A DNA stretch of 64,000 bases from a virus (Duplodnaviria; Caudoviricetes), in the IMG/VR virus record IMGVR_UViG_2775506840_000002, positions 27,928 to 91,927 of that record, one strand, 5' to 3'. Of this stretch, positions 1 through 64,000 are shown one piece after another. The stretch's first letter is position 1, and every line of letters starts with the position of its first letter. Under the pieces are notes generated by a model. It did not search any database. It had not been told where the DNA came from and saw nothing but the letters and a program-made list of their open reading frames with translations. The position numbers and the translations under genes are program-made.

Positions 1-101
1 TCATATGCACCCATATAATTTATCATTCAACAATTTAAAATTAAATTCTAGTATAAAATCTTAGCCATACGCCCTATGTCTAGATATATGAGTTACTGTA
101 A

Positions 102-284
102 TCACTTTTTAAATGCTCCCCCTATTAATCCAATTAATGCAAAACCTATGTAATAAAAACTTGTTGTTAGTTGTACTTCTGTAAAAGTCTGACATACTTC
201 AAGTACCATATGATCTACACCAAATAAGCTTAAAAGCCAAGCTACTATTAAACCGCCTATAAATCCTTCTAACATAACTCTCAC
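102..284 (-). CDS. Small membrane protein
   Basis: 60 aa, two hydrophobic segments, GAGGTG RBS. Confidence 0.6.
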   Translation of the reverse strand: MRVMLEGFIGGLIVAWLLSLFGVDHMVLEVCQTFTEVQLTTSFYYIGFALIGLIGGAFKK

Positions 285-355
285 CTCTATTAATCATACT
301 TGTTCACAATATATGCTGACTCACGCTATTTACATACAAAATAAGATATCAATTT

Positions 356-559
356 CTATTGTTTTAGCATGACAACAACAGTTAATACAACAAGTGATGC
401 ATTGAACCATCTCCACTTCTTATCTCCATTAAATAAGTAATACATCCCAATAAATAATGTTCCCACTTGAATTAATGATCTTATAATTATTTCAATCATG
501 GTTACTAACATACTCACCTCTTCAAAACTAATTTTATTAAATAGCTTCTTACATTCCAT
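356..559 (-). CDS. Small membrane protein
   Basis: Hydrophobic 67 aa ORF; start uncertain. Confidence 0.5.
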   Translation of the reverse strand: MECKKLFNKISFEEVSMLVTMIEIIIRSLIQVGTLFIGMYYLFNGDKKWRWFNASLVVLTVVVMLKQ

Positions 560-756
560 AACATTGCTCTTGCATATTAGCAGCTACTATAGCTTTTGCT
601 AGTGTCAAAACTCTCTCTCCTTCTTTTCTTTAAAATTTAGTACTAGTAGTAATTTTATTAAACTCAAGTTCATATATTTTATTAAAGACGTGTACGGGTT
701 CCTTTTGAGGGGGATTTAGCATTGTATCTCACAGCGCTTAGAAAGGATGTGGTATA

Positions 757-816
757 ATGCTAGAAACAATATTAGCCATTCTAGTTGTTACTCTTGTAAT
801 AAAGCTATTAGGTTAA
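757..816 (+). CDS. 19-aa hydrophobic peptide (type I toxin-like) MLETILAILVVTLVIKLLG
   Basis: AAAGGA RBS, start codon inside a hairpin, flanking 11-bp inverted repeats at 684-694/833-843. Confidence 0.55.
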   Translation: MLETILAILVVTLVIKLLG

Positions 817-879
817 AATATTGCCTGGGGGATACACGTCTTTCTCTATGTTAAAAACATTTTTTATTGAATACTTCTA

Positions 880-908
880 TTGAATACTAAAAAGTTATAC
901 TTTATAAT
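880..908 (+). promoter_or_regulatory. sigmaA-type promoter
   Basis: TTGAAT-17-TATAAT. Confidence 0.65.
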
Positions 909-913
909 AATTA

Positions 914-1035
914 TCAGATAGGTTTTACACTCCTAAATGTCTACCTATCTTAATTAAGTACCCCTGGCGATTATAAAATTAAGATCCACCTCCCGTGGCA
1001 TGTTATTATATCTATCTGCCAAGGGGTATTTTTTT
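914..1035 (+). ncRNA. Candidate small RNA with C-rich loops
   Basis: Follows promoter; stems AGATAGG/CCTATCT and TACCCCTGGC/GCCAAGGGGTA + T-run; no ORF. Confidence 0.5.
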
Positions 1036-1129
1036 GCTCAAAAACTAATTTTATTGTCATACATACTATATTCTTTTATAATAGAACCTAAATATATAAA
1101 AAATAAAAAGGGTGGTTGCTCTGCTAAAA

Positions 1130-1387
1130 ATGAATCTATTTAAACATTTTTTAACATGCTTATTTACTAAACCAAAAGATAAAAGACTTAGCAAAATTTT
1201 CTTCTATTACTTTTATATCCTAAACCTTATATGGGGAGTAATTGGATACATTTATAATTTATTTGTAGGAGTTGGATTTTTAGTAGCTACTAGTAACCTA
1301 TTGCTATATGCCATCCTCCTACATCTTTTTAGACTTGATGTAATAATCAAGTTCTTTAAAGATATAAAGAAAAGTAATAAACCATGA
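1130..1387 (+). CDS. Membrane protein (moron)
   Basis: Hydrophobic ORF antisense to early operon; start 1112 or 1130. Confidence 0.55.
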   Translation: MNLFKHFLTCLFTKPKDKRLSKIFFYYFYILNLIWGVIGYIYNLFVGVGFLVATSNLLLYAILLHLFRLDVIIKFFKDIKKSNKP

Positions 1388-1497
1388 AAAAACTATTTTA
1401 TCTGCTTAAAATTCTTTTATGCTCAAAACTTATATGCAATTGTTGCCTTACACAAGATTTGTTATAATAATTTATACAAATATCGGAAGGGGATTTT

Positions 1498-2385
1498 ATG
1501 AGTCTTACATTAACGGGTTATTCTAAAAGTCATAGATTATGTGAAAGTTATTTTTTTGTTAATGGACATAAATTAGAACATTTTAGAATAGTAAACAAAG
1601 GTTATATCAGTTATTCAGATTTGAATGATTGTGTATTTAACTATAGATTGCGACAATATTCTTTTGAGGAACTAATAGCCAATGATGCTTTTGAACTAGA
1701 AATAGCTGATTGTTATACTAGTATTATGTCCAGTGAAATGTTTTGTATGGAATTAAAAGATAGATTTATTTTTAGGTTATTAGAAACCTTAGAAAATAGT
1801 ATTAACAAAGCAAGGCTTGAAACAATTAATGCTTCAAGTAAATTTAGCATGGATTTTCTAAATAGTGATATATCGTGTCATATGTATGGGTGGTACTATC
1901 GTCAACGCTGTTATCAAGCCATTAATGCTATAAATACATATAACTCTATATTTGACATCCTAATGCAATTAATTTGGATATATGAGTATTCGTCCCCTCA
2001 TTCAAGTTCCTTTACATCTATTTTAAAAGAATATAATCGAAATAAATTTATTGCGAAGTATGAACATAAAACTGACGTTTATAACTTATTCTTCACTAAA
2101 AGATATAAGAGAAGTAAAAAATTCCATGATACGAACTCTGAATATGCAACTATAAGAAACTGGTGTAATACTATTAAACATAGTGGCAATTTAGAATTTG
2201 AGGGAAATAGATTTATGGATAAACCAACATCTAAAGTTATTCTAAATAATGGTGATATACATTCTAGTACAGATGCAGAGTATACTTATTTAGATTTAGA
2301 TCTAGAAGTTATCCCAGAACTTCTAAGCTATCATAAAGCAATTTATGATTTATCTGAAAAAGTTATAGCATATATTTCTAAATAG
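1498..2385 (+). CDS. HEPN-like (Cthe_2314-like) protein, candidate Abi RNase
   Basis: C-terminal RNWCNTIKH motif; own TG-n-TATAAT promoter ~1443-1468 and downstream hairpin 2395-2437. Confidence 0.55.
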   Translation: MSLTLTGYSKSHRLCESYFFVNGHKLEHFRIVNKGYISYSDLNDCVFNYRLRQYSFEELIANDAFELEIADCYTSIMSSEMFCMELKDRFIFRLLETLENSINKARLETINASSKFSMDFLNSDISCHMYGWYYRQRCYQAINAINTYNSIFDILMQLIWIYEYSSPHSSSFTSILKEYNRNKFIAKYEHKTDVYNLFFTKRYKRSKKFHDTNSEYATIRNWCNTIKHSGNLEFEGNRFMDKPTSKVILNNGDIHSSTDAEYTYLDLDLEVIPELLSYHKAIYDLSEKVIAYISK

Positions 2386-2489
2386 CTTCATTCACATAGT
2401 GAGTACTTTATATCTCCAGTATTGAATGCTCACTATGATTCCCTCATTTCCAAAGAACTCACTAGTACCTTCCTTATAAATCTTAAATT

Positions 2490-2888
2490 TTAGACTTTCA
2501 GCAACTCTTTGTGTTCATGAATATTTCCAACCACCTTACCCTTAACACTCCAATAATCTAAATCAGTTCTAAAATATGTGCTTTCTATCCATTTAATAGT
2601 GAATGTTGCATTTTCAAATAAAACATAACATATTGATTCTTCTCCATGCCTACTTGTAAACAATAGTATGTCACCTTCATAGATTTCTTTACCATTCTTA
2701 TCTTTTAAGCCTGTATACTGCATAAGTTCAACATCATCACTAATAATCAACGTAAGTAACTCAAATGTTTCATTCTCAGCATCACTAAACGCAGTCTTTT
2801 TAACCTATTCGCCAAATTTCACTATCCCTTCATGTGGCAATATTTTTTTCTGATTCTTTTCCCACGCTCTAAACTTAATCTCTCTCAT
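2490..2888 (-). pseudogene. YopX-family protein with in-frame TAG at 2805-2807
   Basis: MREIKFRAW N-terminus in frame with MQYTGLKDKNGKEIYEGDI...VVGNIHE. Confidence 0.8.
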
Positions 2889-2944
2889 CTTCATCCTCCT
2901 ACCTTTTTGTTGGCCTTAACAATATGGTAAGGACACGAACGTCC

Positions 2945-3121
2945 CTACCAATCCCTTGTAGATCTCATTTCAAACTCTTCATACATTTCACATTCACACT
3001 TTTCACAATAGCAATCATAGTAATATTCTTCTTCTACTGTTAGCCTTTTACCGCATCTGTCACACCTGCAAACCTCTCTGCCTATAACCTTGTCAATCAA
3101 TTTCAATATCTTGTATTTCAT
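2945..3121 (-). CDS. Small Cys-rich (zinc finger-like) phage protein
   Basis: CxCxxC...CxCxxC; start approximate. Confidence 0.5.
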   Translation of the reverse strand: MKYKILKLIDKVIGREVCRCDRCGKRLTVEEEYYYDCYCEKCECEMYEEFEMRSTRDW

Positions 3122-3338
3122 CTTCATACAAATCATCCCACCCTTGCATTTGTGCATATGCTCTAATAAGTGATTCAAGGTAGAATGTAACCTCTTTTCC
3201 ACTCATATTGCACATGGACATACTTACATGTATCTCCTCTTCATCTTGTTCTGTAGAAACTACCATACCTTTATCAAGTACCTTTTCTGTGCCATCTTTG
3301 TACTTAATAATTACTTGCTCTATATCACTTGATCCCAT
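3093..3338 (-). CDS. Hypothetical phage protein
   Basis: ORF with AAAGGA RBS. Confidence 0.6.
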   Translation of the reverse strand: MGSSDIEQVIIKYKDGTEKVLDKGMVVSTEQDEEEIHVSMSMCNMSGKEVTFYLESLIRAYAQMQGWDDLYEDEIQDIEID

Positions 3339-3457
3339 TTAGTTCTCATCCTTTCAAAAATTATTTTTATCATACTATTTGAATTATTTATTATATTACC
3401 ATATACTTTATCTATCAGCTTTTTAGAGTTGAATTTTAAAAGAAAGGTGGGATAACT

Positions 3458-3766
3458 ATGTCTTCTGATTTAGAAACTTTAGCAAATCAAAATCCTAATG
3501 ATCCTAAATTATTTAATTTGCTAAGTGAAAATGAAAAAGAAATATTACTTAAATGGATTGATGATAATTTCTCTCCTATCCAGTCATTTTTAACTTCAAA
3601 AACTTCATACGGTTTAAAGCAAACTTTTGATAGAACTCATTTTTATGTTTGTAATGGAGTATTTAAAGGCGCAATGCTTGAAGCTGGATATAAAGTAAAA
3701 AATACCGATGATATCAATTGGATATTTAACATTTCTAAAAAATCTCCATACTTTTCGCTTAAATAA
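3458..3766 (+). CDS. Conserved hypothetical phage protein (TSYGLK...NG.FKGAM motif), moron
   Basis: Own promoter and AGAAAGGTGG RBS. Confidence 0.65.
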   Translation: MSSDLETLANQNPNDPKLFNLLSENEKEILLKWIDDNFSPIQSFLTSKTSYGLKQTFDRTHFYVCNGVFKGAMLEAGYKVKNTDDINWIFNISKKSPYFSLK

Positions 3767-3905
3767 TTAAATCCCATTTAATTTAGGCATCATGCTTTAT
3801 ACCCTTTTATCAAGTTAAATGAAACGTATTTTGTAATCATTTAGAACATGATGCCATTTCTTTATTAAGCTGTAGACTAGTAATAAGTTAAATAAAAATT
3901 TACTT

Positions 3906-4073
3906 CTAACTATTGTAATATACAACTCTTTTTCTAGAATCTTCTTTTACCTTTTTGCGATATCTTCTTGCACTACCCTTAACACCTTTTAATTGCCACT
4001 CTGTCAACTCTTTGCCATTGAGTGCCTTATCTACTAGCACTAAAAAGTTTTCTGTTACTGGATACTTTTTCAT
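3906..4073 (-). CDS. Hypothetical 55-aa basic protein
   Basis: Manually translated MKKYPVTENF..., GAGGT RBS. Confidence 0.55.
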   Translation of the reverse strand: MKKYPVTENFLVLVDKALNGKELTEWQLKGVKGSARRYRKKVKEDSRKRVVYYNS

Positions 4074-4084
4074 AATCTGTTACC

Positions 4085-4456
4085 TCACCTCAAGTTATTC
4101 ATTTTTTCCTCTCTCCACTCCGTATACTCTGTTTTCTCTTTCAAATTAAGATTGGCCTTCTCTTCCATTCTCTTTGTGGTTTCTTCCAGTTCTTGAAGTG
4201 TTATAACTCTACTGTTTATACATTCTAAATGTTCTTCCATTCTGTCCTGGTACCTCTGCAATCTTTTGGATCCAAAACCAAACTCATCATGCAAAGTAAT
4301 CATTGAAGCTGCTACTATGGTACGTATTGCTATATTTCCAAAAGCTTCTCTATCACGTTGTACCTTTTCTTGTGCTATTTTATCAGCAACTTCTACTGTC
4401 ATTTTAGCCATGCTTCTGGCATTACCTTTTTGTTGATATGGTTTAAACCTTTTCAT
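4085..4456 (-). CDS. Conserved phage protein (LHDEFGFGSKRL motif)
   Basis: Motif common in Firmicutes phage early genes. Confidence 0.7.
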   Translation of the reverse strand: MKRFKPYQQKGNARSMAKMTVEVADKIAQEKVQRDREAFGNIAIRTIVAASMITLHDEFGFGSKRLQRYQDRMEEHLECINSRVITLQELEETTKRMEEKANLNLKEKTEYTEWREEKMNNLR

Positions 4457-4638
4457 GTGTATTCCCCTTTCTGTATTCCTTTCTTAATAACTCATTCATT
4501 CTTCAGTTACTTTCTAAAAACAATCTCTTATAGCACTGAAATTCCAGCGTTATTTGGTTAGATCTCTCCTTTAACATCAAAAATTACATTTTTTCTTATA
4601 TTTTTTTTGAACAATATATTATAGGGTACTCACCCTAC

Positions 4639-4664
4639 TAGGCCTATTTAGGTCTATTTTTTTT
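4639..4664 (+). terminator. Intrinsic terminator
   Basis: TAGGCCT-attt-AGGTCTA + T run. Confidence 0.6.
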
Positions 4665-4705
4665 GCCTTTTTCTAAAAAGGAAAATATTTTCCTACTCTT
4701 TTTCT

Positions 4706-4743
4706 ATCTTCTTTGTGCCACCGCACAGAGGAGATTTTTTTTT
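4706..4743 (+). terminator. Intrinsic terminator upstream of toxin gene
   Basis: 13-bp stem ATCTTCTTTGTGC/GCACAGAGGAGAT + T run. Confidence 0.7.
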
Positions 4744-4805
4744 GGAATCGCACGTGTAAATGCACCTTTTCCTCAAGTAATGACATTCACAAAGGAGGTC
4801 GTACA

Positions 4806-5069
4806 ATGAATAAACAACGACAAGAAAAAATCAAATATCCAAACAAAGAAATAAAGCAAATAGCGGAAAAACTAGGATTTGTGTTAACCAAATATCGTAC
4901 GTTCAACAATCAACTAATCTTTACCGATGGTAAGAACTTCATCTCACACGATGTTGACCAACATAATGGTGGGTTTTGGAAAATGGCTAAATCTATTAAA
5001 AAGCTAAATTTAAAGAATAGTAGATGTGGAACATTCTCTTGTGATTTGAAAACACGTATAGGTGGTTAG
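4806..5069 (+). CDS. Stand-alone Ntox21 (CdiA-CT ECL-like) ribonuclease toxin
   Basis: HDVDQHNGGFWKMA...RCGTF..DL..RIG motif; AAAGGAGG RBS before ATG 4806. Confidence 0.75.
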   Translation: MNKQRQEKIKYPNKEIKQIAEKLGFVLTKYRTFNNQLIFTDGKNFISHDVDQHNGGFWKMAKSIKKLNLKNSRCGTFSCDLKTRIGG

Positions 5070-5112
5070 ATTATTTATAGGGGAGCAAATCCCCTTTATA
5101 GCAACTAATCTA

Positions 5113-5490
5113 CTACTCTAAAACGTACTTGAATCTTAGCCCTTTACTTTTTATGTATCCATCACGGTTTCTTATTGCATTTCTTATTGTTTTACTGCTT
5201 ATAAAGTTATCTTCTGCTGCAGTTTCTGCATCATCGTACTTATCAATAACCTCTCCTGTTTCGTAATCAATTTGAGCAACCCTATAATTACATAATGGTC
5301 TATTAGGACCATCTGCATATGCAAATCTAAGATGTTTATTATTTAGCTTACCGCTATTCTTTACAATGGCGTTTGTAACATCTACTCTAAATAATCCAAA
5401 CTTCTCAAGAGCCTCTTTCATACTTCCATATGTTTCAACAACTTCTCCAGTTTCAAAATCTAGTTGATTAAGCCTTCTTACCATTGGCAT
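5113..5490 (-). CDS. Tandem NUMOD1-like DNA-binding protein
   Basis: Two QxDxETGEVxxxY repeats; paralog of 55566..55940. Confidence 0.6.
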   Translation of the reverse strand: MPMVRRLNQLDFETGEVVETYGSMKEALEKFGLFRVDVTNAIVKNSGKLNNKHLRFAYADGPNRPLCNYRVAQIDYETGEVIDKYDDAETAAEDNFISSKTIRNAIRNRDGYIKSKGLRFKYVLE

Positions 5491-5543
5491 TTATAAAACC
5501 TCCTTAGTAGCTTTAAAGAAGGTTTTTCAACCTCCTCTTTTGC

Positions 5544-6077
5544 CTACGCTTCTAGTTCATCTTTATTATTTTGAATTACTTCATCCATGTTCACTTGTGC
5601 TCTACTTTCTGGTTTCTCTTTATCTTCACTTTGATTAACCACTTCTAATTCTTCTATGCTAATTTGAGCTTGTTGAAGAGGTTTAGCAATAAGCTTACCA
5701 CCTTCTTCCACCAATTCATGTGTTGTATATGTAACATCACCATCTGTTGTATCTTTTTGTACAAGCTTAGCTGTAACTCTATGCTTAATACGTGGTGCTT
5801 TATAAACAGCTATCTTTGCATTACTTCCATTTCCACTTTCAATAGTCTTGGTAGCTTCTTTTTCCTCACATGATATTTTGATTGTAATTGCAATAGTTGC
5901 TTCCTCAAATTCTTCATCATAAACATTTGCTGTAGAGTTTTTAACTGCTCTATCAATATCTTTTGCAATCCCTGCAAACATAGGTGAGTAAAAGCTTAAT
6001 TCAAGTTCCTGCTTAGCAAGTTTAGCTGCTTCAATTTCTTTTTGTTCATACTCTGTAAGTTGTCTTTCGTTTTTCAT
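5544..6077 (-). CDS. Hypothetical phage protein
   Basis: 177 aa ORF with GGAGG RBS. Confidence 0.7.
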   Translation of the reverse strand: MKNERQLTEYEQKEIEAAKLAKQELELSFYSPMFAGIAKDIDRAVKNSTANVYDEEFEEATIAITIKISCEEKEATKTIESGNGSNAKIAVYKAPRIKHRVTAKLVQKDTTDGDVTYTTHELVEEGGKLIAKPLQQAQISIEELEVVNQSEDKEKPESRAQVNMDEVIQNNKDELEA

Positions 6078-6102
6078 TTTTAACCCTCCAGGTATATTAG
6101 TA

Positions 6103-6600
6103 TTAAATTGCTAATTTAAATAATTCGCTTAGATCATAGGTACTACGTACTTTTTTAATTCTTGATGGTATGATAACTGCCTTCCCACTTTTTACAATAT
6201 CTAATTCACTTATGCTTTTCTTACCAAACATTCCGTAATTAGTAATCTCATCAAAGGCTTGAATTGACAAGAAATATGTATTATTAGATTTTCTAAAGTT
6301 AATGATAAATCCTGCTACACAATGAAGTGCTGCCTTCCTTAAGTTCTTAAGTTGATGAGGTTTTATTGTTGGTGTTTTACCTTCAAAGCTTAGTGCTGTT
6401 GTACCTATGCTTTTAAGTTCTAAAGCATACATCATAGGTTTTTTATACAATACATAATCATAAGGTGATTTAGGAGCAAACCTCTGTGTACTTGCTGCTA
6501 CATCAAAACCTATCGCACTATCTGTTAGCCTTAAGCAATATACGTCTTTTGGTATTGAATCCTTAAAGTCTGCTTCAAACTGTTTACCTACATTAGCCAA
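6103..6600 (-). CDS. RecU-like Holliday junction resolvase
   Basis: GKQFE, SPYDY, LELKS, IKPHQ motifs. Confidence 0.75.
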   Translation of the reverse strand: MANVGKQFEADFKDSIPKDVYCLRLTDSAIGFDVAASTQRFAPKSPYDYVLYKKPMMYALELKSIGTTALSFEGKTPTIKPHQLKNLRKAALHCVAGFIINFRKSNNTYFLSIQAFDEITNYGMFGKKSISELDIVKSGKAVIIPSRIKKVRSTYDLSELFKLAI

Positions 6601-7096
6601 TATTAAGCACCCTCTTCCACCATGACTTGTTGATGCATTGATGATATAAATTTTTGTAGTGGTCCATTTGCTTTTTCCAGTATATTGCTACGTCCTCTGC
6701 CTGATTTTTATCCATAAGTAAATCATTAGCACGATCTCTTTCAACTTCATACATATGATAAATTCTTTCAGTTTCTTTTATCTGTGCTCCATATGACGCA
6801 TTAGCTGTTGTTGCATCTTTTTTATGGAATTCAACTAACTCTTCTAGATCTCTAATCTTATCAGCTGAATTCATACACATAGCCTTTATACTTTGGTCCT
6901 TTTGTGTAATTAATTCTTCTTTTGCCATTATAATATCTGATAGATTAGCCACTGTTTTATTGAGCTCTATATTTTCTTTTTCGAGATTATCAATTTGTAT
7001 AAACAATTGGTGTAATGTTACTTGTTGATTTTTAACACGTTCTTTGGTGGTTAAAGCTTTACAATTTGAAGTTTTCTTCTTCATTCTCTTGTTCAT
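6593..7096 (-). CDS. Coiled-coil phage protein
   Basis: Heptad pattern, C-terminal SWWKR. Confidence 0.65.
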   Translation of the reverse strand: MNKRMKKKTSNCKALTTKERVKNQQVTLHQLFIQIDNLEKENIELNKTVANLSDIIMAKEELITQKDQSIKAMCMNSADKIRDLEELVEFHKKDATTANASYGAQIKETERIYHMYEVERDRANDLLMDKNQAEDVAIYWKKQMDHYKNLYHQCINKSWWKRVLNIG

Positions 7097-7259
7097 CTAT
7101 TTTCATCCTTTCGTATCCATATATTTCTCTGTACGCTTTTTCTTCAAGGATTAACTTAATGGTCAGTTGACTCATGGTTATATCCTGTTCCCTCGCAAGT
7201 TTCCTTAATATCTCGTATGCCTCTTCATTAACACGTATACTCCAGCACTCTACTTGCAT
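7059..7259 (-). CDS. Small ribbon-helix-helix-like protein
   Basis: SIRVNEEAYEILRKLA...TMSQL pattern. Confidence 0.5.
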   Translation of the reverse strand: MQVECWSIRVNEEAYEILRKLAREQDITMSQLTIKLILEEKAYREIYGYERMKIDEQENEEENFKL

Positions 7260-7263
7260 AGAA

Positions 7264-8124
7264 TCACCCCATTAATTCTTTGAGCATTTCCTCATTTTTG
7301 CTTTTAGCCTTAGTTCTTCTTACACTTTCCTCTGGCATCACTACTTGCATCACCATATCTTCTAATCTATTTATAAGTCTATAATCGAATCCTAGCTTAT
7401 TCATTGGTATGTTAGATGTTATAAGAGTCACTCTCTTATTCGTAAGCCTTCTATTGATAATTCTGTAGAAAATATTGTTTATCCAATCCTTATTTCCCTC
7501 AACACCAATATCATCAAGTATCAATACAGGTATGGTTACAAACTCTTCAACAAGTGCTTCTTCACTGCTACCGCTTTTGTCATTCCATGAATCTCTTATC
7601 TTACCCAGTAGATCAACAGTAGTAATAAATCTAACATGCTGCTTTTTGTACTTAACAAGTGAATTTCCAATACTTACTGCAAGTCTTGTCTTTCCACTTC
7701 CAGCTTCTTTTGAGTAAAAGTAAAGTCCTCTACCAAGTTCCTGCATTTTTTCAAATTTATCTACATACTTCTTGGCTACACTTACGGCTCTACTCGCCTT
7801 TACTTTAGACTCTTCTAGCTTATAAATATCAATATCGAAGTCCTCTATTGCTAAGTTTTGAAACTCTTTTGGTATCTGTGCAAAATCAAGCTTGTTATAG
7901 ATAACTTGCTCTTCATAGCACTTACACTTTTTAGCAAATAACCCCTCCGGTTTATTAACTAAGTAATGTCCTGAACCATCACATATACCATAAGGGCATC
8001 CACATGTTCTTTCTGGCTCAGTCTGTGCTTCTTCATTGAATTCCGTGCTGCTCAGCATATTTTGCGAATTCATCTTCAACTGGTTCGCTATCCTCTGTAT
8101 TTGGTCCTGTGTTATTTGCCCCAT
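7264..8124 (-). CDS. DnaC/IstB-like helicase loader
   Basis: Zn-binding Cys, Walker A GSGKT, LILDDIG, ITSN. Confidence 0.85.
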   Translation of the reverse strand: MGQITQDQIQRIANQLKMNSQNMLSSTEFNEEAQTEPERTCGCPYGICDGSGHYLVNKPEGLFAKKCKCYEEQVIYNKLDFAQIPKEFQNLAIEDFDIDIYKLEESKVKASRAVSVAKKYVDKFEKMQELGRGLYFYSKEAGSGKTRLAVSIGNSLVKYKKQHVRFITTVDLLGKIRDSWNDKSGSSEEALVEEFVTIPVLILDDIGVEGNKDWINNIFYRIINRRLTNKRVTLITSNIPMNKLGFDYRLINRLEDMVMQVVMPEESVRRTKAKSKNEEMLKELMG

Positions 8125-8929
8125 TTCCTTTCACCTTCTTTTGTTCTTTCTTAAGCTCTTGGTCAGCTATGTATTGATTGAGAGTAAGTATTTTCTCTTT
8201 AGTACATCTTTCAAGTATGCTTTTTGTGTACTTGAGGTTTCTTACTCCATTCTCAATGGTTTCTGTTAAAGATTTTTCTATTAGCTCAATCTCCATACCA
8301 TCTTCTATATAGCTTGTTAACATTTCAATTTCATATTGACTAGGCATACGTCCAAAAGTACTCTCTAGCATAGTCGCAATTCTTTTAATGTTAGTAGCAG
8401 CTGTATTCTCCTCACTACTACTTTCCTTTTCTTTCTTTTTACTTTCTATTTTCTTTACTTTACTTTGGGGATTACTGCTAGCATTAACTTCGGTTTTTGT
8501 AACAATAACTAGAGTTTTTGTTGCAGAAACTTCATTTTTGGTTAAAAGTAGGTATTCTTCATAAATTTCCATTGCGCTTCTACGTCCTATTGCGAATATA
8601 AATCTCTGTTGAATTCCATGAGAAGTTAAGATTTTGTACTTGTCATACATTTGCTGATTAAATAACCCCCACTCTAAACATGAGGTTATTACTGCATTAA
8701 CTATAGTTTCTGCTGCATTAACTCGTTTACTAAAGATTAATTGCTCCTTTTTAGTCCACTCTAAGTAGTAACCACTTTTGTAGATTGACTGAAGTAACTT
8801 TATAAAAATTGCAAATCCTACAAGTCCGTGTTCACTTTCTACAAGTTCTAGTTCATCATCTTTTCCAGCAGCAACATCCAGTGGAAAGTATTCTAACCCA
8901 TCCTTTTTAGGCCTTGCCAATTCATTCAC
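8033..8929 (-). CDS. Replication initiator (DUF4373/Lin1244 + DnaD-like)
   Basis: ARPKKDGLEYFPLD, LTSHGIQ, YTKSILE; 21-bp periodic repeats ~8470-8545. Confidence 0.8.
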   Translation of the reverse strand: MNELARPKKDGLEYFPLDVAAGKDDELELVESEHGLVGFAIFIKLLQSIYKSGYYLEWTKKEQLIFSKRVNAAETIVNAVITSCLEWGLFNQQMYDKYKILTSHGIQQRFIFAIGRRSAMEIYEEYLLLTKNEVSATKTLVIVTKTEVNASSNPQSKVKKIESKKKEKESSSEENTAATNIKRIATMLESTFGRMPSQYEIEMLTSYIEDGMEIELIEKSLTETIENGVRNLKYTKSILERCTKEKILTLNQYIADQELKKEQKKVKGNGANNTGPNTEDSEPVEDEFAKYAEQHGIQ

Positions 8930-8935
8930 CCCTTT

Positions 8936-9622
8936 CTAAAAGGGGCATAGGCTTAAATCAATTTCTAGCCCCTTTTCAGCTATGTAAGTTGATTTATTAG
9001 TCAACTCATGTATTTCTCTTTTAAATTCCTCTGCATGACTATTTGAATCACTCAGATGCAATAAAACAATATTCCTAGTCTTACTTAAGTCATTTGCCTG
9101 GAGAAAGTCTTTACAAGTCTCCAGGCTCATATGATCTCGAACTATACGGTCTGCCAGTACTGGATTGAGTCCATTATCTACATGTTCATCAAGTATCTCT
9201 TTTGAATAGTTACACTCTATAAGCCAATGATTAGTTTCCTTAAACGTGTATTCTATATAACCTGTATCTGTTCCAAAAATTAACTGACCTAAGCCTTTAT
9301 GATTAATTTTAAATCCATAACAGGGTACATCATGGTGATTCTTGAATGGTATGTAATTAAATCCACCAAACCTTAGAACCTCTTCATTCCTGTTAACTGT
9401 ATAAGGCGAATAAACCTTAATTCCTCTCATAATGTACTGCCCTACATATCCTGCATGGTCCTTATGTTCGTGACTTACTAAGCATCCGACTATCTTCCTA
9501 TAGTCCACATACCTTATGAGTTCTTTAAACGGTACCCCAGCTTCAATCACTAGGGCCTCCGTTTCAGATTCTAAGATATAACTATTACCAGCCGAACCAC
9601 TTGCTAATACTTTAAGCCTCAT
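8936..9622 (-). CDS. MBL-fold metallohydrolase (phage exonuclease)
   Basis: ASGSAGN, SHEHKDH, TDTG, HLS motifs. Confidence 0.85.
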   Translation of the reverse strand: MRLKVLASGSAGNSYILESETEALVIEAGVPFKELIRYVDYRKIVGCLVSHEHKDHAGYVGQYIMRGIKVYSPYTVNRNEEVLRFGGFNYIPFKNHHDVPCYGFKINHKGLGQLIFGTDTGYIEYTFKETNHWLIECNYSKEILDEHVDNGLNPVLADRIVRDHMSLETCKDFLQANDLSKTRNIVLLHLSDSNSHAEEFKREIHELTNKSTYIAEKGLEIDLSLCPF

Positions 9623-9893
9623 CCTCATTCCTCCTAAATTCATCATCTTCTATGAACTTAATATCTTCTCTATATACATGAATGAATGTAGGATCATCTT
9701 CTGTAAACCCAGCTTCTTTGATAAAACCTATTACTTTAACTATTTTCGAATTGGCATATCCTTCGCAAAAATGTAACTCTGCAAGATGTATATTAGGGAA
9801 CTGCCTTACTTCATCAATACTATATAGTTCTGTCACTTCTCCTGCTCTAGCAAGTGAAAATGTTTCATTAATAACCTTTACTCTTCTAGGCAT
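9612..9893 (-). CDS. Hypothetical phage protein
   Basis: ORF in operon with AGGTGG RBS. Confidence 0.6.
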   Translation of the reverse strand: MPRRVKVINETFSLARAGEVTELYSIDEVRQFPNIHLAELHFCEGYANSKIVKVIGFIKEAGFTEDDPTFIHVYREDIKFIEDDEFRRNEDEA

Positions 9894-9906
9894 TTAGAAC
9901 ACCACC

Positions 9907-10767
9907 TTAAATAGGACATACTATTTCTTCTTGAGTTGGTGCAGTTACTTGCGCTGGTACTTCTTGCTTATCTTCAACAAATGGTACATCTACAAATTCC
10001 TTACTTGCAGTCATTTCCTTTTGTTCTGCTTGTGGTGTAGGTGTAGATTCTTCATCTGCACCTTGATATGTATCAATTAGATCTCCATCATCACTGGAGT
10101 TAATAAGTGTTTTACAAACCCTTGTGATAATAGTTTTTTTACACATTTCATCCGTAAAGTTTGTGTGTGCTCCTGACTTTCCTTTTGCATAGCCTTGATT
10201 CCATGATTTCTGGATTTGGTCGTAACTCATATATACAAGGTCACCTCTTGTACCATCTTTAAAGATTGGAATAGCAAATGCACCTGTAATTTTTGACAAA
10301 TTAACATTAAGTGGATTTGGTTTGTAGGTCTTAAGCTGCATGGTGAGATCATCAATATTGAATTCCATTTCAAATTCATCACCTTCATAGATAACAAAAG
10401 CCTTTACCTCTTCAAGACCTGAAACTCTTTTAGCAATAGCCAGCTTGCCGAAGTATGAAGTCATAAGCTGAAGCTTTCCTCCGAATGCTACAAAGTAGCA
10501 TTGTTTTTTGCTTGGCTCTAGTCCCATCTTAACCATGTCTAAAAGAGAGTTGGCAATACTTTCTTTGGTACAACTTTCAAGCACTGGTTTCTTCGCATTA
10601 TCTACTGTTTCAGCTAAAATTAATGCAGCACTTTGAAGTGCATTTCCTGCTACATAGTTTTGTGGTAATACTAATGACTTGTTCTCTTGAAGCTTGTTTA
10701 CCTTTGCTAATACACTATCTGTAATTTCCTTTTGTGGTTTTACTGCTACTTGGTTATCTGACATCAT
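9907..10767 (-). CDS. recT: RecT-family single-strand annealing protein
   Basis: GLEPSKKQCYFV, VIYEGDEF, EMCKKT motifs. Confidence 0.85.
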   Translation of the reverse strand: MMSDNQVAVKPQKEITDSVLAKVNKLQENKSLVLPQNYVAGNALQSAALILAETVDNAKKPVLESCTKESIANSLLDMVKMGLEPSKKQCYFVAFGGKLQLMTSYFGKLAIAKRVSGLEEVKAFVIYEGDEFEMEFNIDDLTMQLKTYKPNPLNVNLSKITGAFAIPIFKDGTRGDLVYMSYDQIQKSWNQGYAKGKSGAHTNFTDEMCKKTIITRVCKTLINSSDDGDLIDTYQGADEESTPTPQAEQKEMTASKEFVDVPFVEDKQEVPAQVTAPTQEEIVCPI

Positions 10768-10787
10768 TTGTTCCTCCTTGGTTTTAA

Positions 10788-11015
10788 TTAATTTAATGGC
10801 ATTTGAAATACTTCATCATCTTTTGTTTTGTTTTGAATAAAGTTTGCTATAATAGCCATAACTTCTTTTGCTCTTTCCTTTGTTCCGTAATCCCCTAGAT
10901 GCACATAATCTTTTCCATAATTATTTACTATTCTTCCGCTCTCCCAAGCCTTTACTGTCTTGCATAATGTTAATGTTGTTCCATCTTGACTTCTAATCCA
11001 AATACCCTTCATCAT
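10788..11015 (-). CDS. Conserved phage protein (WIRSQD family)
   Basis: WIRSQD...LGxY..KERAKEV motif. Confidence 0.7.
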   Translation of the reverse strand: MMKGIWIRSQDGTTLTLCKTVKAWESGRIVNNYGKDYVHLGDYGTKERAKEVMAIIANFIQNKTKDDEVFQMPLN

Positions 11016-11173
11016 TTAGTTCCCTCGCTTTTCTTTTTGAATTTACATGTCCAACAATCATTACAAGTTGCACACTTTTTCTCTTTTCCATAATGGCTAC
11101 ACATAGCGCATGCTTTTGAACCATTGCATAAATGATTTTCTTTATCCCAGTTACCACATGTATCACGCTTCAT
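11012..11173 (-). CDS. 53-aa Cys-rich protein
   Basis: Manually translated; 7 Cys; overlaps neighbouring stop/start codons. Confidence 0.5.
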   Translation of the reverse strand: MKRDTCGNWDKENHLCNGSKACAMCSHYGKEKKCATCNDCWTCKFKKKSEGTK

Positions 11174-13068
11174 TATTCAATCCTCAACTCCTTATCAACT
11201 GCACTCACAATAAGGTCGATTACTTGACTTTGAGTTGCTGGAATGTCTGTTACAGATTCTCTATTATCAATGAATATAGGCGCATTCATTCCATAGTGTT
11301 CACTTAGAACATTTATAATCTCTATACCAGCTTGAACTTGGGCTGCATTATTTGCATTGCTGAAAGGAACTCCATTAATAAGTGATTCACAGCACTCTGC
11401 AAGTCCACCGTTTATTTGTTGATCAAATAGCTTAAAGCTTACGTTTTTAAACTTGCTATTGATATTAGCTTCTAGCATTTCTACTTTAGCCTTTGTAAAG
11501 TCCTCTATCATGATTTCTACTTGTTCTACATCTGCAAGCTTGCATTGTAAATCCTTAAGTTGCTCCTGAAGCTCTTTTATTCTTGCAAGCGCTTTAGCAT
11601 TGGAATCATGCTTAGATACTCTTAATTTGATATTTTGAATATTAATCTCTTCCATTTTGATAGCTTGCTTAATGGCTTCATTGTCTACGCTTTCAAATGC
11701 TTGTACCTCTTTTTTGAGAACATCTATTTGATTATCTATTTCAGACGTATCACATGGTGTAGTATCTATTGGCTTCTCAAGTATCTTTTCAACCTCATTA
11801 ATATTTGATTGAATACTTACTAATTGGCATGCAATCTCTTCAAATCTAGTAGTTAAATTCTGCATGTTCTGCTGTGTATTTAGTAAATCTGCTTTAATTA
11901 TGTTTGCTTCATTAAGCAAACGTTCTTGTCTTATAGCTTTCTCTTCTATGTATTTGCTTTTAAGCTTTTCAACTTCTTCACTAGGTAGATCCTGTCCACA
12001 AGTAGGACAAATAGCTTTATGCTCATCAAAAGTTTCTTCTTCTATTTTCATCCATTCATTACGTCTGTCTGCTACTTTTGAAGTAAGGATAACTTCATCT
12101 TGTTTTAATGCTTCAATTTTCTTGACAATACTATCTTGCTCATATGTATGATTAGATAACTCACGTTTTAAAGTTTCTAACCTGTCCTTATTTTGGTTGT
12201 ATTCTGCATATGTAGATTTATTATGCGCTCTTATAATCTCTTCTTTTGTGCGCTCTAAACTTAGTATTTGATGTTGTTTTGTACGTATCTCATTAAACTG
12301 TGCATCTGTAGCTTCTAATTGTTTTTCTAACTCTGCTTTATATGCTTCTTTTTCATCTATTTTTGCCTGGAGAACTTCTAACGGTTCAAGCCCTTCTTCT
12401 AGGCTTCTAGTTTGCTCATCAATTCTTGGTGGAATGTTCTCAATATCTGACTTAAGCTTCTTCTTAGTAGCTGCTAAAGACTTCTTGTATTCATCTGCAC
12501 TTTTACCTGCTAATGTTTCTTGAAGTTTTTCATAACCCTCTATTTGGTTATCAGCAATATTGCCACATACTTCAAATAGGAACTTTCTTTTGTCTTGCCA
12601 CTTCATTGCTTCAAAAGCTAATGGATTGGTTAAAAGCTTAAATGTCTTTTCATTAATAATTTCATTAACGTACTCTTGATACTCACTCTTTTTGCAAGGA
12701 ACCCCATCTATATAGTAGATAGTCTCATGACCACTAAACTCCTGTTCTGCTTGTCCACGCTTCTTAACCCACTTTTCTCTAAACAACTTTCCTAGTGTGA
12801 ATGTCTTGCCATTCAATACAAAGTCAGCTGTAACTTCTGTATTAAGAAAATGAATAGGCTCATTGTGTTCTGTGAGTGGTTTAATCTCGAAGTCCTTACG
12901 CTCCTGGCTATCTTTGTCATATAATAACCAACTAAACGCATCTGCTATTGTTGTTTTCCCTGTTCCATTTGCTCCATATATCCTAGTTTCTGTTGTGTCG
13001 AAAAAAATTCTTCTTTCTTTAATTCCCTTGAAATTCTTCAACTCTAGTACTTTTAATAAAAGTTTCAT
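11173..13068 (-). CDS. SbcC/Rad50-like AAA ATPase
   Basis: GANGTGKTT, coiled coil with CPTCG hook, PIFIDN. Confidence 0.85.
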   Translation of the reverse strand: MKLLLKVLELKNFKGIKERRIFFDTTETRIYGANGTGKTTIADAFSWLLYDKDSQERKDFEIKPLTEHNEPIHFLNTEVTADFVLNGKTFTLGKLFREKWVKKRGQAEQEFSGHETIYYIDGVPCKKSEYQEYVNEIINEKTFKLLTNPLAFEAMKWQDKRKFLFEVCGNIADNQIEGYEKLQETLAGKSADEYKKSLAATKKKLKSDIENIPPRIDEQTRSLEEGLEPLEVLQAKIDEKEAYKAELEKQLEATDAQFNEIRTKQHQILSLERTKEEIIRAHNKSTYAEYNQNKDRLETLKRELSNHTYEQDSIVKKIEALKQDEVILTSKVADRRNEWMKIEEETFDEHKAICPTCGQDLPSEEVEKLKSKYIEEKAIRQERLLNEANIIKADLLNTQQNMQNLTTRFEEIACQLVSIQSNINEVEKILEKPIDTTPCDTSEIDNQIDVLKKEVQAFESVDNEAIKQAIKMEEINIQNIKLRVSKHDSNAKALARIKELQEQLKDLQCKLADVEQVEIMIEDFTKAKVEMLEANINSKFKNVSFKLFDQQINGGLAECCESLINGVPFSNANNAAQVQAGIEIINVLSEHYGMNAPIFIDNRESVTDIPATQSQVIDLIVSAVDKELRIE

Positions 13069-13113
13069 CTTACAAATACCTCCTAATTGGTATATAATCT
13101 AACTGATAAATTT

Positions 13114-13521
13114 TTATTTATCTGCACCAGTATGCTTGCCGGCGGCTGGTGCATTTTTAATTGTATCTAATGCTCTTTGGTAAACTGCTGCTTCATGAAT
13201 AAGTTCTTGTACTGCGAATAATACATATTCAACTATTATTTCAAGTTGATGATTGATATCTGCTATAGGCTTATTCATCTTAATCATTTCCCAAAGTTCT
13301 ACTTTATGAATGTGCAACCAATCAAGTTGTTCAAATGCTTCTTCATGTTCTTCTAATGCAAGTCCCCACATTTCATGATGATTGTGCATGTCACCCCATT
13401 TCTCTGTGTTAAACTCAGTTTGTTCTTGCTTAAGCTGCTTGATCATATCAAGTATGTATTGGTCTTTTTCTTCTTTTGACATTATCTTAATCATTGCTAT
13501 GCTCCTTTTTCCTTTCCTCAT
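13114..13521 (-). CDS. Hypothetical protein (MazG-like helical pattern)
   Basis: HEMWGLALEEHEEA...ELIHEAAV. Confidence 0.55.
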   Translation of the reverse strand: MRKGKRSIAMIKIMSKEEKDQYILDMIKQLKQEQTEFNTEKWGDMHNHHEMWGLALEEHEEAFEQLDWLHIHKVELWEMIKMNKPIADINHQLEIIVEYVLFAVQELIHEAAVYQRALDTIKNAPAAGKHTGADK

Positions 13522-13828
13522 TTCTAGCTATGTATGATGCTCCTACCATTGATGTAATTCCTATCAAGTAACCAAATGAAAATATCAAAATATCTTTCAT
13601 AAGTCCTCCTTTTTAGTTAGAAGCTATGTACATTGAAATGCCAAAGATACCAAGTGTTATAAATGATGAGATTATATATTGTGTAAAATTAAGTAAGTCA
13701 CATTCTAATCCGCCTGCAAGGCCCAAAAGCATTACAAATGATAATACCGAAATGGTACCCATTAGCTTTTTCAATTAACTCTCACCTCATTTTTAATTGC
13801 TTGTCCAATTTCATCGCTGTAGATGAAG

Positions 13829-13993
13829 TTAATCATCTACTTCTTGTTTAACATCAATATCTTTAATTGGATTTACAAACTCGTATCCTATCTTATGTAC
13901 TGCATTAATAAGCATTTTTGTAAGCATTATCTTCTGTTCTTCTTTCGAATATGAATCTAAATCCTTTCCGTTAACTGTATAAATTACTTTCAT
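13829..13993 (-). CDS. Small protein behind a sporulation-type promoter (candidate excision factor)
   Basis: AGAGGTG RBS before MKVIY. Confidence 0.55.
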   Translation of the reverse strand: MKVIYTVNGKDLDSYSKEEQKIMLTKMLINAVHKIGYEFVNPIKDIDVKQEVDD

Positions 13994-14009
13994 ACAATCA
14001 CCTCTATTT

Positions 14010-14038
14010 ATATCTATGTTTGTATAAAATTGTCCTAT
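14010..14038 (-). promoter_or_regulatory. Candidate mother-cell (sigmaE/K, SpoIIID-box) promoter
   Basis: ATAGGACAA-N11-CATAGATAT; same element at 59290-59318. Confidence 0.4.
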
Positions 14039-14067
14039 TAGCACTTTTACAATTTATTTGTATTATG

Positions 14068-14790
14068 CTATGCTCCTTTCTTCTCAAATAAACTTGTCTG
14101 TTCATAAGGTCTTTCCATCTTCAATATCCTTATACTCTCATCAATAATATCCATAGAATTTCTAAGCGTTTCTATGTCTATATCCTCCCACTTTCTAGCA
14201 CCTAACCTAATAAGTACACGTTCTTTAACCAGTTCGTATTCTTCATCAGCTTTGGCAATTCCTAAACGTTTCTTTATGTAATGGCTGATACTTGATTTAT
14301 CTGCACATGATGGCTTGTAGTATTCAGAGCATTTCCTTTCTACTTGCTTGATAGCAATTCCTAATTGCTCGTCTACTAAGCCCATGATTTGCCCTTTGAA
14401 CTCGGCTAGGGCTTTGTTTATATCTAGTGAATGAACAACTTGTTCCATCTCATTAAAGCGTTTTACGTACTTAGCTGTAAAAATTATTCCTTTTTCTCCT
14501 GTAAATTTATTTGCTAGAAAGTCACAACCTAATCTAGTGCAGTCATAGCATTTTCTTGGTTTACCTTGTGCGTCTATATATGTACTTTCTATGAAATAAT
14601 CAGCCAACGGAAAATTCCGCTCGCTAAGAACCGGTATAATCCCCTTCGTTTTCACTGTTCCATCTGTTTTATTTGTCCCTTCTAACTTTTGTAAAATATC
14701 TGAATGTCTAACTTCCATCATCTCAGCAACTTCTACTGTAGTAATTGCTGCTGGCTTTTCTTGTTTCTTACATAATGCATTCTTTGGCAT
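14068..14790 (-). CDS. Rha-family phage regulatory protein
   Basis: EVAEMME.RH, YFIESTY, GCDFLANKFTG..G..FTAKYV.RF. Confidence 0.85.
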   Translation of the reverse strand: MPKNALCKKQEKPAAITTVEVAEMMEVRHSDILQKLEGTNKTDGTVKTKGIIPVLSERNFPLADYFIESTYIDAQGKPRKCYDCTRLGCDFLANKFTGEKGIIFTAKYVKRFNEMEQVVHSLDINKALAEFKGQIMGLVDEQLGIAIKQVERKCSEYYKPSCADKSSISHYIKKRLGIAKADEEYELVKERVLIRLGARKWEDIDIETLRNSMDIIDESIRILKMERPYEQTSLFEKKGA

Positions 14791-14793
14791 ATG

Positions 14794-15048
14794 TCATGCT
14801 CCTTTCAGTATTTGTTCTTCTTTCTGAACTTTTTCATTAAAAAAATATGATGGTATCTCTTCTTTTCTTAACCCTAAGACTTCTACTGAACGATTTATCT
14901 CATTTTGTGAAAATTCTAGTTTATTATTTAGTCTGTGGCTAAGTGAGACCCTTCCTATGCCTATCTTTTTAGCAAAATTATCTTGTGTTCCGCAAACTTC
15001 CTTAATTCTGCCTAGAAGCTTATTATAATCAAAACTCATTTTTCTCAC
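14794..15048 (-). CDS. Cro-like HTH (DUF739)
   Basis: FDYNKLLGRIKE..GTQ..FA; divergent from repressor. Confidence 0.85.
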   Translation of the reverse strand: MRKMSFDYNKLLGRIKEVCGTQDNFAKKIGIGRVSLSHRLNNKLEFSQNEINRSVEVLGLRKEEIPSYFFNEKVQKEEQILKGA

Positions 15049-15066
15049 TTCCTCTCTTTTTCATTT

Positions 15067-15183
15067 GTTCGTGTTTCTGAACTAACTAAATCATAAATCA
15101 TGAATTTTTAACTGTCAATATATTTTTTCGTGTTTCTGAACTTTTTTTATTATTATTGGTGCATAATGTTGTCTTTTCTGAAC
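15067..15183. promoter_or_regulatory. Operator cluster GTTC-N8-GAAC
   Basis: Copies at 15067, 15126, 15168 and 14814. Confidence 0.7.
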
Positions 15184-15231
15184 ACATATGATATTATCAG
15201 AATAGATTAACAAAAAAGGAGCCTTTATATC

Positions 15232-15684
15232 ATGAAGAAAACTATATCAGAAAGAATAAGAGAAGGTTTAGCAATAAGAGGCATGAAACAAGCTGATTTA
15301 GTTAATAAAACCGGAATTGGTAAATCCTCTATCAGTACTTATATTTCAGGTTCTTATGAACCTAAACAAACTAATATCTATAAAATTGCTAAGGCATTAG
15401 ATGTTAATGAGGCATGGCTTATGGGGCATGATGTTAAAATGGATAGAGATACCTCAGCCCAAGAACTTAATTTAACTGCAGCCGAACAGGAACATCTTAA
15501 GAGATATAGAACACTGGATGAAAAAGGACAACATACGGTAGATACCGTACTATATATGGAGTATAACCGTTGTACCAATGACTATTTAATGCCAATAGCG
15601 GCACATAATGATAATATTAACGATGAACAATTAGAGAAAATAAATAGAGATATAGAAAACATTTTACTTAAGAAAAAAAGATAA
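15232..15684 (+). CDS. CI-like XRE repressor
   Basis: N-terminal HTH, PIAAH motif typical of ImmA-cleaved repressors. Confidence 0.85.
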   Translation: MKKTISERIREGLAIRGMKQADLVNKTGIGKSSISTYISGSYEPKQTNIYKIAKALDVNEAWLMGHDVKMDRDTSAQELNLTAAEQEHLKRYRTLDEKGQHTVDTVLYMEYNRCTNDYLMPIAAHNDNINDEQLEKINRDIENILLKKKR

Positions 15685-15701
15685 TTTTATAATTTTTAAA
15701 G

Positions 15702-16226
15702 GTGATTTGCTTGAATGAATATGAAATTTTATTGCACAAAAGTTCTAAAGAAGGACTTGAAGTATTTGAAATGGCTTTGGAATCAGATTCTGATGCATTA
15801 TGTGTTGGTGATACATTAGCCTTAAATACAAGACTATTAAGTACAGTACCCGAAAAAAGATGTACTTTAAGTGAGGAAGTCTGGCATAGCAAAACAACTG
15901 TTGGAAATATAATTGATACTCGTGACATTAATAATCTAAAACAAGAATGTTTTGCACGAAAGTGTTCTTTTGAAGATTTAATTCCGCTTGATAACATTGT
16001 GCAAGCATTACTTAATCACTGCTTAAATTTACAAGATGTATGTGAGTACCTGTGTGTAACAGAAAAGTACTTCTGTGAAGCAATTGCTTACTATAAGCAA
16101 AAATATGGTCCATATTATAGATGTAAAGAATACACATTACATTTTGAACCTTTGTCAGTTATAGGTTCATCAAAAGGAGATGGTTTAAATGACAGCAGCT
16201 CTTTATATTCGAGTAAGTACAGATGA
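15702..16226 (+). CDS. ImmA/IrrE-like antirepressor protease
   Basis: EKRCTLSEEVWH...KQE..AR; located between repressor and integrase. Confidence 0.75.
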   Translation: MICLNEYEILLHKSSKEGLEVFEMALESDSDALCVGDTLALNTRLLSTVPEKRCTLSEEVWHSKTTVGNIIDTRDINNLKQECFARKCSFEDLIPLDNIVQALLNHCLNLQDVCEYLCVTEKYFCEAIAYYKQKYGPYYRCKEYTLHFEPLSVIGSSKGDGLNDSSSLYSSKYR

Positions 16227-17649
16227 TCAGCTAGAGTTCTCTCCTGATGCTCAAAAAAGAGCATTACTTGAATACGCTAAAAAGAATAATATATTAGTAG
16301 ATGAACAATATATTTTTGTTGATGAAGGTATTAGTGGCACAAGTGCTAAGAAAAGACCTGCCTTCCAAACTATGATTGCTACAGCGAAGAAAAAGCCTAA
16401 ACCATTTGATACTATTTTAGTTCATAAATTCGATCGTTTTGCACGTTCTAGGGAAGACTCTGTAGTATATAAAAGTCTTCTTCGTAAAGAATGCGACATA
16501 AAAGTTATATCTATAACAGAACAAATGGAAGATGATAAATTCAGTGTTATTCTAGAGGCTATGCTTGAAGCTATGGCAGAATACTACTCTCTTAACTTAA
16601 GTGATGAGGTTATGAAAGGAATGACTGAAAAAGCACGTAGAGGGTTACCACAGTCAGAAGCACCATATGGATATAGGCGCGATGGAGATAAATATGTTTT
16701 AGTAGATGATGAAGCTGAAATTGTAAAAATGATATTCTCAAAATTTAATAGTGGTGAACTTGGATACGGGGAAATTTGCAGGTTTTTACTTCTAAATGGA
16801 ATTACAAATAGAAAGGGTCAATCATTTACTGTTAGTGGAATAAAATATATGCTAGAAAATCCAATTTATTGTGGTAAAGTTCGCTGGAACTACTCTACTC
16901 ATAAAGGTGGGCGTAGGAAAAATCCCAAAGAAGAATGGATCATAACCGATGGTGAGCATCAACGTATTATTAGCGATGAACTATACCAAAGTGTTCAACA
17001 AAAGATTGCTTCATTAAAAAAGGCTCCTGGACACTATACTCCTAATAAAGAAATTAAGCACTGGTTAAGTGGGCTCTTAAGATGTTCAAATTGCAACAAG
17101 GTATTAGTGTATAATAAAGGTTATCATAAGTACCCCTTTTATAGATGTAACGGATATAATAAAGGCGTATGCACTACCAGCAATATGGGGCCATTACATT
17201 TTTATGAAAAAGAAGTTTTGAAAGCATTATCTCTTAAATTTAATGAGCTTAGCCAAGGACTAGGCAACATAGATTCAGTAGTTGTAAAAACAAATAAAGA
17301 AACATCCAATAAAATTCTTCTTCAAAAACAGTTAGAAAAGGTTAGAAGAAAATATGAAATTGCTAAAAAGGCTTATTTGGCTGAAATTGATACTTTAGAA
17401 GAATATGCAAACAATAAATCAGATATTGAAAAAGAAGAAAGAGATCTATTAGATAAACTTTCTAAAGAAATTAGTTCTGAGGATGTATCAAAAATTATAA
17501 CTTCTAAGTTAGAACATGCCATCCAAATATTAAATGATGATTCAAAAAGTAATACTGAAAAAAATACATTTTTAAAGAGCTTTATAAATAGTATAGATGT
17601 AGATAGAAACAATGATATACTAAAGATAAATATGTACGTAGAGTGCTAA
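16189..17649 (+). CDS. Large serine recombinase (integrase 1)
   Basis: YIRVST, DRFAR, PYGY, CxxC Zn ribbon. Confidence 0.95.
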   Translation: MTAALYIRVSTDDQLEFSPDAQKRALLEYAKKNNILVDEQYIFVDEGISGTSAKKRPAFQTMIATAKKKPKPFDTILVHKFDRFARSREDSVVYKSLLRKECDIKVISITEQMEDDKFSVILEAMLEAMAEYYSLNLSDEVMKGMTEKARRGLPQSEAPYGYRRDGDKYVLVDDEAEIVKMIFSKFNSGELGYGEICRFLLLNGITNRKGQSFTVSGIKYMLENPIYCGKVRWNYSTHKGGRRKNPKEEWIITDGEHQRIISDELYQSVQQKIASLKKAPGHYTPNKEIKHWLSGLLRCSNCNKVLVYNKGYHKYPFYRCNGYNKGVCTTSNMGPLHFYEKEVLKALSLKFNELSQGLGNIDSVVVKTNKETSNKILLQKQLEKVRRKYEIAKKAYLAEIDTLEEYANNKSDIEKEERDLLDKLSKEISSEDVSKIITSKLEHAIQILNDDSKSNTEKNTFLKSFINSIDVDRNNDILKINMYVEC

Positions 17650-17668
17650 TCATAAGCACTCTTTTTAT
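17640..17668 (+). terminator. Integrase terminator
   Basis: AGAGTGCT...AGCACTCT + T run. Confidence 0.75.
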
Positions 17669-17669
17669 T

Positions 17670-17715
17670 TGTGTACCTTTAATACTCCAAGGTTACCTGG
17701 AAAAGTTGCCCCTAT
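17670..17715. other. attR of prophage 1 (crossover near GG 17691-17692)
   Basis: SpoVFA similarity starts abruptly at LPGKVAP; the expected preceding Gly codon reads AGG. Confidence 0.65.
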
Positions 17716-17782
17716 GACAGCAGCAGCAATCCTCTATCAAGGTCTTACTCTCATCATGCGCGAACAGGGGGAACAAATATGA
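17693..17782 (+). pseudogene. spoVFA: 3' fragment of dipicolinate synthase subunit A (split by prophage 1)
   Basis: LPGKVAPMTAAAILYQGLTLIMREQGEQI*, resembles the SpoVFA C-terminus; ATGA overlap with spoVFB. Confidence 0.85.
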
Positions 17783-18141
17783 CAGATTTGAAAAATTTAA
17801 AATTAGGTGTTGCACTTTGCGGCTCCTTTTGTACGTTTAAGAAAGCAATGGTTATGCTTCAAAATTTAGTTGACTTAGGTGTTGATGTCTATCCAATTAT
17901 GTCTTTCAATGCGTACTCTATTTCTACACGTTTTGGAAGTGCCACTGACTTTATAGATCAAGTTGAAACGATTACTGGAAAACCAATCATTCATTCTATT
18001 CATGATGCAGAACCTTTAGGACCAAAAAGTATGATTGATGCACTTCTCATTGCACCTTGCACAGGTAATACACTTTCTAAAATTGACCATGCAATTGTTG
18101 ATACACCTGTTGTTTTAGCTGCAAATGCAACCATGATATGA
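17779..18141 (+). pseudogene. spoVFB: 5' fragment of dipicolinate synthase subunit B (split by prophage 2)
   Basis: GSFCT, TRFG, AEPLGP, APCTGNT motifs; stops at 120 aa, before the RPVV/STND part of the ~200-aa protein. Confidence 0.9.
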
Positions 18142-18145
18142 ATAT
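18110..18145. other. attL of prophage 2 (crossover within ~18124-18136)
   Basis: End of SpoVFB similarity. Confidence 0.6.
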
Positions 18146-18584
18146 GGGTTTCTATAAGTACACTTTATCAAATACTTGGCATGAGTTAAAAGCAATTAAA
18201 ACTCTTGGTGATTGTATTAGATTTAATAGACTAAAAGCAAAATTAACTCAGGCTGAGCTTGCGAATAAGATTGGGTTAGATAAAAATACAATCTACTTAC
18301 TAGAAAAAAATAAAGCTCTACTACACGTAAAATTTATTTTAAAAATTGAAGAAATCCTATCCTGCTCTTTAGTTGGATTTGATGAGTATTATGATTTTGC
18401 ACGAGATACTTCTACATATATCATAAATATTAGAAATAAATTAGGATTAAAACGTAAAGGCTTTAGTAAATTGATAGGAGTACATAGTAGTACTTTATTA
18501 AAATGGGAAACAGGTAAGTCATATATAACAAGAATGCATATGAACAAATTAAGCTTTTTTTTCCTTGATAATAATATTTCTTAA
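18138..18584 (+). CDS. Tandem XRE-HTH protein
   Basis: Two HTH motifs; ATGA overlap with the truncated spoVFB stop. Confidence 0.75.
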   Translation: MNMGFYKYTLSNTWHELKAIKTLGDCIRFNRLKAKLTQAELANKIGLDKNTIYLLEKNKALLHVKFILKIEEILSCSLVGFDEYYDFARDTSTYIINIRNKLGLKRKGFSKLIGVHSSTLLKWETGKSYITRMHMNKLSFFFLDNNIS

Positions 18585-18783
18585 TTAACATAGCTAATCT
18601 ATAAACTATTTATATGTTCAAGGCAATTGCAAGGATGATAGTGATTACTAATAACGTCCCAAAATAGCTAGTAATTAGTACTCTTCTTAAATTAAATTTT
18701 TCCATAAAAATAGACCACACTCCTTATTTTTCTAGAGTGTGGCCTTTTATTTATATTTTTATACTATAAAAATATATTCTAAT

Positions 18784-19889
18784 CTAATAGCATACTTTGC
18801 AAGCCTCGTATCCTTGTTTTTTAGCATCATCAACTGTTAGTTCTCTGCTTGTTGTATTAATATATCTACAAGCTTTATAATGATATTTTTTACCTGTTCC
18901 AGTTACCCAAACCTTTTGGCCTGTTGATTGTATAGTAGTTGACTCTATAATTGTATTAGTAGGATTTGTTGATATCTGTACATTATTTATAGTATTCGAT
19001 ATAGTATCAACTTTAGTTACTATAGGTGTCTGCATCACTTTACCGTCTACTTTTTGTGTAGATATAGTAAGTATTTTCTCATCACTAGTAATAATAATAT
19101 TGCCATTTAAATCAGTTCTATATGTTTTAATGTCTTTAAGTCTGTCGCTTACTTCTTTATGCGGGTGGCCATACTTATTGTCCTTTCCACAAGTAATAAC
19201 AGCTATTTCAGGTTTTACTTTATCCAAAAACTCTTTACTTGTTGAAGTATTACTTCCGTGATGCCCTACTTTAAGTACATCTATATCTATCATTTTATCT
19301 AAGATAGATTTTTCTACATCTTTGCCAGCCAGCATCTCCTGTAAATAAAAATTCATGCTCATCGTTTTTATAAAGCATTATTAAACTTCTATCATTTACA
19401 TCTTTAGATTGACTTTTTGTATTATAAAATTGGAATGTACCATTACCTAAAGTAACTATTTTATCTTCTAATGGTACACTTGGTTTTAAATTTTTATTAG
19501 TAGCAGCTTGAACACAATCTTTATAAGTTTTTGTATCAGCACTACCATTTCCAATTAACACTATGCCAATTTCGAAGTTCTTGATTACTGCATCTAATGC
19601 CCCACAATGGTCTGCATCTGGATGAGTTAATACTATGTAATCTAATTTTTTTACCTCTTGCATCTTAAGGTATTCTACAAGAGACTTTTCATCATCATTT
19701 TCTGCTCCATCTATAAGCATATTTTTACCGTTGTCTTTAATAAGAATTGAATCACTGTTTCCAGTATCAATAAAAATGTACTTCAACCGATTGTATAATT
19801 TGAATTTGCTGGACATTTTTTGCAAATAATGTATTGGTAATTAGTAATAATGACATAATAAATATCAAAAATTTACTAGATCTCTTCAC
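18784..19889 (-). pseudogene. Secreted ComEC/Rec2-like MBL hydrolase with two frameshifts
   Basis: Signal peptide from GTG 19889; THPDADH, TGDA, GHHGS; extra base in run 19772-19776 and 4-bp duplication ~19324-19333. Confidence 0.85.
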
Positions 19890-19995
19890 TTTTATCCCTC
19901 CATTTTCTGCTATACTATTTCACAAAGTAATATATTTAATACTTTTAATCTTAAAATAACATTGTCCATAAATATATATTTTTAGTCATATCGTT

Positions 19996-20805
19996 TTATA
20001 CACTTAATTCTTTTTCTTTCTGATATATTAAATCTAATAATCTATTCTTTATCTCATCTTTATTATGTGCATAATGAGATCTAGCATGACAATTTGCACA
20101 TATTGCCGCTACTGATACTGGGTGATCAGGTCCATTATCGGATAATCTAGTAATATGATGAACTTCTAAATACATATCACCATTTTTTTTTACAAATCCT
20201 CTTTCTCCGCACAATTCACATACTCCCTGTGAGCGCCTCATAGCATACTCCCTAATCGCCTTACTCCTTTTCCTTACATTTATTTTTATTTCCTCACTAG
20301 ACGCTCCCTCAACAGCTTGCTCCATAGCCTTTTTTCTCAATTCTTCTAATGATTGATTTAGATTACTTTCTGCTAAATCATTAAAATCACAGCCTACATC
20401 TATATTATCAATGGGATTTAATTCAAACACTATTGAATTTCTCTCTCTATTGTTTTTATCTATGGCTTGTATTATCTCGTAACCCAGGCACATAAATTCG
20501 CCAATATATTTAACATATGCTGATTTTACATATTGAAACAGAAATATAGATTTATTATTTTTCAAGTGATCTCTTACTGCTTTATTTCCTCTTATAAATT
20601 GCATATGCCCTATCTGGCCTTCTCCTGTATACTTAAAGGTTCCATATTTAGTCCAACTATCTGCATATCCAAATTCATCTCCTGACTCACCTGTAAATAT
20701 AAATATACAAGGAAAGTTTGTAGGTGTACTTATTCCACCTTGTCCTTGACCTCCATATTCCATATGAATATTTTTACGCTTATAAACTTCATTTCTAATA
20801 AACAT
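19996..20805 (-). CDS. SRA-like + HNH endonuclease (putative modification-dependent restriction)
   Basis: GGQGQGGISTP, YTGEGQ.G, GN..V; CxxC..LEVHH..CANCH. Confidence 0.7.
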   Translation of the reverse strand: MFIRNEVYKRKNIHMEYGGQGQGGISTPTNFPCIFIFTGESGDEFGYADSWTKYGTFKYTGEGQIGHMQFIRGNKAVRDHLKNNKSIFLFQYVKSAYVKYIGEFMCLGYEIIQAIDKNNRERNSIVFELNPIDNIDVGCDFNDLAESNLNQSLEELRKKAMEQAVEGASSEEIKINVRKRSKAIREYAMRRSQGVCELCGERGFVKKNGDMYLEVHHITRLSDNGPDHPVSVAAICANCHARSHYAHNKDEIKNRLLDLIYQKEKELSV

Positions 20806-20929
20806 AACCTCTCCCTCCTTTATCTGACTATACTATATCATAAAATTTATTAGTATATTTAACTATTTCCTATAGTATTCCTCTTTACATGAAAAAGCTA
20901 GAACCATAGTCCTAGCTAAAATAATAACT

Positions 20930-23884
20930 CTATTTATACAATATACTTGATTTAGTAACCTTTATGTCTGAATCACAATAATTTAAATATGTTGCTATTT
21001 CTTCTACATTACTTACTTTAGGCCCAAGTATTACTTCTTCTAAATCTATGTCTTTATTAATTTCTATAAATAAATGAGGCACCCTCCATGTAGAAATTTT
21101 ATCTGTTTGCACATTATTACTCCCAAATCTTATAAGTCTTATTTCTTTCTCATATTTATATTGAGCATATTTATACAGAAATCTTACTTGATCTAATATA
21201 TTGCATATTATTTTTCTCATTGTTATATCTCTTACTTTATCTATACCTAAATCATTTAATATAATACAAATTTCTTCAAAGATTTTTTCATCTATATTCA
21301 TAAAATCTTCTTCTATATAACTTACTTTGTATAAACAATTTGTTATTTTATTATTTTCTTTTAGCAAAATATCCTCATCTTCTTTTAAATTCTCTTCTAC
21401 CCTATGATATGTAAGACTGTGTTTTTCCTCATTATCAAAAAAAGTATTCTTAAATAGTAAACAACACCCTTCTCCATTCTCACTATACGTTGTCCACATA
21501 GGTAAATTATCTTCAGACTCTGAAAAACTTGTTATATACGTTTGACTATAGTTATTTAATATTTTTCTTCCATTTTTTGTACTATCTTCATTATACAAAA
21601 TATCTATAATATCTTTTATAGACTTATACTGATTATTATTTTTACATAGTAATTCTTTATCTATATGACTTAATATATTTTTAAAGACTTCGCCCTCCAT
21701 TGGATCATTCATATAGACCGAATTGTTTAACCTTAATCGTGGCTTACTTTGTTTATCTAAGTCATTTACTCCTTTATTAGGTTTAATTAAAAAGTTAATC
21801 GTATTCATCTTAGTATAATGACAAATTTTTGAGTCTTGATTTACTATTTTAATTCTTGATTTTTTCAGTTCACTAACCTTAATAAATAATTTTATAATTT
21901 GTATGTATGTATTCTCATCCTTTAATGTGTTCTTTAGATATTCTAAGAAAGATCTATTGTCTTTCTCTAACATTAACAAATTTAATTGATCCTTAATATA
22001 TTCTTTTGAGTCTATTGGAAACAATTTCATTCTCTCAGTGTAGTAGCCCTTATTATAAGGATTTAATTTAATTGCATTTTCATAATCTGCCAAAGCTTTT
22101 TCTAGATTTTCTAGCCTCCTATATACCTCTGCTCTCTCTTTAAATGCAAGGCTATTTTGGGGATCTAGCTCTATTGCTCTTGTATAATTTTTTAATGCTT
22201 CTTCATTTTCATCCCATAGACCATATATATATCCTCTGCTATAATATGCATTACTGCTATTAGGCTCTAATTCTACTATTTTATCCGCATCTTCTAATGA
22301 TTTTAACTTATCATTTAGTTTATTATATAATATTGCTCTATTACTATAGTATATAGACGTATCAGGTTTTAATTCAATTGCTTTTGTATAATCTGCTAAC
22401 GCTTGTTCTAGTCTCTTGGTTATGCTATATAATATTCCTCTACGATTGTAGTACAATGCATTAGTAGGTTTCAATTCAATTGCTTTTGTATAATCTGCTA
22501 TAGCCTTTTCTTCTTCCTTAAGATCTCTATATAGTACTCCTCTACGGTTGTAGTACAGTGGATTATCAGGTTTCAATTCAATTGCTTTTGTATAATCCTC
22601 TACTGCCTTCTCTTGTTCATTAAGTTCTCTATATAGCAGCCCTCTACTACTGTAGTACTGTGAATTATTAGGTTTCAATTCAATTGCTTTTGTATAATCC
22701 TCTACTGCCTTCTCTTGTTCATTAAGTTCTCTATATAGCAGCCCTCTACTACTGTAGTACTGTGGATTATCAGGTTTCAATTCAATTGCTTTTGTATAAT
22801 CCTCTACTGCCTTCTCTTGTTCATTGAGTTCTCTATATAGCGCCCCTCTAAACTTATAGTACTGTGCATTACCAGGTCTCAATTCAATTATTTTTGTATA
22901 ATCTGCTAATGCCTTCTCTTGTTCATTGAGTTCTTTATATAGGGATCCTCTAAACTTATAGTACAATACATTTTTAGGCTCTAATTCAATTGATTTTGTA
23001 TAATCTGCTAATGCCTTCTCTTGTTCATTGAGTTTTCTATATAGCGCCCCTCTAAGTTTATAGTACAATGCTTTATTAGGATCTAATTCAATTGCTTTTG
23101 TATAATCTGCTAATGCCTTTTCTTCTTCTTGTGACTCTCTATATATCATTCCTCTAACCTTATAATACAATGCATTAGTCGGATCTAATTCAATTGCCTT
23201 TGTATAATCCGCTACTGCCTTCTCTACTTGTGACTCTTTATATATTAATCCTCTATAAGCGTAGTACTGTGCATTAGTCGGATCTAATTCAATTGCTTTT
23301 GTATAATCTGCTAATGCCTTTTCTTCTTGTGACTCTTTATATATTAATCCTCTATAAGCGTAGTACTGTGCATTAGTCGGATCTAATTCAATTGCTTTTG
23401 TATAATCTGCTAATGCCTTTTCTTCTTCTTGTGACTCTTTATATATTAATCCTCTATAAGCGTAGTAGTGTGTATTAGTCGGATCTAATTCAATTGCTTT
23501 TGTATAATCTGCTAATGCCTTTTCTAATTTTTCTTCTTCTTGTGACTCTTTATATAGCATTCCTCTATAAGCGTAGTACTGTGTATTAGTCGGATCTAAT
23601 TCAATTGCTTTTGTATAATCTGCTAATGCCTTTTCTAATTTTTCTTCTTGTGACTCTTTATATAGCATTCCTCTATAAGCGTAGTACTGTGCATTAGTCG
23701 GATCTAATTCAATTGCTTTTGTATAATCTACTAACGCCTTTTCTTCTTCTTCCAACTCTCTATATAGTCTAGCTCTACTATTATATGCGCTGGCATCCTT
23801 TCTATCTAACTCTATTTTTCTTGTATAAATTTCTATCTCTCTCTTAATACTATCAGTAGTTTCTTCCTGCATTTGTGCTTTCAT
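20930..23884 (-). CDS. TPR-repeat protein with C-terminal DUF2971-like domain
   Basis: ~17 TPRs; HYT, MNDPMEG, SFS..DNLPMW..Y, YEKEIR motifs. Confidence 0.8.
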   Translation of the reverse strand: MKAQMQEETTDSIKREIEIYTRKIELDRKDASAYNSRARLYRELEEEEKALVDYTKAIELDPTNAQYYAYRGMLYKESQEEKLEKALADYTKAIELDPTNTQYYAYRGMLYKESQEEEKLEKALADYTKAIELDPTNTHYYAYRGLIYKESQEEEKALADYTKAIELDPTNAQYYAYRGLIYKESQEEKALADYTKAIELDPTNAQYYAYRGLIYKESQVEKAVADYTKAIELDPTNALYYKVRGMIYRESQEEEKALADYTKAIELDPNKALYYKLRGALYRKLNEQEKALADYTKSIELEPKNVLYYKFRGSLYKELNEQEKALADYTKIIELRPGNAQYYKFRGALYRELNEQEKAVEDYTKAIELKPDNPQYYSSRGLLYRELNEQEKAVEDYTKAIELKPNNSQYYSSRGLLYRELNEQEKAVEDYTKAIELKPDNPLYYNRRGVLYRDLKEEEKAIADYTKAIELKPTNALYYNRRGILYSITKRLEQALADYTKAIELKPDTSIYYSNRAILYNKLNDKLKSLEDADKIVELEPNSSNAYYSRGYIYGLWDENEEALKNYTRAIELDPQNSLAFKERAEVYRRLENLEKALADYENAIKLNPYNKGYYTERMKLFPIDSKEYIKDQLNLLMLEKDNRSFLEYLKNTLKDENTYIQIIKLFIKVSELKKSRIKIVNQDSKICHYTKMNTINFLIKPNKGVNDLDKQSKPRLRLNNSVYMNDPMEGEVFKNILSHIDKELLCKNNNQYKSIKDIIDILYNEDSTKNGRKILNNYSQTYITSFSESEDNLPMWTTYSENGEGCCLLFKNTFFDNEEKHSLTYHRVEENLKEDEDILLKENNKITNCLYKVSYIEEDFMNIDEKIFEEICIILNDLGIDKVRDITMRKIICNILDQVRFLYKYAQYKYEKEIRLIRFGSNNVQTDKISTWRVPHLFIEINKDIDLEEVILGPKVSNVEEIATYLNYCDSDIKVTKSSILYK
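22370..23760. repeat. Near-identical ~99-111-bp tandem repeats encoding TPRs
   Basis: Recurrent aattcaattgcttttgtataatc core, ~14 copies. Confidence 0.9.
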
Positions 23885-24057
23885 CCTAAATCCTCTTTAT
23901 TATTTTATTATCAATAATATTATATATATAATTACACGATAGTTCAAGATTTAACAATATCTCTTCCAAGTATCTATGATTATTTAGATAATATATTTAC
24001 AACAATCATTGTATACACCTTTATATGTATAAGAATATCTATTGGCTAGTATATTTT

Positions 24058-25290
24058 CTATCTTATGCCATTTTTTAATTGTTGTATTTTTCTTGCACAG
24101 TTAATTATCAATTTAGGTACATTATTAGGTTTTATTTTATCTTTATCTTTCCATACGCTTAATGTATTTACTACACCTTCTTGATTTAGTACTTTAAGTG
24201 CTTCTTGATATTCATCTTTAGCTTGAACTTTAGTCTCTTCAACTTCTTTCATCATTCTAAGCAAATCATGTCCATATGTAGCACTTGGACACCAGTTGCC
24301 ACCTAATGCTTCTACTGTTGGCGCTTCACCTTTAAGATAACTAAAGTGCCTTGGATCAAGTGTGTTTGACTTAGGATATCCATTAACACCCGCATAAAGT
24401 GCTAGATGATCTATATGTGCCTTAATACCATCTTCCCATGTATCAAAACGTTTGTGTGCTTCTGCAATGGTGCAATCATCTTTACCTGATGCAGTTTCTT
24501 TTAATCCACATGGATTTCTGTAGGTTTCATCTAACACGCCTCCAAACTTACCATAGCCTGTTTCCTTGGTATACTGAACAATAGCTACTACTGGATTAAT
24601 GCCTACTTTAAGACATTCTTTAAAGTAAATAGATAGATTATCAATAAAAATCTGTTTTGGCTTCTTAACAATTGCCCACTCTTGACACTGTTCTAATGTT
24701 GCTGTAGCTGGACCAATAATAGGTGTGCCTCCTACGTTGCTAGTGCCTAACACTTTTAAGATTCCTTCTCCTATACCTCTACCCATTAACTTACGTTCTT
24801 CAGATGTATCAATAATTTCAACATCCTTTGAATCAATAAAAGCACACTCCACAATAACAGCTGGCATACTTGTTTGCCTAATCACTCCAAAATAATCATG
24901 TCCCGCATCATTTACTTTTGTATATATTTCTTTAGGACGCTTATTTTGGCCAGTAACTTGATTAATTGAGTCAACTATCTCTTGTGCCATCTTTAAACTT
25001 GTACCACCAGTTACACTATAAATAACTTCTACGCCATCACCCCCTCCTGCATTGGTATGTATAGAGATAAAAAGAGCTGCTTTATGCTTGTTAGCAAATG
25101 CAACTCTTTCATTAATACTTACAGTTTTATCTGTGTCTCTAGTTTGCAATACTTGAATTCCTTTAGACTCTAGATACTCTTTGCAAAACTTGCTAATACT
25201 AGATACTAAATCTTTTTCTTTTAGTCCGTTAGCACATGCTCCTGGATCAGAACCTCCATGCCCTGGGTCTAATACAACTAATCTACTCAT
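24058..25290 (-). CDS. Endolysin (Amidase_3 + glucosaminidase)
   Basis: DPGHGG, SIHTNA, VECAF; KETGYG, NPCGLK. Confidence 0.9.
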   Translation of the reverse strand: MSRLVVLDPGHGGSDPGACANGLKEKDLVSSISKFCKEYLESKGIQVLQTRDTDKTVSINERVAFANKHKAALFISIHTNAGGGDGVEVIYSVTGGTSLKMAQEIVDSINQVTGQNKRPKEIYTKVNDAGHDYFGVIRQTSMPAVIVECAFIDSKDVEIIDTSEERKLMGRGIGEGILKVLGTSNVGGTPIIGPATATLEQCQEWAIVKKPKQIFIDNLSIYFKECLKVGINPVVAIVQYTKETGYGKFGGVLDETYRNPCGLKETASGKDDCTIAEAHKRFDTWEDGIKAHIDHLALYAGVNGYPKSNTLDPRHFSYLKGEAPTVEALGGNWCPSATYGHDLLRMMKEVEETKVQAKDEYQEALKVLNQEGVVNTLSVWKDKDKIKPNNVPKLIINCARKIQQLKNGIR

Positions 25291-25759
25291 CCATCTTACC
25301 TCCTATAATAGTTTCTCCCATTGAATCCACTTTGTCTTTTGCCACATTTAGTGCTTTCGTTATAAAAGGTGGCAAATCCATACCAGCATGTTGTAAATTC
25401 TCTAAGTTACTTATAAACTCTCTTACAAATATCCATGCTAGAGTTAATGCTGTAAATATAATTTTTGTGGCTACAACTATTCCTAATGTATTGGCTATCT
25501 GAATTAGTCCATAATCAAGCAGTAATGATAGTACGATAAGCATTCCCATACCTATCTTTCTATAGATACCCTTGATTACAAGCTTACTCTCTACCTTTTC
25601 ATCCTCTCTAGCACCTGCTGCATAAGCACGTGTGAACAGATCAGCAACCATTAATAAAATTACTCCATATAATAGAGGTGTAAAAATCCCAAAATAATTT
25701 GCGATGCATAAATTAATTGTTGTAAATATAGCAATTACTACTGATTTGATATCTTCCAT
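25283..25759 (-). CDS. Holin (phage holin 4 family)
   Basis: TM segments, EFISNLENL..AG..LP; adjacent to lysin. Confidence 0.85.
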   Translation of the reverse strand: MEDIKSVVIAIFTTINLCIANYFGIFTPLLYGVILLMVADLFTRAYAAGAREDEKVESKLVIKGIYRKIGMGMLIVLSLLLDYGLIQIANTLGIVVATKIIFTALTLAWIFVREFISNLENLQHAGMDLPPFITKALNVAKDKVDSMGETIIGGKMDE

Positions 25760-25861
25760 ATTTCCTCCTTAGTACAATACTCTATTTTTAAAAAAGGCAT
25801 AAAAAATAATGCTATCTCTAGTGCCTTTTCTATGCCTTATTTACTTTCTAAAATCATTCTT

Positions 25862-26083
25862 TTATTTACTTATTGCTGATACTTCTTCCAAAGTTAGTGA
25901 AAATTGCTGCTGTGTATATCCAAGCGTTTCTGCTGCTTCATCTGCATCAATCCATCCCATAGCTAAAAATAAAGCTGTTAGTTCTTGCATACCTTGTAAA
26001 TTTTGTGTGCCTTGATCTGTTGCTGCTACTGCAATTCTTACAAAAATATTTTTTTCCACCATTCCGTTTAATTTCTCACTCAT
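25862..26083 (-). CDS. Hypothetical tail-associated protein
   Basis: Position between fibre and holin. Confidence 0.55.
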   Translation of the reverse strand: MSEKLNGMVEKNIFVRIAVAATDQGTQNLQGMQELTALFLAMGWIDADEAAETLGYTQQQFSLTLEEVSAISK

Positions 26084-26424
26084 TATTTCATTCCTCCGTT
26101 TAATAAAGTATTTTTTGCTGTTTGTGTTGCTAACATTCCTATTGCTTCTTCAATTTGTGTTAATCTTACTTCTGTCTTATCAGGTGCTATATTTGTTTTA
26201 TTAGCTTCTTTCCATGTTTGAATTTCTTCAGGCGTTGCACCTTCTTCCCATGATCCATCAACTAGTTTAGGCTTAACATATCCAACTGTTAATGGCACTG
26301 TTGTATATGGCACGTTTACTGGCAATGGCAATTCATTTCCGTGATTATCAAATTGTCTTTCAACTAATCTTGATTCATCTTCATAAAATCCATTTGCATC
26401 TATTATCCATATTTGTTGCATCAT
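26083..26424 (-). CDS. Tail fibre assembly-like protein
   Basis: KPK..G.WEEGATPEEI motif, position. Confidence 0.6.
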   Translation of the reverse strand: MMQQIWIIDANGFYEDESRLVERQFDNHGNELPLPVNVPYTTVPLTVGYVKPKLVDGSWEEGATPEEIQTWKEANKTNIAPDKTEVRLTQIEEAIGMLATQTAKNTLLNGGMK

Positions 26425-27389
26425 AGAATCACCCTCATATAAATATTTTTCACATTATTATTTGTTGTACATATTTCTATTTGTCCATTGCTTCTTATAA
26501 AACCATGCACATTTGATGTTGCATCACCTCCAACATCTACACCAGTACATGTCATTGCTAATATGGGATGTTTTGGTACTATTGTAGATATAGCAACAAT
26601 AGTATTTTTGCCTGTTGCAAATGTTGAACCATCTGTTTTTGATACTCTAAAACTAATATAGGCCGCTGTATTTGTTGTATAACAATCCTGAAAATCAACT
26701 GTTATACCCGTATTAGGTGTTACATTGAATTGTGTCTTTGAAGTTGCTGCAAGCTCTTTCCACCCACTAAAACTATTATTCCAACAATCACCAACATAAA
26801 TTTTATTACTTGGATTATAGCTACTTAGAGTTGCTTTCCAGTCTGCACCTACAGGGGATCTTTCAAAAGTAGCAATATAAAACTTATTTGCTTCAGGTTG
26901 TCCAGTACAATTTTGATGTATATAATAAATACCTGGTAAAGTTGCATGATTTTTAAAGAAATCTATAACATTTTGATTCTCTATATTAAATCTTTTTGTC
27001 ATTGTAAAATCTGTTGTTGCAATTTCTTTCCATGCTGTCCATTGCCCGTCTTTTAAAACTCTCTCTTTTACTTGGCCTATATTGCCGCCATAAACACATT
27101 TTGCTCTATGAAAAACAATGCCACTTTGTATAGGATTAACCTCTAAATACCAAACCCCTCCACCAGGTGAATTTGTACCCCCTCCAATACGATAACGTTG
27201 AAAATCAATCAATGTATTATAGTCTGGATTATCTAACCATTTAGCAAATTGAATTCCTATTTTATCAAATAAACCATTGATTTGTTCTTCTACTGTTTTA
27301 CCATCCGGGCCGAATACAACGTCACTCGATGTATGAGGATATAATTCATCCCCATTATCTGCTTGAAATGCTCCCTTTAATCTTGCCAT
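26421..27389 (-). CDS. Tail fibre / receptor-binding protein
   Basis: Repeated knob-like modules ending WTAWKEIA, FSGWKELA. Confidence 0.7.
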   Translation of the reverse strand: MARLKGAFQADNGDELYPHTSSDVVFGPDGKTVEEQINGLFDKIGIQFAKWLDNPDYNTLIDFQRYRIGGGTNSPGGGVWYLEVNPIQSGIVFHRAKCVYGGNIGQVKERVLKDGQWTAWKEIATTDFTMTKRFNIENQNVIDFFKNHATLPGIYYIHQNCTGQPEANKFYIATFERSPVGADWKATLSSYNPSNKIYVGDCWNNSFSGWKELAATSKTQFNVTPNTGITVDFQDCYTTNTAAYISFRVSKTDGSTFATGKNTIVAISTIVPKHPILAMTCTGVDVGGDATSNVHGFIRSNGQIEICTTNNNVKNIYMRVIL

Positions 27390-27400
27390 CCTTTCGCCTC

Positions 27401-27991
27401 CTATCCCATTACCTTAAAGAATATTTTTCTAGATACTGCATTTGTTGTACTCGTTCCTACTTTTATTGAATCTCCTGGATCTCCTTTTTCGCCTTTAGCA
27501 CCTGTTGCCCCTGGGTCTCCTTTTGGTCCTTGTGCGCCTGTTGCCCCCGGATCTCCTTTTGGTCCTTGTGCGCCCTGTGCTCCAGTTGTTCCTCTAAAGT
27601 TTCCTCTTTTAGTCCAAGTTGTAGATGCTGTTTTTTCAAATACATCTCCATTAGATGTATTCAGTGCCCAATCTCCTACTACACCTAATGATGTAGCTGG
27701 TGTACCAGTAACATTATGCATTTTAGATCCTGTAACTCCAGCTGGACCTTGTGCTCCTGTTTCTCCTCTTGGACCTTGTGGGCCTGCTGCACCTGTAGGG
27801 CCTTGTGGACCTATTGCTCCCGTTGTCCCCTTAGGACCCGTTAATTTACCTGCATTTAACTTTTGCTGAAAAGTTTCTCCATCTGAAAAAGTTACACAAT
27901 CTGCTGACGTTAATACATCTACTCCTTCAATAACTTCGCCAGTACTTTCATCTATCAATTGTACCCTTACTTTTTTTAATACTTCTGCCAT
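27401..27991 (-). CDS. Collagen-like tail protein
   Basis: Gly-X-Y repeats. Confidence 0.8.
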   Translation of the reverse strand: MAEVLKKVRVQLIDESTGEVIEGVDVLTSADCVTFSDGETFQQKLNAGKLTGPKGTTGAIGPQGPTGAAGPQGPRGETGAQGPAGVTGSKMHNVTGTPATSLGVVGDWALNTSNGDVFEKTASTTWTKRGNFRGTTGAQGAQGPKGDPGATGAQGPKGDPGATGAKGEKGDPGDSIKVGTSTTNAVSRKIFFKVMG

Positions 27992-28005
27992 TTAAAGTTC
28001 ACTCC

Positions 28006-28299
28006 TTATTCTTTTATTTCAATCCCCATATTAGGGCTTACTTTTATAATGCCATTACTACTTCCACCACTCTGCCTACTTGTAACTTTAAAATACATCT
28101 TCCCCTTTACTCTATCCTGAACAGGAATATCCGAACCTTCTGGTATAACATATGGACTAGATAAATTCTTGATTTGGTTAGCTTGATTATGAAGTGTATC
28201 ATCTGCTTTTTTCATATTTCTATTATGCACTTCTATATCATAGAAATCATCTTCTAGTGGTGTCTCAAAATCATAATACTGTGTACGTTCTATACTCAT
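28006..28299 (-). CDS. Tail fibre-associated protein
   Basis: P..DDFYDIE..N.NM motif. Confidence 0.6.
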   Translation of the reverse strand: MSIERTQYYDFETPLEDDFYDIEVHNRNMKKADDTLHNQANQIKNLSSPYVIPEGSDIPVQDRVKGKMYFKVTSRQSGGSSNGIIKVSPNMGIEIKE

Positions 28300-28829
28300 T
28301 TAAGCACCTCCTCTCTCATTTCCCTATGTCTCATTTCTTTAAGCTGCCTATGTGTATATCGTTTTAACTTCTTATGCTGATTGTATCTAAGTTCTACAGT
28401 AATGAGTAAATTGGCCGGAGCCATTTTCCTTAATAGATTCCTAGCTTCATCTTCCATCCTTTTTACTGTGAGCTCTACTCTAACAAACATCGTATACTCA
28501 TTAGAGTTAAGTTGTACACTAAACCCATCCTCACCACAAAGTTGTGTTAGACGTTCTATCATACTTCTATATGTATAAGGTAATCCGTCTCCCCACTTAC
28601 TAAGCACTCTAAATCGTCTACTTTCTAGCGTATCATCTGCAAATGGTATAAGGTTAAGTATCTTTTCCCTACGTGCAATCCCTTCTTCTGTAGCTGTTTG
28701 TATAAACTGGTCATTAATAATATTACTCAGTTCATCATTTACCTTTTTTATTTCTCCATCTTCAACGACACCTATTGATTCAAATTCTTTTATATTTTGT
28801 ATAGCTTCAATCCAATAGTCTTTTATCAT
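28296..28829 (-). CDS. Baseplate protein (DUF2313/YmfQ-like)
   Basis: QTATEEGI.R.E, TLESRR, PANL. Confidence 0.8.
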   Translation of the reverse strand: MIKDYWIEAIQNIKEFESIGVVEDGEIKKVNDELSNIINDQFIQTATEEGIARREKILNLIPFADDTLESRRFRVLSKWGDGLPYTYRSMIERLTQLCGEDGFSVQLNSNEYTMFVRVELTVKRMEDEARNLLRKMAPANLLITVELRYNQHKKLKRYTHRQLKEMRHREMREEVLK

Positions 28830-29884
28830 ACTTTTGTCACCGTCCCCAACTTTGGTATACTGTTAGGTTGTAAGATTAGGTTATTTAATGAACTGTTTAT
28901 CTTAGTAAACTGAACATCTAATACACCAGTAACCTGAAGGATACGTGTTTCTATATGCGCGATTCTTACTACTATGTTTTCTGCATTCTCCCATGTACTA
29001 GATAACTGAGTTAGATATTCATCTATAGCCTTATCTATATACGGCTTTACATCTTCCCAAGTATGGATATCTAGAAGAGTAATATTACTTTCAACATTTA
29101 CAACCATTTCATCTACTGCCTGAACAGTTACAACATGCCCTATAGGTGCTATCCCTACCCCTTTGCCTTGATTTTGTGTAGGATCTATCAGTGTTTGCAC
29201 CTGGTTAATTAATTCATTGTTAGGCTTCTTGTATTCTGAGTTAATAACTACTAACTTAACAGTTCCACCACCATTCCAAGTAGGGTAAACCTTTGTGCCA
29301 CCTATGCCTTTAACCTGATTTGTTCTTTGCTTGTAATCAGCAATATTTCCACCAAACGCTTCATTCTCTATGCTGCTAAAATATCTCTTACGTAATGCTT
29401 CATCATCTTCTATATCTTCTCCTGGTATGATTATGTCTAATAGCATCGCACTTGTTAATCCATCTATATTGTCTAGTGGAATCAACGATCCTGAATAGAT
29501 GTTTCCAACTTTTCCAAGCTGCTCACATTTTAATTCATATTCAAAGCCTACTATTTGTTTAATTACTTGATACGTAGTATCTTCAAAAGCAAATCTGCTA
29601 CCTATAGGAATTTCTATATTGAATTTCCCTTTTCTAATAGCATTTGTTGCCTGTTCCCTGTACACACCACGTTCACTACACCTTTTTGTAAGGAAATCAC
29701 CTGTACTAGTATCTGCATAGGTTAACTCAAGAACATTTTTAAGTTCCATATACACTTGAACTAGCTCAAAACAGGCAGGTGCTATTGCATCATAAATCAA
29801 TGTGCCTTCACCTTTGTAAATTTCATCAGGTACTTTACTCAAACATCTATTAAGCAATTCTTCATACGTTGGTACGTTTATCAT
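28826..29884 (-). CDS. Baseplate J/XkdT protein
   Basis: G.DIEDDEALR.R, GGN..DY, WNGGGTVK, APIG. Confidence 0.9.
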   Translation of the reverse strand: MINVPTYEELLNRCLSKVPDEIYKGEGTLIYDAIAPACFELVQVYMELKNVLELTYADTSTGDFLTKRCSERGVYREQATNAIRKGKFNIEIPIGSRFAFEDTTYQVIKQIVGFEYELKCEQLGKVGNIYSGSLIPLDNIDGLTSAMLLDIIIPGEDIEDDEALRKRYFSSIENEAFGGNIADYKQRTNQVKGIGGTKVYPTWNGGGTVKLVVINSEYKKPNNELINQVQTLIDPTQNQGKGVGIAPIGHVVTVQAVDEMVVNVESNITLLDIHTWEDVKPYIDKAIDEYLTQLSSTWENAENIVVRIAHIETRILQVTGVLDVQFTKINSSLNNLILQPNSIPKLGTVTKV

Positions 29885-30284
29885 GTATATGCACCTCCCC
29901 AAACTCTGTAACAACTGTAAAATCACATGTTAGTAATGTCTTTTCAAATGTTACATGAAAATTATTAATTTCTTTGATGTACTCATTAACTAACAAGGCT
30001 TCTTTGATATATCGTTCTACTTCACTTTCGATAAACTCTCTATCAAAATTCTTGCTAATTAATTCCTCTAGCTCTACGCCATGATCCCAAGTATAAATAA
30101 GATATTTATATCTTTCTGTCATGAGCGCTTTATAAATCCACACTTTAATTGCTTCTTTACCTTTTACTGTTCTGCCTGTTAACTTGCCTGTTTCAAAGTC
30201 AATGCCGTATTCAATAGGTATTCTCTTTTCATCTAAAATTGCCTCTTGCGGTTCCTGTTGATTTATGAAAGGGAATAAACTCAT
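29862..30284 (-). CDS. XkdS/DUF2634 baseplate wedge protein
   Basis: EAIKVWIYKALMTERY..IY..G.E. Confidence 0.85.
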   Translation of the reverse strand: MSLFPFINQQEPQEAILDEKRIPIEYGIDFETGKLTGRTVKGKEAIKVWIYKALMTERYKYLIYTWDHGVELEELISKNFDREFIESEVERYIKEALLVNEYIKEINNFHVTFEKTLLTCDFTVVTEFGEVHIHDKRTNV

Positions 30285-30775
30285 ACCAAGCTCACCACCT
30301 TGCATAACACGATATAAAGCTGCTCACCATCCATAGGCATTAGTGCTAGTGAGTCACCTTTTTTCAAATAACCTTTATACTCTACTTCTGATTCTCCATC
30401 TAATGTATATTGTCCACTTGATTCACATGCACCAGATAAAGTTGCTTCATTATTGATAGCATGATCATGACTAGCAAAAGAATCATCGCCAGATCCACCG
30501 GATGTATTTTGCGTACTGGATGACAAAGTACCACTCATACTGGACTCACCACTATTTACAAGAGTACCTTTTGAAGATACTTTAAGGCTTCTTTTGTAAC
30601 CTTCAACTAGGAAGTCATCTATAAGAAAATCATCAGGATCTAATATCAATTCATCAACTTTTATTTTTAAAGGGGACTCTGAGATAACTTCGCCCAAACA
30701 AATAGAAGGTGGATTTGATTTCGCACCTTCTGTCTGCATCATTGAGATTATCCCTGAGTATGGATCATCATTCAT
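30281..30775 (-). CDS. XkdR/DUF2577 baseplate protein
   Basis: GEVIS..PL.I, H-D-H, LKKGD. Confidence 0.8.
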   Translation of the reverse strand: MNDDPYSGIISMMQTEGAKSNPPSICLGEVISESPLKIKVDELILDPDDFLIDDFLVEGYKRSLKVSSKGTLVNSGESSMSGTLSSSTQNTSGGSGDDSFASHDHAINNEATLSGACESSGQYTLDGESEVEYKGYLKKGDSLALMPMDGEQLYIVLCKVVSLV

Positions 30776-30786
30776 ATACCCACCTC

Positions 30787-31746
30787 CTATTTTTCATCCA
30801 TAATATTTTTAAAGTTTAAATTCAGCTTCATAATATGTTGTCCATTGGACCATGTGTGTGTATCGCTATCAATATAGAATACGCCTGTTAGCCCACTTGC
30901 ACTATCTTTAAGTTGAATACCATTCCCTGTAACACAATCAACATAGCCTAGTGCTGTGACATTAACAGTTTTTTGAACATCTACGAGCATTGATTGTGCA
31001 ACAGTTTTGGCTTGCTTATCTTTTTCTTTCGTATAAATATTTTGCAGTAATCCATACTTTTTAATCCACTCAGCATTTTCAACCATTCCAATATCGTTAC
31101 CTTTGCCATCATAAATGCGTACCCTATTCACCATGTTCTCAATACTTTCAGTATAGCCACTGTCAATGATATTACTTTCGTCCGATAGCATGAATGTACT
31201 CATAACAGCACCAATTTCTATAACGTCTAGTTTGCCATCTCTCATTTTGGCCATATACTTTTTATTATTCTGCTTACTTGCTCCTGTATAGGCACTCATA
31301 AAAATATCATAAAGATATTTGTTATTTGCTTTTATATCTTGCTTAATTCCAGTCTTAACAATATTTCCTATAGGTATTAAGAAGTCATTACATATGGTTC
31401 TCGTAATTTCTTCTGCAGTTTTCTTTTTGAAGTTATATACGCCTCTGTTTTTAATTGCATAGATTAAATGATCATACGCAGTCACATTAACTGTACTTGC
31501 TTGACCAGCTCTAGTATTTAAAAAAACAAACCCTTTAAATAATAGTTTCCCATCATCATTAAAGAGTTTTAATATACTGCCATTCTTAATATAAAGATCT
31601 GGTATGTTCTTATCTAATACACTATTAATTAAATCTATATCTAATCTTCTAGCGACTTGATTCTTGCTTCCTGTCCAAGTTATTTTACCTATGTAATGTG
31701 TAATATCACTGTATAAATCCTCTTGATGTAAATATACTTTAGGCAT
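30787..31746 (-). CDS. XkdQ-like baseplate hub protein
   Basis: AYD.L.Y, YGLLQ, DTHTW; gene order. Confidence 0.8.
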   Translation of the reverse strand: MPKVYLHQEDLYSDITHYIGKITWTGSKNQVARRLDIDLINSVLDKNIPDLYIKNGSILKLFNDDGKLLFKGFVFLNTRAGQASTVNVTAYDHLIYAIKNRGVYNFKKKTAEEITRTICNDFLIPIGNIVKTGIKQDIKANNKYLYDIFMSAYTGASKQNNKKYMAKMRDGKLDVIEIGAVMSTFMLSDESNIIDSGYTESIENMVNRVRIYDGKGNDIGMVENAEWIKKYGLLQNIYTKEKDKQAKTVAQSMLVDVQKTVNVTALGYVDCVTGNGIQLKDSASGLTGVFYIDSDTHTWSNGQHIMKLNLNFKNIMDEK

Positions 31747-32384
31747 TAGATCAACACCACCGTTCCTTTAACTAGGTCCATGCCCTTATGCTGGTCTACT
31801 TTATTCGTTTTTGCTATAGCATTGGCATTACTCATGCTACCAGTAGCTTTTTTCGCTACCGTATACATGTTATCCCCTTTTTGAGCTTTTTGTGTAGAAG
31901 GTATAGGTTTAGTTTCTCTTTTAGTTGCTGGAACAGTAATTTTAGCACCATTAGAGGTTGTAATTTCTGTAGGTTTAACTTGCTTTGTAAAGACATATTC
32001 CCTAAGTTCTAGCACAAAGTAAACATCTCTAGTCCCATCTTGTTCTGAAAATGTAAAGTTCTCAATAGTCATGGCATAATTAACCGATGTTCCTGTAATA
32101 ATTAACCGGATAGGTTTACCTGAATCCCTCCACTTTTGAATCATCTTTACACATTCATAAGGTTTAGGAAATCCTGTATACTTACAAAAATAATATTCCT
32201 GTGCGGGGAAAAAGCTTGATAGTGAAATGGATGCAAGGCCTTTTTTACCTATCAAGTTTATTTCTCCTAGTGAATTTATATTGATAACGGTATTATTATG
32301 TCTTTGTGATAATTCAAATTCACCAGGTATAACAGGCAATCTTAATTGTTCTTCATTGTTGTTATATGATAAATAAAAGTCCAT
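31746..32384 (-). CDS. XkdP-like LysM tail protein
   Basis: LPV.P, LSSFFP, ELREY, C-terminal LysM-like. Confidence 0.8.
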   Translation of the reverse strand: MDFYLSYNNNEEQLRLPVIPGEFELSQRHNNTVININSLGEINLIGKKGLASISLSSFFPAQEYYFCKYTGFPKPYECVKMIQKWRDSGKPIRLIITGTSVNYAMTIENFTFSEQDGTRDVYFVLELREYVFTKQVKPTEITTSNGAKITVPATKRETKPIPSTQKAQKGDNMYTVAKKATGSMSNANAIAKTNKVDQHKGMDLVKGTVVLI

Positions 32385-32393
32385 ACGCTCCTC

Positions 32394-34457
32394 CTATCCC
32401 ATTGATGTATTCATTGAATGCTTTGCTAGATTCATATATAAAAGGTTAGCCACCTTCTCGATATCTGCTTCTTCTCTTACAGTCATTGAAGCTATATTTA
32501 TATTAACGCCACCTGAAACTTTTGCATTATCTTCTTGATCTGCTTGCACTTTTGTTTTTATTCGTTCACCTTCATGCACACGCACAAGCATATCATTTCT
32601 TGGCACTCTATCTAATCCTGTGGCATATCCAGCAACCGACTTAGTGTCTATACCTCCAAAAGTATTTGTCCCATTGCCTGTAAATTTATCTTTAAATTTT
32701 TGTACAAATGTTCCATGCTCTTTCGTAAGTTCAGAAACCTGCGGGGAATAAAGTCCAGAGGCTGTTAATTTTTCAATAACACTTGCATAACCCTCTGAAA
32801 ATTTCTCAGCCATCTTTTCTCCAAATATAAGATATTCATTATTAAGTGCTACATCCTCTTGGATATTTTGAATAACATTCATTTGTGACTCTCTTAACTT
32901 CTGCATACCCTCGCCCTTTTGATAATTCACTTCGGCTTCTGTCTTTGCACTAAAGATAATTTCACCCATTTTGGCACCATCACCAGCTGCTTCTGCTTCT
33001 GAGAATTCACTTGTTTTCATAGCATTATTAATAGCATCTACAATACTTTTTTGATGTTGATTCTCTAAATCTGCTTGGAATTCACCTATTAAACTATAAG
33101 CTTTTTCCATTTCTTCCCGCATGGGACCATTTAATATGCCTAGTTCTTGTTCAATACCCTCTTTACGCTTTTCTGTATAGCCTTTGCCCATTGCACTATC
33201 TAGCTGTGCCCATGAATCACTTAATGTAGATACTAGACCTGAGTAAGTTTCTGACTGTTTAGCCATATTGCCTTCAAACTCTTTACCCATTGCATCTACA
33301 ATGATTTGAGAAGCTTTAGCACCATCTATAGTGCCTTTGCTAATCATTTCATAAATCTCTTTATTAGATTTGCCAAGTGCTTCTGCTAAATAATCTATAG
33401 CAGGGATTGCTCTTTCCGAAAGCTGATTAATATATTCCAAACTTGTTTTTCCGCTAGATTTCATTCGGCCCAATGCTGTTGCTACAACATTTTGCCCCTC
33501 TTTATCTATATCTAAGGCACTCGATGCATCTCCTATCTTTGTCATGAAAGGTATGATTTCTTCTTGCTTATACTTATAACTTAGCAATACTTTCGATGTA
33601 TCTAATAAATCATTCATTTCAAAAGGCGTCTTTGCGCTAAACTGTTGAATGTCCTTTAAAAACTTATCTGCATGCTCAGCTCCGCCAAGTAATGTCCCAT
33701 ATGAAATCATATCGGTTTCACGTTTTGCTGCTAGACCTCGTCCATTTACTAGACTTTCTTCTTGCTCTTCATTAAATTTTTGATAAATGCGTTGTACTTC
33801 TCCAGTAAAGTTTTCATCTTGTCTTTGTCGCTTCTCTGTTCCAGATGTTATACCTCCAGCAAGTCCACCTACTGCTGCTCCTATTGCAATACCAGCTGGT
33901 CCTGCTACTGATCCTAGTGCAGCCCCTGTTGCAGCACCCCCAACAACGCCATTAATCATGCTACCTGTGTTCACACCGAACATAGAGGTTATTTCTTGAC
34001 TAATTCTTCCAGTAAAAGCATTCCCTATCATACCTGCTAGACCAGCACTCGCTATACTCTTCAACCAAGAAGATTGTTGCCCCTCCATTGTTTTATTAAA
34101 ATTCTTGGACTTGTTCATATCATCCATTAGTTGCTTTTCTGCTTTGCTTGCTTCTTTGGCTGCTTGTGATAATCTTCTATATTCTTCTTGCAAATCTTCA
34201 AGAGCACGTTGCTTCTCTTTAAAAGCTTGTTCAGAACCTGAAACATTCTCTTTTACTGCTTTTTCAAGTTCCTTAAGCTCTTGCTTTGCTTTAGTCATAT
34301 CAAATTTAACTTCAGTTCTTTTATCAAATGCTTGTGATTGTATTTTCCTATACTCTGATACATCCCTAGATAATCCACCTACAGACTTTCGCATAGATTG
34401 AACTGAATGTGTCAAATTATCACTAGCTTTAAATGCTATGGATACGTCTTTGCTCAC
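32394..34457 (-). CDS. Tape measure protein
   Basis: FSAKTPF, QLSERAIP; GTG start with AAGGAGG RBS. Confidence 0.85.
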   Translation of the reverse strand: MSKDVSIAFKASDNLTHSVQSMRKSVGGLSRDVSEYRKIQSQAFDKRTEVKFDMTKAKQELKELEKAVKENVSGSEQAFKEKQRALEDLQEEYRRLSQAAKEASKAEKQLMDDMNKSKNFNKTMEGQQSSWLKSIASAGLAGMIGNAFTGRISQEITSMFGVNTGSMINGVVGGAATGAALGSVAGPAGIAIGAAVGGLAGGITSGTEKRQRQDENFTGEVQRIYQKFNEEQEESLVNGRGLAAKRETDMISYGTLLGGAEHADKFLKDIQQFSAKTPFEMNDLLDTSKVLLSYKYKQEEIIPFMTKIGDASSALDIDKEGQNVVATALGRMKSSGKTSLEYINQLSERAIPAIDYLAEALGKSNKEIYEMISKGTIDGAKASQIIVDAMGKEFEGNMAKQSETYSGLVSTLSDSWAQLDSAMGKGYTEKRKEGIEQELGILNGPMREEMEKAYSLIGEFQADLENQHQKSIVDAINNAMKTSEFSEAEAAGDGAKMGEIIFSAKTEAEVNYQKGEGMQKLRESQMNVIQNIQEDVALNNEYLIFGEKMAEKFSEGYASVIEKLTASGLYSPQVSELTKEHGTFVQKFKDKFTGNGTNTFGGIDTKSVAGYATGLDRVPRNDMLVRVHEGERIKTKVQADQEDNAKVSGGVNINIASMTVREEADIEKVANLLYMNLAKHSMNTSMG

Positions 34458-34479
34458 CTTCCCCCTCCTTTTTATAGAT

Positions 34480-34644
34480 TTACCAAGGCCTTTGTCTACT
34501 TTCAACTTCTATTATGTACATTGCTCTTAAAATCTTAAGTTCACCAGCTGGCATATTGTATACTTTGGAAGGCTCCCACCCATGCTTCACCCATGCATAG
34601 TACATAAGGTTAGCTATTGTATTGCCTTCCTCTAGAAGTTTTTT
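34480..34644 (-). CDS. Tail chaperone -1 frameshift extension
   Basis: A AAA AAC at 34638-34644; -1 frame open through MYYAWVKHGWEPS. Confidence 0.65.
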   Translation of the reverse strand, partial: KKLLEEGNTIANLMYYAWVKHGWEPSKVYNMPAGELKILRAMYIIEVESRQRPW

Positions 34645-35018
34645 ACTTCTTTTACTACATCTCTTCCATAACCACTCAATGTATTGATTTCCAAGAAAAG
34701 TGAATATACTTCGCCCGGTTTTAAGATTTTTTTAAGTAAGTCTTTAGGTGTAGATGCTCCAAACTTATCCATCAATTCTTTGTTGTTAAACCTTTTACCT
34801 TCAATCCTGCATGATTCAATCACAGTATTGTATTTTGTTTCTGTATGGTTGTTACTAATTTCACTCACATGATCAACCTGTTCATCTGTAAGTGCATGGC
34901 AAGTAATTACAAACTTTTCACCAAGTATCTTAGACAATCTTTTAATTTCATAATCTTTCTTGTTATTCTCTTCAAACTTTTTTGCATCTGTTTCCAATAA
35001 TAAATCAATAATACTCAT
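34632..35018 (-). CDS. XkdN-like tail assembly chaperone
   Basis: LKPGEV...LSGY; between tube and TMP. Confidence 0.85.
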   Translation of the reverse strand: MSIIDLLLETDAKKFEENNKKDYEIKRLSKILGEKFVITCHALTDEQVDHVSEISNNHTETKYNTVIESCRIEGKRFNNKELMDKFGASTPKDLLKKILKPGEVYSLFLEINTLSGYGRDVVKEVKNF

Positions 35019-35058
35019 ATCTGCCTCCTTATATTTAGAAGGCTAGGAATTCCTAGCC

Positions 35059-35499
35059 TTATTCTGGTTGAATGATATCTAAATAATCCCAATCTGTAAA
35101 AGTAAAGTTTTGTGTAATCGTTCCAATTTGATTAGCTGTCCAGTCTGCAAGTGTAAGTGTACTAAACTGACAATCTTTTAATACTACCCTTTCAGCGCCT
35201 TCTGCATCTGGATCGTCTAATTTACTAATAATAGTAAACACTGGTGTTTTGCCCTTTTTAATCATATCTGAAAGCTTAATGGCCATACGTGAATTGGTTT
35301 TTGTCATTGTGATTGATCCATTTCCATTGGAACCACTTACTTTTTTATGCTTACTTAATGTTCCACACATCGGAACATCTAAAAAATCTAATGAGATTTC
35401 TGCTTTTAATCCAGTAGCTTCACGTACTAACTCACCTTCTAACCAAACTTCTCCAAATGTACCATTAATAGCTTTTCTTGCATCATACCCTTTGCGCAT
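35059..35499 (-). CDS. XkdM-like tail tube protein
   Basis: INGTFGEVW, SKLDDPDA.G.ERV. Confidence 0.9.
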   Translation of the reverse strand: MRKGYDARKAINGTFGEVWLEGELVREATGLKAEISLDFLDVPMCGTLSKHKKVSGSNGNGSITMTKTNSRMAIKLSDMIKKGKTPVFTIISKLDDPDAEGAERVVLKDCQFSTLTLADWTANQIGTITQNFTFTDWDYLDIIQPE

Positions 35500-35513
35500 A
35501 TATACTCACCACC

Positions 35514-36563
35514 TTAAATATTGAAATTAATTTTAATGTCTTCTATTGCATTAAGAATTTTAAAGTTAGATGCCAAGAACACAAACGTCTGTGTATTAGC
35601 CTCTTTGATTTCTTTTTCTGACATATCATCTACTAGTTGCCCTTTACCTTTTAGATAATTGATTTGTGCCTCCATATCAATACCTGTAGTAATATTTTCA
35701 TCCAACAACTCATCATTTCTAAGCGCCTCTAAGTAGGCTTGAATAGATACAATCAAGTTACATTTGTTGTCATAGTTATTGGCAAACTTCCCAATATAGC
35801 TATCTTCGCATGTTCTGCGAATATCTGAATAGATTAGATCCATAATATCTACAATCTTAATAGATTTATAATCCTCACTCTTAGTTGCTCCTACAGTTGT
35901 TAAACTGTTTACAGCTCTACCTACTTTTACCTTTTCGCCATCATGGAAAATAATAAATTCTCCTGCATCAATTTTCTTGTCTAGATCTGACTTTATAAAC
36001 TTTGGCACATCGTCAACCTCTGATAGATGATAATAGGTAGCACTTTGCTGCAATGGTGTACCAGCTAATAGTCCTGCAATACGTGAACAATACTGTGCCG
36101 CTGTAAATGTTGCTTTGCCTACTTCAATATTATCTGTTGTAAAGTTGATGATACCTTCGTGATCTGCCTTAGTATTTGGCAAAATAGCTTTTACTTTAAT
36201 GCCTTTGTTATCTCGTAAACCTTTAATAAAATTAGCAATCTTTGTAGCATTCTCAGCTGTAATATCATGTGGGCCTACTACATAATCAAACTTAAGAGGC
36301 TCTAATGTATTTAACCCATTCTCAATAGTATCTGTTACAATCAAAACTACTCCTTTTACAGGCTTAATGCCTCCTAAGAATGTTCTTTCAATATAAGCCT
36401 TGTTCTCTTCTGTAAGTCCTTTTGGAACCTGTGTAGCATCTTCTAGCTTCGTTACGCCTACTTCAGTATCTATAATAATAATTGCTACAATTCCGCGATC
36501 ACCACGTTTAATAGCTGTACTTGCCTTTGATTTAAATTCAATCAGTATATTTGGTAAACCCAT
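35514..36563 (-). CDS. XkdK-like tail sheath protein
   Basis: MGLPNI.I.F, SRIAG, RAVNSL, YIGK..N. Confidence 0.9.
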   Translation of the reverse strand: MGLPNILIEFKSKASTAIKRGDRGIVAIIIIDTEVGVTKLEDATQVPKGLTEENKAYIERTFLGGIKPVKGVVLIVTDTIENGLNTLEPLKFDYVVGPHDITAENATKIANFIKGLRDNKGIKVKAILPNTKADHEGIINFTTDNIEVGKATFTAAQYCSRIAGLLAGTPLQQSATYYHLSEVDDVPKFIKSDLDKKIDAGEFIIFHDGEKVKVGRAVNSLTTVGATKSEDYKSIKIVDIMDLIYSDIRRTCEDSYIGKFANNYDNKCNLIVSIQAYLEALRNDELLDENITTGIDMEAQINYLKGKGQLVDDMSEKEIKEANTQTFVFLASNFKILNAIEDIKINFNI

Positions 36564-37030
36564 TATACGATTTCCTCCTTGTTTATATAAATTTTCTGCA
36601 TCATTTCTCTAGCCTGTTCTTCATCATATTTAGTGTCTACTAAGCCATCTTTAAACTTGAATGCCATATTGATAGTCAACTGGCCATCTGCTTCACCAAA
36701 TGAATATTCAAAGTTTAGATACCTATCTCCAACTTGAACAAAAAAGCAACTTAGACATCTTCTAAGCTGCTCCATTACTTTCAACTTTTCTTCATAGTCA
36801 CTTATTCCATATAGGTCTTTATCCCCAAAATAAATGATCTGCAAATCTAGTTTTACATCTTTTGTATACTTTGTTTGCCTGGTGTCACTATTGAATACCA
36901 TTCTATACAAAAAGCATGGCGGACTATAATCTTCAGGTAGATTAAAATAATGTTCAGACTGTGGTACTTGTTCCCTAATCTTCTTGATGATTGCATAAAT
37001 AACATTTAGTACATTAACCAAATATCTCAC
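36563..37030 (-). CDS. Tail terminator-like protein
   Basis: PPCF motif, gene order. Confidence 0.65.
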   Translation of the reverse strand: MRYLVNVLNVIYAIIKKIREQVPQSEHYFNLPEDYSPPCFLYRMVFNSDTRQTKYTKDVKLDLQIIYFGDKDLYGISDYEEKLKVMEQLRRCLSCFFVQVGDRYLNFEYSFGEADGQLTINMAFKFKDGLVDTKYDEEQAREMMQKIYINKEEIV

Positions 37031-37409
37031 CCACCAAATTATTTATCATTTCTTCACCACTTCTTTCTAGTTCATCGGCCAGTTCATTGATTGCATTTCT
37101 ATACATATGCTTTCCACTTACCCAGCCTACTACTTTCCCATTTCGTACAACCTTATGTCCATTTTCTATAAGATGCATATGGGGCGCTCTTAAGTGGTTA
37201 CATCTAACAGCTACATAACCACCACCAGAACCCTGTACCTTTACAACGCCTTTTTTAAGATCGCCACTTTTTTCATCTACTGCTGCTTCAATATTTGCGA
37301 TTACTTTTCTATAGAGTTTATCTCCATTTCTAACAATAAGCTTTTTTCTGGCTTCTGGAAATTCCTTTAGTAGCCTTTCAAATTGTTTGTCTAAACCATC
37401 TAATTCCAT
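37014..37409 (-). CDS. HK97 gp10-like neck protein
   Basis: SGDLK, HLIENGH, V.GKHM. Confidence 0.8.
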   Translation of the reverse strand: MELDGLDKQFERLLKEFPEARKKLIVRNGDKLYRKVIANIEAAVDEKSGDLKKGVVKVQGSGGGYVAVRCNHLRAPHMHLIENGHKVVRNGKVVGWVSGKHMYRNAINELADELERSGEEMINNLVGEIFG

Positions 37410-37732
37410 TAAATCACCTCAGTAGCTTTAATCTTTAGTATTTCATTTTTATAAAGCACATTGTCAACGTGTACGATATTAAAAGCCTTACCTTTGTATA
37501 TGATTCTATCTTTGACTGTTAGGTCTTTACATGATCCATACCGTATAATAAATACTACTGTATTTTCAGCATTGTAGTTTTTAGCTGTCCAATACTCTTT
37601 GCCGGATAATCCATTCATAGAACACCATATTGTTTTTAAGTCATACCATTCGGTCTTAGTAATACCATTGGCATCTTCTTGCTTTCCGGACCTTTGGATT
37701 GTAATTCGTTTGTTTAGTTTCCCAAATTGCAT
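37409..37732 (-). CDS. Head-tail adaptor/closure protein
   Basis: GKLNKRITI, IW, F.IRY. Confidence 0.85.
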   Translation of the reverse strand: MQFGKLNKRITIQRSGKQEDANGITKTEWYDLKTIWCSMNGLSGKEYWTAKNYNAENTVVFIIRYGSCKDLTVKDRIIYKGKAFNIVHVDNVLYKNEILKIKATEVI

Positions 37733-38064
37733 TAGACTACCTCTGCGCTGACATTCTTAAGTTGAATAATAATACTTGTTAGGCTATGTTCTAGTTCTTT
37801 TGAAATAGTGCCAGTTATTACTGTACTTCTATTCTCGTACCAGCTACCAACTATCATAAATACCGCCAATTTATATAATTCGTAGTTGTCAGCATCCCTT
37901 TTAACCGATTCTACTTTTACACCAGCATTTTTCAGATAAGCGAATCCCGCTTTCATTTGTAGAGTGATGATGTGATCATCTTCATCATCCTCTACTTTTA
38001 GGTGCTCTTTCAAATATGCTTTTATTTCTGCTTCATGATCTTCTACAGTTTTAACTTCTTTCAT
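37732..38064 (-). CDS. Head-tail connector (gp6-like)
   Basis: K.HLKV..DD, WYENR, IIIQL. Confidence 0.85.
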   Translation of the reverse strand: MKEVKTVEDHEAEIKAYLKEHLKVEDDEDDHIITLQMKAGFAYLKNAGVKVESVKRDADNYELYKLAVFMIVGSWYENRSTVITGTISKELEHSLTSIIIQLKNVSAEVV

Positions 38065-38075
38065 GAGCGATACCT

Positions 38076-38351
38076 CTATTCTTCAATACTTATTGTCGCA
38101 TCAGATTTACTTCCATCGTCCATGATAAACTCAATCACATTTTGTCCACTTTCTAAAGACTCTAAGTAATTACTTTCAAACTTAACACCTTCTGAAGATG
38201 TTGTGTAGTTTCCTGTCTTATTAATCTTTTTTCCATTTACATTAATAGATTTAAGCTTTGCCCCTTCTTTTTGTTCCACTGTAAAAGCTACATCCTCTGG
38301 GGCATTCCTAGTGAATGTAGCTTGAATTGTTGGTATTACAGTGTTATCTAT
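38076..38351 (-). CDS. Ig-like (X2-type) domain, predicted -1 frameshift extension of capsid protein
   Basis: -1 frame open from A9 run 38351-38359 to 38076; YL..L..G..I.F..G motif. Confidence 0.65.
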   Translation of the reverse strand: MDNTVIPTIQATFTRNAPEDVAFTVEQKEGAKLKSINVNGKKINKTGNYTTSSEGVKFESNYLESLESGQNVIEFIMDDGSKSDATISIEE

Positions 38352-39631
38352 TTTTTTTTGATAATAACTAGGCCATTATCATCTGCCATTTTACCATCAA
38401 CGATCATCAGTGATTTATGTACATACTTGTTTGCTTTTTCATCAAAATACTTCTTGTAAGACATTGCTAAGTTTGAGTTTAAGCAATATTCTTCTAGGTC
38501 CACTAATACGGCAAATACATCACCCGCAACTGCTGCATCAAATGATTTCATATATTCAACTGTTTCAACTAAGCGACCATTCAAACGTTTTTCACCACGT
38601 TCATTGATTCTACCAAGACCAATTTTTTGTCCTGTAGTATCTGTCATTGCATTTAAGTATTTTTCCCATGTTTTCTTATTCATAAGATAAATACCTTTAT
38701 CTTCGTACGCTTCAGGAATAGCACTTTCAGGTTCAGCCCACTTTTTAACTGTTCCAATTTCATCTAATGTCATTTCTACCGTACGTTCTGCTGGTGCTGT
38801 AATTTTAGTAATCCCTTTTGGTTTGCCTGTACCATCACCTGAAATAATTGCTGCTTCAATGGCTCTAATCATAGCAGCTTTAAGGCATTTGATGATTGTT
38901 GATTCGAATACTGGCAAGCTTACAACTGAACTTACAAGTGATAATGCAATTTTTGCTTCTAATAAGTGGTATCCAAACGAAATAGTTGCATTTGCATCTG
39001 CTTTTTGTTCATCTGAAGATACAGTTTCACTTACCCATGTAGCAACTGGCTTTAAGTCTGATTTAGGGATTGAAACGCCGCCTTGGAATGATGTTTGTGT
39101 TACTCTTTGTAGGATTTTACCTTCTTTAGTAGCTTCAGTAATAACACGATTCATAATGGTTGTTGGAATAACTGCCCCGATGTTATCTGTTACTGTGAGT
39201 TGATCCGAACGCATTTCTGCTGTTGGTGCAAATTTATCTGGAATAGGTGTCCCTTTTGTTACATAATCCTTAAATGCATTACGATATTCTAATGTATCGA
39301 ATAGATCATCTGTTGCATCTGCTGAACGTTGTGTGAAGTCTGCTGTTGCTAACGGTGTGAATCCTGCTCCTGGTGTAAAACTTCTTTGTTCTGGTCCATT
39401 AATTGGCTCAGCAACTAATCCATTAACAATATGTGTTCTTTCTGACTGGCCATCATCTAATGATCTTTGCTCTGCTGCTACTTCCATTTCTAATTCTTTG
39501 ATTTCAATATCTGCTTTTCTAAGGTCTAATTCAATTTTATCAAGTTCTTCTTTTGTTTCTGCATTTGTAATCTTTGCTACTAAACTTTTTCTTACTTCTG
39601 TTGCTTTTGCTAATCTTTCTGCTAATGTCAT
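38348..39631 (-). CDS. HK97-type major capsid protein
   Basis: Coiled-coil delta domain, VIPT, GDGTGKPKGI, LNGR.V. Confidence 0.9.
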   Translation of the reverse strand: MTLAERLAKATEVRKSLVAKITNAETKEELDKIELDLRKADIEIKELEMEVAAEQRSLDDGQSERTHIVNGLVAEPINGPEQRSFTPGAGFTPLATADFTQRSADATDDLFDTLEYRNAFKDYVTKGTPIPDKFAPTAEMRSDQLTVTDNIGAVIPTTIMNRVITEATKEGKILQRVTQTSFQGGVSIPKSDLKPVATWVSETVSSDEQKADANATISFGYHLLEAKIALSLVSSVVSLPVFESTIIKCLKAAMIRAIEAAIISGDGTGKPKGITKITAPAERTVEMTLDEIGTVKKWAEPESAIPEAYEDKGIYLMNKKTWEKYLNAMTDTTGQKIGLGRINERGEKRLNGRLVETVEYMKSFDAAVAGDVFAVLVDLEEYCLNSNLAMSYKKYFDEKANKYVHKSLMIVDGKMADDNGLVIIKKK

Positions 39632-39660
39632 ATGGTTTTACCATCCTTTTTTAATATTTT

Positions 39661-40263
39661 TTATTTATTGTATTGGTACTGCATTTGTAACTTACACTTT
39701 TGCAATTCAAAACTATCCTGTTTTGCTTGTAAATTGTTATCCAACAACTCAAAGCTTCTTGCAAAAACATTTGTAGAATCATAAAACGGTGTATCCACAA
39801 CGCTTACGTCATACAATTTTTTAATATTTGTTACTTCACGATAAGTTTCATCATCTCCATAAATCCACGTATCGCCTTTATCTGCTACTGAAAAGCAAAA
39901 AGACATACCATCAATCAATCCTTCCTGAATTGACTTGTATATGTCTCTGTTGCTTTGAGTATCTATTAGTTCGGCTCTTATCAAAAGACCTTTATCGTCT
40001 TTAATAAGCTGTAGGCTATTATTTCTAGTTCTAGCCATAATACACCAGGTGTCATTGTGATTGTATCTAAGTGGTACATCTTTCATATCTGTATAATCAA
40101 GCGCACCTCTCTTAATAACCTCCGTAAATTTTCTGGTACCGTATTGATGTGTTGCTGGTTGGTCATAAACAATGGCATAACCTTCAATAATCATTTTACC
40201 ATCGTCATTGTCAACTGCTCTGAACTCTATAAGGCGTTGTTCGCCCTGTAGCTTTTTATTCAT
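39661..40263 (-). CDS. HK97-type prohead protease
   Basis: IEGYA, YNH, GMSF, DVSVV..PFY. Confidence 0.9.
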   Translation of the reverse strand: MNKKLQGEQRLIEFRAVDNDDGKMIIEGYAIVYDQPATHQYGTRKFTEVIKRGALDYTDMKDVPLRYNHNDTWCIMARTRNNSLQLIKDDKGLLIRAELIDTQSNRDIYKSIQEGLIDGMSFCFSVADKGDTWIYGDDETYREVTNIKKLYDVSVVDTPFYDSTNVFARSFELLDNNLQAKQDSFELQKCKLQMQYQYNK

Positions 40264-41506
40264 CCTTTTCTACTCCTACCTTTCCTAGTTGATATTTATC
40301 TACTAACTCTACATTTGAATAATTTAGAGATTGTATTCTTCGATTGCCTGATTCAGAAGGCGTCATTCCAAACATTTCTGCTACATCATTTAATGACATC
40401 AATCCTGTGTTAGTAGCGAGTTCAGCTATTTTAATTTTGTTTTCTGTGCTTAGATAAGAAACTTTGTTGTAATAGCCTTTTACTCTGTGTCCTATGTCCT
40501 GTTCTCTTTGCGAAAATAATGTACTACTCATTGCTTGTTCAAACTCTATGATGAAATCTTCTATACAAGATTGATAGAAAGCACTATGCTGCTCTCCGTT
40601 ATAGTCACCGCTAATAATGCTTTCACTAATTCCATAACGTTCACGTAAGATGGCTTTTAAGAATTTAAGGATATTATCGTTTACTGTCGCTGGCTTTATA
40701 TTTACTGGTGTAAACTCTCCCGATAAATCAGTCGCTACGATACCAGCTTTACTACTGAAAATATGCTTTTCAAAGTTATCTCTTTCAGTTGCTAGTTTAG
40801 TAGAATCAACCATCGACTTAGCACTGTACACCCCATTTACTTTCAAGCTGGCTTCTATGGATTTAGGTAGTCCTTGGATAACTTGATCTAACACCTTAAC
40901 TGACTTTAGTAAATCTCTGGTATCCGGTGAACCAAAATCATCACCACCACCAATTACAGTATTCTTACCTCTTCTCCATTTTAGATGGATAACATCTGCA
41001 TAGGGTATAATATCCCACGTGCCATCCTTCCAATGGAATTTGATTTCCCATGTTTCACCTTCTGTATTAACACCTATTTCTATGCTTGTAGGATTTAAAG
41101 GGTAAAACGCTGTATACTTTTTAACTTCCTTACCATTTGCACCTTTTACAAGCGTATATTGAGGATAGATGAAACAGTTATAATCTTTTCTTCTTAGCCA
41201 TTCACAACATGCCAGGAAGTCCTTAGTTGTCTGCAATGGGTTAGGCTGAAATCTAAACAGCTTTGTAATGTCATCGTTTTGTTGTACAACACTTTCTGTT
41301 TGTTGTATGACTGAAACTACGTTAATCTTGCTTACCTCCGTAGCTATTCTGTCAATACAGTTATTAACAAAGTCAGATAGATATACATCTTTCCCAAACT
41401 CACTAAATACTGCTTGACCATCATTCATTATTGAAATTAATTCTTTATATACTTTATCTTGCTTGTACTGCTTGAATAACTTGTTGAAATAGTTAGCGCC
41501 TAGCAC
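40256..41506 (-). CDS. Portal protein
   Basis: PNPLQT, DVIHL; between TerL and protease. Confidence 0.88.
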   Translation of the reverse strand: MLGANYFNKLFKQYKQDKVYKELISIMNDGQAVFSEFGKDVYLSDFVNNCIDRIATEVSKINVVSVIQQTESVVQQNDDITKLFRFQPNPLQTTKDFLACCEWLRRKDYNCFIYPQYTLVKGANGKEVKKYTAFYPLNPTSIEIGVNTEGETWEIKFHWKDGTWDIIPYADVIHLKWRRGKNTVIGGGDDFGSPDTRDLLKSVKVLDQVIQGLPKSIEASLKVNGVYSAKSMVDSTKLATERDNFEKHIFSSKAGIVATDLSGEFTPVNIKPATVNDNILKFLKAILRERYGISESIISGDYNGEQHSAFYQSCIEDFIIEFEQAMSSTLFSQREQDIGHRVKGYYNKVSYLSTENKIKIAELATNTGLMSLNDVAEMFGMTPSESGNRRIQSLNYSNVELVDKYQLGKVGVEKDE

Positions 41507-41513
41507 CTTACTA

Positions 41514-43229
41514 TCACCTCCTTATCATTTCTAAATAGTCACTTTTAAACTTGCTCAATGTTGCGTATGCTATGATAAATCCAAGGCTACCATCAATCCT
41601 GTTCTTACTTTGTCCTTGTACCTTAACAGGCATAATTAATCCTAAGTTATTTGTCTTATAGGAAGTATTTTTTAAACACCATCTATCAATCTCATGATTG
41701 TTATAGACAAGGCGTTTCGCTTTAAGGTCTGCCTCTACAATACGCATAGGCCCTGATAATTGTAAGAAATCCATATTAATACGCTCTAATATACCTTCTC
41801 CAAAATGGCTAGCCATAAGCTTTTTAAAGTCAGTAGCATGCCAGTTGTCATACCCCACTTTAAATGGAAGCATACCATAATCTTTATAGAGACTATAAAA
41901 CCATTGGACAATGTATGTAGCATCTACCTCGCTACCAGGACAAATGGTTACCAATCCTTTTGATTCCCACTTTCTATAATTCTTCTTCTCTGGATTGAGG
42001 TCGTTATCTTCTAGTATTGCATCTGCTTTTTCTTCACAAATGAAATACATCGTAAGGGTTTCCACCTTCATGGTTAATGGATCTATAAATAAAGCTTTGG
42101 CATTACATAAATCTGTTGTCTCTGCATAATCTAAGGACCCTATATACATCTGTCCCCTATACTTCTCAGGATCAAACATTTCTGTATTGGTGTATTCAGC
42201 TTCAGATAGCCATGCACTTGAAGCATTTTGCTTGATATTAAAGTCTTTGGCTAATACAAAGGCCCTTGTACTATTGTCCGTTTTGGCCTCTTCTATCATT
42301 TGTCGCATAAAGGACCATTTCTTAATAGTGCCTATCCCTGGATTGCTCTTAGCCCATGACTTTTCATCTTGCCATACTTCTTCTTCACTATCTTGTGTGT
42401 AAAGCCAAATAAGCCAACGTGGTCTATCCAGTTCACCTTTTAATACTTTTCTAGCATCTATAAGCCTTTTATCAAGGTAGCCATCATAAGTAAATCCTTC
42501 TGTTGTTAATTCAAAGTATAGAGGTTCATCCTGTGTAGAAAGTGCCTGGCGAATAGGCATAACTGTCTTATCATCTAACATTTCAAATACTTCATCTACT
42601 GCACCAATCCCTATATTCCTACCTTCTTTAGCACCTGTTTTAGCTGATAGCTTTCGGATATTGCCTTTATTTTGATAGCTGAACTTTCCTTTTTTGGTCT
42701 TTTGCTTTGGATTACCAAAGTAAATCCCTTTTATATTTTTTCTTGTACACTTTGCAAGACTCCTACTTTCCTCACGCATAGCATTAATTGCCTGGAACAT
42801 GAGATCTGCTTGCTCATAGTCATTACTTGCACAAAGCACCTTTTTACCTTCTTCACCACAAAACCATTCAGACAAGCATATTGCTCCTATAAGCGGTGTC
42901 TTACCATTCTTTCTTCCAACTAAAAAAAGTATGTCTTGATATTTCCTAACATACTTCTCCAACTCTTCATCATATATTTTGATTGCAAAAATAGCTTCTA
43001 TAAAAGCCTTTTGCCATAGCATCAGCTTGAATGGTTTGCCAGCATGTGGCGCTTCATAATGCTTGCATTCTTTTTCTATGAATTGTATCCGCTTATCTGA
43101 AGCCTTGTAATCTTTTTGGACAAATGGATTGTTCAAGTCCTCCATAAGCATTTCTAACTGGCTCATTAACTCCTTGCCTATAATACAATTTCCTGATTTA
43201 CATTCCTTGTAATATGCTTCTATCCACAT
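41514..43229 (-). CDS. Terminase large subunit
   Basis: GRKNGKT, VDE, KSNP, YDNW, RIDG. Confidence 0.93.
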   Translation of the reverse strand: MWIEAYYKECKSGNCIIGKELMSQLEMLMEDLNNPFVQKDYKASDKRIQFIEKECKHYEAPHAGKPFKLMLWQKAFIEAIFAIKIYDEELEKYVRKYQDILFLVGRKNGKTPLIGAICLSEWFCGEEGKKVLCASNDYEQADLMFQAINAMREESRSLAKCTRKNIKGIYFGNPKQKTKKGKFSYQNKGNIRKLSAKTGAKEGRNIGIGAVDEVFEMLDDKTVMPIRQALSTQDEPLYFELTTEGFTYDGYLDKRLIDARKVLKGELDRPRWLIWLYTQDSEEEVWQDEKSWAKSNPGIGTIKKWSFMRQMIEEAKTDNSTRAFVLAKDFNIKQNASSAWLSEAEYTNTEMFDPEKYRGQMYIGSLDYAETTDLCNAKALFIDPLTMKVETLTMYFICEEKADAILEDNDLNPEKKNYRKWESKGLVTICPGSEVDATYIVQWFYSLYKDYGMLPFKVGYDNWHATDFKKLMASHFGEGILERINMDFLQLSGPMRIVEADLKAKRLVYNNHEIDRWCLKNTSYKTNNLGLIMPVKVQGQSKNRIDGSLGFIIAYATLSKFKSDYLEMIRR

Positions 43230-43231
43230 CT

Positions 43232-43558
43232 TTAATCCTCATAGTCTGATAAGTCATTATCATCATCTTCAATGTTCTTACCTAATATGTTAGATAGCTT
43301 TGCAATGTAGTTTAGATAGTTGGCTCTTACTTTTATAATCATTTTTGATACCGGAAGTTCTTTTTGCATAGACGGGTTCTTCGTGCTAACAGCTACCAGG
43401 CCACTCTTTTTAACAATCTCGTATAGATCATCCAACTCAACTCTTAATCTAGCAGCTTCCCAAATGGTCCCATCTATTAATTCAAGTTGCTTTTCATCTA
43501 TTCCAGTAAATAATGCTTTGATTCTTTCGTATTCTTGTTTGACTTCCATGTGAATCAC
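43232..43558 (-). CDS. Terminase small subunit (probable)
   Basis: Size and position upstream of TerL. Confidence 0.7.
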   Translation of the reverse strand: MIHMEVKQEYERIKALFTGIDEKQLELIDGTIWEAARLRVELDDLYEIVKKSGLVAVSTKNPSMQKELPVSKMIIKVRANYLNYIAKLSNILGKNIEDDDNDLSDYED

Positions 43559-43599
43559 TCCTTTTTCAAACGTCTTTCAAACTTTCTAAGAAAAAGTCA

Positions 43600-43676
43600 A
43601 ATTTTTAGTGTGTGTATAAATCATGTAGCCACCCGGTTCCCGGGCATATGATCCTCCGAAACACCATAGGGGGGTA
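43600..43676. other. Probable cos packaging region
   Basis: GC-rich island with C/G runs between HNH and terS, the usual cos location in HK97-like phages. Confidence 0.45.
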
Positions 43677-44345
43677 TCACTCTGTGTATTCATCAAACCA
43701 TTTGTCAATGTACTTTGCCCATTGACCTCCTCTGCCACTAACAACTAATCTTTCATAACATTCTTGTCTGCTTGCTTCACAATAAATAAGCTCTGCATTT
43801 AATTCTTTCTGCAGCCGTTCTCTTTCTGCTTTACTCGGATAGCCTCCTATAATATAAGCATCGTACCAATTGCCGTATCTTGTCTTAATCATATCTAGTA
43901 TCTTGTCTCTTACACCAAATACATTGAATCTTAGATTATTAGGATTGTGATACATCTCCTGGCCACTAATGCATTGATAGATACTATCTAAATCAAGTAT
44001 TAAGTCACCATATGTAGAAAGCTGATTAACTAAAGTACGTTTCCCACTTAAAGGTGGACCATAGATAATATAAATCTTTCTTGCTGCCTTACCTTCAAAT
44101 CTTCTATGCTCTTTATTGTGGCAATCACTACAGATAATCTCTATGTTCATAGAATTGAATACTACGTCTAGATCATTAACATTTTGCTCCGTCAATTCTA
44201 TCTTGTGATGTCCTACTAGCCTTGATGTATCTAGGCATATCTTGCCACATCGTTCACACTTTGGCGTACGTTCTACTATCAAGTTATGACGTAACTCTCT
44301 CCATTCTTTTGACGTATAAATACGTTCTGCAAACTCTTGTGCCAT
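43677..44345 (-). CDS. Packaging HNH endonuclease with degenerate P-loop domain
   Basis: CERCG, HH, CSDCHN..H; GPPLSGK. Confidence 0.85.
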   Translation of the reverse strand: MAQEFAERIYTSKEWRELRHNLIVERTPKCERCGKICLDTSRLVGHHKIELTEQNVNDLDVVFNSMNIEIICSDCHNKEHRRFEGKAARKIYIIYGPPLSGKRTLVNQLSTYGDLILDLDSIYQCISGQEMYHNPNNLRFNVFGVRDKILDMIKTRYGNWYDAYIIGGYPSKAERERLQKELNAELIYCEASRQECYERLVVSGRGGQWAKYIDKWFDEYTE

Positions 44346-44346
44346 G

Positions 44347-44835
44347 TTAAAACTCCTTTGCTGCTGCTTCTTTTTTCCTTATCTTAAGCATTGCCTTGTC
44401 ATTCTCAACCTTATGAGGATTGTCTTGCCATATCTTCTTAGCCTTGTTAAGTAAGTAGAACTTCGCTGCTCCTATGTCTGCTGGACTATGCTTTTCTACT
44501 CTAACTACTTCTACCTTCTCAACATTTAACTTGACTCCTTCTTTACTCAGTATCTCTTCTTTTACCTTCACCGGAACTGATTCAGTATAGTTGTATCCAA
44601 TCGCACGTTTGTATAATGACTCCTCAACTGTCTTAACTTGCTCATCAAGTACTTCTTTTCTCTTAATAGCACATTTTTCTAGAAGTGCTAAAAGTGCTAA
44701 ATTCTTGCCTTTTATAGCCCTAAAACTGGCATAACTCATTTCAAGCATCTCTGCCATTTCTTTATAACTCATGCCTTGCAACGCCCATTCCTCAATGGTT
44801 TGAAGGCTATTCATAACCTTTTCTTCGTTACTCAT
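44347..44835 (-). CDS. HTH phage protein of the packaging region
   Basis: N-terminal HTH, VEESLYKRAIGY, PAD..A..F. Confidence 0.7.
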   Translation of the reverse strand: MSNEEKVMNSLQTIEEWALQGMSYKEMAEMLEMSYASFRAIKGKNLALLALLEKCAIKRKEVLDEQVKTVEESLYKRAIGYNYTESVPVKVKEEILSKEGVKLNVEKVEVVRVEKHSPADIGAAKFYLLNKAKKIWQDNPHKVENDKAMLKIRKKEAAAKEF

Positions 44836-44992
44836 TTTTACCTCCTTTTTTTAGCACTTTGAAGAAAACAGTGCTATTGGTTTTAAAAAATGTTGCACAA
44901 AAAAATATTTAGGTATGATTTTCCTATGATTTAACCTAAATACTTTTATATCCTTTATGTATCAAGGCTTTAAGCCCTATTTTTTTATATTT

Positions 44993-45112
44993 TAAAATGC
45001 ACGTTATAACTAAGGTCTATTGCATTTTATAAAACCTTGTCTAGCCTTTGATTTCTTTAACTTTTTATACTTTCTAATTTACTACTTGCATCTCATAACT
45101 GAAAATGATGCA
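44993..45112. other. Two candidate tyrosine-recombinase sites
   Basis: TGCA....ATAACT......TGCA at 44998 and 45087, directly downstream of the recombinase. Confidence 0.4.
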
Positions 45113-45131
45113 TTTGAAAAATTCTTTCCTA

Positions 45132-45770
45132 TTAAATGCGATTTTTCTTTCTCCTTTCAGTTAAGTTATCCATCTTCTTAATAGAACGTTTTCTAAGTAC
45201 TTTATTAAGTCCTAAATACTTAGCTGTTTCAGTAGGTGATACATGCCCAGCGTAGTTCTGTGCTTCGGCTAAGTCATTATCTTTTTCATAGACCATTGTA
45301 ATACTAGTCTTTCTAAGAACATGTGTTGCCATATCATAAATTCCTACTGCAGCACCTGCTGTTTTTAACCTTCTATTGGCTTGTGAATAAGATAAAGGTA
45401 CATTTCTATCTCTAGGACTTGGAAATAAGTATTCACTATTTGATTTACCATATGTATACTCTTTAAAGATTCTTTTTAAATCCGGATGTATATCTATCTC
45501 TCTTGGAGGCTTGGGTTGCCTTGGCCTTTTCTTACCTTCTTTTAAATCCTTTTTATGCAACCTACTCAGATACTTTGTTTTGCCCTCTTCAATTACAAGC
45601 GTATCGCCTCTTACGTCTCTCACTGTTAGCTGTAAAACATCACCTATTCTAAAGGCTGTATAAAGCATAATAGATGAAAGAACGTAAATCATTATGTCGT
45701 TTTCTTCTAAGTAGTCTAATAGCCTAAATAATTGCCTTTCATTATCTATGGGTTCAGTTCTTCTTCCTAT
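45132..45770 (-). CDS. Small tyrosine recombinase (ATA start)
   Basis: RIGD, K, HVLR, GH, Y catalytic set; in-frame N-terminus GRRTEPI from ATA 45770 with GAAAGG RBS. Confidence 0.8.
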   Translation of the reverse strand: MGRRTEPIDNERQLFRLLDYLEENDIMIYVLSSIMLYTAFRIGDVLQLTVRDVRGDTLVIEEGKTKYLSRLHKKDLKEGKKRPRQPKPPREIDIHPDLKRIFKEYTYGKSNSEYLFPSPRDRNVPLSYSQANRRLKTAGAAVGIYDMATHVLRKTSITMVYEKDNDLAEAQNYAGHVSPTETAKYLGLNKVLRKRSIKKMDNLTERRKKNRI

Positions 45771-45785
45771 GCTCTCACAACCTTT

Positions 45786-46541
45786 CTAATAATTTGTAAT
45801 GATTAGCTCTCTATATTCTTTTCTAGCCTTTTGCTCTTTGGATATTGAATAGGATACTTGTACTTCTTCTATGTTAAAATCTTTGTACCATTCCCTTACT
45901 TTAGGATGGTCGTTGATTGTAACCATAAATTTACCTTTTATCTGAGATAATGTATCCCTTAACAAAAGATGCTCTTGCTCTCCAAACTCATTCCCATAAC
46001 CTGCAGTTTCAAAATAAGGTGGATCACAAAAGAAAAAGCTGTGAGGTCTATCATATCTTTTGATAATATCCTCAAAGCTTTTATTCTCAACATATGTATT
46101 TCTAAGTCTTTCTTTTATATTACCTAGTACGCCTTGATAATATATCTGTGGCGCTGGCTTACTGGTTGTTCCATAACCAAAGGTTTCACCCTTACTCGCA
46201 AAACTTTGTGAGATGAGATAGAGAAAGCGTACTGCTCTTTGAATCTCTGTAAGATATTCAACTGTACAGTGCTTATACTCTTCAAACATATCTCTACCAG
46301 AAAACTCATACTCTAATACTCTTTCTATTTCTGGTGCGTGATACTTGATCATACGGAACATATTGATAAGTTCTTTGTCAATGTCATTAATCACTTCAAC
46401 TTTACTAGGTTCTTTGCCAAAGTATACCCATCCAGCTCCAAAGAACGGCTCTACATAACAAATATGTTCAGGTATTCTTTTTATAATTGTTTTTCTTAAT
46501 TTTGATTTCCCTCCCATTCTAGGGATTGGTGGTTTCATCAT
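45786..46541 (-). CDS. D12-class DNA adenine methyltransferase
   Basis: MGGKS, EPFFGAG, DPPY. Confidence 0.9.
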   Translation of the reverse strand: MMKPPIPRMGGKSKLRKTIIKRIPEHICYVEPFFGAGWVYFGKEPSKVEVINDIDKELINMFRMIKYHAPEIERVLEYEFSGRDMFEEYKHCTVEYLTEIQRAVRFLYLISQSFASKGETFGYGTTSKPAPQIYYQGVLGNIKERLRNTYVENKSFEDIIKRYDRPHSFFFCDPPYFETAGYGNEFGEQEHLLLRDTLSQIKGKFMVTINDHPKVREWYKDFNIEEVQVSYSISKEQKARKEYRELIITNY

Positions 46542-46634
46542 TTGTAATGTGCTCCTTTATGGTTTTATTTGGGTCAAATCTTTTGTACACACCATTAAAG
46601 TCGCTTTCAAAACAGTTTTTTACTAGATTGAAAT

Positions 46635-46670
46635 AAAAATGCACCTAGCATTAACACTAGGTGCATTTTT
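46635..46670. terminator. Bidirectional terminator
   Basis: AAAAATGCACCTAG/CTAGGTGCATTTTT. Confidence 0.75.
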
Positions 46671-46757
46671 AAATATTTGATAAGTTGACTTATCATTTTA
46701 ATATTTAGGGGGAATTAGGATGAACTTTAGGTAAAGGGTTTATCTATCATTCACCTA

Positions 46758-46813
46758 ATACTATATTACCATGTTGATACTATCAAAAAGTCCTATAAAA
46801 GTATGTGAAAAGT
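46758..46813 (-). promoter_or_regulatory. Candidate late promoter with activator repeats
   Basis: AAAAGT at 46786, 46797, 46808 (11-bp phase) adjoining TTGATA -35. Confidence 0.45.
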
Positions 46814-46821
46814 ATGGTACT

Positions 46822-47547
46822 TTAGTACCAAATATTTTTTATTCCCTCTTTTATATTATAAAAATTTTCATTTGCTACTTTTATCTTTTTATTCCTAAAC
46901 TCTTTTCTTTTAAATGATATTATATTTTCCATAGTTGCCTTTATAGGTGTTAGTCTAGTTCTTTCAACTGAATTATTATAATCTTCATCTAAAACCATAT
47001 CTGCCATTCCGCACCATACTATACATATTAATATAATCGTGCCTATAAATAATAACACTTTATAATACATTAAAATGCTATATGTTTGATAAATTGTACT
47101 CACTGTAAGTATTATTCCTGTCAGACTTATATCACGATAATATCTTTTCATTTCTTTAATATCTTGTATTTCATTCCATATACTATCGTTTATAGATATA
47201 TGCTTAATTTCACTAAATAAATAAAAACCCCATGGGATAAATACGATAATGTTCATTATTGCCAAAATTGTATTTAGATAGATGTATATTGTACTCATTA
47301 TAAATATTAGTTCTTCCATCTGAGTTATTTTTATAATAAGAAATGGCATTAGTGCTAATATATTTATAAATAACAAAAATTTTAATGCCTTTATTGACAC
47401 ATTACTTTGATCCTGCAAAGAACCATATTGATGACCATACAATATTTGTTTTCTTTCGAGCTTTAATTTTCTAACTTCTTTAAATCTAATAACCACAAAT
47501 CCTAACAACATCAAGTACACACCTATAAATATTAATATTTCTACCAT
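46822..47547 (-). CDS. Multi-pass membrane protein (moron)
   Basis: About 5 TM segments, very AT-rich. Confidence 0.65.
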   Translation of the reverse strand: MVEILIFIGVYLMLLGFVVIRFKEVRKLKLERKQILYGHQYGSLQDQSNVSIKALKFLLFINILALMPFLIIKITQMEELIFIMSTIYIYLNTILAIMNIIVFIPWGFYLFSEIKHISINDSIWNEIQDIKEMKRYYRDISLTGIILTVSTIYQTYSILMYYKVLLFIGTIILICIVWCGMADMVLDEDYNNSVERTRLTPIKATMENIISFKRKEFRNKKIKVANENFYNIKEGIKNIWY

Positions 47548-47649
47548 ACCCTACTCCTTTTTAATTTTATTATAAGTTATATACTCTTATTATATCAACT
47601 TGTAAAATTTATACTTCTACTTAACAAAAGAGTAGATTTATATCTACTC

Positions 47650-48288
47650 TTAAACTTGTTCATATCGTCTCTTTTTCCATTCTTGTCTTGCCCAATTTGT
47701 ATTTCTTATTTTACCTAACGCCTTGTTTTTGCTATGTATAGTTTTCTTTAACTCCATACAATACATATCTGCAATCTCACTTATTCCTATGCATTCACCA
47801 TCCCATCCAAAATTAAGTTTTATAATAGTATTTTCTATTAATGTTAAGTTTCTACTCATGATATTTTCCAATGCTTCTCTAACTTCTTCGTAATATATAG
47901 ATTTCTCTACATATTCAAACTTGTTATACCTATCCTCTAAAGTATCTTCTATTTTAAGCCCTTCATCATTAATAGTCATTTGCAAACTTACTTCTTCATT
48001 AGTATTTTTTTGCTCAATAAATCTAGCCATCTTTTTATAAATCCAATATATAGCATATGTCATAAATTTAGCTTTCTTAGGATTATCAAAATCATATCTA
48101 TTACAAGCATCCATTAGGCCAATGTATCCCTCTTGGATCAAATCATCTATATCTATTGAGTTAGTTTTACCTATGTAAAATTTACTGGCTAGCTTACACA
48201 CTATATTCTCATTCTGCCTTATAATATCTTCTAGGATATTCAATTCTCCTTGTTGATACCTAAGAACTAATTCTTCATTATTTGTCAT
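47650..48288 (-). CDS. Phage-encoded sigma-70 family factor
   Basis: DLIQEGYIGL..A..RYD, F.TYA..WI, region 4 HTH. Confidence 0.85.
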   Translation of the reverse strand: MTNNEELVLRYQQGELNILEDIIRQNENIVCKLASKFYIGKTNSIDIDDLIQEGYIGLMDACNRYDFDNPKKAKFMTYAIYWIYKKMARFIEQKNTNEEVSLQMTINDEGLKIEDTLEDRYNKFEYVEKSIYYEEVREALENIMSRNLTLIENTIIKLNFGWDGECIGISEIADMYCMELKKTIHSKNKALGKIRNTNWARQEWKKRRYEQV

Positions 48289-48310
48289 TGATATATCCCC
48301 CTTTTTTACT

Positions 48311-48748
48311 TTAATAACATCCTAGGCCCATAACTAATGGTAGATCCTGATGTATAACGATACCGTAAATAGCTTCTCCTACTTGTATAACACCATATTT
48401 GCCTAATTCCTTACATCTACTCACCGAATATCCGACCTCCATAGATACATTTATCCAACTATTTTTTTTGATATATTTTAGGTCTACAATTTGATGCTCT
48501 ACTCTATTTAAATTATTAAGCCCCTTCTTTATCTTCTCTATATCAAGTTTTAAGCGCTTAATTTCAGCTTCTAAATATGTTCTAGTTTTTATATTATTAA
48601 GGTCTACTATCTCATTTGAAGCATCAAATTTCATGTTTTCGTTCAATATATCTAAATCTTTTACGCGTAGCTCCAGTTGAGTACAGTATTTATTGTACTC
48701 CCCAATCTTTTTCTTTGTATTTTTTATGTATTCATTTTTCATCTTCAA
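48311..48748 (-). CDS. RinA/ArpU-like late activator
   Basis: Coiled coil + L...EHQIV.LKY...SW..V. Confidence 0.7.
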   Translation of the reverse strand: MKMKNEYIKNTKKKIGEYNKYCTQLELRVKDLDILNENMKFDASNEIVDLNNIKTRTYLEAEIKRLKLDIEKIKKGLNNLNRVEHQIVDLKYIKKNSWINVSMEVGYSVSRCKELGKYGVIQVGEAIYGIVIHQDLPLVMGLGCY

Positions 48749-48862
48749 TTCCCCCTTTAAAATTTACGACTTATTAAACTTTCATTTGTTTGCTTGAATA
48801 AGCACCAAAACACATGAAGTAAACTATAAAAATTTACTTCATGTGTACTGATCCTTATTCAA

Positions 48863-49156
48863 TTAGTCCTCATCAAAGAAGCTTGCAGCTTCAACTAAAT
48901 CATTATCCTCTTCTTTATCCTTCTGTTTCACTTGAAGTATTGGTTGAAAATCTTCAAGATACTTCTTAACAATTTTTTCTATCCTGGTATCCAAGTCTTT
49001 TTCACTTGTTAGTACTCTTCTTTCTTCCATCATTTCTTTTCTAATACAGTAACGGATAAATTCTGATTTATTCCCATTGCATTTAGATTTCACATACTCA
49101 TGGAGCTCTGGATCATTATCAAATCCAACTGGAACGATATCTCTTGATTTGCTCAC
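48863..49156 (-). CDS. ParR-like RHH adaptor
   Basis: NKSEFIRYCIR; acidic tail; overlaps parM stop. Confidence 0.65.
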   Translation of the reverse strand: MSKSRDIVPVGFDNDPELHEYVKSKCNGNKSEFIRYCIRKEMMEERRVLTSEKDLDTRIEKIVKKYLEDFQPILQVKQKDKEEDNDLVEAASFFDED

Positions 49157-50076
49157 TTAAACTTCACCTTCCCTATTTCAAGGAACCCTGCAACATTTGT
49201 CCATTGTGTTTCCTCGACCGTCTGTACGTGTGGGATTACTTCTTTAAGTGCCTCTTTAACCAATAGGCTTGTCCCACCAGTAACAACAATATCCATTAAA
49301 TCTAAAGGGAACTCCTTCTTTAAGTCTGCAACAACTTCCTGTACATACCCCTTATAGATTTCACTTAATGCCTTTTGACTTTCTGGTTCAATCTTCCCTT
49401 GATACTTAATACCACCATTTGAAATGATATCTTCTATATCTCTTGAAGTAAGTCCTCGCTTATACATTGCTTCAAATTTCCTCTTAATCATTGCTTCTAT
49501 CTGCATAGACCCTTGATTAGTTGTCATCATAGAACTTGGTTGAGGTATTAGATTGTCGTAAATGCCAAAGTTCATATTCCTTCCACCTAGATCTATAACG
49601 CCGACTCTCTTGCCTACAAAAAGTTCTTTGTTGGTATAAACTACTCCTGATGATTCAGGCATAATTAAAACTCTAGTAAATTGGATATTTTGATACTTCC
49701 CATCTACTACAAATTTCTTTGGTTGCTCTTTGATATTCTCTTGAAATGCCTTTCTATTATCTTTACTCAAATAGATATTAGTTGGGCATCCAATAACAGC
49801 CGCTATTTCACCTTTGCATCCTAATCTATATGCTGCTGTATATATGGCTAACTTGTGAAGTAATGTGTTCTTTTCAAGGCTATAATCTACTTGCTCGCCT
49901 TGATCTCCAATAATATATGTATCTTCTTCATAAATCACTTTATTGCTATTCCCAGTTGCTTCAATATCTAGGCTGGATGTAAGTTGTGTACTCTTTGTTC
50001 TAAATAGAGTTTTCTCTCCACTTGCTCCTAACCCCTTTGTTGCATGCTTTCCTGCATCGATTGCTATTACTTTCAT
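49153..50076 (-). CDS. ParM/StbA actin-like ATPase
   Basis: IDAG..TK, PES, IDLGG, VTGG. Confidence 0.85.
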   Translation of the reverse strand: MKVIAIDAGKHATKGLGASGEKTLFRTKSTQLTSSLDIEATGNSNKVIYEEDTYIIGDQGEQVDYSLEKNTLLHKLAIYTAAYRLGCKGEIAAVIGCPTNIYLSKDNRKAFQENIKEQPKKFVVDGKYQNIQFTRVLIMPESSGVVYTNKELFVGKRVGVIDLGGRNMNFGIYDNLIPQPSSMMTTNQGSMQIEAMIKRKFEAMYKRGLTSRDIEDIISNGGIKYQGKIEPESQKALSEIYKGYVQEVVADLKKEFPLDLMDIVVTGGTSLLVKEALKEVIPHVQTVEETQWTNVAGFLEIGKVKFK

Positions 50077-50101
50077 CCTAATCCCTCCAAATTTCATAAT
50101 T

Positions 50102-50171
50102 TGTATTACAATGTATTACTTGTAATACCGTTTCGTCTTCATATGTATTACAATGTAATACTTTGTAATAC
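50102..50171. repeat. parC-like iterons (2 x 3 TGTAWTAC)
   Basis: Copies at 50102, 50112, 50121, 50144, 50154, 50164. Confidence 0.7.
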
Positions 50172-50202
50172 ATAACCATGCTTTAACTGCTTAAAACACA
50201 TT

Positions 50203-50616
50203 CTAGAATGGTAAGTCATCATCTTCTCCTATATCTGGTGTTGGGCATTCACTTAATGTTTGAGTATTACTTGAAGTTGGCGTCCCTTCTTCAACTGATT
50301 TCTTACTCTCTGCAAAATGTTGCTCTTCAACTACAACATCAACTGATGTATGTGTGATGCCATCTTTATCCCATCTGTTCGTTTGAAGTCTGCCTACTAC
50401 TGATACCATTTGGCCCTTCCTAAAGAACTTCTCTGCAAATTCTCCAGCTTTACCAAATGCTACAATATTGAAGAAGTCAACATCTGGTTCGCCTTGCTTT
50501 ACAAATTGTTTTCTAACCGCTAGCCCATATCTTACTACTGCAACTGGATTAGCTGACTGTGAGTATCTAACTTCTGGATCACGTGTTAAGCGTCCCATTA
50601 AAATCACTTTATTCAT
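50203..50616 (-). CDS. ssb: Single-stranded DNA-binding protein
   Basis: MNKVILMGRLTRDPE...DDDLPF. Confidence 0.95.
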   Translation of the reverse strand: MNKVILMGRLTRDPEVRYSQSANPVAVVRYGLAVRKQFVKQGEPDVDFFNIVAFGKAGEFAEKFFRKGQMVSVVGRLQTNRWDKDGITHTSVDVVVEEQHFAESKKSVEEGTPTSSNTQTLSECPTPDIGEDDDLPF

Positions 50617-50815
50617 GTCTAAACTTTCCTCCTATTATGTACTCTTGAGATCTCATCTTTTTTCTATGTTGGTAATCTGCAAATGCTTTATCAAACATCC
50701 TGCGTTGCTCTTTTTGTTTAAGCTCTTCAGCGCGCTTCTGTTTTTCAATGACTTGTGCTGCTATCCTTTGTTGTGTATTCATCGTTATACCCTCCATACT
50801 TCTAGCCAAAAGCAA
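50609..50815 (-). CDS. Hypothetical phage protein
   Basis: Overlaps ssb start; true start probably MNTQQ. Confidence 0.5.
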   Translation of the reverse strand: MLLARSMEGITMNTQQRIAAQVIEKQKRAEELKQKEQRRMFDKAFADYQHRKKMRSQEYIIGGKFRHE

Positions 50816-51192
50816 ATTTTATTCATTAATTCATTATTTGATATTGATTTTCATTTTCTATTATGGTATTATTATTTTGACATGATTAATACATATTTTT
50901 TAACATTTTCCCTCCCGATTTCGGGAAGCACTAGCTCCAACTAGTGCTTATTTTTTTGCCCACTTAAAATCAATTTTTATTTAATGTATATATCTAAATA
51001 CTTTTACACAAAATATTAATGGATCTTAATTAATCAATTGTCCTAACACCCTTATAATTTATTTATCTAGAGTGATCTAGCCTGGTATCCTCCTTAGGTC
51101 ACTCTATACATATCTTAACGTTTTTATTTAATTCTTACTTTTCACTGTGTTATACTAAAACTCTAAACCATCCATAAAATAGGGGGAATTTT

Positions 51193-51429
51193 ATGTCTAT
51201 ATTTTTAATAATCTGTGGTATTATTTTTATTTCTTTAACTCCAGTAGTGAGTAATTTAGTACTACCAGCTCTTGGTATACTACTTATAGCACTATCTATT
51301 GTTATAAAGAATCAAAAAACACTTATCGTTAAAAGTGATATCATCATAGAACATCTAAAGTTAAATCGTTCTCTACTAGAGGTAACGTCAGATAGTTCTA
51401 CTAATAATATCTTAGATAACGAAGTCTAA
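51193..51429 (+). CDS. Small membrane protein (moron)
   Basis: Two TM segments, TG-n-TATACT promoter, terminator 51441-51465. Confidence 0.65.
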   Translation: MSIFLIICGIIFISLTPVVSNLVLPALGILLIALSIVIKNQKTLIVKSDIIIEHLKLNRSLLEVTSDSSTNNILDNEV

Positions 51430-51487
51430 AGTACTTAAGCGCCATCCTACTGGATGGTGTTTTTTATTCAAAAACTAATTTTATTGA

Positions 51488-52285
51488 CTACTCTTCAAAC
51501 ATACTGCACTGATTTTCTAGTGGCTTTTCTTTACATTTGCCTATCCACCATTCCATTACATCTTCTCCAGTTTGCCATGTTGTGTTATTATCTAAGTTCT
51601 TAATCATTCTGTTAAATGCTCTTATGTAATTTTCTTTGTACTTAGGATACATCTCTAATTCTTTTTCCTGGTTGCTACTTAAAGGACACCCTATACAACC
51701 TATTCTAGTAAAGCCCTGGTCGTACAGTTCACAGTATGGCTTTTTGTATTTCTTTAGAAATTCCCATACATCTTCATCTGTCCAGTCTATAATAGGTCGT
51801 ACCATTACTTTGCCTTTCCAAAAGCTAACCATACTAAGCTTTTTCCTATTATTGCTTTCTGACCATCTTACGCCAACAAGCACAGTGTCACCTACATTAC
51901 CTACATTTTCTTTTAACTCTTCACAACAATACCTCTGCATCCTTGTAGGTGGTTGTTTTTTACTAGATATCAAATTAAATATAGTTTTAGGCCTACCTTC
52001 CATAGTCCCCTTTACTTGTCTTTTGGTAAATACATTGCATTTTCTTTCTATAACATCCGGATAGTACTTTCTTCTAAACCTAATCAGCTCTGGTGGATCG
52101 GGCGTTGGTGCAACTTCTGCTCTGAATTTAACCCCTGCCATTTCCGCCAAATGATATACTACTTGACTATCCTTACCTCCACTAAAGGCTAATAAGTAAC
52201 CTTCTTGTGGTTCAAATTCTTGCAATCTTTTTATTGCTATATCAACTTTATTTATTTCTCCAAATAATGTATGTTCAACTAACAC
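51488..52285 (-). CDS. PAPS reductase-family protein
   Basis: AFSGGKDS, RYCC..LK, GVRWSES..R, RIGCIGCP. Confidence 0.88.
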   Translation of the reverse strand: MLVEHTLFGEINKVDIAIKRLQEFEPQEGYLLAFSGGKDSQVVYHLAEMAGVKFRAEVAPTPDPPELIRFRRKYYPDVIERKCNVFTKRQVKGTMEGRPKTIFNLISSKKQPPTRMQRYCCEELKENVGNVGDTVLVGVRWSESNNRKKLSMVSFWKGKVMVRPIIDWTDEDVWEFLKKYKKPYCELYDQGFTRIGCIGCPLSSNQEKELEMYPKYKENYIRAFNRMIKNLDNNTTWQTGEDVMEWWIGKCKEKPLENQCSMFEE

Positions 52286-52493
52286 TCATACCACCTAATT
52301 CAACTCGTATTGCCTAAGTTGAATTAAGTTAAATCGTTATCTACCAATCTCAGTCATGGTGTGAGCCTAATGCTCTACAGTGGGGATTTTTACGCCTTTA
52401 CCACATATCTTTTTTCATAGCTAGATACATGGCTAGTGTTCTAGCTACTATGGCAACCTTAATAAGTTAAGGTCCTGGTACGGTGTTATGCTT

Positions 52494-52775
52494 CTATATT
52501 TCAATTAGTTCAGTTTCTTTAAATCTTACACTTAGAATTTCTGCATTAAGGTAAGGTCTATAGTCATAGTCCATGTTGTATTCTATTATGTATGCTTTAA
52601 GTGCTGCTCTAGCTTCATTCTCACTAAGTGCTCTTACTTCCCACGTTTGTTTCTTCCAGTTTCCTCTTATGGTATTGTAAGAGAACTCTATTTGGTACAC
52701 ATTAATTTCTAATCGTGTCTTAATGCTCTTCACAATATCACTTCCTAAAAAAACTATTTTATTTACTCTTGCCAT
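52494..52775 (-). CDS. Hypothetical phage protein
   Basis: ORF; N-terminus runs through a junction motif. Confidence 0.55.
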   Translation of the reverse strand: MARVNKIVFLGSDIVKSIKTRLEINVYQIEFSYNTIRGNWKKQTWEVRALSENEARAALKAYIIEYNMDYDYRPYLNAEILSVRFKETELIEI

Positions 52776-52999
52776 ACAACTTCTACAATGTCATCCTCTT
52801 CAACTTCAAACTCTGGATTATACTCTTTAAGTATTTTTTCAATCTTTTTCTTATCAACAAATAATATCCATTCTTTTTGTTCATCATTGAAATGCATATA
52901 CATTTTGTTTTGTATCTCTCGCTTCAATTCGTCAAATTGCTTCGCCTTATCCCTTAACTCATCAAAATCATTAATGCTAATGGTTACTTTTCCGTCCAT
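52763..52999 (-). CDS. Hypothetical phage protein
   Basis: GAGGAGG RBS next to motif; MDGKVTIS. Confidence 0.6.
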   Translation of the reverse strand: MDGKVTISINDFDELRDKAKQFDELKREIQNKMYMHFNDEQKEWILFVDKKKIEKILKEYNPEFEVEEDDIVEVVWQE

Positions 53000-53026
53000 C
53001 TTCATCCTCCTCAAAGAATTATTTTA

Positions 53027-53263
53027 TTAAAACATTTTTGCTATTTTCATCAGATCTTGAGCTCTTTCCATAGCACTTGGGCACATTGCTTCTATCGTTC
53101 CTAACATGCCAGCTAACGCTATTTCTGATTGTCTCGCTCTTAATCTCCTAATTTCACGTTGTTCATCCTGCAACCTCTTTTGTTCTTCTGTAGGCTCTAC
53201 ATGTGGTCTATTGTTGTATCTCCACCATATGTTCCTGCTATGAATCTTTTTCAATAATGCCAT
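53027..53263 (-). CDS. Hypothetical phage protein
   Basis: GGAGG RBS; stop inside motif. Confidence 0.6.
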   Translation of the reverse strand: MALLKKIHSRNIWWRYNNRPHVEPTEEQKRLQDEQREIRRLRARQSEIALAGMLGTIEAMCPSAMERAQDLMKIAKMF

Positions 53264-53296
53264 GTATTCCTCCAAAAAAATTATTCTATGGAGTTG

Positions 53297-53617
53297 TTAA
53301 GCCCCATATTTTAAATTTCTTTTGTTCTTCATTATTTGTTCGAATGTATTTGCATACTTACAAATTTTTGTATTCTTTGGAAACACCATTTTCACGCTCT
53401 CATGCGAAAAATTAAGCATTTCTTCTGTTATGCCTAACGTGTCCATGTTGATGTAACAATCACCATGTTTACTTTTGCTAACGGCTTCTTCTTTTGTGTA
53501 TAAGCCAACTTTACTTAAATCAGTGTAGTACCCACTACTATTTTTACCCCAAAACAACACATTCTCACTATTGCCCCAGTATCTTAATGCTATTATTAAA
53601 TACTTCTTTTCTTCCAT
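53297..53617 (-). CDS. Hypothetical phage protein
   Basis: LFWG.N..GY..DL..GLYT.EEA motif. Confidence 0.65.
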   Translation of the reverse strand: MEEKKYLIIALRYWGNSENVLFWGKNSSGYYTDLSKVGLYTKEEAVSKSKHGDCYINMDTLGITEEMLNFSHESVKMVFPKNTKICKYANTFEQIMKNKRNLKYGA

Positions 53618-53704
53618 TTGCTCACCCTTTCAAACTTAGATTTGCTTAAATACTTTATACACTTCACCATCTTTGTTATAATGAAAACAAAAAAGGAGAA
53701 CTTT

Positions 53705-54211
53705 ATGAATCAATCAGATAAACTAAACGACTTTTTTACTTCTAATCCTGAGGCATACTCTAAATTTAAATCTTCTATGGAAAACTTTTATTATGAACCT
53801 CAAATAAACATTCCTGATTATACTAAAAACATCAAACTAGCCCCCAGTATTGCAGAGCGTGAAGCTGCTGCTGATAATCGCAATACAGAGTTGATGGCAG
53901 AAATAAGCTCTGGTAATGATCGCCTAGTTCAGCAATTAGAAATAGCTAATCTATCTTTAAATGAAATGAATACTACTTTAAAGTCTCAACTTAATAGTGC
54001 TAATACTACACTTAACATGGTCCTTAGTTCCATAGGTCACAATTCACAGCTAACTCATAGACAACTTATAGAAATGAATAAATCAGTCGCTGAACTTAAA
54101 ACTCTAATAGAGATTGGTGATTCTGAAGGTGTAAATAAGTTCATTGCTGACCATGGATTAGAAAGTTTAGCTTTAGTCCTTCAAGTAATTTCTATGTGTT
54201 TTGGTGCTTAG
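53705..54211 (+). CDS. Coiled-coil moron protein
   Basis: TG-n-TATAAT promoter, AAGGAG RBS, hairpin after stop. Confidence 0.65.
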   Translation: MNQSDKLNDFFTSNPEAYSKFKSSMENFYYEPQINIPDYTKNIKLAPSIAEREAAADNRNTELMAEISSGNDRLVQQLEIANLSLNEMNTTLKSQLNSANTTLNMVLSSIGHNSQLTHRQLIEMNKSVAELKTLIEIGDSEGVNKFIADHGLESLALVLQVISMCFGA

Positions 54212-54351
54212 AAACTAATGAGGGTTAATTCCCTCAACTAGCTTCTATAAAAAATTGATTTTATTACTCTATTTGAATTTTTCTTTAAACTACCGTATAA
54301 TTTATTTATCAACTCTATCCAGTTGAAATATAAAAGAAAGGCGGTACTAAT

Positions 54352-54540
54352 ATGAAAGCTACTGAACTTCAACAACAAATAGCTAAAGAACTTTGTCTTA
54401 AAATGCTTGAAAAAGGTGAGTATGCTGAGTTCTATCGTGGAGATCTTGATGAAATCTCATACAACACTCAAACAGGTCATAATATTGGCACACTCTATCA
54501 AGCTATTTTATCTAAAGTTTGTGCCACTGAAACTATTTAG
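54352..54540 (+). CDS. Small moron protein
   Basis: TTGAAT/TATAAT promoter, AGAAAGGCGG RBS. Confidence 0.6.
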   Translation: MKATELQQQIAKELCLKMLEKGEYAEFYRGDLDEISYNTQTGHNIGTLYQAILSKVCATETI

Positions 54541-54707
54541 TAATTTCTAAGCTCTCTATATGTTTCAGTTAGCTTACTAATTGCATTTAATGTCTCTGGA
54601 ATAGCTGCAACTACTTCTGGAGACATTTGCTTTTCATCTAATTCCTTCTGAATCTATTCACAACTTTTACAAATTGTTTGTTTAAGATTTTCTTTTACTT
54701 CTCTCAT
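54537..54707 (-). pseudogene. Small ORF with in-frame TAG at 54654-54656
   Basis: MREVKENL...CE*IQKEL...ELRNY; AAGGA RBS. Confidence 0.5.
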
Positions 54708-54737
54708 TTTTATCATCCTTCCAATAGTTAATTTGTC

Positions 54738-54953
54738 TTAGTCCCATTCCCCATAATTAGGGCAACTGGTACATTCGGATTTATTCTTAGTACACTCTTC
54801 ACAATCTAGTTCTTCACGTTCATGGATGTACCCAGTGTTACCGCAATTACGGCATGTAGCTTTATCTGCTATTTTTCTGAATCCTATTGTTACATCTTCT
54901 TCTAGATCTATCTCCTTAGAATTGCATTTAACACATTGTATAAATCTAACCAT
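54738..54953 (-). CDS. Cys-rich zinc finger protein
   Basis: Four CxxC. Confidence 0.6.
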   Translation of the reverse strand: MVRFIQCVKCNSKEIDLEEDVTIGFRKIADKATCRNCGNTGYIHEREELDCEECTKNKSECTSCPNYGEWD

Positions 54954-54973
54954 CTTCTCACCTTCTAACTTAT

Positions 54974-55204
54974 CTAGATTCTTACTGGTATACCCTCAAG
55001 GTCATATCCTGATGCAATTACTTCTGCTGATTCATTACGACTCTCTATCCAACATCTACCACTTTCATTTCTGAATCTTACATCAGTCCATTCACCATCA
55101 ATATTAACTTCCACTTTATCCATATCACGTAAGCCTTGTAATACCCATAAGTCCATTTCCAGTATCCCGTATGTGTATAATTTCCCATTACGCCCTAGAT
55201 ACAT
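54974..55204 (-). CDS. Hypothetical protein (DUF5348-like)
   Basis: EV.IDGEW..VR motif. Confidence 0.55.
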   Translation of the reverse strand: MYLGRNGKLYTYGILEMDLWVLQGLRDMDKVEVNIDGEWTDVRFRNESGRCWIESRNESAEVIASGYDLEGIPVRI

Positions 55205-55227
55205 GCCATCCCTCCTATCCTTTTGTT

Positions 55228-55503
55228 TTACTCAATTTTCATCTGCCCCGGCATAATTGCCATGAGCTTTTTGATATCTGTAACAGGCTTATAAAATTTA
55301 TTAGCCCCTTCTATATAATCTATTTCTATCAATCCATGACTTTTAAGATTTCTAATATATCTATCTGTGTTATTCTTCATGCATCCAAGTTCTTTAACTA
55401 ACTGTGAAGATGTACAAGGTTTTACTAGGAGTATGAGGATAATTCTGTATTCTGTTGCCTTTAATTTGCATTTTGCTAAATAGTTATAATACTGCTTATC
55501 CAT
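55228..55503 (-). CDS. Winged-helix regulator
   Basis: T.SQL..ELG....T.RYI..LK..GLI. Confidence 0.75.
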   Translation of the reverse strand: MDKQYYNYLAKCKLKATEYRIILILLVKPCTSSQLVKELGCMKNNTDRYIRNLKSHGLIEIDYIEGANKFYKPVTDIKKLMAIMPGQMKIE

Positions 55504-55516
55504 ACTTTCTCCTTAG

Positions 55517-55556
55517 TTAGTCTTTTTTGACTAATCAATTAGTCTGTTTAGACTAA
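55517..55556. promoter_or_regulatory. Two palindromic operators TTAGTC-N6-GACTAA
   Basis: 55517-55534 and 55539-55556, directly upstream of the wHTH gene. Confidence 0.7.
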
Positions 55557-55565
55557 TCTTGCTTA

Positions 55566-55940
55566 TCATCCCAACATGTATTTAAATCTCATTCCAAGAC
55601 TTGGTACAAATCCATTCCTTGTCCTAATAGCTATACCTATTGTCTTTTCTGTTACATAATGTTCTATAGCTGCTTGCTCTGCACTGTTGTATACTTTTAC
55701 AACTTCACCTGCATCATTTAATTTTCCAACTTGGTATCTTTGAAGTGGTTTATTTACACCATCACCATATCTAAACCATAGTTTTTTATCTGGGAACTTT
55801 CCATCGTGCCCCATAAATGCTAGTCTCATTTTTGCCCTATCTATTCCGTGCTCTTCTAATGCCTCTTTGACAGTTCTATATCTCTTAATCACTTCACCTG
55901 TCTCATAATCTAGTTGTTCAAACTCTCTGATTTTACCCAT
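55566..55940 (-). CDS. Tandem NUMOD1-like protein
   Basis: Paralog of 5113..5490. Confidence 0.6.
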   Translation of the reverse strand: MGKIREFEQLDYETGEVIKRYRTVKEALEEHGIDRAKMRLAFMGHDGKFPDKKLWFRYGDGVNKPLQRYQVGKLNDAGEVVKVYNSAEQAAIEHYVTEKTIGIAIRTRNGFVPSLGMRFKYMLG

Positions 55941-56272
55941 TAGCTGATACCTCCCAGCATCAATTGCCCACTTTCTTTTCTTGTAAGTTCATGTTTAAAC
56001 TTAGGTTTTACTCGTTCTCTCTTTGCTACTTGCTGTACATCTGCACAATATTTAGCAGCATAAACATGCAATGCTACATCCTCAATGGAATCTTTTTTAT
56101 TCCATAACTTGATGGTGTTCATAATCTTATTTAGAGCCTGTTCGTTCCCATGCTCTTTGATATGCCTTTTAACAATGCTTGTCCATTCTTCTTTGGTTAG
56201 CTTAGTGCCATCCATGAGGTAATAAAACCACGCTTTGTTTATTTCTTCTCTGCATCCTAGTTTCATGTTCAT
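55940..56272 (-). CDS. Hypothetical phage protein
   Basis: ORF in operon. Confidence 0.6.
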   Translation of the reverse strand: MNMKLGCREEINKAWFYYLMDGTKLTKEEWTSIVKRHIKEHGNEQALNKIMNTIKLWNKKDSIEDVALHVYAAKYCADVQQVAKRERVKPKFKHELTRKESGQLMLGGIS

Positions 56273-56432
56273 TGACTCACCAACTTCCCTGCGACATAAC
56301 CTTTTATTTGGTTAATATCTTGAAACTGTGTTCGTCCTTCATGAATTAACATCATGATATATGTAATGGATTTATTATGTTTCTCAGCCATTTCACTTGC
56401 CCACTTAGCTGCTTCAAAATGATTTGTCATAA

Positions 56433-57080
56433 CTATGCTCCTATGTTCTCTAATACATCTTTAACTTTCGCCATACCACGTTGAGCAACCTCTATAGGTT
56501 GTTTCTCATAGTGTTCTTCGTATGTAATATATGCAACTGCTTGTTCTTTTGGTTTTTGTAATAATGACATTTGCTCATGAATACCAATACTAAGTACTTG
56601 CTCTGCTTGTCTGCGTTTATTAATGCTCTTCATAGTTCTATAAAAATGTGCTCTATCTGCTTCAAGATTTTCACTCGCACATAACTCTGCCCATCCTCCC
56701 ATTGCTTTTATAGCTTGTACAACCTCTTCTGGTAATGATGCTAAGGCTTCGTTTACTCTTGCATATCCATAATTACGAATTGCTCGCTGCACCATGCCCC
56801 AAGCATCTGTCTCATCAATTTCCGGACCATTAATAACTTCTGCACATGCTTTTCTTATTTTTGCTATGTTTGGATAAAATTCTTCTTGTGCTATAAGTTT
56901 ATGGATACCAACCTTAAGAACATTCATAGGAATATCACTTAGGCTTTCGTACCAAAATCTCAACATATTCTTATCATTTAAATCAAAGTCCCAATTAGGA
57001 TAGTTGCTTTTAAGTCCTGCCATAAGCGAGGAAAACTCAACTCTTAATTGTTTGTCATCTGTAGCATCAAATTGACTCAT
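56433..57080 (-). CDS. Helicase loader/inhibitor (G39P-like)
   Basis: W...L.DI....F.P.IA.IR, EAWG.V..AI..YG. Confidence 0.75.
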   Translation of the reverse strand: MSQFDATDDKQLRVEFSSLMAGLKSNYPNWDFDLNDKNMLRFWYESLSDIPMNVLKVGIHKLIAQEEFYPNIAKIRKACAEVINGPEIDETDAWGMVQRAIRNYGYARVNEALASLPEEVVQAIKAMGGWAELCASENLEADRAHFYRTMKSINKRRQAEQVLSIGIHEQMSLLQKPKEQAVAYITYEEHYEKQPIEVAQRGMAKVKDVLENIGA

Positions 57081-58103
57081 TTAAAAATCACCATCCCCAT
57101 TTATAAATTCTTGCATCCCCTTAGACATTAACTGGCTTGTCACCGTTCCAACAGATGCTTTTAAACTATTGTCATACTGTCCTTCTAAAATTGCTATAGC
57201 TTGATTTTCTCGCATGATCCAGTCAAAGTTTGCTTTCCACTCCTTCTTACGACCTGCTAAGAAATCACTGGATTCTGTTTTGTAAAACAAGGTTCTTAGT
57301 ATATCAATATCACCATTTGCATATTTCCACATTGTTCGCATAGCCTTTTTACGTTTATCACTGACCTGCTGTACTTGAGGGAGTGATATGCAAATCTTGT
57401 TATATTCAAAAATGATATCCTCATACGGTACTTGTGTGCGTCGTGTGCGCTCTGGCTCGATAGAGCCACTATTGTGTGTACTCTCCTGTGTAGTCTTTTG
57501 TTTAGTCTCCTGGTAATCTACTGAGTAATCTACTGATAATGGAAATGCCCTTTCGGCACTTACGTAAGTTCCCTTTGGTTCTGTACGTAAGTTACCATTG
57601 GCACCATCCGTAAGTTCCCTTTGTTCATCTCCGTAAGTGCCCTTTGGTAACTTACGTAAAACACCTTTGGGAACTTCCGTAGAATCGCTTTTTGTTGCCC
57701 AATTTGTTAAAACTTGATCTAGAAGTTCATTGTTTCTTTGATAGAAAGTTAACCCTTTAACCCTATCTCGGTAAGACAAGTAATACATGCCTTCAAACTT
57801 ATCACTAGCCTGGTCATACTCCTTTTTACTTACATAAGTAATACCTATCTTAGAAAATGCATTTTTAAATTCCTTTTTGCTAAACCCTATCTCTTCTAGC
57901 CATGCATCACCTGGTGCATAACTTGGATGTTCACATCCTTCAAGGAACTTATAGAAGTTTCTTCCGTTTGTTTTTGAGAACCAATACTCAAGCTGAACCA
58001 TAAGCAAACTTGCTGTAACTGATTTGGTAAGGGTATTAAGTTCTGGATAATAAGGTATTGCTCTTGATACATTTGCTAATATCAAGCTTTTCATTTCAGC
58101 CAT
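57081..58103 (-). CDS. Replication initiator
   Basis: Internal iterons; C-terminal FL.G...WKANFDW....ILEG.Y. Confidence 0.8.
   Translation of the reverse strand: MAEMKSLILANVSRAIPYYPELNTLTKSVTASLLMVQLEYWFSKTNGRNFYKFLEGCEHPSYAPGDAWLEEIGFSKKEFKNAFSKIGITYVSKKEYDQASDKFEGMYYLSYRDRVKGLTFYQRNNELLDQVLTNWATKSDSTEVPKGVLRKLPKGTYGDEQRELTDGANGNLRTEPKGTYVSAERAFPLSVDYSVDYQETKQKTTQESTHNSGSIEPERTRRTQVPYEDIIFEYNKICISLPQVQQVSDKRKKAMRTMWKYANGDIDILRTLFYKTESSDFLAGRKKEWKANFDWIMRENQAIAILEGQYDNSLKASVGTVTSQLMSKGMQEFINGDGDF
57540..57700. repeat. Seven 23-bp iterons (phage origin)
   Basis: CGTAAGT.CCCTTTGG core at 57540, 57563, 57586, 57609, 57632, 57655, 57678. Confidence 0.8.
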
Positions 58104-58448
58104 TATTTGTCCCCCTGTTTATGTATTCTTTGTGTTTGATAACTTGCCCTAACTTACAAGCAAAATATCCTATTGTAACACCTATTGCTAGTAATAAAGT
58201 GCCTACTAATTCATCCAACTTGTAAGCCTCCTAGTCATTTATGTATTAAATGCAGCACCAAAGATACAGCATAAAGCCTGTCCCCATAGTTGCTATTACC
58301 GCCAACTCAAACAACCCTTTCATAGCTTGGTCAAACCATTTGCTGAGGTTACTTTTAAGTGCTCTTTTTTCTCTTACTGTCATTATTCAATTCTCTCCCT
58401 TTGACATCTGTATAAGAACGTGCTATACTGATGTCACCAATTTAGATT

Positions 58449-58943
58449 TTAAACGTATGCTCTTTCAAGGTTGCCGCCTTGAAGGAGCTTTTTTCTTACT
58501 CCAAAACTACTTATAATTAGCGGTAAGCTTACACCTGCTAGCTCTGTGACTTCTTTCTGGACGCGTTCCCAGCGTTCTTCTTCATCTTCATTTACTTGTC
58601 CATCACATGCTATCGAGATCATATCCATCTGAACGGACCTTATATCGTTATATTCCTTCTGGAACCGTAAGGCTAGATTATCCAAACCTGTATGTATGAT
58701 TGGTGGCAAAATGAGCCTCCCAAGTTCTGTACATCGGTGTAAGTAAATATACCCTAGTAATGGCTCTTCGTAAGCCTGTACTATTTTTGAAACTGTTCTT
58801 TCTGATGGGATTTCTTTACCTGTCTCCCATTTGCTTAAAGTAGAGGTATCTGCTACTCCAATAACAAAGCATGCTTGCTCTTGTGTCAGCCCTCTATCCT
58901 TTCGTGCCTTTACCAGTGCTATAGTAAATTCATTCTGATTCAT
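58449..58943 (-). CDS. XRE-HTH regulator (CII-like position)
   Basis: ARKDRGLTQE..TLSKWETG; IACDG.V...E. Confidence 0.75.
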   Translation of the reverse strand: MNQNEFTIALVKARKDRGLTQEQACFVIGVADTSTLSKWETGKEIPSERTVSKIVQAYEEPLLGYIYLHRCTELGRLILPPIIHTGLDNLALRFQKEYNDIRSVQMDMISIACDGQVNEDEEERWERVQKEVTELAGVSLPLIISSFGVRKKLLQGGNLERAYV

Positions 58944-59063
58944 AACGATTTATCCCCTTCTTGTTATATTAGGTCAATTTATAGTCATAAAATTGACTAC
59001 TTTACCTATTCTTAATTTGCATATAATCCTGTAGTATATCTTTAGTATCTATGTACATTCTTC

Positions 59064-59270
59064 TTAATGATACACAGGCATTGAGGTTAATCTCTCAAAT
59101 ACAATTTTTCCTACCTCTTTAGGCATTTTATTGATTTGACTAACGATAACCTTAGCCTGAAACCTTGTAACTTCTTGATTAATACATGTGAGGTGTTGAT
59201 TCTCTTTAGTAAGTGGCGTACCATCTTCTAAAAAACATCTAATGTTGTACTCTTGTTCTTTGCAAGCCAT
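59064..59270 (-). CDS. Small protein behind a sporulation-type promoter (candidate excision factor)
   Basis: GGGGAGG RBS; promoter-like element 59290-59318. Confidence 0.55.
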   Translation of the reverse strand: MACKEQEYNIRCFLEDGTPLTKENQHLTCINQEVTRFQAKVIVSQINKMPKEVGKIVFERLTSMPVYH

Positions 59271-59289
59271 GACCTCCCCTCCTCTTTAG

Positions 59290-59318
59290 ATGTTTATGAA
59301 TGTCTAAATTTGTCCTAT
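59290..59318 (-). promoter_or_regulatory. Candidate mother-cell promoter/SpoIIID box
   Basis: ATAGGACAA-N11-CATAAACAT, matching 14010-14038. Confidence 0.4.
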
Positions 59319-59536
59319 GACCTCTTTATGTCATTTTTTGTGACATTTGTTTTTAAAAAAATTTTATCATCATTTGTTTTCAGACATTCTTTAAGTTTTA
59401 ATGCAATATCTAATGAGGGTGTTAATTTTCCAGTTTCATAGGAAGATATCGTATTTCTATTTACTCCTACATATTCTGCTACAGCATCTTGTGTCAAACC
59501 AAGCTTTTTTCTTTGGTTAATCATATAAATCCTCAT
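59315..59536 (-). CDS. Cro-like HTH
   Basis: LTQ..VA..VGV.RNTISSYETG. Confidence 0.85.
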   Translation of the reverse strand: MRIYMINQRKKLGLTQDAVAEYVGVNRNTISSYETGKLTPSLDIALKLKECLKTNDDKIFLKTNVTKNDIKRS

Positions 59537-59552
59537 GTATACCTCCTGTTAT

Positions 59553-59659
59553 GTCATTTATTATGACTTTATAGTACGTCATTTTAAATGACATGTCAAT
59601 AGCTTTTCTAAAAAATGTTTTATTTAATGACATTTATAGATTTAGTCATTAATAATGAC
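59553..59659. promoter_or_regulatory. Operator cluster GTCA-N7-TGAC
   Basis: 59553, 59578, 59617 (partial), 59645, plus 59330. Confidence 0.75.
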
Positions 59660-59710
59660 TATACTTTATATATAAAAACATCAATACTTTATCAGAATTG
59701 GAGGATAAAT

Positions 59711-60136
59711 ATGGAAGTGACTAGTAGTGAGTTTGCCTTAAGACTAAAAGAACTCCGTAAAGAAAATAATATTACACAACTAGAGCTTTCAAAGAAACTA
59801 GGTATAGTACGTACCGCTATTACCAATTATGAAACTGGTAGGACTATGCCAGATCCAATAACATTAAACGCGCTTGCCAAAATATTTAATGTGTCATTAG
59901 ATTATCTTATGGGTGAAACAAATACCCGTAATTATATTGACCTTGATCACATTAAGCCTGCATCTGTTAAGGAAAAAGTTTCTTATGATGAGTTCATGAA
60001 AACAGCAAAAGCTTTCTTTATGGATGCATCTGATGAAGATCGTGAAGCAATCACCAGAGATATTTCAAATTTATACTGGGAAAGTAAACAAATTAATAAG
60101 ACAAAATATGCTCCACGTAAAAAAAAAAATAGTTAA
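59711..60136 (+). CDS. CI/ImmR-like repressor
   Basis: HTH RLKELRKE..ITQ..; GGAGG RBS before 59711. Confidence 0.88.
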   Translation: MEVTSSEFALRLKELRKENNITQLELSKKLGIVRTAITNYETGRTMPDPITLNALAKIFNVSLDYLMGETNTRNYIDLDHIKPASVKEKVSYDEFMKTAKAFFMDASDEDREAITRDISNLYWESKQINKTKYAPRKKKNS

Positions 60137-60204
60137 ATAAAAACTTAAATAAATTTGAAATTTAATAAGTAATAACTATTCTTTTTTTTACTGGAGGAAC
60201 ACAA

Positions 60205-60645
60205 ATGATAAATATTAGAGTAAGGGTTAAAAACTTAGTGCAAAAATATGGGACACGTAGCCCTGAAAAAATTGCTAAAGAATTAAAAATCCATGTAAAA
60301 TACTTGCCTTATGCAACAACAAAAGGTTATTTTATTAAAATATTGCGCAATAAGTTCATTATTGTTAATTCTAATTTAGATGAAACAGCTCAACAAATAG
60401 TACTGGCGCATGAACTTGGGCATGCACTGCTCCACTCTAATAAAACGGACTTTTTGAAATATGAAAAGGGAGTTTTACTAACACAAGATGAAGACCTCTT
60501 TAACTCTAATTGTATGTACGAGAATCAAGCAAATAAATTTGCAGCCGAGTTACTCTTGCATAACGATATGGAATTTGAAGGTTCTTACATAGATGAAACA
60601 ACATATAATATGCTTGTTCGTATAAAAGAAACAAAAATAAGATAA
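60205..60645 (+). CDS. ImmA/IrrE metallopeptidase
   Basis: AHELGH, ENQANKFAAELL. Confidence 0.9.
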   Translation: MINIRVRVKNLVQKYGTRSPEKIAKELKIHVKYLPYATTKGYFIKILRNKFIIVNSNLDETAQQIVLAHELGHALLHSNKTDFLKYEKGVLLTQDEDLFNSNCMYENQANKFAAELLLHNDMEFEGSYIDETTYNMLVRIKETKIR

Positions 60646-60716
60646 TCGTACAAACCCATAGCATAATATTTATTGGCTATGTTATGGCTTATTATTAAAG
60701 TATATTAGGAGTAAAT

Positions 60717-61511
60717 ATGTCATATTTATATATAGATAAAATTATAGATGGTTACCCCCATACTTCTACACAACCTTTAAACTGTGTATTGAATAATAAT
60801 GAACATGTTATTTTTAAATGTTATGATAACCAAGAAGGTGTACTCTCTTTAATAAATGAGTGGGTTTCCTATAAGTTAGCATGTCATTTAAGATTGCCAA
60901 TCCCAAATGCTGGACTTGCTAGGTTAGACTTAAATACAGCTGTTGGTACTCCACCTTATGAAATTTCAAGTGGACTTGGTTTTTATTCAACACGATTAAA
61001 TAATATCTTGAATATGCGTTCTGAGTTAGGTTTACTTTTAAAACAGCATTGTATAAACTTAAGTGATTTCCCAAGAATTCTTTTATTTGATCACTTAATA
61101 TTCAATACTGACCGTAATCCAGGGAATTTATTATATAGTATTGCAGAAAATAAAATCTACATTATTGATCATACGCACGTCTTTCCAAATAGAGTTATCT
61201 GGGATAAATACAAGCTTAAGCAATGTATGGAAGAAAAAGATATTGGGGATACTTCTGTAATGGAATGGAATGAGTTTCTCTATAATATGTTTTTTGGAAT
61301 TATGTCTGTTAAAAATATGAATTTGATTGATGTTGCACATGATTTCCAAACTCTATTAAATAAGGACTTAATTAAAGATATTGTATATTCTATCCCAGAA
61401 GAATGGAAAATTGATTGCGATAGTTTAGATATGCTGATAGAATATATAAGTTATCGATTGGTTCACTTAGAGGATATTTGTAATACTATATTTAAGTATA
61501 AGGAGGTGTAA
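60717..61511 (+). CDS. HipA-like kinase
   Basis: K...NE, FD..I.N.DRNPGNLL, IDH. Confidence 0.8.
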   Translation: MSYLYIDKIIDGYPHTSTQPLNCVLNNNEHVIFKCYDNQEGVLSLINEWVSYKLACHLRLPIPNAGLARLDLNTAVGTPPYEISSGLGFYSTRLNNILNMRSELGLLLKQHCINLSDFPRILLFDHLIFNTDRNPGNLLYSIAENKIYIIDHTHVFPNRVIWDKYKLKQCMEEKDIGDTSVMEWNEFLYNMFFGIMSVKNMNLIDVAHDFQTLLNKDLIKDIVYSIPEEWKIDCDSLDMLIEYISYRLVHLEDICNTIFKYKEV

Positions 61512-61512
61512 T

Positions 61513-62310
61513 ATGATGTGTAAAATTAAATACTCTGCATTAACTTATTATCCATCTTTTTTATTAACTGATAATACTACAATCGGTGTTGCATTCCATA
61601 ACCTATCTACTAATGAGCGTAGATTTGAAATAACTTCTAATATAACTAGAATTGCTAATACATATGATGAATTAAACCCAGATATTTTAAAAATCATATT
61701 GCACAGTATCAAAGAGTCTATTTGCAAAGATTCATCATATTCATTCAATAATACAGAAACATCATTTGATTTATATGACTTCACAAAATTCTATGTCAAC
61801 GAATTTAAATTTACTCCTATTGTTGAAGTTGATGTAGAAAATTTTGATTCATTTATAGATGAAGCCAAAAAGATTTATCTAAGATATGACTACTCAAAAG
61901 AACAACGCCCTTCTGTAGGTGATGAAATCAAATTTTTAAAACATATAATTTCTTCCAAGAAGAATGATTGTTCTTCTAAACCTCTATTTGGTGAATTTAA
62001 TGATCAAATTAATTTTGATTATATTATAAATAATGAATATGCAATAAAAATATTTGATTTTAAGAATAGTACCCAAAAGCAATCTATTTCTACCGCAAGA
62101 AGTTGGGCTTTAGCTGCTCAAGAAGTTACTCCTATGCATAAAGTAGTATTTATCTATAGCCATGATATGGATATACTAAGCGAAAACGCAAAAAGCAAAC
62201 TAAAAACTGCATTAGCTATTTTAAATAAATATAGCTATAAAACATTAGAAATTAGTGAAGGGGCATCTTTTATCTCTTCAATAACTAACAATCAATTGTC
62301 GGTTATTTAA
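61513..62310 (+). CDS. DUF3037-like protein (kinase partner)
   Basis: YSAL.YYP.....T.IGV N-terminus; coupled to the kinase. Confidence 0.6.
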   Translation: MMCKIKYSALTYYPSFLLTDNTTIGVAFHNLSTNERRFEITSNITRIANTYDELNPDILKIILHSIKESICKDSSYSFNNTETSFDLYDFTKFYVNEFKFTPIVEVDVENFDSFIDEAKKIYLRYDYSKEQRPSVGDEIKFLKHIISSKKNDCSSKPLFGEFNDQINFDYIINNEYAIKIFDFKNSTQKQSISTARSWALAAQEVTPMHKVVFIYSHDMDILSENAKSKLKTALAILNKYSYKTLEISEGASFISSITNNQLSVI

Positions 62311-62320
62311 ATTTATATTC

Positions 62321-62351
62321 AAGCTCCACATAGACACATCTATGTGGAGCT
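62321..62351 (+). terminator. Strong hairpin upstream of integrase
   Basis: AGCTCCACATAGA/TCTATGTGGAGCT. Confidence 0.55.
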
Positions 62352-62377
62352 CATTGTTTATATATAGGAGGCCTACT

Positions 62378-64000
62378 ATGAAAATAGCAATCTACTCCCG
62401 TAAGTCCAAGACTTCTGACAAAGGGGAATCTATAGATAATCAAATACACATGTGTAAGGAGTATGCCAATGCACATTTTGAGACGCCAGAGTTCTCTACA
62501 TTTGTAGATGAAGGTTTCTCAGGTGGCAATACCAATCGTCCTCAATTTAAAATACTTATAGATGAGCTAAAGAAAGGTATGTATGATGTACTTATATGCT
62601 ATCGTCTAGATCGTATTTCTAGAAATGTTTCTGACTTTGCATCTACATTAGACATCTTAACCGAGCATGGCATAGGATTCGTATCTATCAAAGAGAATTT
62701 TGATACAACCACACCTATGGGGCGTGCCATGATTCACATATCTTCTGTATTTGCTCAACTAGAAAGAGAAACCATTGCAGAGCGTGTTACAGATAACCTA
62801 TTAGAGCTTGCAAAGCTGGGCCGTTGGCTAGGCGGTACTTCTCCGTTAGGCTATAAGAGCAAAAAAGTAGCTTATCAATCCAGTGGCAAGACTAAGCATT
62901 ATTCTGTTCTTGAACAAGATCCAGATACTGCTTCTATCGTTAAGCTCATTTTTGACAAGTATTTAGAGCTTGGTAGCATTTCTAAAGTAGAAACCTATCT
63001 TATGCAGTCTAATATCAAAACACCTAACAAAGCCTACTTCCGATCCAATGTTATACGTAATATATTAATCAATCCTGTTTATGTTACTGCTGATACATCA
63101 ATCTATGATTACTTTCATAAACTTGAATGTATTCTACCTAAACCTAAAGAAGAATTTAATGGCTCCTATGGACTCATGCCTTATAACCGTAATAAAAAAG
63201 GACAAGGAAACTTACAAAATCCTCATGATAAATGGATTATCTCCATTGGCACCCATGAGCCTATTATCTCTAGCCTAAATTGGATAGCAGTTCAAAAGCA
63301 ACTTGCTGCAAATAGCGACTTAGCCTATTCTAATGCAAGCACTTCTCCTGCTCTACTTAGCGGATTGATCTACTGTAAACATTGTGGGGCACCTATGCAA
63401 GTTTCCGGTAAAGGTGTTTTGGCAGATGGTACAGTATGCTATAACTATAGATGTACTACCAAGACTAAGAGTAGAGGTACGTTATGCAATATTAATAATA
63501 TAAGTAAAGGCTATGCTCTAGATGCGCTTGTAATCAAACGTATTCGTGCTATGTTAGAAAATGAAACGGACTTAATCAAAGAACTCAAAAAGTCTAAACA
63601 TGATTTAACCTTTAAGGCCGATGCTAATGAAGAAGAAAAAACACGTATCAAAATGGAATTAGATACAAATACGACTACTATTAGTAGCCTTATAAAAAAA
63701 CTTGCTCTATTTGATGATCCGACTATGGAACAATATATACAAGACGAGGTTAAGGCACTGCATAGTAAAAATGCTGCTCTTAAAGAGCAACTTGAAGATC
63801 TTGAAAGTTTGGGTATCAATCAAGACTACTCTCTTGCTAATATTGACCTTATTCTTCAATCTCTTAAAGATTTTAATAAACTGATAGACTATGCAACATT
63901 GCATCAAAAGAAAACGCTTATGCGCAACTTAATTAAGCGTATTGAATGGGATGGTGAAACAGTAGGTATCTTCTTCTACTTCCAACAAAGTCCATTATGA
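62378..64000 (+). CDS. Large serine recombinase (integrase 2)
   Basis: YSRKS, DRISR, FAQLERE, CKHCG Zn ribbon; AGGAGG RBS before 62378. Confidence 0.95.
   Translation: MKIAIYSRKSKTSDKGESIDNQIHMCKEYANAHFETPEFSTFVDEGFSGGNTNRPQFKILIDELKKGMYDVLICYRLDRISRNVSDFASTLDILTEHGIGFVSIKENFDTTTPMGRAMIHISSVFAQLERETIAERVTDNLLELAKLGRWLGGTSPLGYKSKKVAYQSSGKTKHYSVLEQDPDTASIVKLIFDKYLELGSISKVETYLMQSNIKTPNKAYFRSNVIRNILINPVYVTADTSIYDYFHKLECILPKPKEEFNGSYGLMPYNRNKKGQGNLQNPHDKWIISIGTHEPIISSLNWIAVQKQLAANSDLAYSNASTSPALLSGLIYCKHCGAPMQVSGKGVLADGTVCYNYRCTTKTKSRGTLCNINNISKGYALDALVIKRIRAMLENETDLIKELKKSKHDLTFKADANEEEKTRIKMELDTNTTTISSLIKKLALFDDPTMEQYIQDEVKALHSKNAALKEQLEDLESLGINQDYSLANIDLILQSLKDFNKLIDYATLHQKKTLMRNLIKRIEWDGETVGIFFYFQQSPL

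Follow-up and report, generated by a model that had tools for sequence, protein, structure and literature searches.

How might a temperate phage carry a gene for a predicted rRNA-cutting enzyme with no antidote gene at its side? The available part of one review holds that antibacterial toxin genes are always encoded beside their cognate immunity genes (PMC13460014), and an exception to this toxin-plus-immunity rule is what makes the gene described here noteworthy. An initial annotation had viewed it as an orphan Ntox21 rRNase, locked behind two terminators and serving suicide or abortive infection.

The Ntox21 protein and its prophage setting

The window (the whole stretch of DNA analysed, 64,000 nucleotides) makes up the right-hand end of a 91,927-base IMG/VR provirus record, in which Pfam annotation of 77 ORFs revealed two tandem prophages. 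The host type of the prophage is a gut-type Clostridia bacterium. Four landmarks define the wider setting:

~24,000-64,000: myovirus-like prophage (Pfam annotation)
15118-15090, - strand: strong promoter-like site (scan)
15232..15684, + strand: cI-like HTH gene of the second prophage, a lysogeny gene (Pfam)
16189..17649, + strand: serine recombinase gene of the second prophage, a lysogeny gene (Pfam)

The lytic genes of the second prophage run leftward on the - strand and include those for Rha, an SMC-like ATPase, RecT, DnaD-like and DnaC-like proteins and a RecU-like resolvase; past the left edge of the window this order continues with a sigma-r4-like protein, terminase and portal. The Ntox21 gene lies in an accessory stretch of this prophage, with the replication genes on one side and the late regulator on the other. 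The ORF list and the Pfam annotation agree with the earlier claim that it is antisense to the early operon: it is co-oriented with the repressor and recombinase genes and opposed to the lytic - strand operon. Because the gene points against this operon, lytic transcription would run antisense through it. The cassette and its immediate neighbours comprise the following features:

4085..4456, - strand: left neighbour, 123 aa, phrog_17690 (ORF list, PHROGs)
4609..4624, no strand assigned: 16-nt motif GAACAATATATTATAG, matched exactly in the unrelated phage contig L090
4639..4664, + strand: terminator T1, a 7-bp stem then T8 (called by the scan at 4639-4656; -7.8 kcal/mol, z -1.7, modest)
4706..4743, + strand: terminator T2, a 13-bp stem with a CACC loop and a T run, T8 (called by the scan at 4706-4735; -17.7 kcal/mol, z -5.0)
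4755..4783, + strand: promoter-like box pair, TGTAAA (4755-4760), 17 nt, TAATGA (4778-4783) (alignment A6)
4791..4799, + strand: Shine-Dalgarno sequence AAAGGAGGT, 7 nt 5' of the ATG (read from the sequence; identical in the closest relative, L007)
4806..5069, + strand: stand-alone Ntox21 RNase gene, 87 aa plus stop (ATG 4806, stop 5067-5069; ORF list, Pfam)
5079..5095, + strand: weak hairpin 3' of the stop codon; its T tract is poor (-10 kcal/mol, z -1.6)
5113..5490, - strand: convergent neighbour in the lytic operon, 125 aa, NUMOD1-like small DNA-binding protein (ORF list)

The 87-aa ORF, its ribosome binding site (RBS) and the peptide DVDQHNGGFWK were all found as the initial annotation had described them, and an HMM search confirmed the family that it had named (Pfam Ntox21, PF15526; E = 3e-20, 72.8 bits against a cut-off of 25, profile positions 2-70 of 71). 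PHROGs, NCBIfam and PADLOC returned no family for the protein. The Ntox21 domain begins at residue 19, and the ORF holds neither a delivery domain nor a sensor domain. The sole in-frame upstream extension, from a TTG at 4713, crosses T2 and is not preceded by an RBS, in keeping with the proposal that the protein has no secretion or delivery domain.

The only solved relative detected by sequence was the CdiA-CT of Enterobacter cloacae (4NTQ_A, E = 1.2e-4). In the alignment to its residues 161-228, D49, D51, H53 and K59 of the window protein correspond to D203, D205, H207 and K214, which are described as the active site of the CdiA-CT ECL 16S rRNase, an enzyme that cuts 16S rRNA between A1493 and G1494, as colicin E3 does (PMC9086364, in the part available). 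These four residues do not vary among 17 short homologues, and neither do W58, R73, G75 and T76. The family motifs listed in the accessible portion of Zhang et al. 2012 include RxG[ST] and a C-terminal RxxD. The first is present as an RxGT motif (R73-G75-T76), and the position of the second reads R84-I-G-G87, with the Asp replaced. The same RIGG ending occurs in L096, a 707-aa toxin with an immunity ORF, so this motif position varies among presumably functional members and the change need not be inactivating.

An AlphaFold (AF2) model built on the homologue alignment had a pLDDT of 88.3 and a pTM of 0.77. The top Foldseek match of this model was again 4ntq_A (E = 1.7e-4, probability 1.00, TM 0.63/0.71 over 76 ordered residues), followed at ranks 2-6 by colicin E3 RNase chains (TMq 0.47-0.56, E 0.3-0.7). 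By its sequence and its modelled fold, the window protein is thus a complete, catalytically intact stand-alone Ntox21 domain of predicted activity. Judged by its homologues, CdiA-CT of E. cloacae and colicin E3, it would target 16S rRNA.

Immunity, selection and recurrence

The initial annotation had reported no adjacent immunity ORF, and our examination of the cassette bears this out. No + strand ORF follows the toxin stop; the convergent - strand gene begins 43 nt on; no conserved small ORF was found within 4457-5112. The convergent gene was considered as an immunity candidate and rejected: its product is NUMOD1-like (PADLOC HEase, E = 6e-4; Atlas NUMOD1 clusters, score 0.94) and is absent from the neighbourhoods of the other lineages. 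A 55-aa ORF at 3906..4073 was set aside, as it lies where the homologous block ends and no intact version of it is present in L007; its divergence from L007 equals that of the toxin gene. Farther to the left, the + strand ORF 3458..3766 has promoter-like sites, but no terminator was called between it and T1.

These absences stand out against the rest of the family. A representative search returned 651 clusters at E <=0.001, in which the domain is mostly C-terminal in proteins of hundreds to thousands of residues; roughly 14 of the representatives are short (72-102 aa). We scored a downstream ORF as one of at least 50 aa starting from -25 to +200 nt relative to the toxin stop. Such an ORF was present in 82 of the 85 other Ntox21 loci from genomes and viruses, starting within -15 to +33 nt in 78; the three exceptions were L007 and two loci truncated by a contig end. 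Metagenome loci behaved similarly (33/39), and the six without the ORF were two contig-end cuts, L104 and three loci of the phage type (L090, L091 and L092). All but one of the 82 downstream ORFs fell into five families of 44, 27, 4, 4 and 2 members, the singleton being that of L066. Few carried Pfam names (Imm41 for 7, DUF3885 for 4 and CdiI_N for 2).

We used HMMs of the five families, with a single-sequence search for the L066 ORF, on all six frames of the 91.9-kb provirus and found no match (best E 0.47 among 1190 frames); Barstar and Imm41 were likewise not found in the provirus. The family HMMs also gave no match in the L007, L090, L091 and L092 loci (best E 0.079). As positive controls, two member loci scored 3e-54 and 8e-40. 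The relative's 4.7-Mb genome holds exactly one Ntox21, and a search of this genome for four families (the two largest, Barstar and Imm41) found none of them. By sequence comparison, then, there is no recognisable immunity gene beside the toxin or elsewhere in the provirus, in agreement with the original proposal. Immunity of an unrecognised kind, protein or RNA, could exist in the prophage or the host chromosome, as immunity proteins are very diverse; those of BECR toxins share little with each other, according to the available part of PMC9086364. Lacking both a delivery domain and an immunity gene, the locus does not qualify as a polymorphic toxin system. Nor is it a type II toxin-antitoxin system, because it has no same-strand neighbouring ORF and its flanks are terminators and convergent genes.

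The closest relative of the toxin, an orthologue with 78% identity, is encoded by the same prophage in Holtiella tumoricola (L007), the one close relative compared, in which the cassette is retained. Positions 3893-11054 of the window align to this locus at 97.4%. DNA identity is 94-99% in the flanking genes and only 81.8% in the Ntox21 coding sequence. For the Ntox21 gene we obtained a dS of 0.73 and a dN of 0.12, against a dS of 0.01-0.22 for the flanking genes. Because dN/dS against this orthologue is 0.17, the gene is under purifying selection. With flanks so similar and a coding sequence so divergent, the latter looks like an older allele, brought by exchange into a regulatory frame that is itself conserved.

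Three metagenome contigs (L090, L091 and L092) were found to have the same arrangement, with a lone + strand Ntox21 ORF amid - strand phage genes and no downstream ORF. In BLASTP comparisons the L090 ORF (81 aa) is 57% identical to the window protein over 76 residues and the L091 ORF (81 aa) 49% identical over 77 residues; the L092 ORF is cut at its 5' end. The opposite-strand neighbours encode DnaD-like and DnaC-like proteins and an ArpU-like regulator in L090, VRR-NUC, a sigma-like regulator, HNH and terminase in L091, and VRR-NUC and a primase-like protein in L092. Ntox21 is the only protein common to all of these neighbourhoods and the window's record, and its catalytic residues are retained in every phage-type copy. 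In a tree of 79 columns, six of the seven phage-type rows grouped with one other short protein, with weak support (SH-aLRT 82), and L091 fell in a neighbouring group.

Wider searches recovered few relatives of this type. Using tblastn, we found no match among the INPHARED phages. IMG/VR gave no phage-type relative with the window protein, alignment A1 or P0024 as the query; the five loci found there with alignment A1 were all toxin-plus-immunity. With P0004 as the query, one IMG/VR stretch encoding a relative was seen. Genome scans with the L090 and L091 proteins yielded no further phage-type locus recognisable from the match tables, and Ntox21 of any kind occurred in 3 of 401 genomes sampled from the relative's order. 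The phage-type form therefore amounts to five loci in four lineages across the collections scanned, and the recurring stand-alone, antisense, immunity-less layout in phages is real but rare.

These observations bear on whether the gene does anything at all. If it were a decaying, unexpressed and functionless orphan cassette captured from a polymorphic-toxin locus, its degenerate final motif and the rarity of its form would fit, and orphan toxin fragments are common beside polymorphic toxin genes, as with L066 in an RHS locus. The frame is intact, however, and selection is evident at considerable synonymous divergence; in addition, all phage-type copies keep the catalytic residues, the RBS is strong and the layout is conserved in four lineages. 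We therefore consider decay highly improbable.

A different proposal is that the protein is a developmental RNase of the phage, timed like T4 RegB and cutting mRNAs of host or phage, or other RNA, rather than 16S rRNA, in which case no immunity would be needed. Solo BECR-fold RNases have been described in phages, namely RegB and PBECR domains (PMC5512222, in the part available), and the available part of PMC3482391 places an Ntox50 in Clostridium phage phiC2. The signature of purifying selection would also fit, as would the position of the gene in every lineage, between the replication genes and the late regulator plus terminase. Yet in all four lineages the gene is on the strand opposite to all lytic genes, with lytic transcription running antisense through it, and its active-site residues match those of a 16S-cleaving enzyme. 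Moreover, a table in the accessible portion of PMC13460014 counts an Ntox21 toxin from Gram-positive ABP systems among the validated 16S rRNases. On balance, we regard a RegB-like role as unlikely.

The upstream region and control of the gene

The two + strand terminators that the initial annotation had placed upstream of the gene were both found, T2 being strong and T1 modest. T2 is the top-ranked terminator within the first 16 kb, and the scan called three sites in 1.9 kb against 0.7 expected. T1 and T2 have no T tract on the - strand and so would not stop the lytic operon. Both persist in L007, where a T-to-C change in T1 makes a G-U pair G-C (-10.5 kcal/mol) and T2 has lost its loop-closing pair and still folds (-14.5 kcal/mol). 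In L090, too, a pair of + strand terminators precedes the gene (-12.4 kcal/mol, z -4.3, and -6.2 kcal/mol, z -2.1). Nothing stable of this kind lies upstream of the L091 gene (-0.6 kcal/mol), so upstream terminators occur in two of the three lineages whose upstream sequence is at hand. On the other side of the gene, strong + strand terminators lie just 3' of the L090 (-14.1 kcal/mol) and L091 (-12.8 kcal/mol) ORFs, and the hairpin after the window's stop codon may weakly terminate the cassette.

Between the last terminator and the RBS, the window and L007, L090 and L091 share a box pair of the form TGnAnA, 17 nt, TAATrA at the same spacing. This pair was defined post hoc, after viewing the alignment, and it is weak against the sigma-70 consensus (3/6 per hexamer) and was not called by the scan. 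Its conserved position suggests that it may be the gene's own weak promoter, downstream of the terminators. If so, the terminators would lie outside the gene's leader and look more like insulators than like an antitermination switch. The best sigma-70-like site nearby (ATGACA, 16 nt, TACAAT; 4780-4807) was dismissed as coincidental, as its start would fall inside the ORF.

The 16-nt motif lies just 5' of the first terminator in both the window (T1) and L090. Among 128 loci, the exact motif occurs only in the window's record (L001), in L007/L089 (one locus) and in L090. Its reverse complement contains a perfect TATAAT, and the motif might serve as a - strand promoter of the leftward genes, although no good -35 accompanies it. 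Both this motif and the box pair persist between lineages with proteins only 50-60% identical.

The RNA itself offered less. It had been suggested that ACCTTTT (4764-4770) pairs with the RBS. This element is unused in the minimum-energy fold, and the leader (4744-4830) is no more stable than shuffled sequences (z -0.31), so we abandoned the idea. Two other anti-Shine-Dalgarno candidates were rejected: the 5' arm of T2, the best partner at -14.5 kcal/mol, was equalled in 95 of 500 shuffled upstream sequences, and the 5' arm of the first L090 terminator in 88 of 500 shuffles. When 3700-5600 was compared with Rfam, accepting E values as high as 1, the sole match was DUF805b at chance level (E = 0.49).

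The mechanism originally put forward was a lock acting at the RNA level only, with a promoter upstream of T1 and T2 and release by the antitermination activity of an invading phage. The presence of two tandem + strand terminators before the gene in two independent lineages fits this mechanism, as does the want of a strong promoter between T2 and the RBS. Upstream of T1, however, there is no convincing + strand promoter either, no nut-like or put-like element was identified, and Rfam gave no meaningful match. The conserved box pair sits downstream of T2, L091 lacks the terminators and the anti-RBS element found no support. The RNA-level lock is thus unsupported, and we consider antitermination by an invading phage very unlikely.

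The same region is relevant to the idea that the RNase belongs, as its toxin, to a toxin-antitoxin or addiction module that has gone unrecognised, whose antidote would be a novel protein encoded elsewhere in the prophage or host or an upstream RNA ending at T1/T2 in the manner of type I or type III systems. In type III systems a terminator separates the regulatory RNA from the toxin gene, which speaks for this idea. So do the 230 nt upstream of the gene, which fold far more stably than shuffles (z -4.65), and the 16-nt upstream motif, kept across lineages with saturated divergence. The dissimilarity of BECR-toxin immunity proteins to one another, noted above from the available part of PMC9086364, would allow a novel protein antidote to go unrecognised. 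Against the idea, we found no antitoxin-type tandem repeat array upstream; the search returned only 1.9-2.7 copies of 8-12-nt units, one of which, a 10-nt unit in two copies, is the T1 stem itself, and the locus is accordingly not a type III module. Nor did Rfam provide a match, and a structured upstream terminator is missing from L091. The window and L090 cassettes have no conserved small ORF in common, and no protein besides Ntox21 is shared by the neighbourhoods of all lineages. Such a module is, in our view, improbable.

A candidate conflict effector and its relation to known systems

We tentatively favour, and stop short of calling probable, the reading that the gene encodes an autonomous, normally silent accessory RNase of a temperate phage, acting as an intracellular conflict effector and not as a secreted toxin. 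In this account, of which the RNA target, promoter, silence, trigger and biological role are what we infer, the cassette would consist of upstream + strand terminators, weak promoter-like boxes, a strong RBS, the ORF and a downstream hairpin. T1 and T2 would shield the gene from + strand read-through, for example out of the ORF 3458..3766, and the cassette would be silent by default in the lysogen; during lytic growth, antisense transcription through the cassette would suppress it further. Once expressed, the RNase would act inside the producing cell, cutting 16S rRNA in the decoding centre and stopping translation. The resulting arrest of its own cell's translation might provide abortive infection, exclusion or a triggered growth arrest, to the benefit of the prophage. 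A role in suicide or abortive infection, as proposed at the outset, is plausible. The cassette also has moron-type features: its opposite orientation and flanking terminators are seen, and its promoter is putative.

Precedent for a conflict role exists in the Menshen antiphage system, whose effector domains include Ntox21-related ones (PMC12065111, in the part available). Several points count against the conflict-effector reading. A bare 87-aa nuclease that lacks a sensor domain leaves both trigger and restraint unexplained. Cleavage of 16S rRNA would halt the phage's own translation too. Finally, the supposed lock is not universal, as L091 illustrates, and the RIGG ending and the rarity of the form have to be set alongside it.

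A bolder version of this reading is that a small lineage of temperate phages of Clostridia has domesticated Ntox21 as an antidote-free, single-gene suicide effector, silenced purely by transcriptional architecture and fired when that architecture is disturbed. The architecture would comprise insulating terminators, a weak promoter and antisense lytic transcription, and the trigger might be, for example, a superinfecting phage. We regard domestication in this strict sense as doubtful; if true, it would be a departure from the rule that toxins of this kind are invariably accompanied by an immunity gene.

Purifying selection thus maintains, in prophages without recognisable immunity, an intact representative of a validated rRNase family. 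Should the protein prove active, regulation alone would suffice for safe carriage of a lethal enzyme that kills translation, and the gene would add a very small effector to phage-borne conflict genes. If it is harmless to the host, either immunity of a new and hidden kind or a switch of substrate within the Ntox21 family would be the explanation. Phages are already known to encode solo BECR-type RNases as a kind (RegB, PBECR and the Ntox50 of phiC2); new here are the purifying selection on the gene and the same arrangement in three further phage-like contigs. The available portions of the literature on Ntox21, phage BECR RNases and 16S-cleaving abortive infection make no mention of a stand-alone phage Ntox21.

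Among known systems, CdiA-CT of E. cloacae ATCC 13047 (PF15526; 4NTQ chain A) shares family, fold and all four active-site residues with the window protein, whose 87 residues span the whole ordered nuclease domain of the CdiA-CT crystal (76 residues). The two differ in context: CdiA-CT is the C-terminal tip of the huge secreted CdiA and is followed by cdiI, whereas the window domain stands alone. The RNase domain of colicin E3, with its partner Im3, is the paradigm of cleavage at the 16S decoding centre (PMC9086364, in the part available) and matches in fold. Its sequence relation is only distant, however, and the colicin has domains for receptor binding and translocation and an immunity protein that is obligatory. 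Short Ntox21-only ORFs, of 56-137 aa, also occur in the orphan toxin-immunity modules of polymorphic toxin loci (for example L031, L035, L043, L064, L072 and L073). In these modules an immunity ORF lies at -7 to +8 nt and the setting is a toxin locus, whereas the phage type is antisense and has none.

T4 RegB, PBECR and the Ntox50 of phiC2 are, like the window protein, stand-alone phage members of the broad nuclease class with no immunity partner, but they belong to other families and lie in, or are fused to, lytic or virion genes. ToxIN-type type III systems combine an endoribonuclease toxin with a terminator between the upstream non-coding region and the toxin gene. Their toxins are of another family, and the window has no antitoxin repeat array. 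The C-terminal BECR domains of Menshen NsnC are Ntox21-related RNases that serve as intracellular antiphage effectors (PMC12065111, in the part available); there the BECR domain is fused into a multi-gene system with sensor parts, whereas in the window it is a bare domain.

Exchangeable cargo upstream of the Ntox21 gene

Comparing the window with L007, the sister prophage in Holtiella tumoricola, we found that about 2.5 kb of cargo at window 1402..3892 is exchanged for about 2.1 kb of other genes at L007 2980..5111, between flanks that are 97% identical. The interval is a swap-prone slot. Its contents are as follows.

Window 1402..3892: 295-aa ORF, YopX, two small ORFs and the phrog_9576 ORF
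L007 2980..5111: membrane proteins and a 153-aa methyltransferase-like ORF
1498..2385 (+): 295-aa ORF, 2.4 kb upstream of the Ntox21 gene and co-oriented with it
3458..3766 (+): 102-aa accessory ORF, phrog_9576 (E 4.6e-19), the third + strand accessory ORF

The 295-aa ORF, whose position is occupied by other cargo in L007, had no family match in Pfam, PHROG, NCBIfam or PADLOC. A protein-atlas search pointed weakly to HEPN_Cthe2314 clusters, with a feature score of 0.92, and the structure aligned with TM 0.54/0.77 to an atlas cluster that has HEPN_Cthe2314 in 12% of its members. This ORF is a possible second accessory gene of the RNase type. Promoter-like sites were found upstream of the phrog_9576 ORF, and no terminator was called between it and T1 (4639-4664), the first of the two + strand terminators upstream of the Ntox21 gene.

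Two prophages in tandem

The provirus record, which comprises window 1..64000 together with L087 and L088 to its left, contains two distinct prophages arranged in tandem. Each of them has a separate serine recombinase, as well as a repressor region, a terminase and a portal of its own. Features of the two prophages and of the stretch between them are listed here.

16189..17649 and 62342..64000+: serine recombinases of the two prophages
18784..23884 (-): genes between the two prophages, encoding a 984-aa TPR protein, an HNH protein and a metallo-beta-lactamase-fold protein
51488..52285 (-): PAPS-reductase-domain protein (E 5e-25), early region of the right-hand prophage
59615..62310 (+): lysogeny module of the right-hand prophage, with an HTH repressor, an M78 peptidase, a HipA_2-like kinase and a 265-aa ORF

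The intervening genes, among them the 984-aa protein with its many TPR repeats and C-terminal DUF2971, could be either cargo or host genes. In the right-hand prophage, the HTH repressor, the M78 peptidase (ImmA/IrrE-type), the HipA_2-like kinase (E 2.2e-18) and the 265-aa ORF are located between the repressor and the recombinase, and an SSB and an actin-like ALP_N protein lie near the PAPS-reductase-domain protein.

A metagenomic toxin and its siblings

The Ntox21 toxin ORF of the metagenome contig L104 (4557..5249, L104 coordinates) belongs to a nearly identical gut group. Its siblings are followed at +1 by a 111-aa downstream ORF that L104 lacks, and this difference may stem either from disruption of an immunity gene or from misassembly.

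Follow-up and report, generated by a model that had tools for sequence, protein, structure and literature searches.

The bicistronic spoVFA-spoVFB (dpaA-dpaB) operon for dipicolinate synthase is interrupted twice in the genome studied here, after spoVFA codon 264 and in spoVFB codon 116, in each case by a full-size, myovirus-like prophage unrelated to the other. At either prophage, recombination of attL with attR would, if precise, restore the intact reading frame, and by analogy with known elements we propose that both prophages are probably excised in the sporulating mother cell, rebuilding the two genes as an AND gate. The window, that is, the whole stretch of DNA analysed, has 64,000 nucleotides and spans positions 27,928 to 91,927 of the IMG/VR record IMGVR_UViG_2775506840_000002. 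The record itself has 91,927 bases and no N, and was cut from a larger contig, with the outer halves of the operon lying beyond it.

Two prophage junctions within one operon

Between the prophages lies an island of host DNA, bounded on the left by prophage 1, whose large serine recombinase gene (Int1, 16189-17649) ends 36 bases from it, and on the right by prophage 2, which runs from 18126 to the end of the record at the stop codon of a second recombinase gene (Int2); the last bases of the window are this TGA. The features of this region are as follows:

1..17684: right-hand 17.7 kb of prophage 1, which continues leftward in the record for a further 27,927 bases; its left end and attL are beyond the record
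17685-18125: host island of 441 bases, with 29 codons from the 3' end of spoVFA and 115 codons from the 5' end of spoVFB
17685..17703, + strand: attR of prophage 1
17693..17782, + strand: spoVFA (dpaA) 3' fragment, the last 29 codons and the stop
17779..18125, + strand: spoVFB (dpaB) 5' part, 115 whole codons and 2 bases
18120..18137, + strand: attL of prophage 2
18126..64000: prophage 2, about 45.9 kb in the window; its attR and the spoVFB 3' part are beyond the record

The frame at 17693-17782 reads LPGKVAPMTAAAILYQGLTLIMREQGEQI, which agrees at every letter with the C-terminus of a complete SpoVFA of 290 aa (P0365), and its TGA overlaps the spoVFB ATG at 17779 (ATGA). An earlier sequence-only reading had singled out this unannotated frame and its overlap, and both are as it described them. 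It had likewise placed the halt of spoVFB at 120 aa, where prophage 2 starts; the open frame indeed has 120 codons and continues in phage DNA to 18141, its last five codons being those of the phage. The host-derived part matches the Pfam Flavoprotein family (profile positions 2-93 of 162) and is identical in all 115 of 115 residues to the SpoVFB of Holtiella tumoricola (L001), which is intact at 195 aa, and over the whole island none of the 441 bases differs from H. tumoricola.

The uninterrupted operon is found on contigs of two public runs. The match of these contigs to the window is confined to 17685-18125, which fixes both junctions; beyond it, the contigs carry the 5' sequence of spoVFA at one end and the 3' sequence of spoVFB at the other. 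Both junctions fall inside the coding frames of spoVFA and spoVFB, genes expressed in the sporulating mother cell; dpaAB is described as being under mother-cell sigmaK control (10.1101/2022.02.25.481979).

A 19-base core, CTCCAAG[G/C]TTACCTGGAA, is common to the attR of prophage 1 and to attL in the H. tumoricola copy. The crossover point is right of 17692, where a G gives R as against S in the intact protein, and imperfect inverted arms surround the core. In the attL of prophage 2 the core TGCAAA (18120-18125) is followed by a phage arm, TGCAACCATGAT, whose reverse complement forms the attR arm of relatives, ATCATGGTTGCA, in an alignment of attB, attL and attR sites. The attP of this prophage has the inverted arms ATCATGGTTGCA and TGCAACCATGAT around AA, of which the right arm is read in the window and the left is taken from relatives and from the N-terminus of the protein P0121; this N-terminus is MVAK, as predicted from the relatives' attR arm. 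The attL of prophage 1 and the attR of prophage 2 of this strain were deduced from the sister strain, relatives and two proteins.

The outer halves and the genes joined in silico

The sequence-only reading had proposed finding the outer halves and joining them in silico. Both halves exist, known as proteins only, and both joins are in frame and full-length. P0241 (274 aa) is the spoVFA 5' part, with its final 10 residues phage-coded, whereas P0121 (83 aa) consists of MV followed by spoVFB residues 116-195. The two are encoded on a contig of 3,391,002 bases, the same size as the one with Int1, Int2 (P0001, 100% identity) and the spoVFB 5' piece. Their RefSeq protein numbers lie 128 apart, approximately the gene count of two prophages, which, assuming serial numbering, is a weak hint that two prophages separate the halves. 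The joined SpoVFA has 290 aa, of which 282/290 are identical to the intact P0365, and the joined SpoVFB is identical to the intact H. tumoricola protein in 195 of 195 residues.

That intact protein, and with it the identical join, passes the cut-off of TIGR02852 (spore_dpaB) with 253 against 229 bits. The cut-off of TIGR02853 (spore_dpaA), 319.65 bits, is not reached: the 5' part scores 188 bits, the intact SpoVFA copies in the family at most 246 bits, and none of the 47 related genomes passes. The name spoVFA therefore rests on the precomputed domains PF16924 and PF02826, on the source label 'dipicolinate synthase subunit DpsA' and on the position of the gene directly upstream of spoVFB.

The closest genome searched (G001) has one spoVFA and one spoVFB match over the cut-off and no second copy of either was found in it; in H. 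tumoricola the sole spoVFA copy is the split one. Among the best 120 protein matches, the 3,391,002-base contig is represented only by the truncated protein, and the cluster of intact SpoVFB has no member on that contig. A backup spoVFAB, which the earlier reading had named among the findings contrary to its case, was thus seen neither in G001 nor among these matches nor in this cluster. Given in-frame, full-length joins and no second copy in G001, two precise excisions are logically required for a SpoVF-type dipicolinate synthase. To this extent the earlier claim that two excisions are needed stands; that cells carry them out is a matter of probability, to which we return below.

Gene content of the prophages

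Prophage 1 is about 46-50 kb in size and 92-99% identical to a prophage of H. tumoricola CC70A. By PHROGs assignment, the part to the left of the window in the record encodes a terminase, major head, sheath and tape measure proteins and an endolysin, and the part in the window RecT-like and SbcC-like proteins, an anti-repressor and a repressor. Prophage 2 encodes a terminase, portal, major head, sheath and tape measure proteins, an endolysin, a replication initiator and a partition protein (PHROGs); one of its genes, for an MBL-fold protein, is split over two frames. All that the two prophages have in common is about 0.9 kb at 78% identity. Both are full-size, with structural, lysis, and replication or recombination genes and a repressor, and in this the phage gene sets agree with the junctions: each gene of the operon is split by its own full prophage, as the sequence-only reading had it. 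The genes at the prophage edges and in the lysogeny operons are:

15232..15684, + strand: cI-like repressor of prophage 1 (PHROGs transcriptional regulator/repressor), heading the lysogeny operon that ends with Int1
16189..17649, + strand: Int1, large serine recombinase of 486 aa (Pfam Resolvase, Recombinase and Zn_ribbon_recom)
17640..17672, + strand: intrinsic-terminator-like hairpin (17640-17662) and T run, 3' of Int1
18138..18584, + strand: tandem-HTH regulator, first gene of prophage 2 (Pfam HTH_3, two stretches)
59615..62310, + strand: lysogeny operon upstream of Int2 (Pfam HTH_3, Peptidase_M78 and HipA_2)
62378..64000, + strand: Int2, large serine recombinase of 540 aa and stop (Pfam Resolvase, Recombinase and Zn_ribbon_recom)

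In both recombinases the resolvase, recombinase and zinc-ribbon domains (PF00239, PF07508 and PF13408) score above the cut-offs. Each gene is the last of its lysogeny operon, at the right-hand end of the prophage, and reads toward the downstream gene piece; relatives have the spoVFB 3' part either overlapping the recombinase gene or immediately after it. Int1 is 99% identical to its counterpart in H. tumoricola, where 39 nucleotides differ, 33 of them by synonymous and 6 by non-synonymous changes, and Int2 has a single relative in IMG/VR, at 50% identity, on a contig that ends 33 bases past the gene. The lysogeny operon of prophage 2 encodes a cI-like HTH protein, an ImmA/IrrE-like peptidase, a HipA-like kinase and a 265-aa ORF without an assigned family. 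At the other end of this prophage, the tandem-HTH gene is transcribed in the same direction as spoVFB, with its start overlapping the stop of the truncated gene; a homologue (46% over 97 aa) has the same place and direction in the spoVFB element of the genome G044.

Landing sites in related genomes

Surveys of relatives, centred on G001, revealed three recombinase landing sites in the operon: spoVFA residue ~125 (A1), spoVFA residue 264 (A2) and spoVFB residue ~116 (B). Among 47 related species genomes, site A1 is occupied in 10, with spoVFA broken at model positions ~114-129 (G018, with spoVFA 57-284 at a contig end, was left out of the split count), and site B in 8, with spoVFB broken at model positions 101-113. 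Both spoVFB pieces were found in six of these eight, and the pieces are stop-free except for two with one stop each (G023 and G027). At site A2 only the genome studied here and the sister isolate have an insertion. The combinations seen are none, A2, A2+B, A1+B and A1+A2; the sister isolate has prophage 1 only, and other strains have neither prophage. In a survey of 401 genomes of the order, judged by the per-genome E-values of the matches listed, G077 and G100 are the only ones outside the family with a best value typical of gene pieces.

A quick tree was derived from 21 recombinase ORFs minus the duplicates L031, L032, L002 and L024, plus Int1. In this tree, seven of the eight recombinases at the spoVFB site fall in one clade (SH-aLRT 98), those at spoVFA residue 125 form a separate clade (SH-aLRT 100), and Int1 is distant from both.

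The double arrangement, which the earlier reading took to be undescribed, is not unique. In G025 both genes are split, spoVFA at the other site, with the pieces on the same strand and in order on one contig of 1,439,754 bases, and the metagenome protein P0367 is a spoVFA piece between two different junctions. The spoVFB elements of G025 and G027 are relics of 4.6-4.7 kb with an intact recombinase, a small ORF and an agrB/agrC-like cassette. G025 also has a second spoVFB-like gene (L071), a stand-alone divergent paralogue with no spoVFA beside it, which we do not count as a backup operon, though it could complement the split gene.

Candidate excision factors

Each prophage has a small ORF on the minus strand preceded by the same promoter-like motif:

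13829..13993, - strand: p1, 54 aa, candidate RDF (directionality factor) of prophage 1
14015..14038, - strand: promoter-like motif before p1, ATAGGACAA-N11-CATA (ATA-N17-CATA, sigmaE-like)
59064..59270, - strand: p2, 68 aa, candidate RDF of prophage 2
59295..59318, - strand: promoter-like motif before p2, ATAGGACAA-N11-CATA

The gene p1, for which we infer this role, lies in the early operon just past the anti-repressor gene and is identical in H. tumoricola. It has no Pfam family, and a search of 1.84 billion representatives returned p1 alone. The p2 family is present in all four spoVFB elements with a readable interior (the window, G044, G025 and G027): p2 is 33% identical (E 8e-16) to the ORF at the same position in G044, and its link to the small ORFs of G025 and G027 comes from profile comparison only, with two sequences a side (probability 82%, E 1e-5), there being no tblastn match between them. 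A tblastn match of the G027 small ORF in the locus L006 (E 0.015) was rejected, as it lies in an unrelated gene region; spoVFAB is intact in L006.

A conserved ATA-N16-17-CATA motif precedes p1, p2 and their counterparts and resembles sigmaE promoters, for which the form ATA-N16-CATATATA is given in C. difficile (PMC3789822); the -10-like box differs from the sigmaE consensus at the last position. The pattern ATA[GT][GT]ACAA-N10-11-CATA has 10 matches, representing 8 distinct places, in 567,814 bases of loci, a set enriched for recombinase-bearing elements, and all 8 places are in such elements. The sequence was read at 7 of the 8, and a small ORF lies downstream of the motif at 6 of these 7, the locus of the seventh (G012) ending shortly after the motif; the eighth place is the H. 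tumoricola copy of p1. We read the small gene that all four spoVFB elements, the two relics included, keep behind the sigmaE-like motif as a likely excision factor; the motif itself could be a phage operator. In C. difficile the recombinase CD1231 is constitutive and its 72-aa RDF, CD1234, is under sigmaE and SpoIIID (PMC5025042); the expression patterns of SprA/SprB and other elements are summarised in PMC5595907.

Probable developmental excision and its alternatives

Extending the analogy to these systems, we consider it reasonably probable that the two prophages are developmental elements. The recombinases would be made constitutively, like those of SPbeta (in spsM) and of the C. difficile skin element (in sigK), and excision would be licensed by p1 for Int1 and p2 for Int2, each factor being expressed with its phage early operon and, in addition, from a mother-cell (sigmaE-type) promoter of its own. 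During sporulation the mother cell would cut out both prophages and so rebuild spoVFA and spoVFB, after which the operon would be expressed and dipicolinate made for the forespore, whose chromosome would retain both prophages. Since the enzyme needs both subunits, two independent excisions would constitute a logical AND. With the operon needed solely in a cell destined to lyse, the insertions would have no cost in growth, and this would account for the operon's conserved motifs being favoured landing sites. Assembled contigs of four runs, which have no bearing on excision, contained no joints or excision products, and the run X6 gave no more than scattered short matches.

The excisions could also form an ordered relay, an improbable elaboration in which the departure of prophage 1 triggers the excision of prophage 2. 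Before prophage 1 leaves, the island would be isolated from the spoVF promoter by 46+ kb of phage DNA and by the Int1 terminator; once the prophage is gone, transcription would proceed from the rebuilt spoVFA through the spoVFB 5' piece into the tandem-HTH gene, whose product would then turn on prophage 2 excision. If true, a host sporulation promoter would be wired via one phage to trigger the next, making a two-step dipicolinate timer.

Plain insertional inactivation offers a different account, in which phages use conserved attB motifs in a growth-dispensable operon and leave on lytic induction only. The lysogen would then be without SpoVF-type dipicolinate, and would have spores without DPA, belong to an asporogenous lineage or use another DPA route; in some Clostridia dipicolinate is made without SpoVF, via EtfA. 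The recombinase, small early ORF and lysogeny operon are all covered by ordinary phage biology: both prophages look complete, inducible and lytic-competent, and ordinary induction by itself calls for recombinases and small ORFs. Against inactivation stand the 4.6-4.7 kb relics, in which only the recombinase, small ORF and agr-like cassette are kept and whose existence is difficult to account for if excision is no longer required; they retain the small ORF and the promoter-like motif though the lytic genes are gone. Also against it, a split gene with two open halves is found again in 6-10 of the 47 related species, and H. tumoricola has no spoVFA other than the split one. The intactness of the fragments in the window may reflect recency, not selection, given an island 100% identical to that of the sister strain. 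Decay does occur in the family, as G028 has a broken Int2-like gene (82% identical) and, of its spoVFB, the 3' part alone was recovered, and the MBL-fold gene of prophage 2 is in two frames. The available text of the species description (PMC5477064) yields, in a term search, no word starting with 'spore' or 'sporul', and thus no sporulation phenotype; sporulation of the organism is undocumented there. Weighing these points, we regard inactivation as rather unlikely.

Developmental excision might also apply to one prophage only, with prophage 1 an established developmental element and prophage 2 a recent knock-out of spoVFB, or the reverse. A second isolate carries prophage 1 at 92-99% identity; its spoVFB is intact, and no close Int2 was found in it (best 37%). 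The Int2 clade, by contrast, occupies the same spoVFB site in seven other genomes, two of them with domesticated relics, and p2 and its motif are conserved with those spoVFB elements, so that we find such a mixed case quite improbable. The exact attL2 and attR1 junction strings have no match in JGI metagenome contigs and IMG/VR, which would suit a recent arrival; as a single changed base loses an exact match, this is no evidence of rarity. Finally, the short island might have caused two lysogens to be joined in assembly across their common 441 bases, with no chromosome bearing both prophages. This is hardly credible, as the four gene pieces and both recombinases are on one 3,391,002-base contig in the protein collection, the record is without N, and an independent genome, G025, has a double split on a single contig, with the pieces on the same strand and in order.

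Significance and comparison with known systems

Programmed DNA rearrangement has a textbook example in sporulation genes from which recombinase-bearing elements are excised; the cases described have, to our knowledge, a single element in a single gene. In the present operon, two apparently live prophages, unrelated to each other, would gate the two subunits of one enzyme. We found no paper on a split spoVFA or on a double split in the open-access literature searched, in which spoVFA (dpaA) is an added target. Close strains with 0, 1 or 2 prophages form a natural series, which could be used to test phage excision against the timing and heterogeneity of dipicolinate loading and spore heat resistance. 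The elements also yield candidate recombinase/RDF pairs that are seemingly mutually independent and sporulation-controlled. For annotation, a dpaA/dpaB gene called 'missing' or 'partial' in Clostridia may have been split and not lost.

We infer that the double-prophage operon belongs with elements of the skin, SPbeta and vfbin kind, and predict excision in sporulation. The same target, spoVFB, is hit by vfbin of B. weihenstephanensis KBAB4, which is phage-derived and excised in sporulation (Abe et al. 2013, as cited in PMC4191935, PMC10747680 and PMC12540744). Whereas vfbin is a defective element of a Bacillus with a recombinase reported to be sporulation-specific (PMC5595907), prophage 2 is a complete-looking prophage of a Clostridia lineage with its recombinase in the lysogeny operon. 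SPbeta in spsM of B. subtilis (SprA, with the RDF SprB) is likewise a full active prophage in a mother-cell gene (PMC4191935, PMC5499854, PMC5595907). Its serine integrase is constitutive, a small RDF serves both lytic induction and sporulation, and excision in the mother cell rebuilds spsM (PMC5595907). SPbeta is, however, one prophage in one gene, for spore polysaccharide, as against two unrelated prophages and recombinases in one operon.

For the proposed control, the closest parallel is skin of C. difficile, with the recombinase CD1231 in all cells and the RDF CD1234 behind a sigmaE promoter and a SpoIIID box (PMC5025042). CD1234 has no known family, and the same logic is proposed for p1 and p2; the target of skin is sigK and the element a 14.6 kb relic (10.1101/2022.02.25.481979). 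The G025 and G027 relics are reminiscent of gin in gerE of B. cereus (GirC and the 42-aa GirX; PMC5595907), a minimal element with a recombinase and a tiny RDF, which differs in its target and in having no phage genes, whereas the relics carry the agrB/agrC-like cassette. In B. subtilis 168, skin and SPbeta are likewise two recombinase elements excised in one mother cell, but they interrupt two unrelated genes at different loci, whereas here the two elements lie 441 bases apart in the genes for two subunits of one enzyme.

The host island between two prophages

The virus record comprises 91,927 bases with zero Ns, the window being its right 64 kb. The features around the host island are as follows.

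Features of the host island and its flanks
16189..17649, + strand: Int1, the large serine recombinase of prophage 1; 486 aa, with Pfam Resolvase, Recombinase and Zn_ribbon_recom domains
17640-17662, + strand: terminator-like hairpin 3' of Int1
17693-17782, + strand: spoVFA 3' fragment of 29 codons, reading LPGKVAPMTAAAILYQGLTLIMREQGEQI; its stop overlaps the ATG of the spoVFB frame
17779..18141, + strand: spoVFB 5' frame of 120 codons, matching the first half of the Flavoprotein profile
18126-64000: prophage 2, with an HTH gene, accessory genes, endolysin, tape measure, sheath, major head, portal, terminase, partition and replication genes

The closest genome found, Holtiella tumoricola CC70A, encodes a recombinase 99% identical to Int1, followed by an identical 29-codon fragment and then directly by an intact 195-aa SpoVFB (253 bits against spore_dpaB, cut-off 229). 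The spoVFB frame of the window shares 115 identical residues with this protein before the two split (…VVLAAN ATMI and stop in the window versus …VVLAAKSLMRNGKP…). The 29 residues of the spoVFA fragment are the exact C-terminus of an intact 290-aa SpoVFA (P0365) from a public assembly. Contigs with the uninterrupted operon are present in two public runs, X3 (DNA) and X4 (RNA library), indicating the existence of strains empty at both sites. Since these contigs align to the window solely at 17685-18125, continuing outward into spoVFA 5' sequence on the left and spoVFB 3' sequence on the right, the host island amounts to 441 bases.

The island is flanked by two different full-size prophages. To its left the record holds 45.6 kb encoding terminase, major head, sheath, tape measure, endolysin, RecT-like, SbcC-like, anti-repressor and repressor proteins, with 92-99% identity to the H. 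tumoricola prophage; it begins within the accessory end of prophage 1, whose attL is thus absent from the record. Prophage 2 additionally carries Int2, also a large serine recombinase, and a repressor/ImmA-like/HipA-like operon. The common DNA of the two prophages is just ~0.9 kb at 78% identity, and Int1 and Int2 lie very far apart in a quick tree of 18 recombinases. The final three bases of the window are the TGA of Int2; hence, the record was cut at a gene boundary, with attR2 just beyond. Every feature described by the sequence-only reading was recovered in place, and its claim that both operon genes are split, each by its own prophage, is borne out, the anatomy being solid.

Several individual genes of prophage 2 were also observed. 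Its first gene (18138-18584) encodes a tandem-HTH regulator in the same direction as spoVFB, the ATG overlapping the truncated spoVFB stop; the spoVFB prophage of G044 has a 46%-identical gene at the corresponding site and in the same orientation, 30 bases past the truncated frame (L074 1013-1342, - strand), and the gene is absent from the G025 and G027 relics of 4.6-4.7 kb. At the left end of prophage 2, an MBL-fold (ComEC-like) gene (18784-19825, - strand) is in two overlapping frames of 192 and 176 aa; the left end of the H. tumoricola prophage 1 carries a 359-aa counterpart, 79% identical as DNA (L014 2429-3508, - strand), such that the same accessory gene is found beside attL in two unrelated phages. 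A 984-aa protein (20930-23884, - strand) combines ~16 TPR units, similar as DNA (70-87% between shifted copies), with a C-terminal DUF2971 domain. The lysogeny operon also includes, at 60717-62310, a gene for a HipA-like kinase and an ORF of 265 aa without a known family; the two are placed between the genes for the ImmA-like peptidase and Int2 and may form a toxin-antitoxin or abortive-infection module.

Rejoining the genes and the attachment sites

Int2 is identical to P0001 (540 aa, 100% identity), encoded on a 3,391,002-base contig, and exact look-ups of Int1 and the 120-aa spoVFB piece also lead to a 3,391,002-base contig. From a contig of this length come two further proteins: P0241 (274 aa), made up of SpoVFA residues 1-264 plus IIKVHNFYSH, and P0121 (83 aa), made up of MV plus SpoVFB residues 116-195. 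The source label on these proteins is Niameybacter massiliensis. They stand 128 apart in RefSeq numbering, about the gene content of two prophages, which is a weak hint only; we infer the order and strand that these outer halves have in the genome from which the window derives. Joining the missing halves in silico, as the sequence-only reading had proposed, gave full-length products with the outer halves known as proteins: a scripted join returned a SpoVFA of 290 aa (282/290 identical to P0365) and a SpoVFB of 195 aa that equals the H. tumoricola protein at 195/195 residues, the outer half being taken from protein in both. The spoVFA 5' part of H. tumoricola is on a separate contig and ends …SLPG IIKVHNFYNH and stop, with prophage DNA next.

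At codon 264 of spoVFA, the sequence CTCCAAG[C/G]TTACCTGGAA is common to attL (H. tumoricola) and attR (window 17685-17703). Within this core only position 17692 differs, so that the window frame has R versus S in the intact protein, placing the crossover to the right of 17692, with S restored by excision. At codon 116 of spoVFB, attB reads …TTAGCTGCAAAATCTCTT…, the window attL …TTAGCTGCAAA/TGCAACCATGAT… (junction at the slash) and the attR of three relatives …ATCATGGT[T/A]GC[A/C]AAATC…; their alignment indicates attP arms inverted around a central AA. The MVAK start of P0121 agrees with the prediction from the relatives' attR.

A three-site hotspot in relatives

We surveyed 47 species genomes of the H. 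tumoricola family (related loci are named Cellulosilyticaceae). spoVFB is split at model positions 101-113 in eight of them (G004, G012, G014, G023, G025, G027, G028, G044), both pieces being recovered in six, and wherever the context is readable the 3' piece is directly preceded by a recombinase gene. spoVFA 3' halves beginning at positions 114-129 occur in 10/47 genomes, with a recombinase just upstream by coordinates in at least six (G008, G025, G036, G042, G045, G047). Among the 47, the codon-264 site is occupied in H. tumoricola only. In the quick tree, 7/8 spoVFB-site enzymes form one clade (SH-aLRT 98), with one Ruminiclostridium enzyme of this site falling outside it; the codon-125 spoVFA enzymes form a separate clade (SH-aLRT 100), and Int1 is a very long branch. 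Among the matches listed from an order-level sample of 401 genomes, the best spoVFB E-value falls within the range of pieces for only two genomes that do not belong to the family.

G025 is a true double split on a single 1.44 Mb contig, with everything on the same strand: spoVFA 5' half, a 46.8 kb element, spoVFA 3' half, spoVFB 5' part, a 4.7 kb element and spoVFB 3' part, both elements ending in a recombinase. Thus, the double arrangement is not unique to this virus record. Further, P0367 (161 aa; from a 6,318-base metagenome contig) is a spoVFA middle piece (residues about 125-264) that starts with recombinase-side letters like those of the codon-125 junction and ends with the codon-264 junction tail of prophage 1; it would represent two elements inside one spoVFA gene.

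In G028 (L072 2623-4228, G028:C2), an Int2-like recombinase, 82% identical, stop-broken and without the coiled-coil part, lies directly before the spoVFB 3' part; neither a spoVFB 5' part nor spoVFA was found in this genome, and the locus looks decayed. A second, divergent stand-alone spoVFB-like gene without an adjoining spoVFA is present in G025 (L071 3624-4211, G025:C2), G023, G026, G027 and G033, and might complement a split spoVFB. In the small spoVFB elements of G025 (L070 7391-9704) and G027 (L084 1368-3600), the recombinase is accompanied by genes for an agrC-like histidine kinase and an agrB-like membrane protein and by a short agrD-like ORF; together they resemble a quorum-sensing cassette, which would be cleared from the mother-cell chromosome upon excision.

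Candidate excision factors

The Int1 and Int2 genes each close a + strand operon opening with a cI-like repressor, which suggests that the recombinases are expressed in the lysogen, like SprA and CD1231 (PMC5595907, PMC5025042). Control would then be left to a directionality factor (RDF). Two small ORFs are candidates.

Candidate directionality factors
13829..13993, - strand: p1, 54 aa, after the cro/anti-repressor genes of prophage 1
59064..59270, - strand: p2, 68 aa, after the cro/anti-repressor genes of prophage 2

Both are preceded by ATAGGACAA-N11-CATA, which with at most one mismatch has exactly these two copies in the window versus 0.33 expected. A p2 counterpart, 33% identical, occupies the same position in the G044 spoVFB prophage, and a profile of the two matches (probability 82%, E 1e-5) the recombinase-adjacent small ORFs of the G025 and G027 elements, 4.6-4.7 kb relics whose remaining gene content is agrB/agrC-like genes only. 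Across 567,814 bases of loci, the relaxed motif ATA[GT][GT]ACAA-N10-11-CATA has 10 matches at 8 separate places, all inside recombinase-bearing elements, a specificity that is partly by construction, since such elements are over-represented in these loci. Of the 7 places with sequence read, 6 have a small ORF next; at the seventh (G012) the locus stops shortly past the motif, and the eighth is the H. tumoricola p1 copy. Clostridial sigmaE promoters share the form ATA-N16-17-CATA, e.g., ATA-N16-CATATATA before spoIIID (in a passage of PMC3789822), and in C. difficile the RDF of skin, an orphan protein of 72 aa, is controlled by sigmaE and SpoIIID (PMC5025042). We therefore take p1 and p2 to be candidate RDFs with a putative mother-cell promoter.

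Developmental excision versus gene disruption

The island, with 0/441 bases differing from H. tumoricola, is uninformative on selection. Int1 differs from its H. tumoricola copy at 39 positions, 33 of them synonymous, a pattern indicating that the recombinase is under purifying selection. The comparative argument is stronger: open gene halves and intact recombinases persist across many species, relics included. We regard a developmental AND gate, with both excisions needed to rebuild one enzyme, as well founded and probable. Plain gene disruption without developmental excision is rather unlikely, even though both phages look lytic-competent, sporulation of the organism is not mentioned in the species description searched, and G028 shows that decay occurs. 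Less likely still is a mixed case, with one prophage developmental and the other a plain knock-out, which we consider quite improbable; an assembly chimera of two lysogens, again less likely than plain disruption, is very improbable.

Comparison with known intervening elements

Passages of the papers naming interrupted sporulation genes list sigK, spsM, spoVFB (vfbin), spoVR, gerE and yabG (PMC4191935, PMC10747680, PMC5595907, PMC5025042, PMC6957869, PMC12540744, PMC3789822, PMC3416734, 10.1101/2022.02.25.481979); these passages contain neither a spoVFA/dpaA split nor two elements in one operon. Searches of the open-access literature likewise yielded no paper on a spoVFA split or a double split. 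Relative to the cases in these papers, the spoVFA target and the presence of two elements in one operon are new, and the arrangement belongs with the known intervening elements of sporulation genes.

Follow-up and report, generated by a model that had tools for sequence, protein, structure and literature searches.

On the best reading, the closest known systems to the array described here are the PeSLs of T4-type phages and "boundary sequences". PeSLs are promoter-early stem-loop regulatory cassettes which mediate homologous shuffling and for which mini-circles have been shown; in the parts of these accounts available, homologous recombination is proposed, no dedicated recombinase is identified and the authors draw a comparison with integrons (PMC2839356, PMC4122927). 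The boundary (or linker) sequences of the modular theory of phage evolution are short conserved sequences at which homologous recombination creates mosaics jointed at gene borders, and the available excerpts describe them as not findable at most mosaic boundaries (PMC3029335, PMC2327257). Such sequences have been put forward as points of exchange (PMC3029335), and phage recombinases are described as able to use homology that is short or diverged (PMC2327257). A third group comprises the start-associated sequences (SAS) of cluster K mycobacteriophages, for which a role in translation has been suggested (PMC3203893). The main new result at the present locus is a set of slot-specific linker variants which stand in a fixed order with unrelated contents between them.

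Two linker arrays in tandem prophages

The record contains two tandem, otherwise unrelated prophages (A and B), each of which carries one linker array between its replication genes and its late genes. The linker has the form (C)AAAA-N5-TTTTATT and its copies are co-oriented. Its core element is a 16-mer, AAAA-N5-TTTTATT, with fixed spacing (A4 at positions 1-4, T4 at 10-13, ATT at 14-16) and a 5-nt core that varies by slot, and in the position matrix conservation is limited to these 16 bp of A/T with none outside. The first-pass annotation had described a 19-bp motif with AAA and TTT arms around a 6-bp core; the arm-core-arm layout stands, while the extent is revised to a 16-mer with an N5 core. 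Read on the minus strand, that of the early operon, the element consists of a stop codon (TAA or TAG), AAUAAAAU, N3 and UUUUUG, followed by a Shine-Dalgarno (SD) GGAGG. It is thus an intercistronic element on the early transcript which closes one frame directly 5' of the next ribosome-binding site and may play a role in translation.

The matrix was trained on 35 copies from the arrays of six relatives without any cassette common to the window (the whole 64-kb stretch analysed here), and enrichment was judged region by region against first-order Markov simulations. The region 50700-54800 holds seven matches, all on one strand, against 0.08 expected, a number that none of 1000 simulations reaches, and 400-3500 holds five against 0.08, while the intervening 3501-50699 has two against 0.73 (P 0.18). 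At a threshold of at least 12 bits the window has 15 matches on the plus strand and one on the minus strand, in agreement with the co-orientation noted before, and 12 of the 15 fall into two clusters, 523-3371 and 50808-54265. A regular-expression search for the motif over the first 27.9 kb of the record returned no copy. AT-rich unrelated phage loci of similar G+C contain none or one (L017, L031, L009), and a further such locus, L084, has equal numbers on both strands (3+3). In the 47-genome family of the host, the exact 17-mer occurs in four genomes at 11 places in total with zero control matches; at one mismatch the host chromosome has 63 matches genome-wide against 44 for the control, and all seven exact ones lie in prophage clusters. 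The motif is real and lineage-specific. That it is a chance pattern of AT-rich intergenic DNA might be argued from the 8-mer ATTTTATT, found 16 times in the whole window against about 16 expected from base composition (zero-order), but this explanation is refuted by the local simulations, the strand bias, the absence of the motif from unrelated AT-rich phages and the conserved order described below. Base composition, raised as a caveat in the first-pass annotation, is thereby ruled out.

All eight strings listed in that annotation are present on the plus strand at the coordinates given there. Six of them (50964, 51468, 52746, 53011, 53273 and 54248) pass the matrix, whereas 53630 and 54721 score below threshold, each belonging to a separate conserved linker class found at junctions of other arrays. 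Two items are additional: a ninth linker copy at 50808, and the second array, in prophage A (523..3371, plus strand; linkers starting at 523, 853, 1040, 1387 and 3356), which has the same orientation and variant order as the array at 50808-54738. The backbones of prophages A and B share no DNA and their immunity repressors are only 25% identical, yet their arrays have identical linkers in common. The cassette at 1039-1401 of prophage A is 97.5% identical to that in the equivalent slot of locus L100. This family of arrays is hosted by gut-type Firmicute prophages.

Linker variants, slot contents and their order

From left to right, the array of prophage B begins with linker V1, AAAAGCAAATTTTATT (50808..50823, plus strand as for all linkers), a matrix match to the right of a 68-aa minus-strand gene (50609-50815); L100 is homologous up to 50825, and homology to L091 begins at 50807. 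The slot V1>V2 (50824..50965, plus strand) is non-coding; it contains a promoter-like site and an RNA of two hairpins closed by a T-run, and it recurs in L091 (97%) and L094 (90%). Linker V2, AAAATCAATTTTTATT (50966..50981; site 50964 of the earlier set), follows a terminator at 50926-50949 and is a block edge in comparisons with L091. The slot V2>V4 (50982..51469, plus strand) holds a 140-nt non-coding cassette (50983-51112) and a gene for 78 aa (51193-51429) with a terminator, and the 140-nt part also forms a linker-flanked unit of its own in L091 and in 165-nt contigs of runs X2-X4, the evidence from runs X1-X4 being assembled contigs throughout. After a terminator at 51437-51462 comes V4, AAAAACTAATTTTATT (51470..51485; earlier 51468), whose 19-mer at 51468 recurs at 1038; the stop codon of minus-strand gene 51488-52285 lies 3 nt to its right, and its edge at 51485 is the end of both the L100 homology and a run X1 contig. 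This PAPS-reductase-like gene (51488-52285), 208 nt of non-coding DNA and a small gene (52494-52775) make up the slot V4>V5 (51486..52747, minus strand).

Linker V5, AAAAAACTATTTTATT (52748..52763; earlier 52746), provides on the minus strand the TAA stop of 52763-53014, a spacer, the SD AGGAAGTGA and the GTG start of the next gene. In X2, X3 and X4 there are contigs spanning exactly 52748-53028, V5 through V6, and the 83-aa gene of the slot V5>V6 (52763..53014, minus strand) occupies the equivalent slot of L092 at 98% identity with unrelated neighbours on both sides. V6, AAAGAATTATTTTATT (53013..53028; earlier 53011), has the stop of 53027-53275 on one side and the SD GAGGAGGA of 52763-53014 on the other. 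Two promoterless minus-strand cassettes follow (53027..53617), of 82 aa (53027-53275) and 106 aa (53297-53617), for which no relative was detected in other arrays. They are separated by V8', AAAAAATTATTCTATG (53275..53290; earlier 53273), a diverged copy that still matches the matrix and contributes on the minus strand the TAG stop of 53297-53617, an SD GGAGG and the ATG of 53027-53263. The linker of class Vx, AAACTTAGATTTG (53632..53645; earlier 53630), is one of the two below the matrix threshold; it stands between the SD of 53297-53617, on its left, and the promoter of plus-strand gene 53705-54211, and its 12-mer AAACTTAGATTT is found at junctions of 10 other loci exactly and of two more with one change. 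Two plus-strand morons (53705..54540) encode 168 aa (53705-54211) and 62 aa (54352-54540), with the matrix match V11, AAAAATTGATTTTATT (54250..54265; earlier 54248), between a hairpin (54219-54236) and a promoter (54273-54301, TTGAAT-17-TATAAT); this is also where homology to L091 and L097 begins. On its right the array ends with V12, CAATAGTTAATTTGTCT (54722..54738; earlier 54721), of a decayed class likewise below threshold, which abuts the stop of a conserved gene (54738-54953). The class sequence CAAAAGTTAATTTKTYT occurs in L091, L092 and L097, identity to L100 is 99.4% from 54744, and a joint in X3 and X4 contigs lies at 54720.

The description of one unit per interval, sometimes with two genes, largely holds, with the qualification that 50966-51470 contains two units and that 51470-52748 contains two genes plus the 208 nt of non-coding DNA. 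Promoter-like and terminator-like sites are present at the plus-strand genes 51193-51429, 53705-54211 and 54352-54540, as had been claimed for the morons, although promoter-like sites as a class are not above shuffles in the array (17 against 19.6). Of 71 strict copies from the window and 10 loci, 34 lie no more than 28 nt to the right of a minus-strand SD and start, 35 contain or adjoin a stop codon of that strand, and 21 do both, which bears out the claim that ribosome-binding sites and stops of minus-strand genes abut the motif: the SD lies directly to the left and the upstream stop inside or adjoining it. A further 19 have no adjacent minus-strand start, stop or T-run, so that a translational role is excluded for them; most of these flank plus-strand morons, as in L100.

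Across 17 arrays with 98 copies, pairs of shared exact 16-mers are concordant in order in 221 cases and discordant in one, against a mean of 111 and a maximum of 154 concordant pairs when the order is shuffled, and a subset of 10 less-related arrays gives 117 to 1. Linker variants are slot-specific and their order is conserved, and as the core varies by slot while the order is constant in the arrays, the linker acts as an address. The contents turn over: there are nine content types in 11 arrays at V2>V4, eight in 12 at V4>V5 and nine in 10 at V5>V6, and the inserts between a given pair of linkers are unrelated across phages, lie on either strand and range from 105 to 1262 nt. BLASTP at E<0.05 across content types gives marginal short matches (E 0.002-0.05) and a single strong one, of 94% over 50 aa between L094 and L100 in slot V2>V4, which is a sub-cassette shared by composite contents and not divergent orthology. 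One cassette follows V2 in the window but V4 in L091, and exchange is therefore not strictly slot-to-slot.

Proposed exchange between linkers and its alternatives

All-versus-all blastn of 12 array regions (the two window arrays and 10 relatives' loci) gives 47 internal HSP ends in array spans. In 20 of these both sequences have a strict motif no more than 5 nt away and in 12 one of them has, while 15 are at no strict linker; by chance only 4-8% of positions would qualify. In all 20 linker-associated alignments the 16-mer is identical and identity is lost past its outer edge; in two cases (L092 5173 with L096 575, and L091 4916 with window 50966) the switch occurs inside the 16-mer. Identical cassettes are found between equivalent linkers with unrelated neighbours, contigs from three other studies break at linker positions of the window array, and run contigs join 54332 to 54720 across 406 foreign letters. 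The HSP ends, shared cassettes and contig breaks uphold the earlier view of the motif as the border of exchangeable single-gene units. Mosaic joints that lack the motif are also seen beyond the arrays (56272 and 46559 are examples); these and the 15 block ends at no strict linker speak against the reading preferred below.

The preferred reading, which we place at a probability of roughly 60%, is that the array consists of hypervariable single-gene slots in what appears to be a leftward early operon of a temperate phage, and that cassettes are exchanged through homology-driven crossovers at the linkers with no integron-like enzyme. The cassettes are promoterless minus-strand genes, plus-strand morons with promoter and terminator, and small non-coding units. 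When two phages share a cell, cassettes would be replaced by a double crossover or by annealing between identical linkers. The catalysts would presumably be homologous recombination functions, either general or phage-encoded (RecT in prophage A, host RecA), and not a dedicated site-specific enzyme. The RecT-like single-strand annealing protein of prophage A (9907..10767, minus strand; phrog_148, E 1e-59) is a candidate catalyst of such short-homology exchange; in prophage B no single-strand annealing protein was identified. Poly-lysogeny brings many arrays together in one cell and so gives the opportunity for exchange: this record has two, G001 at least five contigs bearing co-oriented clusters, and G050 five. 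Against this reading, 16 identical bases are very short for RecA-type recombination, and homology alone leaves unexplained why the arms (AAAA, TTTTATT) are constant in every slot, which suggests that they serve a second function.

The motif might instead be purely an expression signal: a start- or stop-associated sequence of the early mRNA, which tunes termination and re-initiation or binds a host or phage factor as proposed for SAS, and an upstream promoter element for the plus-strand morons. The motif would then fill the whole intergenic space, selection would remove gene-breaking joints and the linker would have no causal part in exchange. The starts and stops adjoining about half of the copies fit this, as do the single orientation, the confinement to the non-structural early region, the rarity in the host chromosome outside prophage clusters, the resemblance to the SAS pattern in the available part of its description (PMC3203893), and the last TT of the linker, which in several morons runs into a -35-like TTG. 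However, random joints filtered by selection should be ragged, whereas all 20 linker-associated ends are sharp at the 16-mer edge, also around plus-strand morons with non-coding flanks. Moreover, slot-specific cores are kept between prophages A and B without shared backbone DNA, the 19 copies lacking an adjacent minus-strand start, stop or T-run do not fit, and the distance from linker to -35 box varies (0, about 10, about 50 nt), all of which makes a purely expression-related motif unlikely.

A dedicated site-specific system, integron-like or a natural recombinase-mediated cassette exchange, would account for the arm-core-arm geometry with fixed spacing: the arms would bind a recombinase and the 5-nt core would be the overlap that needs to match, rendering the sites heterospecific and preserving slot order, in keeping with the same-slot replacement seen here. 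Spacer identity governs Cre/lox and FLP/FRT in this manner. The candidate enzyme, which the first-pass annotation had placed at 45132-45770, is a small tyrosine-recombinase-like protein (45132..45782, minus strand; 186-216 aa) in which R, HxxR, H and Y align to XerA; homologues lie 2-9 kb from 7 of 13 arrays. It comprises the catalytic domain only, reaches no NCBIfam cut-off (best score 48 bits against 220) and is encoded 5 kb from the array behind six genes (the 68-aa ORF, SSB, actin-like, regulator, sigma and methyltransferase). No homologue is present at the other 6 of 13 arrays (prophage A, G004, G001 C7, C39 and C47, G050 C29), and those that exist share 28-96% identity among themselves although the same phages have identical linkers; the candidacy is not supported. 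At 16 bp of A/T, with nothing conserved outside, the element falls short of the arms usual for tyrosine or serine recombinase sites, and one exchange joins unlike cores, V2 with V4. Integron cassettes carry their own attC and stack in order of capture; here 39-nt stretches at the eight sites fold at 0 to -3.1 kcal/mol as ssDNA (z -1.8 to +0.9) and are therefore unlike attC, and for the array there is no IntI, no attI, including beside the recombinase gene, and no folding attC. The integron itself is ruled out by these absences and the fixed linker order; the integron-like sites proposed earlier fail likewise, as variant order stays fixed while contents change, and a site-specific system in general is improbable.

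We give slightly less credence to operator-like sites, at which a DNA-binding protein would silence or organise the early accessory region. The stoperators of cluster A mycobacteriophages, on which this idea is modelled, occur throughout the genome, where the immunity repressor binds them. The single orientation relative to transcription, the overlap with stop codons and the partial dyad symmetry A4 N5 T4 are in line with it, and a possible binding protein is a 124-aa product (55566..55940, minus strand) with an internal duplication and a weak NUMOD1-like signal, common to prophages A, B and several others, seven otherwise unrelated array-bearing phages in all. It is, however, missing from 6 of 13 arrays, the divergent repressors of prophages A and B accompany identical linkers, the sites cluster within about 3-4 kb instead of occurring genome-wide, and a binding role alone does not predict block edges.

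Comparison with described systems

Linker-mediated homologous exchange, the preferred reading, shares features with several of these systems. As in integrons, the units are mostly single-gene, largely promoterless and co-oriented, transcribed from a promoter upstream and delimited by a recurring site, and cassettes are shared between unrelated elements; unlike in integrons, IntI, attI and a folding attC are missing, the sites belong to the slot in a fixed order, and some units lie on the other strand with their own promoter. Stoperators, which are mentioned in PMC3203893, are likewise asymmetric, lie at stop codons and keep one orientation with respect to transcription, but the sites here are local and common to phages with repressors 25% identical. 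SAS, as far as the text at hand describes them, are a short asymmetric repeat in one orientation, located in the non-structural half near starts, sometimes holding the upstream stop, associated with genes of various families and all but missing from the host genome, all as here; they differ in being G+C-rich, 13 bp long and with the SD inside, whereas the linker is A/T-only and 5' of the SD, and about a quarter of its copies (19 of 71) have no gene start or stop next to them. Neither an exchange role nor slot order is described for SAS in that part of the source (PMC3203893).

The PeSLs come closer. In the portions of the accounts available, short conserved motifs flank non-essential ORFan genes in hyperplastic regions and the joints of insertions, deletions and replacements between related phages fall in the motifs, as is the case here, and the window linkers at 50966, 51470 and 54250 share the position between terminator hairpin and promoter. 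In contrast to PeSLs, the linker is 16 bp of A/T without promoter hexamers or a G+C-rich stem, most copies lie between cistrons of an operon transcribed from the other strand, the carriers are temperate Firmicute phages, and the variants are slot-specific and colinear, which those portions do not describe for PeSLs. Compared with boundary sequences as characterised in the excerpts available, the linkers mark almost all borders of an array of 9-11 slots, do so down to single genes and come in ordered variants.

Prophages and host range

The window covers bases 27928-91927 of a 91,927-base IMG/VR provirus record which, according to PHROG and Pfam scans, is made up of two prophages in tandem that are largely unrelated and have separate large serine integrases, repressors and replication modules. 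Prophage A forms the left part of the record up to ~17,650 in window coordinates and is complete in the record, and prophage B extends from ~17,780 to the window end, both borders being approximate estimates. Prophage A encodes a DnaC-like loader (7264-8124), a replication initiator (8033-8929), RecT (9907-10767), an anti-repressor (14068-14790), the repressor (15232-15684) and the large serine integrase (16189-17649). Prophage B encodes an endolysin (24058-25290), the large terminase (41514-43229), a small tyrosine-recombinase-like protein (45132-45782), a methyltransferase (45786-46541), a sigma factor (47650-48288), an actin-like ParM/Alp protein on the minus strand (49153-50097; Pfam ALP_N, E 2e-13), SSB (50203-50616), replication genes (56433-58103), the repressor (59615-60136) and a serine integrase (62342 to the end) which is cut by the end of the record. 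The two prophages overlap only in the family of their integrases (27% identity), in a 124-aa protein (44%) and in some proteins that resemble tail fibres. Prophage B carries the main array of accessory genes (50808-54738), with its replication genes to one side and SSB to the other, and a second array lies in prophage A (523-3371). The 19-mer pair at 1038 and 51468 was considered as attL and attR, an idea that was dropped because the record consists of two tandem prophages, each with an integrase and array of its own.

Prophage B contains several further repeats. Five 23-nt direct repeats at 57540-57677, which form an inverted pair as well and lie within the replication-initiator gene (57081-58103), are probably its origin iterons. 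A 984-aa ORF (20930-23884) includes ~14-16 tandem copies of a 99-111-nt unit (22156-23859), and collagen-like 36-nt repeats are found at 27474-27791. The actin-like ParM/Alp protein and the small tyrosine recombinase may have a part in plasmid-like maintenance or in resolving multimers, and not in the exchange of cassettes.

A megablast search of GenBank phages with 50400-55600 gave no match, distant blastn against the same phages recovered PAPS-reductase genes only, and all large-terminase relatives among them are below 40% identity. IMG/VR searches with four proteins of the region returned one close relative record (loci L003/L087-L089/L100; SSB 96%), and two further IMG/VR proviruses carry the motif (L085/L098 and L086/L099). 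The exact 19-mer occurs at four IMG/VR loci; L083 and L084, where it falls inside coding DNA, look like chance matches. When genome contigs were searched with the actin-like protein, the sole match was Holtiella tumoricola CC70A, at one locus where the contig end falls just before the array. This genome carries co-oriented motif clusters on at least five contigs and two short ones. Within its 47-species family, an exact 17-mer of linker variant V4 is present in four genomes (4, 5, 1 and 1 copies), and a control pattern in none. The arrays therefore belong to phages of a narrow host group, and it is common for one cell to contain several arrays.

A 16-bp linker with ordered variants

The first-pass annotation had described eight copies of a 19-bp motif bounding the units of an integron-like cassette array at 50964-54739. 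All eight strings are present and correctly placed; the copy at 50808 and the whole prophage A array had been overlooked. What the copies share is a 16-mer, hereafter linker, whose geometry is fixed, with AAAA at positions 1-4, then five variable bases, TTTT at 10-13 and ATT at 14-16; it is usually preceded by C. A position matrix was trained on 35 copies from the arrays of six relatives that have no cassette in common with the window. At a threshold of at least 12 bits it matches 15 plus-strand sites and one minus-strand site in the window, and 12 of the 15 fall into two clusters, 50808-54265 and 523-3371, with 7 and 5 copies against 0.08 expected for each from local first-order simulations. 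The other 47 kb hold two matches (0.73 expected), the first 27.9 kb of the record none, and unrelated phage loci of similar G+C content 0-1 copies or a strand-symmetric 3+3, so that the anticipated enrichment over other DNA is borne out. Of the eight sites, six pass the matrix, and those at 53630 and 54721 fail it, each of the two belonging to a separate conserved linker class that is also seen at junctions of other arrays.

The main new result is that the 16-mer variants are not interchangeable and occupy slots in a fixed order. The order reads AAAAGCAAATTTTATT > AAAATCAATTTTTATT > (AAAAACATTTTTTATT) > AAAAACTAATTTTATT > AAAAAACTATTTTATT > AAAGAAYTATTTTATT > (CAAGAATKATTTTATC) > AAAAAATTATTTTATT, followed by the AAACTTAGATTT class and then by AAAAATTATTTTTATY > (AAAAKTTACTTTTATT) > AAAAATTGATTTTATT > the CAAAAGTTAATTT class. 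Among 98 copies in 17 arrays, which are not fully independent because many stem from two poly-lysogenic genomes, pairs of shared exact 16-mers are concordant in 221 cases and discordant in one, compared with a mean of 111 and a maximum of 154 concordant pairs in shuffled orders. Ten less-related arrays alone give 117 to 1.

The DNA between two given linkers is highly variable. Slot V2>V4 holds nine content types in 11 arrays, V4>V5 eight in 12 and V5>V6 nine in 10. The inserts span 105-1262 nt, their longest ORF lying on one strand or the other; BLASTP (E<0.05) across content types yielded marginal short matches only, apart from one 50-aa sub-cassette in composite contents (L094 and L100). Because the types are linked only marginally and by this one sub-cassette, slot contents are not fast-evolving orthologues. 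Where a cassette recurs, it does so in the same slot: cassette 1039-1401 occupies V4>V5 in three arrays and cassette 52763-53014 V5>V6 in two, the exception being a 140-nt unit found after V2 in the window and after V4 in locus L091. Most cassette proteins belong to no PHROG, Pfam or PADLOC family, and for ten of them PADLOC reported only a PAPS-reductase domain (BrxP/DndC-like) above noise. The arrays are a defined site of fast-turnover accessory genes in the phages studied, with functions that possibly lie in host takeover or counter-defence. A small minus-strand gene to the left of linker 54722 (54537-54716) is split into ORFs of 20 and 29 aa and appears to be broken.

Several units are non-coding, and a gathering-threshold Rfam scan of the window gave 0 matches. 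At 50877-50957 (plus strand) a promoter-like TTGACA-18-TAACAT precedes a predicted 51-nt RNA (-19 kcal/mol, z -5.8) that forms two hairpins and has a T-run, and the 5' end of this RNA, UUCCCUCCC, is complementary to a Shine-Dalgarno (SD) sequence. This unit may be a small regulatory RNA with a slot of its own, and it is conserved in L091 (97%), L094 (90%) and contig runs X2-X4 from other studies. The 140-nt cassette (50983-51112, plus strand) forms a hairpin of -17.6 kcal/mol (z -4.1) with CCUCCU in the loop. Locus L091 and 165-nt contigs of X2-X4 have it as a unit of its own between two linkers, and its contig depth is ~2x that of its neighbours. A third non-coding stretch of 208 nt (52286-52493) lies upstream of the PAPS-reductase-like gene, with a minus-strand fold of z -2.4 and no Rfam match.

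Junctions and the proposed exchange of cassettes

Judged by gene orientation, the early operon would run along the minus strand, on which the linker reads 5'-(T)AAUAAAAU-NNN-UUUUUG-GAGG. It includes or touches the upstream gene's stop codon and extends as far as the SD sequence of the following gene. An ORF-based survey covered 71 strict copies from the window and the loci of ten relatives; the regular expression behind these and several other counts fixes TTTTAT and thus overlooks decayed copies. A minus-strand SD and start codon follow within 28 nt in 34 copies, a minus-strand stop lies at -9 to +11 of the linker end in 35, and both are present in 21. Nine copies come after a T-run or terminator, and 19 have none of these features, most of which flank plus-strand morons, accessory genes with a promoter and terminator of their own. 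The window linkers at 52748, 53013 and 53275 form genuine stop-SD junctions. Those at 50808, 53632 and 54722 are placed 5' of an SD, and those at 50966, 51470 and 54250 come after a hairpin that has a T-run, with the copy at 54250 preceding a promoter-like TTGAAT-17-TATAAT. A role of the linker as a fixed promoter UP-element was dropped because its distance to the -35 box varies.

Homology between phages breaks off at these junctions. Blocks shared by the window and L003 stop at 50825 and 51485 and restart at 54744, and the segment 1039-1401 in prophage A has 97.5% identity with a cassette from the L003 early region. All-against-all blastn of 12 array regions produced 95 internal ends of alignment blocks, 47 of them inside array spans. 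Of the latter, 20 lie no more than 5 nt from a strict linker in both of the aligned sequences, 12 do so in just one, with degenerate linker copies in some of the partners, and 15 in neither, compared with 4-8% of positions expected by chance. This agrees with the proposal of the first-pass annotation that units are exchanged with breakpoints in the motif. Identity spans the 16-mer and vanishes past its outer edge in 20 of 20 alignments, and in two informative ones the switch point is inside the 16-mer. Contigs in four runs from three other studies cover only parts of the stretch, and these are bounded likewise: one piece corresponds to 52748-53028, another ends at 51485, a third (50975-51112) is flanked on either side by loose ends that carry linker letters, and a 406-letter replacement lies between 54332 and 54720. 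Beyond the arrays there are also mosaic joints that lack the motif, such as the one at 56272.

Cassette replacement by homology-driven exchange within linkers is the simplest linker-preserving process, because the linkers are slot-bound and unchanged across unrelated backbones, and we give it a probability of 0.6. The linkers are tied to slots rather than cassettes, remaining the same in phages whose backbones have no DNA in common. Two phages that reside in one cell or infect it together could exchange cassettes at their like linkers, through either a double crossover or the annealing of strands, with poly-lysogeny supplying partners and prophage A supplying RecT. Phage recombinases use short or diverged homology, as described in the main text of PMC2327257, and the main text of PMC2839356 attributes shuffling of this kind among T4-type phages to PeSL motifs without a dedicated enzyme. 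The constant arms need a further reason, and their position suggests that they end the reading frame and provide an unstructured A/U-rich lead to the next SD.

In an integron-like array, as originally proposed, promoterless co-oriented cassettes would be transcribed from a single upstream promoter; five minus-strand array genes have a matching orientation and no promoter-like sites, and three plus-strand genes have promoter-like sites of their own. The locus lacks a folding attC and an adjacent IntI. The eight 39-nt sites fold as single-stranded DNA with 0 to -3.1 kcal/mol (z -1.8 to +0.9), and attC sites measure 57-141 nt. Integron cassettes each bring their own site and their order records capture history, whereas the variants here are slot-bound and colinear in 17 arrays (221:1), which contradicts capture at a single attI. 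The tyrosine recombinase named as one candidate enzyme (45132-45770, the gene ending at 45782) has plausible active-site residues and a Pfam Phage_integrase match over the catalytic domain only, reaches no NCBIfam family cut-off (best 48 bits against 220), and lies 5 kb from the array with six other genes between.

A dedicated site-specific system, in which a phage protein binds the arms AAAA and TTTTATT and the 5-nt core acts as a heterospecific overlap limiting exchange to like-numbered slots, would amount to a natural version, carried by phages, of the recombinase-mediated cassette exchange used in laboratories, with order kept and contents turning over. The arm-recognising protein would be either this catalytic-domain-only recombinase or the tandem-HTH-like 124-aa protein (55566-55940 in B and 5113-5490 in A, both minus strand), one of very few proteins common to both prophages, which contains an internal duplication and matches NUMOD1 weakly (E 0.057). 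We regard such a system as very improbable. Recombinase homologues occur on the same contig, 2-9 kb away, in 7 of the 13 arrays long enough to judge, and none is found in the complete prophage A or on the five other array-bearing contigs or records; moreover, they are 28-96% identical to each other while the linkers are identical. The idea that linkers are repressor operators is likewise weakened because the repressors of A and B, which have the same linkers, are only 25% identical, and the shared 124-aa protein lies near only 7 of 13 arrays.

Comparison with known systems

The debate on why phage mosaics are joined precisely at gene borders has turned on two models: in one, illegitimate recombination strikes at random and selection then acts, and in the other, exchange takes place at linkers that are short and conserved. 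At most mosaic boundaries no such linkers can be identified, according to the main texts of PMC3029335 and PMC2327257. The present locus offers an unusually clear example in favour of the linker model, at single-gene resolution and in temperate phages of an anaerobic Firmicute group. At least 17 arrays, carried by phages whose backbones are unrelated, have the ordered 16-bp addresses in conserved form, and slot contents are almost always different. The model is testable here because the linkers are short enough to be synthesised, mutated and scored for exchange. No description of such an ordered linker set was found in searches of the main texts of open-access papers.

Like PeSL-type cassettes, the linkers flank ORFans in a hyperplastic region, with the joints of indels and replacements within the motifs. 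In PeSL systems, neighbouring motifs also recombine to give mini-circles. The PeSL combines a sigma-70-type early promoter with a terminator in stem-loop form; three of nine window linkers have both a hairpin and a promoter-like site next to them, and the others are stop-SD junctions with neither. SAS elements resemble the linkers in placement (PMC3203893, main text), including a single orientation, location in the non-structural region and rarity in the host, but adjacency to a start codon applies to only 34 of 71 linker copies. For PeSL and SAS alike the comparison is with main texts, and supplementary motif lists may bear on the degree of likeness. Stoperators are genome-wide sites of one immunity repressor, unlike the linkers, which are confined to 3-4 kb and are the same in phages with 25%-identical repressors. 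Overall, the locus would seem to work most like PeSLs and classical boundary sequences. The linkers differ from these and from SAS in being a 16-bp A/T element at operon junctions on the opposite strand, in occurring in temperate phages of Firmicutes, and in that their variants form an ordered set of addresses.
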